The position numbers were made by a program, and so were the translations under genes. From assembly GCA_964016885.1 (NCBI GenBank), contig OZ024765.1:13516001-13580000 (forward strand): a stretch of DNA of 64,000 bases, in the 5' to 3' direction. The notes under the pieces were generated by a model that did not search any database, was not told the origin of the DNA, and was given only the letters and a program-made list of their open reading frames with translations. Source of the DNA: Eledone cirrhosa. Taxonomy: Eukaryota. Numbering within the stretch: the stretch's first letter is position 1; every line of letters begins with the position of its first letter. Positions 1 through 64,000 of this stretch are shown here, one piece after another.

Positions 1-779
1 CGGGATGGAAGAAGTTCAGGGAACTACTGCCACTGCTAGCTGCAAAAGGCTTCTCCCTCAAAATGAAAGGCAGACTGTATGATGCGTGTATCCGAACAGC
101 AATGTTACATGGTAGTGAGACCTGGGCGCTGAAGGTGGAAGACTTACTTAGATTAGAAAGAAACGAAGCCTGCATGCTCCAATGGATGTGTAACAGTAAT
201 ATACGCAAACGGCAAAGCATAAATGAATTGAGAGAGAGACTGAGCATAAGAGGAATCAAATGCTGTGTGCAGGAGAGGCGGTTGCGTTGGTATGGACATG
301 TGATGCATATGAAGGATGACAGCTGCGTAAAAAGGTGCAGAGCACTAGAAGTCAATGGAAACTGCGGAGTGGGGAGACCCAAGAAGACCTGGGATGAGGT
401 GATAAAAGCCGACCTTACCCAATTACACCTCTCAAAGGCGATGACACATGACCGTGACCTCTGGCGTCACGCAGTAATACAGAGTGCCCGACCTCCCATG
501 GGTACAAGCTGAAGCATATAGACAATATGCCCCCACACCCTCCCACTGCAAAGTGGTCGTGGAGGTGCCACGGCAAAAAAGCACCCAGCCCACACTGTAA
601 AGTGGACGTGTAGGCACCACGGAAAAAGCATCCAGCACTCACTGTAAATGAGGTTGGTGTTAGGAAGGGCATCCAGCTGTAGAAATCAAGCCAAAATCAG
701 TTCCTGCCCACAACAGGACAACCTGTCTAACCCATGCTAGCATGGAAGAACGGACACAAAACGGTGATGATGATGATGA
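1..779 (+). mobile_element. 3' fragment of an RTE-clade LINE (ORF C-terminus, 3' UTR and (ATG)n tail)
   Basis: ORF 63-512 has RTE-type motifs KGRLYDACIRTAMLHGSETW, ERRLRWYGHV, GRPKKTW and DRDLWR. The 3' UTR ends ...ctaacccatgctagcatggaagaacggacacaaaacggtgatgatgatgatgat against a (TA)n tract. Confidence 0.85.
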
Positions 780-1140
<361 letters not shown>

Positions 1141-1336
1141 AAATGGTAAACAGAAATAACAAAACAAACAGTACAGTATATGGAAGGAATATATTAGTTT
1201 AACACTTGAAATAGCAGGAAGAGGGTCTTAACATTTCAGACGCTAGTCCTTTATCAGAAGAAAGAATGAGAAATTAAAAAGATTGAAGGGACGAGCCGAG
1301 TGGAATAGGAAAACATTTTGGGAGGAAAATAACAGG

Positions 1337-1606
1337 TGTCATCATCATCATTTTACTTCCGCTTTTCCCAGCACATTATCTCTCCATTTGTCACGGTCCT
1401 TCGTCATCTCCACCGTGAGCATCAGCAATCTGTGGTCTGCTCTCACCACCTCCACCCATGTTTTTTGTGGTCTTCCTCTACTGCGTTTTCTTTCTATTGG
1501 GATTTCTTGGCACTTCTTTACCCAGCGGTCATCCTCCATGCACATCACATGTCCATACCACCGCAGTCACCTCTCTAGCACATCACAACTTATCTCTCTT
1601 ATACAC
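1337..1606 (-). mobile_element. RTE-clade LINE 3' fragment
   Basis: Minus ORF WVKKCQEIP...RGRPQKTW...DRDKWR, with a (CAT)n tail on the + strand at ~1339-1351. Confidence 0.8.
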
Positions 1607-2053
1607 AGAATATATATATATTTAATGAGGCATAGAGTCAGAGAAATGTATAAAGTATTTTTACCTGTTGTAAGAGTTACACTTGGTTGTGTTGAGACAG
1701 AAGTTGATGTAGTCACTGCCGAGGAAGATAACAGTAAAAATATATTATATATTATTGTAAAAATAAACTATATAACTTTAAATATATATATATATATATA
1801 TAAAAAATATATATATATATATAATTTGAAACATCTGTTTTTTTTTCCCTTTATTCCTCTTTTTTTTCATCTTTCCTCTCACTCTCCAAACAGAACTTGA
1901 ACCATTAAGGCCTGATTCCTGGGTATGTCACTATTTATAAAACAAACTTTGTATTATATCTGATGAGAGCGTACCAAAGTTTTGGTACCCTTGTAATATA
2001 TATAATAGAATAAATATGGTTTTATAAATATAGTTTCCATTTATTAATATTGT

Positions 2054-2129
<76 letters not shown>

Positions 2130-2213
2130 AAAGGTAAACAGAAATAACAACACAATTGGTACAGTATATGGAAGGGATATATTAGGTTAACGCTTGATAT
2201 AGCAGGAAGAGGG

Positions 2214-2249
2214 TCTTAACGTTTCAGATGCTAGTCCTTCATCAGAAGA
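2214..2249 (-). ncRNA. Minimal type I hammerhead ribozyme motif within a dispersed repeat (probable Penelope pLTR relic); related copies at 1226-1261 (degenerate) and 31212-31247
   Basis: Minus strand reads TCTT-CTGATGA-aggactagcatct-GAA-ACGT-T-AAGA: conserved core, stem I TCTT/AAGA, palindromic AACGTT stem III. Confidence 0.6.
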
Positions 2250-2550
2250 AAGAATGAGAAATAAGATAGATTGAAGGGGCGGGTGGGTTGGAATTGGAAA
2301 AAAATGTCTTTAGATAAAAATAACAGGTCCATTCATGTTGACATCTCTTGCAAAACTGTTGATGCTGGCGTTTTGTGTATGATTTATTTTTTAGAAAAGT
2401 ATGTATATATATATATATATATATATATGACCAGTGCTTTGAGAAAAGAACACCAAACTTCAGCACTGAACATATCAAAAAATCGAAATAACAGAAGTAA
2501 GCTTTATTCCATCATTATATTTTTCTGTTTTTTTTCTGTTCAAGTTCTAG

Positions 2551-2607
2551 CTGTCTGATGAAGTCATAGCTACTGCATAATGGGTATCATGGAAATATAT
2601 ATAACAG
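2551..2607 (+). ncRNA. Minimal hammerhead ribozyme motif
   Basis: CTGT-CTGATGA-(30 nt)-GAAA-TATATA-TA-ACAG; stem I CTGT/ACAG; palindromic stem III. Confidence 0.5.
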
Positions 2608-3088
2608 TGAATATGATAAATGAAGTTAATTTCAACCTGTTGACTTACACTTCTGGTTTTTAAATTATTCCGGAGTAAACAGACCCACCTGTGTACTTTG
2701 TTGGGTGTTCTACTCTGCATACTGAAGTGTAGGTAATTAACCAACACATACTCAAATTAATATATATATATATATATGTAAATATCTTTAAGTCGTTTGG
2801 AAGCCTCAACAATGCAAATGGGTAAATCTCCGGGTAACAAGATCCGGTGGTGGAGAGAGAGATGTAAGTGGGTGTATGTTGAGATGCGTGGCGTGTATAA
2901 GACGTGTAGAGGAATGAAGGAAAGAGTATAAAGGATTAAATAAAAATAACAACACGAGAGAGAGTTACCTTGGGAGAGATTTAATTGTCCCTATATATTT
3001 CGGATTCACATCCATCAACTGGGGTTTTTTTCCGGGGTGGGGGAAAGGTTGTCTGTCGGAAAGGTGCGAAACGCATCCTCCGCTGTTT

Positions 3089-3127
<39 letters not shown>

Positions 3128-3174
3128 TATGACTTGGCAAGCTATTTAGAACACTGGTTTAACCGCTTTACTTC

Positions 3175-3209
3175 CCTCCGAAGAAGAGATATTATCTCGA
3201 AAATTAAGG
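3175..3209 (+). ncRNA. Degenerate minimal hammerhead motif
   Basis: CCT-CCGAAGA-a-gagat-att-atctc-GAAA-AT-TA-AGG. Stems I and II are perfect, but the core has one substitution (CCGAAGA for CTGANGA). Confidence 0.45.
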
Positions 3210-3343
3210 ACATTTAAATAAATTTAAGGTAAAAGACTAATTGTCAACAATATCTTTTGCATTTGCATTTATATTCTATGTCCATACCTGCATTGTTTTG
3301 GCTTTACAAATACAAACGTTTATATATATATATATATTTTTTA

Positions 3344-3543
3344 TTATGTCATAAACAACTCAATATAATTATTCCATTACCCAAGGTTTCACGAAGTCAG
3401 ATAGAAATCTTTAATTTGGATACAAATTTGTATCCAAATTAAAGATTTCTATCTGACGAACGGATTCATGCCTCTGTTAGAATCATCTGACTTCGTGAAA
3501 CCTTGGGTAATGGAATAATTATATTGTGTTGTTTATTACATAA
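3344..3543. repeat. Nested foldback containing a hammerhead motif (+ strand, 3447-3515)
   Basis: Outer arms ...attccattacccaaggtttcacgaagtcagat / atctgacttcgtgaaaccttgggtaatggaat... and an inner palindrome centred on tacaaatttgta. Hammerhead: TTCTAT-CTGACGA-acg..cgt-GAAACC-ttg-GGTA-ATGGAA. Confidence 0.75.
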
Positions 3544-3680
3544 CTATACATAGAGCACTCGTCTTCCCTTTACCTTTTCCACGGAAATACTTAAATATAT
3601 ATATATATATATATGTTTATCCCAGGTTCAAGCGGGGGTAACCACAGTAAGGGCTAACTCAATACATAGCAGAGTATGAA

Positions 3681-3812
3681 TATTTAATATAGAAATGTCT
3701 TCTACAGGACTAGAACTGTTTCATTCGGGAGAAATCATCATGTGGTGCTTCCTGATGATTTCTCCTGAATGAAACAGTTCTAGTCCTGTAGAAGCCACTT
3801 CTATATTAAATA
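3681..3812. repeat. ~60-bp-arm foldback containing a hammerhead motif (+ strand, 3747-3795); same family at ~29080 and ~46965
   Basis: Arms tatttaatatagaa...gaaatcatca / tgatgatttctc...ttctatattaaata. Hammerhead: GCTTC-CTGATGA-..-GAAACAG..CTGTA-GAAGC. Confidence 0.75.
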
Positions 3813-3822
3813 TATATATATA

Positions 3823-5106
3823 CGAGGGGGGATCAAAAAGTTCGCAGAATTTTTCAAAAAATATGATTTACCTTCAATTTATTTTTCTACATAGTTGCCA
3901 TCCAGGTCAATACACTTCACAAAGCGATGCTTCCAACTCCGTCAGCCGTCTCTAAAGAAAGTTGAAGGCCTTGTTCGAAGCCATGTGTTGGCAGTGTTTT
4001 TAGCTTCTTCAACACCACTAACACGGGTTCCTTTTAGCATTTCTTTGAGTTTTGGAAAGAGGAAAAAGTCTGATGGGGCTAAATCTGGACTATAAGGCGG
4101 GTGAGGAAGCACTTCCCATCGAAATTCTCGAAGAACTTCTTTTGCAACCCGCGCTGGTGCATTGTCATGGTCAAACAAGATCCCACCATGAAGTTTCCCT
4201 TTTCGTTTCTTGACTAATGCCTCTTTCAGTTTCCTTAAAACATTTGCATAGTAAGCTCCTGTCACAGTTCTTTGACCTTCAAGATAATCTATTAGTATCA
4301 CCCCATCTGAATCCCAGAAAATGGTGGCCATCACTTTTTTATCCGACTTTTGAAATTTGAACTTGATTGGCCCCGATGATCCACGTGGAAGCCACTGTTT
4401 TGACTGCTGTTTGGATTCAGGATCATACTGGTAGATCCAGGTTTCATCTCCGGTGATGATTCTGGTCAGGAAATGGTCTTCATCAACTTCAATTTTGTTT
4501 AATATCGCCAAAGACAGACCACTTCGAAGAATCAGCTGATCAGGGCACAACGCTTTTGGGACCCATCGCACTGAAAGCTTGCTTAGTCCCAAATTATCGT
4601 GCAGAATTGAATTTGCCGAACCATATGAAATGTCGAGTGACTTAGCTAACTGATTAACTGTTATTCTTCGATCTTCTTCAATTAAAGTCTGAGCAGCCTC
4701 AACGTTTGGTCATTTTTTGATGTTCCTAGTTTTCCACTGCGATGGTTGTCTTCAAGGTCGTCTCTCCCTTGTTTGAATCGATGAATCCACTTGTAGACAG
4801 CAGTTTTCTTTGGAGCAGTAGTACCGTAAACTTTAACTAAAGCCTCCATAATCTGTGTCCCTTTGCATTTGAGTTTCACCAGAAACTTGATATTCGATCT
4901 TATCTCAAAATAACTATTTTCCATTGTTCCAAAAAGAGTTTTTTTTAAAGAGTGTCAGTACTGTACAATAGTCCGCGCATGACTGACTGCAAGTGACTAA
5001 TAGCAAGGTAAACACCCAATGACAATGTTGTGACATGTTTAATATTGTTTTAACCTATTTTTTTCTTACTACGATAAAATTCCGCGAACTTTTTGATCCC
5101 CCCTCG
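3823..5106 (-). mobile_element. Full-length Tc1/mariner DNA transposon (DD34D, probably irritans-subfamily-like), defective
   Basis: ~31-bp TIRs cgaggggggatcaaaaagttcgc(a/g)gaatttt with one mismatch; TA on both sides inside a (TA)n tract; length 1.28 kb. Confidence 0.95.
3879..4924 (-). pseudogene. Mariner transposase pseudogene
   Basis: Motifs WVPKAL, TGDETW, HDNAP and YSPDLAPSDF. Frameshift near 4700 splits ORFs 4682-4924 and 3942-4592. A premature TGA at 3942-3944 precedes the in-frame tail RSWKHRFVKCIDLDGNYVEK* that ends at 3879. Confidence 0.92.
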
Positions 5107-5238
5107 TATATATATATATATATATAAAGAATTAGTATATCTACTAACATATATATACAGATGCATACCTATGCTAGCAAATATATAGGTTTTGTCTTAG
5201 TAACTTTGTGGTTCAATGCAAGGGGATGCAGAACAATA

Positions 5239-5438
5239 ATATGAAAGATGTAAAATAAGAAAATTATAAAAATTAACTTTCTTACTAAAATTTCATTCCA
5301 ACTAATTAGTTTCTGAAAGGGAATAAACATATTTATAATAAACATGTTTATTCCCTTTCAGAAACTAATTAGTTGGAGTGAAATTTTAGTAAGTAAGTAG
5401 TCAATTTTTATAATTTTCTTATTTTACGTCTTTCATAT
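5239..5438. repeat. Long AT-rich foldback (~95-bp arms) next to (TA)n
   Basis: Arms atatgaaagatgtaaaataagaaaattataaaaatt...gggaataaacat / atgtttattccc...aatttttataattttcttattttacgtctttcatat. Confidence 0.85.
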
Positions 5439-5730
5439 ATATATATATATATATTGTTATATTTGGGGAGGGTCATATTGTTGAAATATTGCCAGAAATA
5501 ATAATAAAACACACTCACTGTTTGGTTTGGATTGGTTTTCGCTTCTGTATCTTTAATATTTCCATATATATGTATGCACACATATGTCTTTTTCTATATT
5601 GCTATATACTTTTATATATTATTTTTCTTACCCTTCTTTTCTTATGTACACTTCCCGTTATTTTTCCAGCCTCACTTCCAATTTCTAACAGATTTTAAAT
5701 CTCATTTCATATTTTTTATCCATATCATCT

Positions 5731-5794
5731 CTGTCTGATGACTGATCCAGACGTATATTAGTATTGTCTGGGATCCAGAAACCTTTGGTAATGG
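5731..5794 (+). ncRNA. Hammerhead ribozyme motif, related to the one at 3447-3515
   Basis: CTGT-CTGATGA-ctgatccagac..gtctgggatcca-GAAACC-ttt-GGTA-ATGG. Confidence 0.5.
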
Positions 5795-6136
5795 AGTAGT
5801 TATATTTTGTGTTGTTCACAGGGAAAAGCGGACGTAAAACGATGATGATGATGATGATTATTTAATTATGTAATAAACAACATAAGACAATTATTCCATT
5901 TACCAAAGGTTTCACGAAGACAGACGAGCTCAACAGACGGCTCTGAAATGGCTCATCAGAAATCCATATATATATAGTGATGTATGCCACCATCATTCTT
6001 TTATCTCGACAACCCATCTCTTCCTCCCAATTCTTCCCCTTACCTATCCCACATATCCAAACATTTCTCCTCACAAAACCACCAATCAAAATGAAGTAAA
6101 ATTCTCCACCATAAATGAATGGGAACTGATCCATAT

Positions 6137-6420
6137 TTCCTCAACCCTGTAAAGGAATCATTCTGTTATTACCGTAACAGAAGTTTGATGATTAAATCGA
6201 CCCTAGTACATTACTGGTACTTCATTTCCTCAACCCTGTAAAGGAATCATTCTGTCATTACCATAACAGAAATTCGACAATTAAATCGAGCCCAGTGCAT
6301 TACTGGTACTTCATTTGCTCAACACTGTAAAGGAATCATTCTGTCATTACCGTAACAGAAGTTTGACGATTAAATCGATCCCAGTACATTACTGGTACTT
6401 TACTTTATCAACCCTGTAAG
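6137..6420. repeat. 89-bp tandem repeat x~3, derived from a SINE 3' end
   Basis: aaaggaatca recurs at 6151, 6240 and 6329. The array runs into a minus-strand SINE-like body (ggatgaaaggcaaagt...atttgaactcaga). Confidence 0.85.
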
Positions 6421-6607
6421 GATGAAAGGCAAAGTTAACCTTGGAGAGATTTGAACTCAGACCATAAAGGGCCGTAACCCTATAGTGCTGCAAAGCATGG
6501 TGTCCGACACTCTACCAATCTGGTCAATCCACTGCCCTGATAGTGATGGTTTCTGATTTAGGAACAAGGCCAATGTGTTACTGATACTTTATTTTATCGA
6601 AGCTGTA

Positions 6608-7145
6608 GGAGGTGCATGGTCTAGTGGTAAAGGTGTTGGACTTACGATCATAATGTCATAGGTTCAATTCCTGGGCTGGGTTGTGTGTTGTGTTCTTGAG
6701 CAAAACACTTTATTTCATGTTGTTCCAGTATACTCAGCTGAAAATAAGTACCAGTAATAGCTGGAGTTTTAACCCTGCGATAGACTGGGATAATCACTGG
6801 CAAAATGAGCCTTCTGGTTTAAGACAGACTTTAACCCTGCAATGGACTGGTGTCCTGTCCAGGGGGAAGTCTTGTACTCTTAGTCGCTTCATGCCATGAA
6901 ACCAGGATAAGCACCGGCCCAATAAGACTTGGTTTAACCCTGCGATGGACTGGTGTCCTGTCCAGGGGGAAGTCTTGTACTCTTAGTCGCTGCACGCCAT
7001 GAAACCAGGATAAGCACCGGCCCAATAAGACTTGGTTTAACCCTGCGATGGACTGGTGTCCTGTCCAGGGGGAAGTCTTGTACTCTTAGTCGCTTCACGC
7101 CATGAAACCAGGATTAGTACTGGCATAATAAGACCTTTGGTTTAA
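6608..7145 (+). mobile_element. tRNA-derived SINE with a CORE-like region and a 103-bp triplicated 3' segment
   Basis: A box tggtctagtgg, B box ggttcaattcc, central gtgttcttgagcaaaacactt. ttaaccctgc recurs at 6831, 6934 and 7037. Confidence 0.75.
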
Positions 7146-7349
7146 GACAGAATTTAGACTTAGACTGTAGGGATGAAGTCAATCCACTGCCAATCTATCA
7201 CCCTAGTTATTCAACTAATAACATACTGAAGTGAAACTTGTGTAGTGCATGTGTTTTTATTGGCAACTTAACCCTACCAAAGTATAACAGTGTATACTTG
7301 ATTTCACATGAAGAATTATGATAGAAATGATAAGAAAAATACAAGGTAC

Positions 7350-8977
7350 CTGTTGTTGATGTTGGTATGGTTGGTGTTGTTGGTATGGTTGATGTTGTTG
7401 GTATGGTTGATGTTGTTGGTATGGTTGATGTTGTTGGTATGGTTGATGTTGTTGGTATGGTTGATGTTGTTGGTATGGTTGGTGTTGTTATTCCTGTCAT
7501 TGGTGTTGTTTTTGTTATTGTAGGTGGCAATAGTGGTGTTGGTGTTGTTGGTGTTGTTGTTGTTGTTGGTGTTGTTGTTGTTGGTGTTGTTGTTGGTGTT
7601 GTTGTTGTTGGTGTTGTTGTTGGTGTTGTTGTTGGTGTTGTTGTTGTTGTTGGTGTTGTTGTTGGTGTTGTTGTTGTTGGTGTTGTTGTTGGTGTTGTTG
7701 TTGGTGTTGTTGTTGTTGTTGGTGTTGTTGTTGGTGTTGTTGTTGTTGGTGTTGTTGTTGGTGTTGTTGTTGGTGTTGTTGTTGTTGGTGTTGTTGTTGG
7801 TGTTGTTGTTGGTGTTGTTGTTGGTGTTGTTGTTGTTGGTGTTGTTGTTGGTGTTGTTGTTGGTGTTGTTGTTGTTGGTGTTGTTGTTGGTGTTGTTGTT
7901 GTTGGTGTTGTTGTTGGTGTTGGTGTTGTTGTTGTTGTTGGTATTGTTGTTGTCGTTGGTGTTGTTGTTGGTGTTCTTGTTGGTGTTGTTGGTGTTGATG
8001 TTGGTGTTGGTGTTGGTGTTGTTGTTGGTGTTGTTGTTGTTGGTGTTATTGTTGTTGTTGGTGTTGTTGTTGTTGGTGTAGGTGTTGTTGTTGTTGTTGG
8101 TGTTGTTGGTGTTGGTGTTGTTGGTGTTGTTGGTGTTGGTGTTGTTGGTGTTGTTGTCGGTGTTGTTGTTGGTGTTTTTGGTGTTGTTGGTGTTGTTGTT
8201 GGTGTTGTTGGTGTTGTTGGTGTTGTTGTTGTTGTTGGTATTGTTGTTGTCGTTGGTGTTGTTGGTGTTGTTGTTGGTGTTGTTGGTGTTGATGTTGGTG
8301 TTGATGTTGGTGTTGGTGTTGTTGTTGGTGTTGTTGTTGTTGGTGTTGTTGTTGTTGGTGTTGTTGTTGTCGTTGGTGTTGTTGGTGTTGTTGTTGGTGT
8401 TGTTGTTGTTGGTGTTGTTGTTGGTGTTGTTGTTGGTGTTGTTGTTGTTGGTGTAGGTGTTGTTGGTGTTGTTGGTGTTGTTGGTGTTTTTGGTGTTGTT
8501 GGTGTTGTTGTTGGTGTTGTTGGTGTTGTTTTTGGTGTTGTTGTTGGTGTTGTTGGTGTTGTTGGTGTTGTTGTTGTTGTCGGTGTTGTTGTTGGTGTTG
8601 TTGGTGTTGTTGTCGGTGTTATTGGTGTTGTTGTTGGTGTTGTTGTTGGTGTTGGTGTTGTTGTTGTCAGTGTTGTTGTTGTTGGTGTTGTTGTTGGTGC
8701 TGTTGTTGTTGGTGTTGTTGTTGTTGTTGGTGTTGTTGTTGGTGTTGTTGGTGTTGGTGTTGTTGGTGTTGTTGTTGTTGTTGTTGGTGTTGTTGGTGTT
8801 GTTGTTGTTGTTGGTGTTGTTGTTATTGGTGTTGTTGGTGTTGTTTTTGTTGTTGGTGTTGTTGTTGTTGTTGGTGTTGTTGGTGTTGTTGTTATTGGTG
8901 TTGTTGGTGTTGTTTTTGTTGTTGGTGTTGTTGGTGTTGTTGTTGTTGGTGTTGTTGGTGTTGTTGTTGTTGTTGTT

Positions 8978-9008
<31 letters not shown>

Positions 9009-12000
9009 GTGCTGGTATTGTTGTTGTTGGTGTTGTTGTTAATGGTGTTGGTGTTGTTGTTAATGGTGTTGTTGTTGGTGTTGTTGTTGTTGGTGTTGTT
9101 GTTATTGGTGTTGTTGTTATTGGTGTTGTTGGTATTGTTGTTGTTGTTGTTGTTGGTGTTGTTGGTGTTGTCAGTGTTATTGGTGTTGTTGGTGTTGTTG
9201 TCGGTGTTGTTACTGGTGTTATTGTTGTTGGTGTTATTGTTGTTGGTGTTATTGTTGTTGGTGTTATTGTTGTTGGTGTTATTGTTGTTGGTGTTATAGG
9301 TGTTACTGGTGTTGTTGTTGTTGTCGGTGTTGTTACTGGTGTTATTGTTGTTGGTGTTATTGTTGTTGGTGTTATAGGTGTTGTTGTTGTTGGTGTTACT
9401 GGTGTTATTGTTGTTGGTGTTATAGGTGTTGTTGTTGTTGGTGGTATAGGTGTTATTGGTGTTGTTGGTGGAGTTGGTGTCTTTTTCCTTACTAAACAAG
9501 TTGTGGTTGTTTCCGTTGTCGGTGTTGTTACATTTGTTTTCCTTGTTGTTGTTGTTAGTGTTATTTTTGTTGGTGTTGTTGTAGCTGGTGTTCTTGTTGT
9601 TGGTGTTGGTGTTGTTGTTGTTGTTGTTGGTGGTGTTGGTGTTATTGGTGTTGTTATTGGTGTTGCTGTTGTTGGTGTTGTTGTTGTTGGTGTTGTTGTT
9701 GATGTTGGTGTTGTTGGTGTTGGTGTTGGTGTTGTTGTTGTTGGTGCTGTTGTTAGTGTTGTTGTTGGTATTGTTGTTGTTGGTGTTGTTGTTGGGGTTG
9801 TTGTTGGTGTTGTTGTTGGTGTTGTTGTTGTTGGTGTTGTTGTTGTTGGTGTTATTGTTGTTGTTGGTGTTATTGTTGTTGGTGTTATTGTTGTTGTTGG
9901 TATTGTTGTTGTTGTTGTTGGTGTTGTAGTTGGTGTTGTTGTTGGTGTTGGAGTTGGTGTTGTTGTTGGTGTTATTGTTGTTGGTGTTCTTGTTGTTGTC
10001 GCTGTTGTTGGTGTTTCTGGTGTTGTTGATGTTGTTGTTGTTGGTGTTGTTGTTGGTGATGTTGTTGGTGTTGTTGTTGGTGGTGTTGTTGTTGGTGGTG
10101 TTGTTGGTGTTGTTGTTGGTGTTGGTGTTGTTGTTGGTGTTATTGTTGTTGGTGTTCTTGTTGTTGTCGCTGTTGTTGGTGTTTCTGGTGTTGTTGATGT
10201 TGTTGTTGTTGGTGTTGTTGTTGGTGATGTTGTTGGTGTTGTTGTTGGTGGTGTTGTTGTTGGTGGTGTTGTTGTTGGTGGTGTTGTTGTTGGTGGTGTT
10301 GTTTTTGGTGTTGTTGTTGTTGTTGTTGGTGTTGTTGTTGTTGTTGTTGTTGGTGTTATTGGTGTTGTTGTTGGTGTTCGTGATGTTGTTTGTGTTATTG
10401 GTGTTGTTGTTGGTGTTGTTGGTCTTATTGTTGGTGTTGTTGGTGTTATTGTTGTTGATGTTGGTGTTCTTGTTGGTGTTATTGTTGTTGGTGTTATTGT
10501 TGTTACTGGTGTTGTTGTTGTTGTCGGTGTTGTTACTGGAGTTATTGTTGTTGGTGTTATTGTTGTTGGTGTTATTGTTGTTGGTGTTATTGTTGTTGGT
10601 GTTATTGTTGTTGGTGTTATAGGTGTTACTGGTGTTGTTGTTGTTGTCGGTGTTGTTACTGGTGTTATTGTTGTTACTGGTGTTGTTGTTGTTGTCGGTG
10701 TTGTTACTGGAGTTATTGTTGTTGGTGTTATTGTTGTTGGTGTTATTGTTGTTGGTGTTATTGTTGTTGGTGTTATTGTTGTTGGTGTTATTGTTGTTGG
10801 TGTTATAGGTGTTACTGGTGTTGTTGTTGTTGTCGGTGTTGTTACTGGTGTTATTGTTGTTGGTGTTATTGTTGTTACTGGTGTTGTTGTTGTTGTCGGT
10901 GTTGTTACTGGTGTTATTGTTGTTGGTGTTATTGTTGTTGGTGTTATTGTTGTTGGTGTTATTGTTGTTGGTGTTATTGTTGTTACTGGTGTTGTTGTTG
11001 TTGTCGGTGTTGTTACTGGTGTTATTGTTGTTGGTGTTATTGTTGTTGGTGTTATTGTTGTTGGTGTTATTGTTGTTGGTGTTATTGTTGTTACTGGTGT
11101 TGTTGTTGTTGTCGGTGTTGTTACTGGTGTTATTGTTGTTGGTGTTATTGTTGTTGGTGTTATTGTTGTTGGTGTTATTGTTGTTGGTGTTATTGTTGTT
11201 GGTGTTATTGTTGTTACTGGTGTTGTTGTTGTTGTCGGTGTTGTTACTGGTGTTATTGTTGTTGGTGTTATTGTTGTTGGTGTTATTGTTGTTGGTGTTA
11301 TTGTTGTTGGTGTTATTGTTGTTGGTGTTATTGTTGTTACTGGTGTTGTTGTTGTTGTCGGTGTTGTTACTGGTGTTATTGTTGTTGGTGTTATTGTTGT
11401 TGGTGTTATTGTTGTTGGTGTTATTGTTGTTGGTGTTATTGTTGTTGGTGTTATTGTTGTTACTGGTGTTGTTGTTGTTGTCGGTGTTGTTACTGGTGTT
11501 ATTGTTGTTGGTGTTATTGTTGTTGGTGTTATTGTTGTTGGTGTTATTGTTGTTGGTGTTATTGTTGTTGGTGTTATTGTTGTTACTGGTGTTGTTGTTG
11601 TTGTCGGTGTTGTTACTGGTGTTATTGTTGTTGGTGTTATTGTTGTTGGTGTTATTGTTGTTGGTGTTATTGTTGTTGGTGTTATTGTTGTTGGTGTTAT
11701 TGTTGTTGGTGTTATTGTTGTTGGTGTTATTGATGTTACTGGTGTTGTTGTTGTTGTCGGTGTTGTTACTGGTGTTATTGTTGTTGGTGTTATTGTTGTT
11801 GGTGTTATAGGTGTTGGTGTTATTGTTGTTGGTGTTATTGTTGTTGGTGTTATTGTTGTTACTGGTGTTGTTGTTGTTGTCGGTGTTGTTACTGGTGTTA
11901 TTGTTGTTGGTGTTATTGTTGTTGGTGTTATTGTTGTTACTGGTGTTGTTGTTGTTGTCGGTGTTGTTACTGGTGTTATTGTTGTTGGTGTTATTGTTGT

Positions 12001-25810: not shown

Positions 25811-25940
25811 AGTGAATTATGTAACATAATTTTATGGTAATATTATGTAAACACATGTAACAGACTATTTCATGAAATAAATATTTCTTCAATTTTCATC
25901 AGATTTTGCCTAGTTTTTTCTTGTGCCATATTCACTTTAA

Positions 25941-27295
25941 CCCTTTAGCATTTACATTACTCTATATATACTATTATATTTTCGCAGTAAAGGTTTTACC
26001 TCACATAATATCTCACATAACATTTACATTACTCTATATATACTATTGTATTTTCACAGTAAAGAATTTACCCCCACATAATATCTCACTTAACATTTAC
26101 ATTACTCTATATATACTATTGTATTTTCACAATAAAGGTTTTACCTCAAATAATATCTCACATAACATTTACATTACTCTATATATACTATTGTATTTTC
26201 ACAGTAAAGGTTTTACCCCACATAATATCTCACATAACATTTACATTACTGTATATATACTATTGTATTTTCACAATAAAGGTTTTACCCCAAATAATAT
26301 CTCACATAACATTTACATTACTCTATATATACTATTGTATTTTCACAGTAAAGGTTTTACCCCACATAATATCTCACATAACATTTACATTACTGTATAT
26401 ATACTATTGTATTTTCACAATAAAGGTTTTACCCCAAATAATATCTCACATAACATTTACATTACTCTATATATACTATTGTATTTTCACAGTAAAGGTT
26501 TTACCCCACATAATATCTCACATAACATTTACATTACTCTATATATACTATTGTATTTTCACAGTAAAGGTTTTACCCCACATAATATCTCACATAACAT
26601 TTACATTACTCTATATATACTATTGTATTTTCACAGTAAAGGTTTTACCCCACATAATATCTCACATAACATTTACATTACTCTATATATACTATTGTAT
26701 TTTCACAGTAAAGGTTTTACCCCACATAATATCTCACATAACATTTACATTACTGTATATATACTATTGTATTTTCACAATAAAGGTTTTACCCCAAATA
26801 ATATCTCACATAACATTTACATTACTCTATATATACTATTGTATTTTCACAGTAAAGGTTTTACCCCACATAATATCTCACATAACATTTACATTACTGT
26901 ATATATACTATTGTATTTTCACAATAAAGGTTTTACCCCAAATAATATCTCACATAACATTTACATTACTCTATATATACTATTGTATTTTCACAGTAAA
27001 GGTTTTACCCCACATAATATCTCACATAACATTTACATTACTCTATATATACTATTGTATTTTCACAGTAAAGGCTTTACCCCACATAATATCTCACATA
27101 ACATTTACATTACTCTATATATACTATTGTATTTTATTGGTAAAATCTCACTTAATATCGAATCTATGAGATTTTGATATAATTTATTTTGAGAACAATA
27201 CCTTATCATCAGTATGAGCAGCCAGTTATGGCTGGTTTGAACAAAAAAGGGTAAGAAAATTCTGGCCAGATATTGCTGGTTTAAATGCTAAAGGG
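25941..27295. mobile_element. Non-autonomous piggyBac-like MITE carrying ~16 copies of a 72-bp tandem repeat
   Basis: TTAA|ccctttagcattta ... taaatgctaaaggg|TTAA (14-bp TIRs, TTAA TSD); internal period 72 bp. Confidence 0.85.
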
Positions 27296-27529
27296 TTAAA
27301 TTACTCTGTGAAATCTCCTTGGAACCTATGTGCCACACTCAATGGCACCTTTCGTATCATCAAGATACTTATGTTACACAACTCCAGTATCCATGTTGAG
27401 CACAATTAACTGGTAAGTATATTTGAATATATCAAAAACTAATGAAAGAGGTTTGACCATGGATCAGACCAAGGAAGCAATGCTTCCATTGCTCATAGTA
27501 CCTGTCTGTTGGTCAATACTATTGACAGA

Positions 27530-28450
27530 AATATCATAACTCTCAACAGAAGCATCACAACTCCTAGCATAAACATCACAAATCCTAGCATAAACATCAC
27601 AACTCCTAGCATAAACATCACAACTCCTGGTAAAAGCATCACAACTCTTGGCAGAAGCAGCACAAATTTCATAAACATCACAAATCTTGCCGTAAACATC
27701 ACAACTTCTGACTGAAGCCTCACAACTTCTGATTGAAGCCTCACAACTCCTGATTGAAGCCTCATAACTCCTGACAGAAGTATCACAACTCCTCACAGAT
27801 GAGTCACAACTTCTACAGAAATCTCACAACTCCTGACAAAAGCCTCACAACTCCTGATAGAAGAATCAGTAGCCTCACAACTCCTGACACAAACCTCACA
27901 ACTCATACAGAAACCTCATAACTCCTACAGAAACCTCACAACTCCTGACAGAAGTTTCACAATTCCTGACAGAAGCTTCACAACTCCTAACTGAAGCTTC
28001 ACAACTCCTGACAGAAGATTCACAACTCCTGACAGAAGCTTCACAACTCCTGACAGAATTTCACAACTCCTGACAGAAGCTCCACAACTTCTGACAGAAG
28101 CTTCACAACTCCTGACAGAAGCTTCACAACTCCTGACAGAAGCTTCACAACTCCTGACAGAAGCTTCACAACTCCTGACAGAAGCTTCACAACTCCTAAC
28201 TGAAGCTTCACAACTCCTGACAGAAGCTTCACAACTCCTAACTGAAGCTTCACAACTCCTGACAGAAGCTTCACAACTCCTAACTGAAGCTTCACAATTC
28301 CTGACAGAAGCTTCACAACTCCTGACAGAAGCTTCACAACTCCTGACAGAAGCTTCACAACTCCTGACAGAAGCTTCACAACTCCTAACTGAAGCTTCAC
28401 AACTCCTGACAGAAGCTTCACAACTACTGACTGAAGCTTCACAACTTTGA
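27530..28450. repeat. 21-bp minisatellite (ctcctgacagaagcttcacaa)n; paralog at ~45280-46335
   Basis: Direct inspection; degenerate at the left end, homogeneous at the right. Confidence 0.92.
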
Positions 28451-28512
28451 TAGAAGTGTCACCATTCCTTTGAACATGCCAAACAGAGAATTAAGTAGAA
28501 AAAAAAACTTAC

Positions 28513-28642
28513 TTTCAAAACATCCAATAACTGTCAAAGAGACATCCATTGGTTTATCAGAGACTGTTGATTGGAAATTGATCTTGATCTCGTTTGAACT
28601 GGTTCCTTCTGGTATGGTAGCAGTTTCATTGGCTTTGAATGT
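28513..28642 (-). CDS. Mucin-like gene exon B (C-terminal part of the F5/8C-like domain)
   Basis: ttcttttttcaatag|ACATTC...GAAA|gtaagt; phase 0 to 1. Translates TFKANETATIPEGTSSNEIKINFQSTVSDKPMDVSLTVIGCFE, a frame not listed in the ORF track. Confidence 0.85.
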
Positions 28643-28684
28643 CTATTGAAAAAAGAATACATGACATAGGAATACAGATTATAT

Positions 28685-29066
28685 ATATCTTGAGCTGACT
28701 TTTGGGAGGTCCCCATACAGCTCTGAGTTCTTCATCTTCAGTGTATACTGATTAATGTTCAGAGCCATCCTCAGCATTCTCGTGTAGCACCCATCCACCA
28801 TCTGAGTGAGTTTCTTGGTCAGTGTCCAAGTCTCAGACCTGTACAACAACACAGACTCCACTACAGCAGGACATGCTCACCGACATCCAGAGTTGACACT
28901 GCATTCAGTGCTCCTGTGGGAGCCCCTGCATGGACACACTGGAAGGGGAAGACCGAGGTTAACATATATGTTGATGCCCTAAGGACAGACACTGGTCTCT
29001 TCCAGAGGCAAGACATGGCAGAAATAATGAGGGACAGAGACCGCTGGAGAGAACTTGTCCATGGAT
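28685..29066. mobile_element. 5'-inverted RTE-clade LINE fragment; paralog at ~46570-46950
   Basis: Minus part VESVLLYRSETWTLT..DGCYTRMLRMAL is joined to plus part AGHAHRHPE..LLWEPLHG..GRGRP..YVDAL..DRDRWR. Confidence 0.8.
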
Positions 29067-29189
29067 CTTTGGAATTTTACTTCCTGATGATTTCTCCGGA
29101 ATGAAACAGTTCAGTCTTGTGTAAGCCTTTCTATATTAAATATATATATATGTTAAGTATTTCCGCGGAAAAGGTACAGAGCTATTTAA

Positions 29190-29318
29190 TTATGTAATAA
29201 ACAGCACAATATAATTATTCCATTACCCAAGGTTTCACGAAGTCAGACGATTCTAACAGAGGTGTCTGTTAGAAATCCTGGGTCATGGAATAATTATATT
29301 GTATTGTTTATTACATAA
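29190..29318. repeat. Foldback of the same family as 3344-3543; paralog at ~47075-47203
   Basis: Arms ttatgtaataaac..ataattattccattaccc / gggtcatggaataattat..gtttattacataa. Confidence 0.75.
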
Positions 29319-29561
29319 AATAAAAAAATATATATATGTCTAACCCATGCTAGCGTGGAAGATGGACGTTAAACTATGATGATGATGATGATGATATATA
29401 TATATATATAATTATCAACAATAGTAATAAATGGAAAATATCACATCACCTGGTCCAAGAATCGAACTCACAACCTTTCAATTGCAAGCTCAATGCTCTA
29501 ACCACTAAGCCATGTGCCTTCACATTATTCATAGAAATCAATAAATATCCATATGACTCAC

Positions 29562-29824
29562 CCGAATTATGTTGGAATTAGCATTCCGAAAAATTAAGAC
29601 AAATTTTGCCACATTTTTATGTTTTCGCAAAATTATTTTGGCTCCATATTTCAAAATCCCTTTCTTAATTTTCACTATAACTTGTGATGAAACAAAGGGT
29701 TGTAATTTCCACCCTGGTCCTGTTGGTCGTATCAGTTTAGGAGATTCCAAAGTCGATAATTGGATACTGGAATCTGGGATATATTCCTTCTTTGTCATTC
29801 CATCGACAAATCGACATTTTCCAA
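29562..29824 (-). CDS. Mucin-like gene exon A (N-terminal part of the F5/8C-like domain)
   Basis: tttattttatatttttag|TTGGA...CGG|gtgagt; phase 1 to 0. Translates GKCRFVDGMTKKEYIPDSSIQLS...GPGWK...NIIR and joins exon B in frame. Confidence 0.85.
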
Positions 29825-29858
29825 CTAAAAATATAAAATAAACAATAAAAAATATTAA

Positions 29859-30268
29859 CCCTTTAGCATTTACATTACTCTATATATATTATTGTATTTT
29901 CATGGTAAAGGCTTTACCTCACATAAGATTTACATTACTCTATATATACTATTGTATTTTCACAGTAAAGGCTTTACCTCACATAATATCTCACATAACA
30001 TTTACATTACTCTATATAAACTATTGTATTTTCACAGTAAAGGCTTGACCTCACATAACATTTACATTACTCTATATAAACTATTGTATTTTCACAGTAA
30101 AGGCTTTATTTCACATGATATCACACATAATATTGAATCTATGAGATTTTGATATTATTTATTTTGAGAACAATACCTTAACATCAGTATGAATGGCCAG
30201 TTACGGCTGGTGGAACAGAAAGAGGTGTGAGTTTCTGGCCGGATATGGCTGGTTTAAATGCTAAAGGG
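29859..30268. mobile_element. Second piggyBac-like MITE (about 4 internal 72/60-bp units)
   Basis: Same TIRs and TTAA TSDs (29855-29858, 30269-30272). Confidence 0.85.
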
Positions 30269-30535
30269 TTAAAGAATTAAGGATGTTTGGAGTGAGATGA
30301 TCGGAGTTTGGAATTAAAATAGAAGATCTCCTGTAGCATTTTGATTAAATAATTGTTTCTACTGTTGGCACAAGTCCAGCAATTACCCCAGTGCATTACT
30401 GGTACTTTATTTTATCGATCACGTAAGGATGAAAGGCAAAGCTAACCGTGGCAGGATTTGAACTCAGAACGTAAAGGGCCATAACTCTTTACTCTCAAAG
30501 CATCGTATCTGACACTCTACCGATACTGCCAATCC

Positions 30536-30700
30536 ATCATCATCATCAGGTCGAGCTTGCTCGGCTTTCTACGACACGTTTCCTCCATCCATCTCTGTCT
30601 CTCATAGTGTTTGCCAGTTCTTCCGCAGTGCATCCAGTATCGTCCTCAAGCTGCTTGACTTATGTCTTCTTGGGACGACCAGCGTTTCTTGCTCCAATCC
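30536..30700 (-). mobile_element. RTE-clade LINE 3' end
   Basis: Minus strand translates GRPKKT..QLEDDTGC..MRDRDGWRKRVVESRASST*, followed by an (ATG)n tail. Confidence 0.75.
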
Positions 30701-30706
30701 ACCTAT

Positions 30707-31111
30707 TTAAAACTGATAGCGTATGGTCTTCTAAATGTTTTTAATTAAACATTTGGTATATTATCAAATATACTCTACAATGTATACATTCATGTATACA
30801 TCGCTATTTCAGAGCACCAATCCTAATACCTAATTTTTGCTGGACCAGCAATCGCTCTGTATAATCAGCTCCTGATTATTACTGGAATTCTATAAGAATC
30901 CAGCTTCTATAATTTTCAGCGAAAGCAGGGGATTACGTGGTTCTGATGAACACCAATCAGCGAGAAACAGACTGTCAGCTGAAAAGAAGTAAGTGACATA
31001 GTCACTACTTTAAAACTGATAGCGTATGGTCTTCTTAATTAAACATACAGTATATTGCCAAATATCCTATACATACATTCATGTATACATCGCTATTTCA
31101 GAGTACCAATC
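30707..31111 (+). mobile_element. Penelope-like pLTR relic: partial direct repeat surrounding a hammerhead motif (30939-30980)
   Basis: tttaaaactgatagcgtatggtcttct...cagag(c/t)accaatc occurs at ~30707 and ~31009. Hammerhead: GGTT-CTGATGA-..-GAAACAG-a-CTGTC-AGCT. Confidence 0.55.
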
Positions 31112-31865
31112 TGTAAAAGTTTGTTATTTTTGTAAACAGAAATAACAACACAATCGGTACAGTATATGGAAGGGATATATTAGGTTAACGCTTGATGTAG
31201 CAGGTAGAGGGTCTTAATGTTTCAGATGCTAGTCCTTCATCAGAAGAAAGAATGAGAAATAAGATAGATTGAGAGGACGGGCAGGTTGGAATTGGAAAAA
31301 ATGTCTTTAGATAAAAATAACAGGTCCATTCATGTTGACATCTCTTGCAAAACTGTTATATATATATGTATATTAGAAAAAACGCTAGTCTGAAGAGCAG
31401 ATCGACAGTGGAGGCGAGTCCATAGCTACTATGGTTGACCTTGAGCCAATCCTCTGTGAAACCCATGTAACAGATCAATACACAATAAATATCATATACA
31501 TTTAAACAAAACTTCCTCGTTTTTTCTAATATATACATTCAGCCTGTGCATAGAGTGCTTGCTTTAGTAGCAACACCAGTAATTCACCGAATCACCTACA
31601 CACACACATATATATATGATGTGTATATATGTATTTTTTTAATATTAAAAATTGCTTATATATATATATATATATATATCCAATTCTATCATTACTACCT
31701 CAGAGGGCTGACGAGCCATTGATTCCAGAATCAGGCTAGATCGATACAGATCGAACCTTGAGCTGATCAATAGCAAAACACACATCACCAACCAATAAAG
31801 GTAATGGATGAGTAACCATTTGTCCTTGTTTTATCTTATTATATATATATATATATATATATATA

Positions 31866-32600
31866 TCATCATCATCATCATTTTACGTCCACTTTTCCCT
31901 GCTTGTAAGGGTGGGGTGGGTCCTATTCAGCACAGCATCTCTCCACTTGTCACGGTCCTTCGTCATCTCCTCCGTGAGCTTCAGCGATCTGAGGTCTTCT
32001 CTCACCACCTCCGTCCATGTTTTCCGTGGCCTTCCTCTACTGCGTCTACCTTCTACTGGGATTTCTTGGCACTTCTTTACCCAGAAGTCATCCTCCATGC
32101 GCATCACATGTCCATACCATTTCAGTCTTCTCTCCTGCACACCACAACTTATCCCTCTTATACCCAATTTCTCTCTCAACACATCCATGCTCGGTCGTCC
32201 ATGCACTTTGACATTGCACATCCAGCAGAGTATGCTTGCTTCATTTCTCTCCAGCCATTGCATATCCTCTGCAGTTTCTGCCCATGTCTCACTACCATGC
32301 AGCATCGTGCATCTCACACAGGCATTATATAACCGGCCTTTCATTTGTAGGAAGAAACCCTTCTTTGTCAACAGAGGAAGCAACTCCCTAAACTTCTTCC
32401 AACCGGTCCTTATTCTACATACTATGGCCTCGGAGCCCACCCCCTCTCCCATGCTAATCTGATCACCTACGTACCAGAAGCTATCAAACATAGAATCTAC
32501 CTGCATTTGAAAAATGTGTCTATCACTGCGATTACTACTGTCAACTTTCCCTGTACATCTATTGCATATGTTTTGCCTTGTTTGTTCATGCTTGCATGGG
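31866..32600 (-). mobile_element. RTE-clade LINE 3' fragment
   Basis: ORF 31883-32629 with RIRTGWKKFRELLPLL, KGRLYNACVR, HGSETW and ERRLKWYGHV; (CAT)n tail at 31867. Confidence 0.88.
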
Positions 32601-32624
32601 TTCACACACACATACATACATACA

Positions 32625-35600
32625 CACAAAAGTTATTTAGTGTTAATAGTACATAGCTTGTATAGAAACGGGTGGAGTAACTGTAGAGATAAGTGTAAAA
32701 GAGAGACAGGTTCGTTATATTATTAACTATTTCAGTTATAGTTAAAAAAAATAGGCAGATTTTTTGTAGTATAGACTGTTTTAGTTCTAGTTAGGTGTAA
32801 AACAGGCAGTTTTTTTGTATCTTAAACTGTTTTTTTGTAGTTAAGTGTAAATGTAATGTAATCTAATCTGGCCGAGTTTACACTCACAAAGAAGAACCAG
32901 GGCCACCCCTAGGAGCATTGGATTTGGTGTACTTCATATTTGTTTCGGTTGCTGAACACAATCAGGGGTCGCTGCTTCTCCTGAAGGTCAATAGTTCTCT
33001 TCTAACTCGAGCAGGAGCGCCTTTCCATTGTCAATTTACATGGATCATCTTCAAAGCTGCATTGTTCTCAGAACCACTACACCAGTCTTTCGATGTGTGC
33101 AGCTGGAACTACTGCCACCCATTTATTTGGCAGGATTTTTTTTGATTTTTTTTTAGATGGCCGTTGACTCTTATGAGTTATTCCAGCCTTTGTCAGGTTT
33201 TGTCTTTTGTCCTGCAGGGTGTCCAAAATTGCCCTCCTCACCAAGTAAACTTGGAGAGGTTGCCATATTTACGGCCATATCACACTGAAAACACCAGTTC
33301 TCATACGATCACCAAAGTAAAGCAGCGTCGAGCATAGTTAGTTCTTAGATGGTGTAAGCATTAAGTGTAAAACAGGCAGTTTATTTGTATTGTAAGCAGT
33401 TTTTATTGTCTAAAGACTGACTCGAGTTCAGAGGCTCATCAGGCCAGAGCTTACCCCAGTTTACTTGGCATTCTGTGACTGAGAGTACAAGACTCCTCCA
33501 TGGACAGAACGCCAGTCCATTGCAGGGTTAAACCCCCAGCTATTGCTAGTACTCATTTTCAGCTGATTATACTGGAGTGATGTGAAATGAAGTGTTTTAC
33601 TCCAGAAGATAACACAAAACCTACTCCAGAAACACCCATGACATTATGATTGTAAGTCCAACACTCTTATCACCGAAGTAACATGAAATGAAGTATTTTG
33701 TCCAAGAACACGACGTACAGCCATCTCTAAACCCAGCATACAGGAGTGACTGAGGGGAAGATAGCCAGTGATGTAAGCCTATTCCAGTCACAGGAAGGAA
33801 CCATAGAAGTGGTTGATAGCTTCTGCTATCTTTGAAACGTAATTAGCAGTAGAGCTGAGAGTTTAATAGCTAAACTAAGGATAGGTTGGAATAATTTGAT
33901 AGAGTTACTTTGTGAAGGTGCATGGCTTAGTGGTTAGAGTATTGGGTTGCAATCAAAAGGTTGTGAGTTTATATCTCGGACTGGGTGATGTGTTGTGTCC
34001 TTGAGCAAGACACTTTATATCACGTTGCTCCAGTTTACTCAGCTGTAGAAGTGAGTTGCCATCCTGCCAAATCAATGGGTGGCAGTAGTTCCAGCTGCAC
34101 ACATAGAAAGACTGGTGTAGTGATTCTGAGAACAATGTGGCTCTGCAGATGATTAATGTAAATTGACAATGGAAAGGCACTCCTGCTCGAGTTAGAAGAG
34201 AACTATTGACCTTCAAGAGAAGCAGAGACCCGTGATTGTATTCTGCAACTGAAACAAATATGAAGTACACCAAATTCAATGCTTCTAGGGGTGGCCCTGG
34301 TTCTTTTTATTTGTGAGTGTAAACTTGGCCAGATTAGATTACTCCCACTGTTGACCACAAAAGTTATTTAGTGTTAATAATACATACCTGGTGTAGTAAC
34401 GGGTGGAGTACTTGTAGAGATAACTGAAAAAGAGAGATAAGTTAGTTATATTATTAATTATTTCAGTTATAGTTAAGTAAAAAACGGGCAGTTTACTTGT
34501 ATTGTAAACAGTATTTGCTGTTCTTCAGCGTAAAACAGACAGGTTAGTATATTATAAACAGTTTTGTTGGTGATTAAGAGAACATTGTCAGTTTTTTTAA
34601 TTATAAACAGTTTTTTGTGTAATTAAGTATGAAACAAGCAGTTTATTTGTATTGTAAACTGTTTTTGTTGCAGTTAAGTGATCATTATGGCTGTTTTCTG
34701 TGTGATTAAGTGTAAATCAAGCATTTTATTTCTATTGTAAACTGTTTTTGTTGCAGTTAAGTAAAAAAGCAAGCAGTTATTTATTTTGTAAACTGTTTTT
34801 CTTGCAGTTAAGTAAAAAAACAAGCAGTTTATTTGTATTTTATACTGTTTTTGTGGTCTAAAATCTGTCTCAACCTCAGAGGCTCATCAGGTTTGTGCTT
34901 CTATGAGTTTGTGTCATGTTATGCAACTGAGAGTACAAGATTCTCCCTTGGACAGAATGCCAGTCGATTGCAGGGTTAAACCTCCTAGCTATTGCTGGTA
35001 CTCATTTTCAGCTGAATATACTGGAGTGATGTGAAATGATGTATTTTGCTCTAAAACACAACACACAGCCATCTCTAAACCCAGCATACAGGAGTGACTG
35101 ATGGGAAGATAGCCAGTGATGTAAGCAAATTCCAGTCACAGGAAGGAACCATAGAAGTGGTTGATAGCTTCTGCTATCTATGAAATGTAATTAGCAGTAG
35201 AGCCGAGAGTTTAATAGCTAGAATAAGGATAGGTTGGAATAATTTGAGAGAGTTACTTTGTGAAGGTGCATGGCTTAGTGGTTAGAGTATTGGGTTGCAA
35301 TCAAAAGGTTGTAAGTTTATATCTCGGACTGGGTGATGTGTTGTGTCCTTGAGCAAGACACTTTATATCATGTTGCTCCAGTTTACTCAGCTCTAGAAAT
35401 GAGTTGCCATCCTGCCAATTCAATGGGTGGCAGTAGTTCCAGCTGCACACATAGAAAGACTGGTGTAGTGGTTCTGAGAACAATTTTCAGATGATTAATG
35501 TAAATTGACAATGGAAAGGCGTTCCTGCTCGAGTTAGAAGAGAACTATTGACCATCAAGAGAAGCAGAGACCCCTGATTGTATTCTGCAACTGAAACAAA

Positions 35601-35966
35601 TATGAAGTACACCAAATCCAATGCTCCTAGGGGTGGCCCTGGTTCTTCTTATTTGTGAGTGTAAACTTGGCCAGATTAGATTACTCCCACTGTTGACCAC
35701 AAAAGTTATTTAGTGTTAATAATACATACCTGGTGTAGTAACGGGTGGAGTACTTGTAGAGATAACTGTAAAAGAGAAACATGTTAGTTATATTATTAAT
35801 TATTTAAGTTATAGTTAAGTAAAAAACAGGTAGTTGACTTGTATCGTAAACAGTTTTTGCTGTTCTTCAGTGTAAAACAGGCAGTTTAGAATATTATAAA
35901 GTTTTGTTGGTGATTAAGAGAACATTGTCAGTTTTTTTATTATCATAAACAGTTTTTTGTGTAATT
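32625..35966. repeat. Diverged, partly rearranged units of the 1.6-kb composite satellite (inverted piece at ~32860-33135)
   Basis: Same blocks as 48.8-64 kb. The MDLVYFIFVSV pseudo-ORF is on + at 32918 but on - elsewhere. Confidence 0.8.
33267..33359 (+). pseudogene. 5S rRNA-derived fragment (pseudogene or SINE3 head), internally deleted
   Basis: tacggccatatcacactgaaaacaccagttctcatacgatcaccaaagtaaagcagcgtcgagcatagttagttcttagatgg matches the 5' ~85 nt of animal 5S rRNA with multiple substitutions. Confidence 0.8.
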
Positions 35967-36358
35967 GGTCTAGTAGTTGGCGTTGTTGTTGTTGTTGGTG
36001 TTGTTGTTGTTGGTGTTTTTGGTGTTGTTGGTGTTGTTGTTGTTGGTGTTGTTGTTGGTGATGTTGTTGGTGTTGTTGTTGGTGTTACTGTTGTTGTTGT
36101 TGGTGTTGTTGTTGGTGTTGTTGCTGTTGTTGTTGTTGGTGTTGTTGCTGTTGTTGGTGTTGTTGTTGGTGTTGTTATTGGCGTTGTTGGTGTTATTGTT
36201 GTTGGTGTTGTTGGTGTTGTTGTTGGTGTTGTTGTTGTTGTTGGTGTTACTGTTGTTGTTGTTATTGTTGGTGTTGTTGGTGCTGTTGTTGTTGTTGGTG
36301 TTGTTGGTGTTGTTGTTGGTGTTGTTGTTGGTGTTGTTGTTGGTGTTGTTGTTGTTGG

Positions 36359-36389
<31 letters not shown>

Positions 36390-36501
36390 GGCGTTGTTGT
36401 TGGTGTTGTTGGTGTTGTTGTGACTGTAGCTGTAGTAGTAGTAGTCATTGTGGTAGTTGTAGTGTGTAGGGGGGATGTAGGCGTGATGGTTACCATGTAG
36501 G
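35967..36501 (-). CDS. Duplicated, truncated PTS exon that runs into satellite sequence (in-frame stop at 35894)
   Basis: Identical acceptor and [18 protein letters not shown] start. No clear splice donor before the satellite junction. Confidence 0.5.
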
Positions 36502-36586
36502 CTGGAACATGGAAGATGTGAAAATGTCAAATTAATTATTCCAAAAAAATTGTACATATATATATATACACATATATATATTTATG

Positions 36587-36651
<65 letters not shown>

Positions 36652-36652
36652 G

Positions 36653-36715
<63 letters not shown>

Positions 36716-36828
36716 TTGTATGTATGTGTATATTTTTATATATATGTATATATATATATGTATGTATATAAACATATATATATGTATATACGTATATATA
36801 TGTATATATACATATATATATACGTATA

Positions 36829-36859
<31 letters not shown>

Positions 36860-36981
36860 GTATATATACAGATATATATGTATATATGTATATATACAGA
36901 TATATATGTATATATATACATAAATGAATATATACATATATATATATGTATACATGTGTGTATGTATATATATATATATAT

Positions 36982-37034
<53 letters not shown>

Positions 37035-37067
37035 CATATATACACACACACACACAAACACACACAC

Positions 37068-37159
<92 letters not shown>

Positions 37160-38913
37160 GCATACATACATATATACTTATATATACAGATATATATACA
37201 CACACACACACATATATATATATCTAGTAAATATGGTACATATGGTACATTCACCACAGCTGAACACATTGCTGTCCTTTCTCGTTAAACTCTGCCAAGT
37301 CTAATACTGTGCAGGGGTGTTCCAGCAGGGGGCATAACAGGAGGTGCTGTATAGTCTGTAGTTCCATGTTGCAATCACACAAAACGTCCCAATCCTTCAA
37401 ATATCCCCATTTTACAAGGTCGACTTTTGCATGTCCAACACCAGATTGTAGTTTGTTTAGGTATTTCCACACTGCGAGACAGTGAATTATGTAACATAAT
37501 TTTATGGTAATATTATGTAAACACATGTAACAGACTATTTCATGAAATAAATATTTCTTCAATTTTCATCAGATTTTGCCTAGTTTTTTCTTGTGCCATA
37601 TTCACTTTAACCCTTTAGCATTTACATTACTCTATATATACTATTATATTTTCGCAGTAAAGGTTTTACCCCACTTAATATCTCACATAACATTTACATT
37701 ACTCTATATATACTATTGTATTTTCACAGTAAATGTTTTACCCCACATAATATCTCACATAACATTTACATTACTCTATATATACTATTGTATTTTCACA
37801 GTAAAGATTTTACCCCCACATAATATCTCACTTAACATTTACATTACTCTATATATACTATTGTATTTTCACAGTAAATGTTTTACCCCACATAATATCT
37901 CACATAACATTTACATTACTCTATATATACTATTGTATTTTCACAGTAAAGGTTTTACCCCACATAATATCTCACATAACATTTACATTACTGTATATAT
38001 ACTATTATATTTTCGCAGTAAAGGTTTTACCCCACATAATATCTCACATAACATTTACATTACTGTATATATACTATTATATTTTCGCAGTAAAGGTTTT
38101 ACCCCACATAATATCTCACATAACATTTACATTACTGTATATATACTATTATATTTTCGCAGTAAAGGTTTTACCCCACATAATATCTCACATAACATTT
38201 ACATTACTGTATATATACTATTATATTTTCGCAGTAAAGGTTTTACCCCACATAATATCTCACATAACATTTACATTACTGTATATATACTATTATATTT
38301 TCGCAGTAAAGGTTTTACCCCACATAATATCTCACATAACATTTACATTACTCTATATATACTATTATATTTTCGCAGTAAAGGTTTTACCCCACATAAT
38401 ATCTCACATAACATTTACATTACTCTATATATACTATTGTATTTTCACAGTAAAGGTTTTACCCCACATAATATCTCACATAACATTTACATTACTCTAT
38501 ATATACTATTATATTTTCGCAGTAAAGGTTTTACCCCACATAATATCTCACATAACATTTACATTACTCTATATATACTATTGTATTGTCACAGTAAAGG
38601 TTTTACCCCACATAATATCTCACATAACATTTACATTACTCTATATATACTATTGTATTGTCACAGTAAAGGTTTTACCTCACATAATATCTCACATAAC
38701 ATCTCGTATACGAGAGACGTGTGTTGACGTGTGTGAACAAGCTCGGCTACCGAGTCGGATTTACTTACTCAAAAAGTGAGTTTTGATTAATTTTTTTATA
38801 CTGTAATATACGTTAACCCCTTGCCTTGGTCGTCAAACTTTGAGTTTATTTATTTTCGCCCCTTTTTGGGGCGAATTTTCCAGTTAAAAATTTATTACGG
38901 CAAACTAATAGAA

Positions 38914-40656
38914 ATGGACGGAATTTTCACATCTCATCCTAACGTGAAAGCCACGCCCCCTAAGAAAGGTGATACAGAGAAGCTAGAAGCACAAGGCTCT
39001 AAGTCTTCCCTCCTGACTTCTGCAAAAGAAACATGGAACACGGAATTAAAAGAAAAATTTGTAAAAATGGGTGAAAACCCAGAAAGTCACATAAACGCAG
39101 ACAAAAACAACAACGACAATAACAGCAATAGTCACAACACCAACCAAGGAAAAAATAACGATAACACCAAACAAAGCGAACCCACTACTGGTGCCTCCTT
39201 TGCACAGGCGGTCCGGAAAACACAAACCTGCAAGCAACTGGACATTACAACTCTGAGAGAAAAGATGAAGGAAGCGAAACAGTATGTAACTTTCAAAGAA
39301 GGAGGAGACTTCACAATCACCTCCCCACAAGAAATCAAAAGAGACACGACGCTAAGAACGATATCTTTCAGAACAATTTCCAACATAACAAGGAAACCAA
39401 CTCAATTATCCCAAAAAGAGATTGAGCTGGTCCTAAAAAATGTGTGGAGTGATATATCGTTCATACAAAAAGGGCCACTCTATGGGAATATAACGGTCCT
39501 AATGAAGGATCAATTGACGGCCAGGAAATACTCTGTGGCACCAATTGTTTCCAAGCTACATACATTTTTCCCCACATATTTAGGGAAAAGAACGCAGAAG
39601 ATAAGGGTCTCCGGAATCCGGCCAAATGCATGCATTTCCTGGGTACTAACAGGATTTTTAGAAGACGAGGACGGAATCCTCTCAGTAGGAGAAGTCACCA
39701 CAGACGTTTTCGGCGGTTTGAGCGTGGAGGTTCTGGTCCAAATGAGACCAGAACGAATAGCTAGAATACCACAGAGGGTGTCCCTCGATGGAGAAACATT
39801 TATATATATTTCAGCCGAGGGTAGGAGGCCCATATGTTACTACTGTTCAAGCAGGGGTCATCTAAGGGCTGCTTGTCCTCAATTGACAAAAAAAAAGGCT
39901 CTTTTGCCTACACCCCACACACCACCACCGCCACCACCACCACCACCACCACCTCCACCACCACCACCACAACAACAACAAAAACAACAGGGAAAAATAA
40001 CACAAGACACGGCCCCACCCAAAACAACTCCCAAAACACACACAAATACAACAAAACCCCAAAATACACCACTACCGGACAGCACGGACGAGGACCCAGC
40101 GGAAACGGCACCTAGTGACGAAGAGGGGGAACCCTTCCAACCTGTAAAAAGGAAAAAAAGAAAGCACCACTCGAACATAAACGAAACAAACACACAACCA
40201 CCAACAAAAACAAAACAAACAGAACAAACAAAATCCGCCCCACCCCAAAACATAACACATACAACAAAACGTAAGCACACACAAGAACAACAAACAAACA
40301 CAACACAAATAAAACAGTATACATACATTAACACAAATAACAAAGAACTAGTAAAAACAATACACAAAGACCCTTTGGTGGAAACTGAAGGGCAATTCTT
40401 TGCAAGCGCGGCCAACAAACCGCATTTAAAAATGATAAGACTCCCAATGGACACCTATGCAAAACTAAGAGAGAACTTTCCTGAGGACGTGGGGAAAACA
40501 TGTACTCGACCCTATAACCGCGTCCTCTTGAAACGTTTCCCCACCCACACCTCACCAAACACCCCCACTCCACCACAGAACAACACCCCACCAAACAACC
40601 CCTCCAATACGCCCATGGATATTGTGCAACCTGCTCCTCAGGAGCCGAACAGGTAG
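38914..40656 (+). CDS. ORF1 (Gag-like RNA-binding protein with a zinc knuckle), 580 aa
   Basis: First ATG at 38914; SFAQAV motif; CYYCSSRGHLRAAC (CX2CX4HX4C); poly-Pro tract; basic VKRKKRK stretch. Confidence 0.88.
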   Translation: MDGIFTSHPNVKATPPKKGDTEKLEAQGSKSSLLTSAKETWNTELKEKFVKMGENPESHINADKNNNDNNSNSHNTNQGKNNDNTKQSEPTTGASFAQAVRKTQTCKQLDITTLREKMKEAKQYVTFKEGGDFTITSPQEIKRDTTLRTISFRTISNITRKPTQLSQKEIELVLKNVWSDISFIQKGPLYGNITVLMKDQLTARKYSVAPIVSKLHTFFPTYLGKRTQKIRVSGIRPNACISWVLTGFLEDEDGILSVGEVTTDVFGGLSVEVLVQMRPERIARIPQRVSLDGETFIYISAEGRRPICYYCSSRGHLRAACPQLTKKKALLPTPHTPPPPPPPPPPPPPPPPQQQQKQQGKITQDTAPPKTTPKTHTNTTKPQNTPLPDSTDEDPAETAPSDEEGEPFQPVKRKKRKHHSNINETNTQPPTKTKQTEQTKSAPPQNITHTTKRKHTQEQQTNTTQIKQYTYINTNNKELVKTIHKDPLVETEGQFFASAANKPHLKMIRLPMDTYAKLRENFPEDVGKTCTRPYNRVLLKRFPTHTSPNTPTPPQNNTPPNNPSNTPMDIVQPAPQEPNR

Positions 40657-40677
40657 GTCCTTCCTCTTTTAACCAAC

Positions 40678-43600
40678 ATGGCTGATATAAGAGTTGGGTG
40701 TCTGAATGTACGTGGCCTGGGACTGTCTTGGAAACAAGGCAAACTTTTAAACGATCTCAGGTCGCACAGAATGGATGTAATGGCTATTTGCGAGTCCAGG
40801 ATCAGCAGCGAGCACCAACTGGCGCCCCTCTTCGACGACTTTGAGATCTTCGCATCTCTCTGTCAACCGGGGGGTGGGGGTGGAGTTGTTCTGCTGCGAA
40901 AACATCTGGGCCTCGCCATACAGAAGGTGCACCTGGACCCGGAGGGTCGACTGGTGGTTTTAGACGTCGGCAGTAGTGAAAGTGGAGCCCTTAGACTAAT
41001 AGCTGTGTACGCCCCTTTTTGGGCAGCGCGGCCGGAATACTTCCAACGTCTGGAAACTTTTCTGGGAACGTCCCGCTCCTTGCTTTTAGTGGGGGACTGG
41101 AATGGTATCCTGGATGCACGTTGGGACTATGTAGGGGCATGTGCCAATAGAGGGGGGTGTAAAAGCCTCAAAAGGTTAATCGGCCGATTTGACCTGGCCG
41201 ATAGATATCGACTAGATTTTCCGACTGTACCACTATGGAGGTGGACCAATCGCAGTGGAACATCTAGGTCGTACCTAGATAGGGTCCTAGTTAGAGAGAA
41301 CGATAGGGACACATTTAGCTGTCCAAAAATGTTCATGGTTGACTATTCGGATCACAAGTTAGTGACCTGCATAGCCAACCTTGATAGAACCCATAGACAG
41401 GGACCCGGTTACTGGAAGCTGAACTTGTCCTTACCGAGAAGCAAAGCTTACAGTAAACGGATTAGCACGTTAGTTAAGCAGAGTTTGACAGGGGCAATTG
41501 TCAACAACAGGTGGTGGAGCTCTCTTAAGAGAGCAATTAGAATAGAATCGATAGGTTTTAGTCAGGAATTAGCAAGGGATAGGAACAAGACGGAAAGGGA
41601 ATTAGTAGATAGAGTAGAAGAGGCGATTAGGAGTGGCAATGTAGCCGGCGTGCTGGCATCAAGAATGGCCTTAGACCAGTTCTTTGAGGTGAAGCATGAA
41701 GGCTGCGTTGTCAGGAGTAAAATACGTGCTCTGGGTAATGAGGGAGCCAAAGCTGTGAGCTGGGCCCGAGTGACAGAGGCAAAAAGTGGGAACAAGTCCA
41801 CGATTCGGTCTTTGAAGGACCAGGATGGGCGTGTGATCCTTGAACCTGGGCAGATGTGTGCGGCCTTTCAGCGGCACTTTGCACGACTGTTCGAGAGGGG
41901 CGGCGCGCCGGGTGAGACTATGGATTTCAATCCATACCTCGACGGTCTGCCGCGCCTCTCGGACGCGGAGGCGAAGTCCTGCGAAAGGACGATTTCAGCT
42001 GCTGAGATAGGGGCGGCGCTGAGCCAATGCGGCAAACGCAAATCCCCGGGTCTCGATGGTCTACCATACGAGCTATATGTAGCGATGCCGGACTTGTTCT
42101 CCGATATCCTCGAAGCGGTCTACTGCAACTGGCAGCAGAACGGGAGAATTCCCAGTTCTGTGACCAAGGGCGTAGTTACGGTGGTGAGGAAGGATGAGAA
42201 CAAGGGGGATGACATAAGTAACTTCAGGCCCATAACTCTGCTAAATACAGAGTTAAAGATTTTGGCCAAGGTGTTAGCGAAGAGGTTGGCGCTTGTCGTT
42301 GGAAACCTGGTGGGAGAAGCGCAGACATGCGCAATCCCGTCCAGGTCCATTCACGACAATCTCCACCTTATGCGATACATCATAGAGAGGGTAGGGAATG
42401 AACCCGGCTTTGGTGGGGCCCTGATCAACTTGGATCAATCTAAAGCTTTCGATAGGGTTGACCATCGTTACCTGGATGCGGTGCTCGCGGCGGCAGGCTT
42501 CGGACCCGTTTTCAGGGGTTGGATTGCTGCGATGCACAGCAGCAACGTCTGCTCAAGGGTCAAGGTGAACGGCCACCTCTCGGAGCCGTTCCAAATCATG
42601 CGATCCATCCGACAGGGATGCCCTCTCTCCTCCCTACTGTATGTGCTGGCTCTTGAGCCACTACTGCGGAAGTTGGAGCGGTTGCAGGGCATCCCTTTGG
42701 AACCGGGATTGCAGAAAGCGGCGTCGGCCTACGCCGATGACGTGACAGTAATGGTGTCGAAAACCTCGCAAATCGGTGAGATCGGCACCTTACTGGAGGA
42801 ATATGAAAGGTTTACAGGAGCCAAGTTGAACCGGGACAAGTCCGTCGGTTTGCAACTCGGAACATGGAGAGGCAAACCGATGCCCTCCAACGACGTCGTT
42901 GGACGCTGGACGGAGGGCCCGGTGAAGCTGCTTGGGGTCTGGTTCGGACCAGACCTCCAGGTGGAGAAAAACTGGAACGAGGTAACGGCCAGGGTGTTTG
43001 CACTCACCCAGAAGTGGGCCCAGTGCAAACTATCCCTGAAAGGTCGAGCGGAGGTGGCGAATACTTATATAGCATCCGTCATCTACTACCGCTTGACCGT
43101 CGTGCCTTGCCCAGTGAAAAGACTCGCCAAAATGGAGTGCGCGCTATTCCAATTTCTTTGGAACAAGCGGACCCCTTTGGTGAGGAGATCCATCTGCTGT
43201 CAACACCCTTCGAAAGGAGGGCTGGGGATGCCGTGGCTACAGATGCGTAAACACGCATTAAGGCTACGGCACCTCCAGGTATTCCTCACCGGTCAACCGG
43301 TGTGGGCCCCGTTTGTGAGGCGAGCCTTTCCCAGACTCGTCTCGCTCACCGAGCTGCAATCCTGGGTCAAGCAAAGACCGAGAAAAGTGGGCGACTGGCA
43401 CATTGAATGTGCCCAGGCACTCACGGCCCTCTGGAAAGCGGACCCGGCAATCAGTGGAGACTCCACGTCGACATTCTATAGAGGGTTGGTACGCAGCAGG
43501 TGCGACGATGCTCTCGGAGAAGCTCTAGGCATGGAGGAAGATGAACTGGCCAGTCTGTTCGGTAGGACGTTTGGCCCTGGACCGATGGACAACTTCCAAA

Positions 43601-44001
43601 AGTCCCTGGCTTGGCAGTGCTACCGAGGGGCTCTACCCGTTCGAGACAAGCTCCACAGGCATGGGAGCCTGGGTAGAGATCCTTTGAATAAGATCTGTCC
43701 GAGATGCGTGCATGATGACGAAACCGTTGCGCACGCATTCGTACACTGCCCAGGCATTGCTGACCTGTGGGGCTATGTGGAACGACTACTGTCGAGGGTG
43801 GGACCAATCCGGTTGACCACCGAGTCCATTGTCACGATCAAACCGCCTCCCCCTTTCAAAAACGAAGGAGAGGCGGTTTTTCTCTGTGTGGTAGCCATGG
43901 CTAAAGAAGTTGTATGGTGGACGAGGCTGAAAGGGCTGAGGTCAGACACCTTTCTCTCCGGCCAACAACTGGTCCCCTTTTTCAAATACCATTTTAAATG
44001 A
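40678..44001 (+). CDS. ORF2: APE endonuclease, reverse transcriptase and C-terminal Cys-His domain
   Basis: APE motifs GCLNVRG, VYAP, GDWN, SYLDR, YSDH. RT motifs KSPGLDG, FRPITLLN, LDQSKAFDRVDH, RQGCPLS, YADD. C-terminal CPRC..HAFVHC. The frame continues past the TGA to a TAG ending at 44112. Confidence 0.95.
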   Translation: MADIRVGCLNVRGLGLSWKQGKLLNDLRSHRMDVMAICESRISSEHQLAPLFDDFEIFASLCQPGGGGGVVLLRKHLGLAIQKVHLDPEGRLVVLDVGSSESGALRLIAVYAPFWAARPEYFQRLETFLGTSRSLLLVGDWNGILDARWDYVGACANRGGCKSLKRLIGRFDLADRYRLDFPTVPLWRWTNRSGTSRSYLDRVLVRENDRDTFSCPKMFMVDYSDHKLVTCIANLDRTHRQGPGYWKLNLSLPRSKAYSKRISTLVKQSLTGAIVNNRWWSSLKRAIRIESIGFSQELARDRNKTERELVDRVEEAIRSGNVAGVLASRMALDQFFEVKHEGCVVRSKIRALGNEGAKAVSWARVTEAKSGNKSTIRSLKDQDGRVILEPGQMCAAFQRHFARLFERGGAPGETMDFNPYLDGLPRLSDAEAKSCERTISAAEIGAALSQCGKRKSPGLDGLPYELYVAMPDLFSDILEAVYCNWQQNGRIPSSVTKGVVTVVRKDENKGDDISNFRPITLLNTELKILAKVLAKRLALVVGNLVGEAQTCAIPSRSIHDNLHLMRYIIERVGNEPGFGGALINLDQSKAFDRVDHRYLDAVLAAAGFGPVFRGWIAAMHSSNVCSRVKVNGHLSEPFQIMRSIRQGCPLSSLLYVLALEPLLRKLERLQGIPLEPGLQKAASAYADDVTVMVSKTSQIGEIGTLLEEYERFTGAKLNRDKSVGLQLGTWRGKPMPSNDVVGRWTEGPVKLLGVWFGPDLQVEKNWNEVTARVFALTQKWAQCKLSLKGRAEVANTYIASVIYYRLTVVPCPVKRLAKMECALFQFLWNKRTPLVRRSICCQHPSKGGLGMPWLQMRKHALRLRHLQVFLTGQPVWAPFVRRAFPRLVSLTELQSWVKQRPRKVGDWHIECAQALTALWKADPAISGDSTSTFYRGLVRSRCDDALGEALGMEEDELASLFGRTFGPGPMDNFQKSLAWQCYRGALPVRDKLHRHGSLGRDPLNKICPRCVHDDETVAHAFVHCPGIADLWGYVERLLSRVGPIRLTTESIVTIKPPPPFKNEGEAVFLCVVAMAKEVVWWTRLKGLRSDTFLSGQQLVPFFKYHFK

Positions 44002-46397
44002 AGGATCAGAATGGAGAGAGAGGTGCTCTACCCCAGCAAGTTTTATGAAAGGTGGGTGAAAGTAGGGAGAATGGCCAGAGTGAATGGGTCTTCTCTCTAT
44101 ATCAGCCTGTAGGTGAAAGAAGAGGAAAAAGAGGAGACGAGGGAAGCACCTACTCTTTGTGCTCCTGAGGAGAAGGGTTACACATTTTTTCCGGGGTGTG
44201 TGCGACCCATGTTAATGCCCCCTCCCTATTGAGGACTTCGTTTGTTGTTGTTATTTCATTGTTATATTTTTGTACTCGTTAATTATATGTAAACTTCCCC
44301 CCTTGTATCTGTCCCTACCTTTTGTGCCCTAGTGGCAAATAAAGAAACCACTCTATATATACTATTGTATTTTCACAGTAAAGGTTTTACCCCACATAAT
44401 ATCTCACATAACATTTACATTACTCTATATATACTATTGTATTTTCACAGTAAAGGCTTTACCTCACATAATATCTCACATAACATTTACATTACTCTAT
44501 ATATACTATTGTATTTTCACAGTAAAGGTTTTACTCCACATAATATCTCACATAACATTTACATTACTCTATATATACTATTGTATTTTCACAGTAAAGG
44601 TTTTACCCCACATAATATCTCACATAACATTTACATTACTCTATATATACTATTGTATTTTCACAGTAAAGGCTTTACCTCACATAATATCTCACATAAC
44701 ATTTACATTACTCTATATATACTATTGTATTTTCACAGTAAAGGTTTTACCCCAAATAATATCTCACATAACATTTACATTACTCTATATATACTATTGT
44801 ATTTTCACAGTAAAGGCTTTACCTCACATAATATCTCACATAACATTTACATTACTCTATATATACTATTGTATTTTATTGGTAAAATCTCACATAATAT
44901 CGAATCTATGAGATTTTGATATAATTTATTTTGAGAACAATACCTTATCATCAGTATGAGCAGCCAGTTATGGCTGGTTTGAACAAAAAAGGGTAAGAAA
45001 ATTCTGGCCAGATATGGCTGGTTTAAATGCTAAAGGGTTAAATTACTCTGTGAAATCTCCTTGGAACCTATGTGCCACACTCAATGGCACCTTTCGTATC
45101 ATCAAGATACTTATGTTACACAACTCCAGTATCCATGTTGAGCACAATTAACTGGTAAGTATATTTGAATATATCAAAAACTAATGAAAGAGGTTTGACC
45201 ATGGATCAGACGAAGGAAGCAATGCTTCCATTGCTCATAGTACCTGTCTGTTGGTCAATACTATTGACAGAAATATCATAACTCTCAACAGAAGCATCAC
45301 AACTCCTAGCATAAACATCACAAATCCTAGCATAAACATCACAACTCCTAGCATAAACATCACAACTCCTGGTAAAAGCATCACAACTTCTGATTGAAGC
45401 CTCACAACTTCTGATTGAAGCCTCACAACTTCTGATTGAAGCCTCACAACTCCTGATTGAAGCCTCATAACTCCTGACAGAAGTATCACAACTCCTCACA
45501 GATGAGTCACAACTTCTACAGAAATCTCACAACTCCTGACAAGAGTTTCACAATTCCGGACAGAAGCTTCACAACTCCTAACTGAAGCTTCACAACTCCT
45601 GACAGAAGCTTCACAACTCCTGACAGAATTTCACAACTCCTGACAGAAGCTTCACAACTTCTGACAGAAGCTTCACAACTCCTGACAGAAGCTTCACAAC
45701 TCCTGACAGAAGCTTCACAACTCCTGACAGAAGCTTCACAACTCCTAACTGAAGATTCACAACTCCTGACAGAAGCTTCACAACTCCTAACTGAAGCTTC
45801 ACAACTCCTAACTGAAGCTTCACAACTCCTGACAGAAGCTTCACCACTCCTAACTAAAGCTTCACAATTCCTGACAGAAGCTTTACAACTCCTGACAGAA
45901 GCTTCACAACTCTTGACAGAAGCTTCACAACTCCTGACAGAAGCTTCACAACTCCTAACTGAAGCTTCACAACTCCTAACTGAAGCTTCACAATTCTTGA
46001 CAGAAGCTTCACAACTTCTGACAGAAGCTTCACAACTCCTGACAGAAGCTTCACAACTCCTGACAGAAGCTTTACAACACCTGACAGAAGCTTCACAACT
46101 CCTAACTGAAGCTTCACAACTCCTGACAGAAGCTTCACAACTCCTAACTAAAGCTTCACAACTCCTGACACAAACTTCACAACTCCTAACTGAAGCTTCA
46201 CAATTCCTGACAGAAGCTTCACAACTTCTAACAGAAGCTTCACAACTCCTGACAGAATCTTCACAACTCCTAACTGAAGCTTCACAACTCCTGACAGAAG
46301 CTTCACAACTACTGACTGAAGCTTCACAACTTTGATAGAAGTGTCACCATTCCTTTGAACATGCCAAACAGAGAATTAAGTAGAAAAAAAAACTTAC

Positions 46398-46527
46398 TTT
46401 CAAAACATCCAATAACTGTCAAAGAGACATCCATTGGTTTATCAGAGACTGTTGATTGGAAATTGATCTTGATCTCGTTTGAACTGGTTCCTTCTGGTAT
46501 GGTAGCAGTTTCATTGGCTTTGAATGT
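46398..46527 (-). CDS. Duplicate of exon B
   Basis: Identical splice sites and reading frame (offset 17,885 from 28513-28642). Confidence 0.75.
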
Positions 46528-47446
46528 CTATTGAAAAAAGAATACATGACATAGGAATACAGATTATATATATCTTGAGCTGACTTTTGGGAGGCCCCCA
46601 TACAGCTCTGAGTTCTTCATCTTCAGTGTATACTGATTAATGTTCAGAGCCATCCTCAGCATTCTCGTGTAGCACCCATCCACCATCTGAGTGAGTTTCT
46701 TGGTCAGTGTCCAAGTCTCAGACCTGTACAACAACACAGACTCCACTACAGCAGGACATGCTCACCGACATCCAGAGTTGACACTGCATTCAGTGCTCCT
46801 GTGGGAGCCCCTGCATGGACACACTGGAAGGCGAAGACCGAGGTTAACATATATGTTGATGCCCTAAGGACAGACACTGGTCTCTTCCAGAGGCAAGACA
46901 TGGCAGCAATAATGAGGGACAGAGACCGCTGGAGAGAACTTGTCCATGGATCTTTGGAATTTTACTTCCTGATGATTTCTCCGGAATGAAACAGTTCAGT
47001 CTTGTGTAAGCCTTTCTATATTAAATATATATATATGTTAAGTATTTCCGTGGAAAAGGTACAGAGCTATTTAATTATGTAATAAACAGCACAATATAAT
47101 TATTCCATTACCCAAGGTTTCACGAAGTCAGACGATTCTAACAGAGGTGTCTGTTAGAAATCCTGGGTCATGGAATAATTATATTGTATTGTTTATTACA
47201 TAAAATAAAAAAATATATATATGTCTAACCCATGCTAGCGTGGAAGATGGACGTTAAACTATGATGAGGATGATGATGATATATATATATATATAATTAT
47301 CAACAATAGTAATAAATGGAAAATATCACATCACCTGGTCCAAGAATCGAACTCACAACCTTTCAATTGCAAGCTCAATGCTCTAACCACTAAGCCATGT
47401 GCCTTCACATTATTCATAGAAATCAATAAATATCCATATGACTCAC

Positions 47447-47709
47447 CCGAATTATGTTGGAATTAGCATTCCGAAAAATTAAAACAAATTTTGCCACATT
47501 TTTATGTTTTCGCAAAATTATTTTGGCTCCATATTTCAAAATCCCTTTCTTAATTTTCACTATAACTTGTGATGAAACAAAGGGTTGTAATTTCCACCCT
47601 GGTCCTGTTGGTCGTATCAGTTTAGGAGATTCCAAAGTCGATAATTGGATACTGGAATCTGGGATATATTCCTTCTTTGTCATTCCATCGACAAATCGAC
47701 ATTTTCCAA
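47447..47709 (-). CDS. Duplicate of exon A
   Basis: Identical splice sites; the one difference noticed is synonymous (GTC/GTT, Val). Confidence 0.75.
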
Positions 47710-47743
47710 CTAAAAATATAAAATAAACAATAAAAAATATTAA

Positions 47744-48573
47744 CCCTTTAGCATTTACATTACTCTATATTTACTATTGTATTTTCATAGTAAAGGCTTT
47801 ACCTCACATAAGATTTACATTACTCTATATATACTATTGTATTTTCACAGTAAAGGCTTTACCTCACATAATATCTCACGTAACATTTACATTACTCTAT
47901 ATATATTATTGTATTTTCATGGTAAAGGCTTTACCTCACATAAGATTTACATTACTCTATATATACTATTGTATTTTCACAGTAAAGGCTTTACCTCACA
48001 TAATATCTCACATAACATTTACATTACTCTATATATATTATTGTATTTTCATGGTAAAGGCTTTACCTCACATAAGATTTACATTACTCTATATATACTA
48101 TTGTATTTTCACAGTAAAGGCTTTACCTCACAGAATATCTCACATAACATTTACATTACTCTATATATACTATTGTATTTTCACAATAAAGGCTTGACCT
48201 CACAGAATATCTCACATAACATTTACATTACTCTATATATACTATTGTATTTTCACAGTAAAGGCTTTACCTCACAGAATATCTCACATAACATTTACAT
48301 TACTCTATATAAACTATTGTATTTTCACAGTAAAGGCTTTACCTCACAGAATATCTCACATAACATTTACATTACTCTATATAAACTATTGTATTTTCAC
48401 AGTAAAGGCTTTATTTCACATGATATCGCACATAATATTGAATCTATGAGATTTTGATATTATTTATTTTGAGAACAATACCTTAACATCAGTATGAATG
48501 GCCAGTTACGGCTGGTGGAACAGAAAGAGGTGTGAGTTTCTGGCCGGATATGGCTGGTTTAAATGCTAAAGGG
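47744..48573. mobile_element. piggyBac-like MITE (paralog of 29859-30268) with the array expanded to ~10 units
   Basis: Same TIRs and TTAA TSDs, with a longer internal array. Confidence 0.85.
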
Positions 48574-48789
48574 TTAAAGAATAAAGGATGTTTGGAGTGA
48601 GATGATCGGAGTTTGGAATTAAAATAGAAGATCTCCTGTAGCATTTTGATTAAATAATTGTTTCTACTGTTGGCACAAGTCCAGCAATTACCCCAGTGCA
48701 TTACTGGTACTTTATTTTATCGATCACGTAAGGATGAAAGGCAAAGCTAACCGTGGCAGGATTTGAACACAGAACGCAAAGGGCCATAA

Positions 48790-51700
48790 CTCCTGCTCGA
48801 GTTAGATGAGAACTATTGACCTTCAAGAGAAGCAGCGACCCCTGATTGTGTTCTGCAACTGAAACAAATATGAAGTACACCAAATCCAATGCTTCTAGGG
48901 GTGGCCTTGGTTCTTCTTATTTGTGAGTGTAAACTTGGCCAGATGAGATTACTCCCACTGTTGACCACAAAAGTTATTTAGTGTTAATAATACATACCTG
49001 GTGTAGTAACAGGTGGAGTACTTGTAGAGATAACTGAAAAAGAGAGACATGTTAGTTATATTATTAATTACTTCAGCTATAGTTAAGTAAAAAACGGGCA
49101 GTTTACTTGTATTGTAAACAGTATTTGCTGTTCTTCAGCGTAAAACAGACAGGTTAGTATATTATAAACAGTTTTGTTGGTGATTATGAGAACATTGTCA
49201 GTTTTTTTAATTATAAACAGTTTTTGTGTAATTAAGTATGAAACAAGCAGTTTATTTGTATTGCAAACTGTTTTTGTTGCAGTTAAGTGATCATTATGGC
49301 TGTTTTCTGTGTGATTAAGTGTAAAACAAGCATTTTATTTCTATTGTAAACTGTTTTTGTTGCAGTTAAGTAAAAAAGCAAGCAGTTTATGTTGTAAACT
49401 GTTTTCTTGCAATTAAGTAAATAAACAAGCAGCTTATTTGTATTTTATGCTGTTTTGGGGTCTAAAGACTGTCTCATTCTCAGAGGCTGATCAGGTTTGT
49501 GCTTCTACGAGTTTGTGTGGTGTTAAGCAACTGAGAGTACAAGACTTCTCCATGGACACAATGCCAGTCCATTGCAGAGTTAAAATCTCTCAAGCCCAGA
49601 AACACATTAGACCAGTGTTTATTCAAGTATCCTTGGCACTTTATATTCTTATTATGACATAACACAGTAAAGTTATTTAGTGTTAATAGTACATACCTGA
49701 TGTAGTAATGGGTGTAGTAATTGTAGAGATAACTGTAAAGAGAGACAAGCTAGAGTTAAGTAAAAAAGCTATGCAGTTTTTGTATTGTAAACTGTTTTTG
49801 TTGCAGTTAAGTGAAAAAACAAGCAGTTATTTATTTTGTAAACTGTTTTTCTTGCAGCTAAGTAAAAAAACAAGCAGTTTATTTGTATTTTATACTGTTT
49901 TGGGGGTCTAAAATCTGTCTCAACCTCAGAGGCTCATCAGGTTTGTGCTTCTATGAGTTTGTGTGGTGTTAAGCAACTGAGAGTACAAGATTCCCCCATG
50001 GACAGAATGCCAGTCCATTGCAGGGTTAAACCCCCAGCTATTGCTGGTACTCATTTTCAGCTGAATATACTGGAGTAATGTGAAATGAAGTATTTAAATC
50101 TAAAACAACACACAACCATCTCTGAACCTAGAATACAGGAGTGACCGAGTGGAAGATAGCCAGTGATGTAAGCCTATTCCAGTCACAGGAAGGAACCATA
50201 GAAGTGGTCGATAGCTTCTGCTATCTATGAAATGTAATTAGCAGTAGAGCCGAGAGTTTAATAGCAAGAATAAGGATAGGTTGGAATAATTTGAAAGAAT
50301 TACTTTGTGAAGGCACATGGCTTAGTGGTTAGAGTAATGGGCTTGCAATCAAAAGGTTGTGAGTTTATATCTCGGACTGGGTGATGTGTTGTGTCCTTGA
50401 GCAAGACACTTTATATCACATTACTCCAGTTTACTCAGCTGTAGAAATGAGTTGCCATCCTGCCAAATAAATGGGTGGCAGTAGTTCCAGCTGCACACAT
50501 AGAAAGACTGGTGTAGTGGTTCTGAGAACAATGTGGCTTTGCAGATGATTAATGCAAATTGACAATGGAAAGGCACTGCTGCTCGAGTTAGAAGAGAACT
50601 ATTGACCTTCAAGAGAAGCAGCGACTCCTGATTGTGTTCAGCAACTGAAACAAATATGAAGTACACCAAATTCAATGATCCTAGGGGTGGCCCTGGTTCT
50701 TTTTATTTGTGAGTGTAAACTCAGCCAGATTAAATTACTCCCACTGTTTACCACAAAAGTTATTTAGTGTTAATAATACATACTTGGTGTAGTAACGGGT
50801 GGCGTACTTGTAGAGATAACTGTAAAAGAAAAACATGTTAGTTATATTATTAACTACTTCAGTTATAGTTATGGGCAGTTTACTTGTATTGTAAACAGTT
50901 TTTGCTGTTCTTCAGTGTAAAACAAACAGTTTAGTATATTATAAACAGTTTTGTTGGTGATTAAGAGAACATTATGTCAGTTTTTTTAATTATAAACAGT
51001 TTTTTGTGTAATTAAATATGAAACAAGCAGTTTATTTGTATTGTAAACTCTTTTTGTGGTCTAAAGTATGTCACAATCTTTATGAGTTTGTGTAGTGTTA
51101 AGCAACTGAGAGTACAAGACTTCTCCTTGGACAGAATTCCAGTTCATTGCAGAGTTAAAATCTCTAAAAGCCCAGAAACACATTAGGCCAGTGTTTATTC
51201 AAGTTTCCTTGGCACTTTATATTATTATTATGACATAACACAGTAAAGATATTTAGTGTTAATAGTACTCACCTGATGTAGTAATGAGTGGCGTTATTGT
51301 AGAGATACCTGTAAAGAGAGACAAGTTAGAGATAAGTAAAAAAAACAAGCAGTTTATTTATCTTGTAAACTGTTTTTATCGCAGTTAAGTAAAAAACAAG
51401 CAGCTTATTTGTATTTTAAACTGTTTTTGTGGTCTAAAGTCTGTCACAATCTGAGAGGCTGATCGGGTTTGTGCATTTATGAGTTTGTGTGGTGTTAAGC
51501 AACTGAGAGTACAAGACTTCTCCATGGTCAGAATGCCAGTCCATTGCAGAGTTAAAATCTCCCAAGCCCAGAAACTAAAATAGGCAGTTTTTTCTATTGT
51601 AAACTGTTTTTGCTGCATTTAAGTAAAAGAGAGACAGGTTAGTTATATTATTAATTATTTCAGTTATAGTTAAGTAAAAAACAGGCAGTTTAGAATATTA

Positions 51701-54700
51701 TAAACAGTTTCGTTGGAGATTAAGAGAACATTATGGCTGTTTGTTTTAGCATAAACAGTTTTTTCTATAATTAAGTGTAAAACAAGCAGTTTCTTTGTAT
51801 TGTAAACTGTTTTTGTTGCAGTTAAGTAATAAACACGCAGTAAATTTATGTTGTAAACTGTTTATCTTGCAGTTAAGTAAAATAAACAAGCAGTTTATTT
51901 GTATTTTCTGCTGTTTTTGATTTTTAAAGTCTGTCTCAATCTAAGAGGCTGATCAAGTTTGTGCTTTTATGAGTTTGTGTGGTGTTAAGCAACTGAGAGT
52001 ACAAGAATGCTCCATGTTCAGAATGCCAGTCCATTGCAGAGTTAAAATCTCTCAAGCCCAGAAACACATTAGGCCAGTGTTTATTCAAGTTTACTTGGCA
52101 CTTTATATTCTTATTATGACATAACACAGTAAAGTTATTTAGTGTTAATAGTACATACCTGATGTAGTAATGGGTGTACTAATTGTAGAGATACCTGTAA
52201 AGAGAGACAAGCTGAGTTCACTAAAAACAATGGCAGGTTTTTGTATTGTAAACTGTTTTTGTTACAATTAAGTAAAAAAACAAGCAATTTATTTGTATTT
52301 TATACTGTTTTCGTGGTCTAAAATCTGTCTCAACCTTAGAGGCTCATCAGGTTTGTGCTTCTATGAGTTTGCATGGTGTTAAGCAACTGAGAGTACAAGA
52401 CTCCCCCATGGACAGTATGCCAGTCCATTGCAGGGTTAAACCTCCTACCTATTGCTGGTACTCATTTTCAGCTGAATATACTGGAATGATATGAAATGAA
52501 GTATATTGCTCTAAAACACAACACATAACCATCTCTGAACCCAGCATACAGGAGTGACCGAGGCGTAGATAGCCCTTGATGTAAGCCTATTCCAGTCAGA
52601 GGAAGGAACCATAGAAGGGGTTGATAGCTTCTGCTACCTATGAAATGTAATTAGCAGTAGAGCCGAGAGTTTAATAGCTAGAATAAGGATAGGTTGGAAT
52701 AATTTGAGAGAGTTACTTTGTGAAGGCGCATGGCTTAGTGGTTAGAGTATTGGGCTTGCAATCAAAAGGTTGTGAGTTTATATATCGGACTGGGTGATGT
52801 GTTGTGTCCTTGAGCAAGACACTTTATATCACGTTGCTCCAGTTTACTCAGCTGTAGAAATCAATTGCCATCCTGCCAAATAAATGGGTGGCAGTAGTTC
52901 CAGCTGCACACATAGAAAGACTGGTGTAGTGATTCTGAGAACAATGTGGCTTTTCAGATGATTTATGTAAATTGACAATGGAAAGGAGCTCCTGCTCGAG
53001 TTAGAAGAGAACTAGTGACCTCCAGGAGAAGCAGCGATCCCTAATTGTATTCAGCAACCACTACAAGTATGAAGTACACCAAATCGAATGTTCCTAGGGG
53101 AGGCCCTGGTTCTTCTTATTTGTGAGTGTAAACTTGGCCAGATTAGATTACTCCCACTGTTGACCACAAAAGTTATTTAGTGTTAATAATACATACCTGA
53201 TGTAGTAACGGGTGGAGTACTTGTAGAGATAACTGTAAAAGAGAGACAGGTTAGTTATATTATTAATTATTTCAGTTATAGTTGAGTAAAAAACAGGCAG
53301 TTTAGAATATTATAAACAGTTTCGTTGGTGATTTAGCATAAACAGTTTTTTCTATAATTAAGTGTAAAACAAGCAGTTTCTTTGTATTGTAAACTGTTTT
53401 TGTTGCAGTTAAGTAATAAACACGCAGTAAATTTATGTTGTAAACTGTTTATCTTACAGTTAAGTAAAATAAACAAGCAGTTTATTTCTATTTTATACTG
53501 TTTTTGATGTTTAAAGTCTGTCTCAATCTCAGAGGCTGATCAAGTTTGTGCTTTTATGAGTTTGTGTGGTGTTAAGCAACTGAGAGAACAAGACTTCTCC
53601 ATGGACAGAATGCCAGTCCATTGCAGGGTTAAAATCTCTCAAGCCCAGAAACACATTAGGCCAGTGTTTATTCAAGTTTACTTGGCACTTTATATTCTTA
53701 TTATGACATAACACAGTAAAGTTATTTAGTGTTAATAGTACTTACCTGATGTAGTAATGGGTGTACTAATTGTAGAGATACCTGTAAAGAGAGACAAGCT
53801 GAGTTCAGTAAAAAAAATGGCAGGGTTTTGTATGGTAAACTGTTTTTGTTACAATTAAGTAAAAAAACAAGCAATTTATTTGTATTTTATACTGTTTTTG
53901 TGGTCTAAAATCTGTCTCAACCTTAGAGGCTCATCAGGTTTGTGCTTCTATGAGTTTCCATGGTGTTAAGCAACTGAGAGTACAAGACTCCCCCATGGAC
54001 AGTATGCCAGTCCATTGCAGGGTTAAACCTCCTACCTATTGCTGGTACTCATTTTCAGCTGAATATACTGGAATGATATGAAATGAAGTATATTGCTCTA
54101 AAACACAACACATAACCATCTCTGGACCCAGCATACAGGAGTGACTGAGGCGTAGATAGCCCTTGATGTAAGCCTATTCCAGTCAGAGGAAGGAACCATA
54201 GAAGGGGTTGATAGCTTCTGCTATCTATGAAATGTCATTAGCAGTAGAGCCGAGAGTTTAATAGCTAGAATAAGGATAGGTTGGAATAATTTGAGAGAGT
54301 TACTTTGTGAAGGCGCATGGCTTAGTGGTTAGAGTATTGGGCTTGCAATCAAAAGGTTGTGAGTTTATATATCGGACTGGGTGATGTGTTGTGTCCTTGA
54401 GCAAGACACTTTATATCACATTGCTCCAGTTTACTCAGCTGTAGAAATCAATTGCCATCCTGCCAAATAAATGGGTGGCAGTAGTTCCAGCTGCACACAT
54501 AGAAAGACTGGTATAGTGATTCTGAAAACAATGTGGCTTTTCAGATGATTTATGTAAATTGACAACGGAAAGGAGCTCCTGCTCGAGTTAGAAGAGAACT
54601 AGTGACCTCTAGGAGAAGCAGCGATCCCTAATTGTATTCAGCAACCACTACAAGTATGAAGTACACCAAATCGAATGTTCCTAGGGGAGGCCCTGGTTCT

Positions 54701-57700
54701 TCTTATTTGTGAGTGTAACTTGGCCAGATTAGATTACTCCCACTGTTGACCACAAAAGTTATTTAGTGTTAATAATACATACCTGATGTAGTAACGGGTG
54801 GAGTACTTGTAGAGATAACTGTAAAAGAGAGACAGGTTAGTTATATTATTAATTATTTCAGTTATAGTTGAGTAAAAAACAGGCAGTTTAGAATATTATA
54901 AACAGTTTCGTTGGTGATTAAGAGAACATTATGGCTGTTTGTTTTAGCATAAACAGTTTTTTCTATAATTAAGTGTAAAACAAGCAGTTTCTTTGTATTG
55001 TAAACTGTTTTTGTTGCAGTTAAGTAATAAACACGCAGTAAATTTATGTTGTAAACTGTTTATCTTGCAGTTAAGTAAAATAAACAAGCAGTTTATTTCT
55101 ATTTTATACTGTTTTTGATGTTTAAAGTCTGTCTCAATCTCAGAGGCTGATCAAGTTTGTGCTTTTATGAGTTTGTTTTGTGTTAAGCAACTGAGAGAAC
55201 TAGACTTCTCCATGGACAGAATGCCAGTCCATTGCAGAGTTAAAATCTCTCAAGCCCAGAAACACGTTAGGCCAGTGTTTATTCAAGTTTACTTGGCACT
55301 TTATATTCTTATTATGACATAACACGGTAAAGTTATTTAGTGTTAATAGTACATACCTGATGTAGTAATGGGTGTACTAATTGTAGAGATACCTGTAAAG
55401 AGAGACAAGCTGAGTTCAGTAAAAAAAATGGCAGGGTTTTGTATTGTAAACTGTTTTTGTTACAATTAAGTAAAAAAACAAGCAGTTTATTTGTATTTTA
55501 TACTGTTTTTGTGGTCTAAAATCTGTCTCAACCTTAGAGGCTCATCAGGTTTGTGCTTCTATGAGTTTCCATGGTGTTAAGCAACTGAGAGTACAAGACT
55601 CCCCCTTGGACAGTATGCCAGTCCATTGCAGGGTTAAACCTCCTACCTATTGCTGGTACTCATTTTCAGCTGAATATACTGGAATGATATGAAATGAAGT
55701 ATATTGCTCTAAAACACAACACATAACCATCTCTGAACCTAGCATACAGGAGTGACCGAGGCGTAGATAGCCCTTGATGTAAGCCTATTCCAGTCAGAGG
55801 AAGGAACCATAGAAGGGGTTGATAGCTTCTGCTATCTATGAAATGTCATTAGCAGTAGAGCCGAGAGTTTAATAGCTAGAATAAGGATAGGTTGGAATAA
55901 TTTGAGAGAGTTACTTTGTGAAGGCGCATGGCTTAGTGGTTAGAGTATTGGGCTTGCAATCAAAAGGTTGTGAGTTTATATATCGGACTGGGTGATGTGT
56001 TGTGTCCTTGAGCAAGACACTTTATATCACGTTGCTCCAGTTTACTCAGCTGTAGAAATCAATTGCCATCCTGCCAAATAAATGGGTGGCAGTAGTTCTA
56101 GCTGCACACATAGAAAGACTGGTGTAGTGATTCTGAAAACAATGTGGCTTTTCAGATGATTTATGTAAATTGACAATGGAAAGGAGCTCCTGCTCGAGTT
56201 AGAAGAGAACTAGTGAACTCCAGGAGAAGCAGCGATCCCTAATTGTATTCAGCAACCACTACAAGTATGAAGTACACCAAATCGAATGTTCCTAGGGGAG
56301 GCCCTGGTTCTTCTTATTTGTGAGTGTAACTTGGCCAGATTAGATTACTCCCACTGTTGACCACAAAAGTTATTTAGTGTTAATAATACATACCTGATGT
56401 AGTAACGGGTGGAGTACTTGTAGAGATAACTGTAAAAGAGAGACAGGTTAGTTATATTATTAATTATTTCAGTTATAGTTGAGTAAAAAACAGGCAGTTT
56501 AGAATATTATAAACAGTTTCGTTGGTGATTAAGACAACATTATGGCTGTTTGTTTTAGCATAAACAGTTTTTTCTATAATTAAGTGTAAAACAAGCAGTT
56601 TCTTTGTATTGTAAACCGTTTTTGTTGCAGTTAAGTAATAAACACGCAGTAAATTTATGTTGTAAACTGTTTATCTTGCAGTTAAGTAAAATAAACAAGC
56701 AGTTTATTTGTATTTTCTACTGTTTTTGATTTTTAAAGTCTGTCTCAATCTAAGAGGCTGATCAAGTTTGTGCTTTTATGAGTTTGTGTGGTGTTAAGCA
56801 ACTGAGAGTACAAGAATTCTCCATGTTCAGAATGCCAGTCCATTGCAGAGTTAAAATCTCTCAAGCCTAGAAACACATTAGGCCAGTGTTTATTCAAGTT
56901 TCCTTGGCACTTTATATTCTTATTATGACATAACACAGTAAAGTTATTTAGTGTTAATAGTACATACCTGATGTAGTAATGGGTGTACTAATTGTAGAGG
57001 TACCTGTAAAGAGAGACAAGTTGAGTTCAGTAAAAAAAATGGCAGGTTTTTGTATTGTAAACTGTTTTTGTTACAATTAAGTAAAAAAACAAGCAGTTTA
57101 TTTGTATTTTATACTGTTTTTGTGGTCTAAAATCTGTCTCAACCTTAGAGGCTCATCAGGTTTGTGCTTCTATGATTTGCATGGTGTTAAGCAACTGAGA
57201 GTACAAGACTCCCCCATGGACAGCATGCCAGTCCATTGCAGGGTTAAACCTCCTACCTATTGCTGGTACTCATTTTCAGCTGAATATACTGGAGTGATAT
57301 GAAATGAAGTATATTACTCTAAAACACAACACACAACCATCTCTGAACCCAGCATACAGGAGTGACTGAGGCGTAGATAGCCCTTGATGTAAGCCTATTC
57401 CAGTCAGAGGAAGGAACCACAGAAGGGGTTGATAGCTTCTGCTATCTATGAAATGTAATTAGCAGTAGAGCTGAGAGTTTAATAGCTAGAATAAGGATAG
57501 GTTGGAATAATTTGAGAGAGTTACTTTGTGAAGGCGCATGGCTTAGTGGTTAGAGTATTGGGCTTGCAATCAAAAGGTTGTGAGTTTATATATCGGACTG
57601 GGTGATGTGTTGTGTCCTTGAGCAAGACACTTTATATCACGTTGCTCCAGTTTACTCAGCTGTAGAAATCAATTGCCATCCTGCCAAATAAATGGGTGGC

Positions 57701-60700
57701 AGTAGTTCCAGCTGCACACATAGAAAGACTGGTGTAGTTATTCTGAGAACAATGTGGCTTTTCAGATGATTTATGTAAATTGACAATGGAAAGGAGCTCC
57801 TGCTCGAGTTAGAAGAGAACTAGTGACCTCCAGGAGAAGCAGCGATCCCTAATTGTATTCAGCAACCACAACAAGTATGAAGTACACCAAATCGAATGTT
57901 CCTAGGGGAGGCCCTGGTTCTTCTTATTTGTGAGTGTAACTTGGCCAGATTAGATTACTCCCACTGTTGACCACAAAAGTTATTTAGTGTTAATAATACA
58001 TACCTGATGTAGTAACGGGTGGAGTACTTGTAGAGATAACTGTAAAAGAGAGACAGGTTAGTTATATTATTAATTATTTCAGTTATAGTGAAGTAAAAAA
58101 CAGGCAGTTTAGTATATTATAAACAGTGTTGTAGGTGATTAAGAGAACATTATGGCAGTTTGTTTTAGCATAAACAGTTTTTTCTATAATTAAGTGTAAA
58201 ACAAGCAGTTTCTTTGTATTGTAAACTGTTTTTGTTGCAGTTAAGTTAAAAAACAAGCAGTTTATTCATGTTGTAAAGTGCGTTTCTCGCAGCTAAGTAA
58301 AAAACAAGCAGTTCATTTATCCTGTAAACTGTTTTTCCTGCAGTTAAGTAAAAAACAAGCAGCTTAATTGTATTTTAAACTGTTTTTGTGGTCTAAAGTC
58401 TGTCACAATTTCAGAGGCGCATCATGTTTATGCTTTTATGAGTTTGTGTGGTGTTAAGCAACTGAGAGTACAAGACTTCTCCATGGTCAGAATGCCAGTC
58501 CATTGCAGAGTTAAAATCTCTCAAGCCCAGAAACACATTAGGCCAGTGATAATTTAAGTTTCCTTGCCACTTTATATTCTTATTATGACATAACACAGTA
58601 AAGTTATTTAGTGTTAATAGTACTTACCTGATGTAGTAATGGATGGAGTAATTGTAGAGATAACTGTTAAGAGAGACAAGCTAGAGTTAAGTAAAGAAAA
58701 TAGGCAGTTTTTGTATTGTAAATTGATTTTGTTGCCGTTAAGTAAAAAAACAAGCAGTTTATTTATGTTGCAAACTGTTTTTCTTGCAGTTAAGTAAAAA
58801 ACAAGCAGCTTAGTTGTATTTTAAATTGACAATGGAAAGGAGCTCCTGCTCGAGTAAGAAGAGAACTAGTGACCTCCAGGAGAAGCAGCGACCCCTGATT
58901 GTATTCAGCAACCGAAACAGATATGAAGTACACCAAATCCAATGCTCCAAGGGGTGGCCCTGGTTCTTCTTATTTGTGAGTGTAAACTCGGACAGATTAG
59001 ATTACTCCCACTGTTGACCACAAAAGTTATTTAGTGTTAATAATACATACCTGGTGTAGTAACGGGTGGAGTACTTGTAGAGATAACTGTAAAAGAGAGA
59101 CAGGTTAGTTATATTATTAATTATTTCAGTTATAGTGAAGTAAAAAACAGGCAGTTTACTTGTATTGTAAACAGTATTCGCTGTTCTTCAGCGTAAAACA
59201 GGCAGTTTAGTATATTATAAGTTTTTTGGTGATTAAGAGAACATTGTGGCAGTTTATTTTTCATAAACAGTTTTTTGTGTAATTAAGTGTAAAATGAGCA
59301 CTTTATTTGTATTGTAAACTGTTTTTATTGTAGTTAAGTAAGAAAAAAAGAAGCAGTTTATTTATGTTGTAAAGTGCTTTTCTTGAAGTTAAGTAAAAAA
59401 AACAAGCAACTTATTTGTATTTTATACTGTTTTTGTGGTCTAAAGTCTGCCTCAATCTCAGAGGCTGATCAGGTTTGTGCTTTTATGAGTTTGTGTGGTG
59501 TTAAGCAACTGAGAGTACAAGACTTCTCCATGGTCAGAATGCCAGTCCATTGCAGAGTTAAAATCTCTCAAGCCCAGAAACACATTAGGCCAGTGATTAT
59601 TCAAGTTTACTTGGCACTTTATATTCTTATTATGACATAACACAGTAAAGTTATTTAGTGTTAATAGTACATACCTGATGTAGTAATGGGTGTACTAATT
59701 GTAGAGATACCTGTAAAGAGAGATAAGTTGAGTTCAGTAAAAAAAATGTCAGGTTTTTGTATTGTAAACTGTTTTTGTTACAATTAAGTAAAAAAACAAG
59801 CAGTTTATTTGTATTTTATACTGTTTTCGTGGTCTAAAATCTGTCTCAACCTCAGAGGCTCATCAGGTTTGTGCGTCTATGAGTTTGTGTGGTGTTAAGC
59901 AACTGAGAGTACAAGATTCCCCCATGGACAGAATGCCAGTCCATTGCAGGGTTAAAACTCCTAGCTATTGCTGGTACTCATTTTCAGCTGAATATACTGG
60001 AATGATATGAAATGAAGTATATTGCTCTAAAACACAACACATAACCATCTCTGAACCCAGCATACAGGAGTGACTGAGGCGTAGATAGCCAGTGATGTAA
60101 GCCTATTCCAGTCACAGGAAGGACCCATAGAAGGGGTTGATAGCTTCTGCTATCTATGAAATGTAATTAGCAGTAGAGCCAAGAGTTTAATAGCTAGAAT
60201 AAGGATAGGTTGGAATAATTTGAGAGAGTTACTTTGTGAAGGCACATTGCTTAGTGGTTAGAGTATTGGGCTTGCAATCAAAAGGTTGTGAGTTTATATC
60301 TTGGACTGGGTGATGTGTTGTGTCCTTGAGCAAGACACTTTATTTCACGTTGCTCCAGTTTACTCAGCTGTAGAAATGAGTTGCGATCCTGCCAAATAAA
60401 TGTGCGGCAGTAGTTCCAGCTGCACACATAGAAAAACTGGTGTAGTGATTCTGAGAACAATGCGGCTTTGCAGATGATTTATGTAAATTGACAATGGAAA
60501 GGAGCTCCTGCTCGAGTTAGAAGAGAACTAGTGACCTCTAGGAGAAGCAGCGATCCCTAATTGTATTCAGCAAACGCAACAAGTATGAAGTACACCAAAT
60601 CGAATGTTCCTAGGGGAGGCCCTGGTTCTTCTTATTTGTGAGTGTAAACTCGGCCAGATTAGATTACTCCCACTGTTGACCACAAAAGTTATTTAGTGTT

Positions 60701-63700
60701 AATAATACATACCTGATGTAGTAACGGGTGGAGTACTTGTAGAGATAACTGTAAAAGAGAGACAGGTTAGTTATATTATTAATTATTTCAGTTATAGTTG
60801 AGTAAAAAACAGGCAGTTTAGAATATTATAAACAGTTTCGTTGGTGATTAAGAGAACATTATGGCTGTTTGTTTTAGCATAAACAGTTTTTTCTATAATT
60901 AAGTGTAAAACAAGCAGTTTCTTTGTATTGTAAACTGTTTTTGTTGCAGTTAAGTAATAAACACACAGTAAATTTATGTTGTAAACTGTTTATCTTGCAG
61001 TTAAGTAAAATAAACAAGCAGTTTATTTGTATTTTCTACTGTTTTTGATTTTTAAAGTCTGTCTCAATCTAAGAGGCTGATCAAGTTTGTGCTTTTATGA
61101 GTTTGTGTGGTGTTAAGCAACTGAGAGTACAAGAATTCTCCATGTTCAGAATGCCAGTCCATTGCAGAGTTAAAATCTCTCAAGCCTAGAAACACATTAG
61201 GCCAGTGTTTATTCAAGTTTCCTTGGCACTTTATATTCTTATTATGACATAACACAGTAAAGTTATTTAGTGTTAATAGTACATACCTGATGTAGTAATG
61301 GGTGTACTAATTGTAGAGGTACCTGTAAAGAGAGACAAGTTGAGTTCAGTAAAAAAAATGTCAGGTTTTTGTATTGTAAACTGTTTTTGTTACAATTAAG
61401 TAAAAAAACAAGCAGTTTATTTGTATTTTATACTGTTTTTGTGGTCTAAAATCTGTCTCAACCTCAGAGGCTCATCAGGTTTGTGCTTCTATGAGTTTGT
61501 GTGGTGTTAAGCAACTGAGAGTACAAGATTCCCCCATGGACAGAATGCCAGTCCATTGCAGGGTTAAAACTCCTAGCTATTGCTGGTACTCATTTTCAGC
61601 TGAATATACTGGAGTGATATGAAATGAAGTATATTGCTCTAAAACACAACACACAACCATCTCTGAACCCAGCATACAGGAGTGACTGAGGCGTAGATAG
61701 CCAGTGATGTAAGCCTATTCCAGTCACAGGAAGGACCCATAGAAGGGGTTGATAGCTTCTGCTATCTATGAAATGTAATTAGCAGTAGAGCCAAGAGTTT
61801 AATAGCTAGAATAAGGTTAGGTTGGAATAATTTGAGAGAGTTACTTTGTGAAGGCACATTGCTTAGTGGTTAGAGTATTGGGCTTGCAATCAAAAGGTTG
61901 TGAGTTTATATCTTGGACTGGGTGATGTGTTGTGTCCTTGAGCAAGACACTTTATTTCACGTTGCTTCAGTTTACTCAGCTGTAGAAATGAGTTGCGATC
62001 CTGCCAAATAAATGGGCGGCAGTAGTTCCAGCTGCACACATAGAAAAACTGGTGTAGTGATTCTGAGAACAATGCGGCTTTGCAGATGATTTATGTAAAT
62101 TGACAATGGAAAGGAGCTCCTGCTCGAGTTAGAAGAGAACTAGTGACCTCTAGGAGAAGCAGCGATCCCTAATTGTATTCAGCAACCACAACAAGTATGA
62201 AGTACACCAAATCGAATGTTCCTAGGGGAGGCCCTGGTTCTTCTTATTTGTGAGTGTAAACTCGGCCAGATTAGATTACTCCCACTGTTGACCACAAAAG
62301 TTATTTAGTGTTAATAATACATACCTGGTGTAGTAACGGGTGGAGTACTTGTAGAGATAACTGTAAAAGAGAGACAGGTTAGTTATATTATTAATTATTT
62401 CAGTTATAGTTGAGTAAAAAACAGGCAGTTTAGAATATTATAAACAGTTTCGTTGGTGATTAAGAGAACATTATGGCTGTTTGTTTTAGCATAAACAGTT
62501 TTTTCTATAATTAAGTGTAAAACAAGCAGTTTCTTTGTATTGTAAACTGTTTTTGTTGCAGTTAAGTAATAAACACACAGTAAATTTATGTTGTAAACTG
62601 TTTATCTTGCAGTTAAGTAAAATAAACAAGCAGTTTATTTGTATTTTCTACTGTTTTTGATTTTTAAAGTCTGTCTCAATCTAAGAGGCTGATCAAGTTT
62701 GTGCTTTTATGAGTTTGTGTGGTGTTAAGCAACTGAGAGTACAAGAATTCTCCATGTTCAGAATGCCAGTCCATTGCAGAGTTAAAATCTCTCAAGCCTA
62801 GAAACACATTAGGCCAGTGTTTATTCAAGTTTCCTTGGCACTTTATATTCTTATTATGACATAACACAGTAAAGTTATTTAGTGTTAATAGTACATACCT
62901 GATGTAGTAATGGGTGTACTAATTGTAGAGGTACCTGTAAAGAGAGACAAGTTGAGTTCAGTAAAAAAAATGTCAGGTTTTTGTATTGTAAACTGTTTTT
63001 GTTACAATTAAGTAAAAAAACAAGCAGTTTATTTGTATTTTATACTGTTTTTGTGGTCTAAAATCTGTCTCAACCTCAGAGGCTCATCAGGTTTGTGCTT
63101 CTATGAGTTTGTGTGGTGTTAAGCAACTGAGAGTACAAGATTCCCCCATGGACAGAATGCCAGTCCATTGCAGGGTTAAAACTCCTAGCTATTGCTGGTA
63201 CTCATTTTCAGCTGAATATACTGGAGTGATATGAAATGAAGTATATTGCTCTAAAACACAACACACAACCATCTCTGAACCCAGCATACAGGAGTGACTG
63301 AGGCGTAGATAGCCAGTGATGTAAGCCTATTCCAGTCACAGGAAGGACCCATAGAAGGGGTTGATAGCTTCTGCTATCTATGAAATGTAATTAGCAGTAG
63401 AGCCAAGAGTTTAATAGCTAGAATAAGGTTAGGTTGGAATAATTTGAGAGAGTTACTTTGTGAAGGCACATTGCTTAGTGGTTAGAGTATTGGGCTTGCA
63501 ATCAAAAGGTTGTGAGTTTATATCTTGGACTGGGTGATGTGTTGTGTCCTTGAGCAAGACACTTTATTTCACGTTGCTTCAGTTTACTCAGCTGTAGAAA
63601 TGAGTTGCGATCCTGCCAAATAAATGGGCGGCAGTAGTTCCAGCTGCACACATAGAAAAACTGGTGTAGTGATTCTGAGAACAATGCGGCTTTGCAGATG

Positions 63701-64000
63701 ATTTATGTAAATTGACAATGGAAAGGAGCTCCTGCTCGAGTTAGAAGAGAACTAGTGACCTCTAGGAGAAGCAGCGATCCCTAATTGTATTCAGCAACCA
63801 CAACAAGTATGAAGTACACCAAATCGAATGTTCCTAGGGGAGGCCCTGGTTCTTCTTATTTGTGAGTGTAAACTCGGCCAGATTAGATTACTCCCACTGT
63901 TGACCACAAAAGTTATTTAGTGTTAATAATACATACCTGGTGTAGTAACGGGTGGAGTACTTGTAGAGATAACTGTAAAAGAGAGACAGGTTAGTTATAT
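48790..64000. repeat. ~1.6-kb composite macrosatellite (about 9 units, continuing past the window end)
   Basis: Markers recur at 60278, 61890 and 63502 (period 1612) and at 61064 and 62676. Each unit contains two SINE 3' pieces, an RTE fragment (IEVVDSFCYL...RIRIGW), a tRNA-head SINE and ~55-bp A/T-rich subrepeats. Confidence 0.95.

What the first reader, a model, noticed from the sequence alone, without database searches (positions are those of the whole stretch)
7350..29824. Cryptic giant mucin-like gene: discoidin-like domain spliced to a single 16.7-kb PTS exon
Seen: exons 29562-29824 (phase 1-0), 28513-28642 (phase 0-1) and 7350-24011 (phase 1-1) have canonical splice sites and join in frame as [39 protein letters not shown]... 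Known: F5/8C (FA58C) domains begin C..LGM..IPD..I and end L...GC, and mucin PTS domains are typically single large exons. Inference: this is a very large O-glycosylated mucus or matrix protein with an exceptionally long coding exon that repeat-masking would probably hide as an (ACA)n microsatellite.
Basis: partly seen in the sequence, partly recalled or inferred. Interest (0 to 1): 0.8.

Follow-up and report, generated by a model that had tools for sequence, protein, structure and literature searches.

The report
Octopus mucin with 16.7-kb threonine exon
The 16.7-kb threonine/proline reading frame lies in the middle of a roughly 240-kb octopus gene built like a gel-forming mucin/SCO-spondin, and it likely encodes a 5,553-residue sugar-coated stalk of a secreted slime or matrix protein; it is a large but ordinary member of a known family, and its splicing is untested.

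Summary
In detail: three AG/GT exons join into 5,684 codons without a stop. The flanking DNA gives EGF, 3x VWD-C8-TIL, LDLa, four discoidin-like modules, 48 36-nt Thr/Ser/Pro microexons, the giant exon, then TSP1/TIL/VWC and a cystine knot. This is a SCO-spondin-like gel-forming mucin; the Octopus vulgaris ortholog model is CAI9741631.1. That model carries the domain with the same exon join. Its predicted fold matches neuropilin b1 and factor VIII C2, although Pfam F5_F8_type_C is not hit. The giant exon is likely coding, because a tandem paralog has ACA-coded Thr tracts in frame inside nine domain exons. It is not proven: there are no RNA data, an open frame is weak evidence here (null P=0.12), its donor is the gene's only GTACCT, and the exon can be skipped in frame. 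A recent partial duplicate (about 35,970-48,800) has a donor-less Thr exon. Human mucin exons reach this size and more. Verdict: new member of a known kind.

The parts
48998..63972 (-). 20 intact 36-nt phase 1-1 Thr/Ser/Pro microexons in tandemly duplicated intron units; the array runs on beyond the window (46 in all upstream of discoidin copy 1)
   Evidence: all AG/GT, 12 codons each
47447..47709 (-). Discoidin-like module, copy 1, exon A (1 synonymous difference from copy 2)
46398..46527 (-). Discoidin-like module, copy 1, exon B (identical to copy 2)
38791..43998 (+). Non-LTR retrotransposon (ORF1 with a weak zinc-knuckle match; ORF2 endonuclease and RT) inside the 72-bp satellite of copy 1 only; intronic, not part of the protein
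35897..36501 (-). Truncated copy of the Thr/Pro exon: same acceptor and first 109 nt, about 175 T/P codons, then fused to microexon-array intron; no consensus donor, in-frame stop near 35897
35730..35765 (-). 36-nt microexon
34388..34423 (-). 36-nt microexon
32657..32692 (-). Dead microexon (acceptor and donor both lost)
29562..29824 (-). Discoidin-like module, copy 2, exon A (phase 1-0)
28513..28642 (-). Discoidin-like module, copy 2, exon B (phase 0-1)
7350..24011 (-). Giant Thr/Pro (PTS) exon, 16,662 nt, 5,553 aa, phase 1-1; 3' boundary least certain
1665..1715 (-). 51-nt phase 1-1 Thr/Ser linker exon leading to the next discoidin-like module just outside the window

Best explanation
The window holds the central part of an octopod SCO-spondin-like gel-forming mucin gene (three VWD-C8-TIL units, LDLa, four discoidin-fold modules, Thr/Ser/Pro segments, TSP1/TIL/VWC, cystine knot), and the 16.7-kb Thr/Pro exon is likely spliced in as its main PTS segment, predicted to be densely O-glycosylated in a secreted protein that would polymerise through its ends. 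Shown: the exon sequences, the splice dinucleotides, the in-frame chain, the flanking domains and the homology to Octopus models. Predicted by modelling: the discoidin fold. Inferred from vertebrate mucins, VWF and SCO-spondin: dimers through the C-terminal cystine knot, multimers through the N-terminal VWD units, and a hydrated bottle-brush from the 3,892 Ser/Thr of the giant exon (562 kDa of peptide alone). The discoidin modules would act as folded spacers or binding units between glycosylated stretches; their ligand is unknown. The centre is a chain of phase-1 cassettes that grows by tandem duplication, and the broken exon copy at 36501 would be skipped in frame.
For: A 62-exon chain from LDLa through the giant exon to the fourth module translates as 6,760 aa with 0 stops and AG/GT at every boundary (partly by construction, as the cassettes are symmetric). 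Pfam hits at or above cut-off on single flanking exons: VWD (83.8 and 23.5 bits), C8, TIL (6 exons), LDLa, EGF_2, and TSP_1 (4 of 4 tested); Cys_knot (E 0.0014) and VWC (E 0.0074) are below cut-off. The O. vulgaris model CAI9741631.1 matches the N-terminal exons at about 53-90% and has six copies of the domain with the same A|B join. The A(1-0)+B(0-1) split recurs in all four modules of this gene and in a C2 paralog. In the tandem paralog upstream, nine exons carry ACA-dominated Thr tracts of 75-369 aa in frame with the domain inside one exon, and the C2 paralog has a stand-alone phase-1 Thr/Gln/Pro exon. The giant exon has no register shift, 4,425 of its 5,533 in-frame 60-mers are distinct, and its longest exact repeat is 568 nt. 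Lang 2016 (PMC4948705; passages and section 15) calls F5_F8 characteristic of lophotrochozoan mucin-like proteins and finds SCO-spondins the closest relatives of some invertebrate mucins.
Against: No junction was observed in RNA. A stop-free frame is expected by chance 12% of the time, and the Asn frame is open too. The donor at 7350 is the gene's most atypical (1 of 41), and skipping the exon keeps the frame. The O. vulgaris model has no Thr-dominated segment (at most 18 Thr per 100 aa) and a different module order, though it stops before the TSP1/cystine-knot part. No signal-peptide exon was located. Five short motifs of the ortholog were absent from the held (cut) part of an O. vulgaris skin-mucus peptide table, which does list other SCO-spondin-like proteins, so skin mucus is not supported as the site. 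The donor-less exon copy at 36501 would end the protein early if used.
Confidence: 0.75

Rival explanations
1. The gene is a real SCO-spondin-like mucin, but the 16.7-kb array is usually skipped (or has become an intronic satellite grown from a small exon), so the protein's PTS comes mainly from the microexons.
For: The exon is symmetric (phase 1-1), so skipping is in frame. The donor is atypical. Triplet slippage keeps the frame without selection, and stops are rare in this composition. The O. vulgaris model lacks such a segment.
Against: The acceptor scored 6.1, like the gene's other acceptors. The exon has non-repetitive, codon-like ends. Paralogs keep ACA-coded Thr tracts in frame inside domain exons. 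Human mucin genes carry internal exons of 10-21 kb (PMC3467050 passages).
Confidence: 0.12
2. Transcripts end early: the first, donor-less Thr exon (36501, stop near 35897) or read-through of the donor at 7350 (stop near 7210) acts as a last exon, giving a form without the cystine knot, or the recent duplication has damaged the gene.
For: The copy-1 acceptor is intact (129 of 131 nt identical around it) and comes first in the transcript; no consensus donor follows it. The giant exon's frame runs on to a stop just past its donor.
Against: No AATAAA or ATTAAA within 400 nt after the copy-1 stop. The downstream exons I listed are open with AG/GT ends through to the cystine-knot stop.
Confidence: 0.08
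3. The array length or the duplicated block is an assembly artefact (over-expanded repeat, or two haplotypes laid in tandem).
For: Most unique parts of the two blocks differ by only 0-0.9% (one by 3%), a range that alleles could reach. No long reads could be laid, and no listed contig spans the array or the block junctions.
Against: No N in 464 kb. The array is mostly non-identical sequence. Copy 1 has its own junctions and a private retrotransposon. Both exon A variants occur in DNA runs of one sample. Contigs over the duplicated block have depth 10.7-25 against 6.5-8 for the unique stretch between the copies; the tool warns that depth is no copy number, and these runs may be the assembly's own sample.
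Confidence: 0.05

Closest known systems
Octopus 'SCO-spondin(-like)' gene models: CAI9741631.1 (O. vulgaris, 2,480 aa), XP_014781837.2 (O. bimaculoides, 508 aa), XP_036370413.1 (O. sinensis, 424 aa)
   Same: Likely orthologs: 80% identity on the third VWD exon for the O. bimaculoides protein; the O. vulgaris model shares EGF-VWD-C8-TIL-LDLa and the same discoidin-like module.
   Different: All are partial. The O. vulgaris model has six copies of the window's module type before the other type (reverse order here), Ser/Ala/Pro-type repeats instead of Thr/Pro, no giant Thr segment, and no TSP1/cystine-knot end.
Lophotrochozoan mucin-like proteins and insect hemolectin (Lang et al. 2016, PMC4948705)
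   Same: [quoted passage not shown]
   Different: Hemolectin has two further VWD units (3+2); none was found after the centre here, and no CysD was seen. The domain here escapes PF00754. The C-terminus is TSP1/TIL/VWC/cystine knot.
Vertebrate SCO-spondin (PMC8487547: 1 EMI, 3 vWF-D, 1 FA5/8C, 13 LDLrA, 12 TIL, 27 TSR, 7 vWF-C, 3 EGF, 1 CTCK in chick)
   Same: Same domain kinds; VWD units and LDLa in the N-terminal part, TSP1 repeats and cystine knot in the C-terminal part.
   Different: 1 LDLa and about 6 TSP1 found here, four discoidin modules, and more than 6,000 residues of PTS, which that domain list does not include.
Human mucins with giant PTS exons (MUC16 >21,000 nt, MUC12 14,889, MUC4 12,708, MUC17 12,219, MUC5B 10,893 in PMC3467050; MUC12 alleles up to 23,080 aa in PMC13345508)
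   Same: One very large internal exon encoding a Thr/Pro/Ser segment.
   Different: Here the segment is a degenerate ACA/CCA triplet array with 69% Thr rather than a long-period VNTR, and the same gene also encodes PTS in 48 microexons.

Membership tests
Gel-forming mucin (Lang 2016) | Three N-terminal VWD-C8-TIL units | tested here: met
   Pfam VWD above cut-off for units 2 and 3, C8 and TIL exons; unit 1 and the other C8 exons by tblastn with Octopus proteins; some unit-1 exons not located
Gel-forming mucin (Lang 2016) | Central PTS domain | tested here: met
   5,553 aa at 90% T+S+P plus 48 microexons in the DNA; inclusion in mRNA not shown
Gel-forming mucin (Lang 2016) | C-terminal cystine knot, with VWC | tested here: inconclusive
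   Last exon hits Cys_knot (E 0.0014, 19.4 bits, cut-off 24) and DAN; VWC E 0.0074, below cut-off; aligns with the C-terminus of P0001 at E 7e-11 and ends in a stop
Gel-forming mucin (Lang 2016) | Signal peptide and secretion | tested here: inconclusive
   First exon not located in the exon scans
Gel-forming mucin (Lang 2016) | Dense O-glycosylation, polymerisation, gel formation | not testable with these tools
   Needs protein
SCO-spondin | LDL_recept_a together with multiple VWD units | tested here: met
   One LDLa, E 5.3e-11
SCO-spondin | Vertebrate copy numbers (13 LDLrA, 27 TSR) | tested here: not met
   1 LDLa and about 6 TSP1 exons found; hence 'SCO-spondin-like', not SCO-spondin proper
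SCO-spondin | Orthology to vertebrate SCO-spondin by VWD phylogeny | not tested
   No tree built
SCO-spondin | N-terminal EMI domain | not tested
   A Cys-Cys-x-Gly-Trp exon precedes the EGF; reading it as EMI is recalled, and this exon was not scanned
F5/8 type C (FA58C, discoidin; PF00754) | Pfam profile match | tested here: not met
   No PF00754 hit for five A-type exons, exon B, P0001 or P0002; no relevant sequence hit to the PDB with the exon A profile
F5/8 type C (FA58C, discoidin; PF00754) | Discoidin / galactose-binding-like beta-sandwich fold | tested here: met
   Models of two homologous contiguous domains: Foldseek E 6e-6 (neuropilin-1) and 7.6e-5 (factor VIII C2) for the ortholog. 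For the paralog, VIA-align Z 11-12.4 over 111-126 residues, rmsd 2.4-3.9, tied among DOC, CBM32, neuropilin, DDR1 and factor V C2. ESM Atlas 0.91 to F5_F8 clusters, a lead only
F5/8 type C (FA58C, discoidin; PF00754) | Cys near each end of the domain | tested here: met
   Cys invariant at position 3 of five A exons and aligned near the end of five B exons; the disulfide itself is recalled, not measured

The most novel reading that the evidence does not exclude
Cephalopods have their own clade of SCO-spondin-like mucins whose centre is an accordion of phase-1 cassettes: a Pfam-invisible discoidin module (4 copies here, 9 in the tandem paralog, 47 in the C2 paralog, 6+1 in the O. vulgaris model) and PTS supplied either by dozens of 36-nt microexons or by one microsatellite-born giant exon. 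This gene would tune stalk length from a few hundred to more than 6,000 residues by in-frame exon skipping, giving a roughly 9,500-residue full form that current annotations split and truncate.
Probability: 0.3. Interest if true: 0.62.

Novelty: new member of a known kind. Interest (0 to 1): 0.42.

Why it matters
If spliced as modelled, this is a roughly 9,500-aa secreted protein (my rough sum of exons) whose largest part would be hidden by simple-repeat masking. It gives a near-complete model for a family that the Octopus database entries I retrieved hold only as 400-2,500-aa fragments. It adds a divergent discoidin module that Pfam misses, and shows two ways of encoding PTS within one gene, which makes invertebrate mucin length evolution testable. 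It does not change what is known about mucins: the architecture and the giant exon both have precedents.

Tried and rejected
RNA evidence: no RNA holder listed. The three listed runs behave as genomic DNA of one sample (contigs cross exon-intron borders, no splice joints), so they say nothing on expression. No listed contig bridged the 35970 junction (the piece table was cut). Single-exon database search with exon A: 0 of 40 candidates scored; the five-exon profile found 2 cephalopod proteins among 5,736 candidates; only proteins up to 2,000 aa were searched. ESM Atlas with exon A alone gave unrelated hits under 0.9. The HMMER search of representatives never ran because the queue was full, so the range of the module beyond cephalopods is open. 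I suspected an 11-nt microhomology between the giant exon and the array intron at the duplication junction; the word is absent from the giant exon, so this was rejected. A comparison of register shifts with 16 other A/C-rich arrays in the flanks was too noisy to serve as a control. The stop-free frame as proof of coding was rejected. Supplements of PMC11431876 could not be read; those of PMC10138644 were cut when stored, so the absence of accessions and motifs is weak. The paper search for cephalopod + mucin + PTS domain + genome returned 0; the other searches listed nothing on this gene, judged from listings and the passages read. Earlier-findings look-ups returned nothing.
Full report
Observation. 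The three exons exist as stated on the minus strand, with AG/GT ends and phases 1-0, 0-1 and 1-1, and join into 5,684 codons without a stop. The giant exon encodes 5,553 aa with 3,820 Thr and 1,130 Pro; 3,685 of its codons are ACA. TRF reports it as one array. The open frame is weak evidence by itself: in 1,000 shuffles within codon positions 12.3% have no stop, and the Asn frame is open as well. The register is constant in 277 of 277 blocks. The sequence is not a homogeneous repeat: 4,425 of 5,533 in-frame 60-mers are distinct and the longest exact repeat is 568 nt. The donor at 7350 is the only GTACCT among 41 donors listed for this gene, so the 3' boundary is the least certain.

Context. 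The window is G000:C26:13,516,001-13,580,000 in a 3.0-Gb genome. That it is an octopod is inferred from identity to Octopus proteins. I fetched 200 kb on each side and scanned for exons. From about C26:13,689,650 down to a stop at about 13,450,570 (roughly 240 kb) the minus strand carries, in order: EGF; three VWD-C8-TIL units; one LDLa; a first discoidin-like module (13,606,347); 46 36-nt microexons of one type plus a few other small exons; module copy 1; two microexons; module copy 2; the giant exon; a 51-nt linker; a fourth module (13,513,374); a candidate 834-nt Pro-rich exon; about six TSP1 with TIL and VWC; and a cystine-knot exon. I scanned 25 single exons and 2 database proteins against Pfam. 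VWD, C8, TIL, LDLa, EGF_2 and TSP_1 reached their cut-offs, Cys_knot and VWC did not, and 6 of the 25 exons had no hit at E 0.1. A chain of 62 exons from LDLa to just past the fourth module gives 6,760 aa without a stop when the broken exon copy is left out. The first exon and signal peptide were not found.

The domain. Exon A hits no Pfam family. Five A-type exons align at 25-33% identity to the window's, with invariant Cys, Arg and Gly-Trp, and each has a B exon in the same phases. Database proteins hold the module in one piece: O. bimaculoides A0A0L8GSU4 and a cuttlefish protein, and the O. vulgaris model CAI9741631.1, whose six copies match exon A at 49-57% and exon B at 40-44%, joined at the same point. 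These are gene models, not cDNAs. I folded these homologous contiguous domains, not the window's spliced product. The paralog model (pLDDT 88.4) matched neuropilin b1, DDR2, CBM32, CASPR2 and factor VIII C2, with Z 11-12.4 shared among DOC, CBM32 and discoidin domains. The ortholog model (pLDDT 86.9) matched neuropilin-1 at E 6e-6 and factor VIII C2 at 7.6e-5. So the module has a discoidin / galactose-binding-like fold, has diverged beyond PF00754, and has no known ligand.

Is the giant exon coding? No RNA test was possible. Indirect support comes from paralogs. A tandem paralog directly upstream (about C26:13,763,000-13,884,000) has nine exons in which an ACA-dominated Thr tract of 75-369 aa runs in frame into a weakly matching A-type domain (profile E 2.4e-5 to 0.006). 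A paralog on C2 has 47 A-type exons, 44 of 47 passing a crude splice check, and a stand-alone phase-1 Thr/Gln/Pro exon. Against: the exon is skippable in frame, its donor is atypical, and the O. vulgaris model has no such segment, though that model is cut short.

The duplicate. About 35,970-48,800 is a recent copy of the block from 30,487 into the start of the giant exon: exon A differs at 1 of 263 nt, exon B at 0 of 130, and their intron at 5 of 919. Copy 1 has a private retrotransposon, and its Thr exon breaks off into array intron with no consensus donor and a stop near 35897. In three DNA runs of one sample both exon A variants appear, and the duplicated block has 1.5-3.3 times the contig depth of the unique stretch between the copies. 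This leans towards a real duplication but does not settle it.

Mechanism. Most likely (0.75) this is a secreted gel-forming mucin. By analogy with VWF, mucins and SCO-spondin (PMC8487547 passages; otherwise recalled), the VWD units and the cystine knot would link monomers into polymers, and the PTS (3,892 Ser/Thr, 562 kDa of peptide) would be O-glycosylated into a long hydrated stalk. The tissue is unknown. O. vulgaris skin mucus contains SCO-spondin-like and mucin-like proteins (PMC11431876 and PMC10138644 passages; supplement rows), but five motifs of this gene's ortholog were not in the held part of that table. Limpet pedal mucus has an SCO-spondin-like protein (PMC7333891 passages). Rivals: exon mostly skipped (0.12), early termination or damage (0.08), assembly artefact (0.05).

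Comparison and novelty. Lang 2016 (passages and section 15) already describes lophotrochozoan mucin-like proteins with F5_F8 domains and links some invertebrate mucins to SCO-spondin. Human mucin exons of 10.9 to more than 21 kb are on record (PMC3467050 passages), and MUC12 alleles reach 23,080 aa (PMC13345508 passages). Supplementary figure S4 of Lang 2016 was not seen and may show this architecture. I file the gene as a gel-forming, SCO-spondin-like mucin, not as SCO-spondin proper and not as a PF00754 member. It is a new member of a known kind, with two notable traits: PTS encoded both by 48 microexons and by one giant exon, and a divergent discoidin cassette whose copy number ranges from 4 to 47 among paralogs. 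Interest 0.42.

Noticed in passing
G000:C2:401,518,000-401,766,000 (L075-L100, + strand): Paralogous SCO-spondin-like gene with 47 tandem A-type exons of the same discoidin-like module between LDLa and the C-terminal part; 44 of 47 pass a crude splice check. The O. bimaculoides counterpart models hold only 6-7 copies.
   Followed up: partly
G000:C26:13,763,000-13,884,000 (L022-L023, L052-L062, - strand): Head-to-tail tandem paralog (VWD units, 3 LDLa hits, nine PTS+discoidin exons, TSP1/TIL, cystine knot), so the locus is a mucin gene pair.
   Followed up: partly
window 48998-63972 and on to G000:C26:13,597,317: Array of 46 36-nt microexons in intron units that recur at spacings of 423/624/1038 or 574/1038 nt, a higher-order tandem duplication of exons.
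   Followed up: yes
window 38791-43998 (+): Apparently full-length non-LTR retrotransposon (open stretches of 621 and 1,114 codons; endonuclease, RT, zf-RVT) inserted in the 72-bp satellite of the duplicated block only.
   Followed up: partly
window about 3812-5106 (-): Mariner-type element with terminal inverted repeats and a Transposase_1 match (E 2.9e-22) in the intron after the giant exon.
   Followed up: partly
window 25949-27135, 29867-30134, 37619-38702, 44350-44877, 47752-48439; 27523-28446, 45288-46331: 72-bp and 21-bp intronic satellites whose copy numbers differ between the two blocks; they give long spurious open frames.
   Followed up: no
L026:5284-6114 (-): Candidate 834-nt phase 1-1 Pro/Gln-rich exon with a strong donor between the fourth module and the TSP1 part; acceptor uncertain.
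   Followed up: partly
G000:C26:13,637,737 (-): An exon of the third VWD domain appears to use an unusual GAG acceptor with a poor pyrimidine tract.
   Followed up: no

Follow-up and report, generated by a model that had tools for sequence, protein, structure and literature searches.

The window examined here, a 64,000-nucleotide stretch of the Eledone cirrhosa genome, carries a LINE that interrupts a 72-bp tandem repeat inside a TTAA-flanked MITE (Table 1). We consider it probable that this is a young two-ORF element of the Tx1 clade, and that target-primed reverse transcription at a specific sequence brought it into the 72-bp repeat of its piggyBac-like host MITE. Most of the sequencing depth of its family enters the same base of the same repeat, and the same 3' junction was found in three studies.

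Table 1. Coordinates of the MITE copies, the LINE and their parts within the window
Feature	Position	Strand	Remarks
Empty counterpart of the LINE-bearing MITE insertion	25941..27295	+	upstream segmental duplicate, 16.5 units
Independent second insertion of the MITE (copy in duplicate A; right arm 10% divergent from the first insertion)	29859..30268	+	
Left TTAA target-site duplication of MITE	37607..37610	.	
Host MITE carrying the LINE	37611..45037		TTAA on each side, 14/14 TIR match
Left 14-bp TIR of MITE	37611..37624	+	starts CCCT, piggyBac hallmark
Left segment of 72-bp array	37619..38702	+	15.0 units; stops 3 bases into unit 16
LINE, two-ORF, 5,647 bp	38703..44349	+	splits 72-bp array of MITE
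LINE 5' UTR	38703..38913	+	opens with 12-bp palindrome
ORF1, 580 aa	38914..40656	+	single CCHC knuckle, aa 307-323
ORF2	40678..44112	+	Exo_endo_phos, RVT_1 and zf-RVT domains
Premature stop in ORF2	43999..44001	+	last 37 codons removed
LINE 3' UTR	44113..44349	+	AATAAA at 44338, 6 bases ahead of junction
Right segment of 72-bp array	44350..44877	+	7.3 units
MITE right arm, non-repetitive	44878..45037	+	terminates in 14-bp right TIR
Right TTAA of MITE	45038..45041	.	
Second MITE insertion, duplicate B, empty	47744..48573	+	

The host MITE and the inserted LINE

The original prediction had described a TTAA-flanked MITE with 14-bp TIRs and an internal 72-bp array, and a LINE lying within that array; both descriptions were confirmed. 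All four MITE copies in the window have TTAA flanks and perfect 14-bp TIRs, with the TTAA starting at 25937, 29855, 37607 and 47740. The left TIR and the tandem unit overlap by 6 bases, which close the former and open the latter. Elements of piggyBac type have been characterized by a 12-19-bp TIR with a CC[C/T]T end, as against the AGGRR end of Kolobok (PMC2872659, PMC6004289). The TIR found here is 14 bp long and opens with CCCT, so that these ends, together with the TTAA, are compatible with piggyBac, whereas Kolobok was rejected as the host superfamily. No piggyBac-like ORF was recognized in the ORF list of the window, four ORFs of which were covered by a Pfam scan. Because the 72-bp unit starts within the left TIR, it represents an amplified left-subterminal piece of the MITE.

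The MITE at 25941-27295 had been taken for an empty paralogue. It is indeed empty, but a separate paralogue was rejected: both of its unique flanks match those of the LINE-bearing copy (20 differences in 2,193 aligned bp), and it is therefore the empty counterpart of one MITE insertion in a tandem segmental duplicate. The independent second insertion in the window is the pair at 29859 and 47744. The arm of the LINE-bearing MITE is 98.8% identical to that of the empty duplicate and diverges by 9-10% from the second insertion, while the LINE diverges by only 0.30-0.37% from contigs of its own family. The empty duplicate and this contrast between MITE and LINE divergence lean toward independent insertions. 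The segmental duplicates differ by 0.9% overall (0.4-2.9% by segment), which is too near the 0.3% of the LINE to resolve the order of LINE insertion and duplication; dating the LINE as the later event was rejected, since the two divergences overlap.

Compared with the empty site, the LINE has neither TSD nor poly(A), and 7 bp of the 72-bp unit are missing; a TSD was thus rejected in favor of a loss of target. The CCHC knuckle of ORF1 gave a weak zf-CCHC match (E 0.0069, under the Pfam cut-off), and the N-terminal half of the protein resembles ZCCHC3/RRM-type clusters (Atlas look-alikes at 0.90-0.92), a likeness to be taken as a lead only. A Tx1-type ORF1 would be expected to combine RRM domains with such a knuckle. 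A sequence search with ORF1 returned no homologue and no match to P0105, and its predicted fold (pLDDT 36.6) was unusable. ORF2 comprises the APE endonuclease (aa 22-226), the RT (511-755, with YADD at 685) and a C-terminal zinc motif (1007-1024). The LINE had been predicted to be a full-length APE-RT retrotransposon, which is accurate as to length and domains, but its ORF2 carries a premature stop. Homologues read through this position to the stop at 44110-44112. The premature stop occurs in 0 of 209 reads in run X17, and 20,916 of a total depth of 20,950 in run X2 reads otherwise; it is private to the copy in the window and absent from essentially all others. At the 3' end of the LINE no significant hairpin was detected (z 0.46), and within the element no internal copy of the 72-bp unit exceeded 9 bp.

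Clade placement and the shared junction

The LINE has the architecture of Tx1-type elements, i.e., two ORFs, the second with an N-terminal APE, an RT and a C-terminal zinc motif. In a tree of 120 RT sequences, midpoint-rooted and containing no labelled Tx1L or mammalian L1, it falls into a clade with U2- and 5S-inserted elements (local support 0.957), whose members, labelled by flank and not by name, are six U2-flanked, two 5S-flanked and one U1-flanked loci. The tree supports the Tx1 placement that had been proposed, and on its sequence the LINE likely belongs to the Tx1 clade. Among named proteins, the best matches come from Argonauta (64%), with Xenopus tropicalis (29%) far behind. An A-run is present in 5 of 6 junctions of the U2- and 5S-inserted clade members; none is found at the LINE junction in the window.

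Flanks of the wider family were assessed by contig depth and reads in sequencing runs. In X2, the deepest run, a junction contig matching 44318-44366 with 0 differences has a depth of 1,837, against 2,487 for a family-specific 3' UTR contig, which places 74%, and up to 83%, of the family depth on target; the summed depth at 44365-66 is 2,052. Contigs of X1 (reaching 44361) and of X5 (reaching 44371) have an identical 3' junction, and the shared junction base within the 72-mer is 44350. In X18, 23 raw reads extend to 44366, of 46 reads at least 95% alike. One X5 contig spans the 5' junction at 38703 with the same 7-bp loss. The family contig of X6 stops at 44347, and X7 contains only the tail of a (TATC)n relative, so that both are uninformative on the flank. 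A single study, under other organism labels, produced both X5 and X6; carry-over may have occurred between its samples and those of the main organism, and the two runs were not counted toward species range. Exact patterns of the LINE 3' end had no match in metagenome, prokaryote-genome or viral contigs.

Target-specific families have been defined as those with more than 20% of flanks in one repeat type (PMC4494074), and the 74-83% seen in X2, as contig depth and not loci, lies above this value. By chance, the exact base and orientation would be hit in at most 4.5e-4 of cases (~0.05%), even at the local array density of the window. Unrelated flanks had been named beforehand as the outcome that would refute target specificity; what was observed instead is this shared 3' junction, in support of the predicted specificity. 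The LINE likely belongs to a new Tx1 family that is target-specific, in the manner already established by Tx1L in Tx1D and Tx1-Mar, and no description of it was found in a search of research papers. No 5'-truncated on-target copies were seen among the run contig matches listed, and the full-length depth in X2 (ORF1 contigs, 1,959-2,244) is close to the on-target junction depth (1,837-2,052), an agreement that is also expected from amplification of one composite. The remaining 17-26% of X2 family depth is unaccounted for, and at least two X2 contigs depart at 44360 into non-repeat DNA.

Proposed mechanism and alternative explanations

A relative about 40-fold more abundant than the LINE family has its last 66 bp in common with it (44282-44347) and then runs into (TATC)n. 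TCTAT occurs a few bases away from where the element stops, both in the 72-mer flank and in the (TATC)n flank. In the mechanism that we propose, the TT/ACTCTAT step of the 72-bp unit would be where the APE domain nicks the bottom strand. Since just 6 bases separate AATAAA from the junction, the LINE RNA probably runs shortly into the downstream unit, and this read-through tail could anneal to the nicked strand and prime exactly; such priming would explain the single invariant, tail-less junction. For SART1 and R1Bm, the 3' end of the RNA has been proposed to anneal to the target (PMC7265360). With less assurance, the family might have arisen as a branch of the commoner (TATC)n relative when the latter inserted into the unit at its TCTAT-containing site. 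That a target switch is in progress, i.e., that a (TATC)n-targeting Tx1 lineage gave rise to the MITE-targeting family, is a tentative idea that we would not expect to be correct. The lineage would then have entered the 72-mer at its TCTAT site with its endonuclease little changed, the flank on the read-through RNA serving as a priming guide. If true, it would be a convergence on the Tx1L-in-Tx1D arrangement of frogs, and would supply a near-relative pair for what sets the specificity of APE LINEs.

It is unlikely that the family instead descends from a single ancestral insertion whose LINE and MITE multiplied together as a composite, through piggyBac transposition or through recombination and gene conversion between 72-bp arrays, the duplicate at 25941 having lost its LINE through recombination between flanking units. 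The original prediction had also raised the ideas that the MITE might serve the LINE as a safe harbour and that a piggyBac transposase could mobilize the filled MITE; both would be speculative. Such a history is consistent with the ~83% of LINE copies that are full-length and the similar share on target, with the perfect TIRs in 4/4 MITE copies, with the identical 5' junction and 7-bp loss in X5, with the fast turnover of 72-bp arrays and with the overlap of duplicate and LINE divergences. However, the host MITE is resident and common to the empty duplicate, and the two insertions of its family in the window differ by 9-10%; moreover, the closest relative of the LINE is likewise associated with a single type of flank, (TATC)n, and the clade contains target-specific elements. 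The junction contigs of X1 and X5 also break at different flank positions, as would result from varied host units, or from low coverage.

Recognition of a short TCTAT-type motif alone, as in the (TATC)n relative, would make the MITE incidental and RNA read-through unneeded, the 72-mer being used as the most frequent sequence that matches well. The presence of TCTAT near the element end in both flank types points this way, as do the ~10 bp reportedly read by the Tx1L and TRAS1 endonucleases and the X2 contigs that match to 44360 only and then exit the repeat. We nevertheless think this improbable, since (TATC)n is abundant and yet 74-83% of the family depth is at the 72-mer, with a junction that is invariant and without a tail. 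That a LINE without target specificity came to lie in AT-rich repeat DNA by chance is scarcely credible: although 72-bp arrays make up 6.4% of the window excluding the LINE, the expectation calculated above is far below the observed share, and this explanation is already refuted by the X2 depth, unless that depth is an artefact.

Relation to known systems

The site of Tx1L within Tx1D lies in internal tandem repeats, and Tx1L makes a TSD on insertion. This element inserts sequence-specifically in Tx1D of Xenopus laevis (PMC4494074, PMC1950540, PMC1919474, PMC6719617, PMC1635306), and the LINE described here resembles it in arrangement, being an APE-RT LINE inside a non-autonomous piggyBac element. 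It differs in its mollusc host, its unrelated 72-bp target, the 7-bp target loss and the lack of a TSD. Published accounts have established that some Tx1 families are targeted to DNA transposons or to microsatellites. The crocodilian Tx1-Mar and Tx1-9_AMi are described as preferring Mariner-N4_AMi and Harbinger elements, a Tx1-type preference for DNA transposons comparable to that seen here; their hosts belong to other superfamilies, and the target of our LINE is one exact base of a tandemly amplified unit. The (TATC)n relative enters a microsatellite, like Kibi in (TC)n, Koshi in (TTC)n and the crocodilian Tx1 families in (TTCC)n/(TTTC)n, although (TATC)n is not among the repeats named for these families in the accounts consulted, and the LINE in the window uses a complex 72-mer instead. 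R1Bm and SART1 of the silkworm are likewise APE-type site-specific LINEs for which annealing has been proposed (PMC7265360), but they belong to the R1 clade and have rDNA or telomere targets. Among TTAA MITEs, Xmix and Xstir of Xenopus and the coral CMITE also show internal or whole-element tandem amplification, and targeting by LINEs goes unmentioned in the accounts of them that were consulted; CMITE shares TIRs of 13-14 bp with a CCCT start, whereas Xmix is of Kolobok type with AGGRR ends.

If its insertion was independent, the LINE would be an APE-type retrotransposon that inserts with single-base precision and finds tens of sites or more in each array cluster, in a young and mostly full-length family. 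Changes of target among site-specific LINEs have usually been approached by comparing families that are only very distantly related. Here, the same genome contains a close relative associated with another target, and the pair would permit swaps of endonuclease and 3' tail between near relatives. The principle of a LINE niche within a piggyBac MITE was already known from Xenopus, and it recurs here in a mollusc.

Host MITE and its duplicate

The 5,647-bp LINE (38703-44349) lies within a MITE at 37611-45037, and this nested element is real. TTAA bounds both sides of the host, whose terminal inverted repeats match at 14 of 14 bases; all four MITE copies in the window have the same TTAA and 14/14 match, which bears out the TTAA-flanked MITE with 14-bp TIRs of the original prediction. 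A 72-bp array fills the MITE interior and, as had also been claimed, the LINE sits inside it, splitting it into 15.0 and 7.3 units. Since the first bases of the unit fall within the left TIR, the unit is an amplified left-subterminal piece.

The region is part of a tandem segmental duplication (~23.4-36 kb versus 36-49.6 kb), the duplicates of which diverge mostly by 0.4%, and by 2.9% left of the first MITE. The MITE at 25941 had been described as an empty paralogue. It is indeed empty, but it has both flanks in common with the filled MITE (over 2,193 bp there are 20 differences, with individual segments at 0.4-2.9%) and so represents that same insertion in its empty state. The 29859/47744 pair, with a right arm 9-10% divergent, is the second MITE insertion. 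Because the divergence ranges of the duplicates and of the LINE overlap, the LINE may have inserted before or after the duplication, and the 25941 copy may have lost it by array recombination. The start of the mucin-like frame has a 550-bp remnant in the duplicate (35894-36526), and the frame without Pfam match looks like the C-terminal end of a protein from an RTE-type LINE.

Other features of the window
Feature	Position	Strand	Remarks
Mucin-like open frame, 5,600 codons	7316-24036	minus	threonine/proline-rich
21-bp tandem repeat, 35 and 50 copies	27523-28469 and 45288-46331		both strands are open frames; plus encodes LLTEASQ heptads
Tandem array, ~1.6-kb units of 51-bp subrepeats	48790-64000 and 32600-35970
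Mariner-type transposase fragment	3942-4709	minus	Transposase_1, E 2.9e-22
Open frame without Pfam match	31883-32632	minus
Tandem segmental duplication	23453-36000 and 35973-49600		two MITEs in each copy

Coding capacity and ends of the LINE

ORF1 encodes 580 aa with a weak CCHC match, below the cut-off, and ORF2 carries APE, RT and zinc domains, with the catalytic motifs present. Comparison with solved structures gave human L1 ORF2p as best match (E 1e-51), and the closest named homologue is from Argonauta hians (64%), which makes an octopod host probable. The predicted full-length APE-RT element thus stands as to both ORFs and their domains, but ORF2 of the window copy ends early, at a premature stop (43999-44001) past which homologues extend 37 codons further. 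Other copies lack this stop: it occurs in 0 of 209 reads of run X17, and in run X2 a different reading accounts for 20,916 of 20,950 depth. The 3' end lies 6 bases past AATAAA and lacks poly(A). A target-site duplication at the insertion site was ruled out: none is present, and 7 bp of the 72-bp unit are lost instead.

A perfect 12-bp palindrome (38703-38714) opens the LINE; the 5' UTR fold overall was not significant (z -1.22). RNA near the ORF2 start (40655-40700) is predicted to pair with RNA near the ORF2 stop (44085-44130), 3.4 kb apart, in a duplex of -40.5 kcal/mol, against -31.6 for the best other window and a background mean of -15.9 (sd 4.9, n 1,102). The stretch 40653-44112 is delimited by candidate splice signals: GTAGGT, at the stop of ORF1, resembles a donor, and TAG, at the stop of ORF2, an acceptor. 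Excision of this stretch would recreate the existing ORF1 end, closed by a new stop.

Flanks of the LINE family in public runs

The LINE was found, whole or in part, in 15 of 19 public sequencing runs, and alignment to it was done for 7 of the 19. In X2, 83 contigs aligned to 44215-44366, the stretch containing the 3' junction. Relative to the family-specific 3' UTR contig (depth 2,487, contig depth not being copy number), a 61-bp contig that spans the junction, with no differences in the 17 flank bases compared, has a depth of 1,837 (74%), and summed depth at the stretch end is 2,052 (83%). X1 and X5 have an identical 3' junction, followed over 12 and 22 flank bases respectively; one X5 contig also crosses an identical 5' junction. 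Among raw X18 reads at least 95% alike, 23 of 46 reach 44366, these being RAD reads with few starts. The LINE/72-mer 3' junction is thus seen across three studies; X6 and X7 were uninformative about the flank. The remaining 17-26% of X2 family depth is unaccounted for, and at least two of the contigs listed depart at 44360 into non-repeat DNA.

Rare-variant X2 contigs (depth ~6-15) suggest a copy number in the low hundreds. ORF1 contig depth is 1,959-2,244, ~83% of the depth at the 3' UTR, which means that the majority of copies are full-length, and the family is young, as the window LINE differs from near-identical listed contigs at only 8 of 2,708 (X1), 4 of 1,081 (X2) and 9 of 2,648 (X5) bases. 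Alleles of the window copy at 39015 and 39807 were not in X1, X2 or X5 contigs and are common in X17 reads (23 of 103; ~56% of 36,959, with few read starts at 39807), which suggests sub-lineages differing between animals.

We consider specific retrotransposition into the 72-mer site the probable origin of the LINE, which likely represents a new Tx1 family with target specificity, one of a kind already known. Unrelated flanks, which would have pointed to chance insertion, were looked for in the runs; the 74-83% of X2 depth that enters the same 72-mer base compares with at most ~4.5e-4 expected for one exact base and orientation, even at the window array density of 6.4%, and makes chance very improbable. 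Spread of the LINE-in-MITE composite is unlikely, although full-length depth approximates on-target depth, as it predicts, and no 5'-truncated copy at the 72-mer target was seen among the contigs listed. The 17-base flank matches 36 of 53 window units and the 29-base flank 26 of 53, so that an unbranched junction contig is compatible with a target preference as well as with an RNA-borne flank. Preference of the enzyme for a short motif is slightly more doubtful still than composite spread; TCTAT lies near the element end in both flanks, 72-mer and (TATC)n.

Relatives, clade and proposed mechanism

X2 depth climbs to ~105,000 over 44287-44310, ~40x that of the LINE family. The abundant records have 44282-44347 in common with it (~9 differences in 66 bases), have a different UTR upstream and run on into (TATC)n, a continuation found in 734 and 839 X18 reads. 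Since similarly deep ORF2 relatives extend to 44180 (140,000), the (TATC)n-flanked relative is most likely a sister LINE, its ORF2 part and tail lying on separate records, though the tail may be that of a SINE sharing it.

A search with alignment A3 returned 80 loci, and an Rfam scan of 40 found U2 adjoining six, 5S two and U1 one. Mutsu-type elements presumably have RNA-gene targets such as these, and passages of PMC4494074 describe like targets for Keno-type elements. A midpoint-rooted FastTree tree was built from the RT of 77 loci, 42 proteins and the window LINE, 120 sequences in all (L041, L043 and L080 dropped as short), with a reference set lacking named Tx1L and mammalian L1. In it the window LINE groups with the protein P0001 and the Argonauta protein (0.997). 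The enclosing clade (0.957) contains all nine RNA-gene-flanked loci, so the Tx1-clade assignment of the original prediction is supported as far as flank labels and a midpoint root allow. An A-run is present at five of the six RNA-gene junctions listed, the sixth being indistinct, and absent from the window LINE. At L047:8079-8233 an APE-RT relative is followed by a U1 snRNA match, possibly a U1-targeting element.

Literature searches found no description of the LINE family, and a repeat-database entry may exist. For Octopus vulgaris, PMC13282606 gives recently active L1-Tx1 families (13) and piggyBac families (6); a term search of its main text returned no 'target', 'nested' or 'site-specific'. 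The value of the LINE is in having a close relative with a different target.

Insertion would begin with an endonuclease nick at a site in the 72-bp unit, followed by target-primed reverse transcription, steps that parts of PMC1950540 and PMC1919474 present as established for APE-type LINEs. Least securely, the family may derive from the (TATC)n relative. Somewhat less securely than the nick, transcription would continue beyond AATAAA and enter the next unit, and the RNA end would anneal to the nicked strand; the test of such read-through priming was confined to the missing tail at the junction and the distance from AATAAA. Annealing of this kind is proposed for SART1 and R1Bm in sections of PMC7265360.
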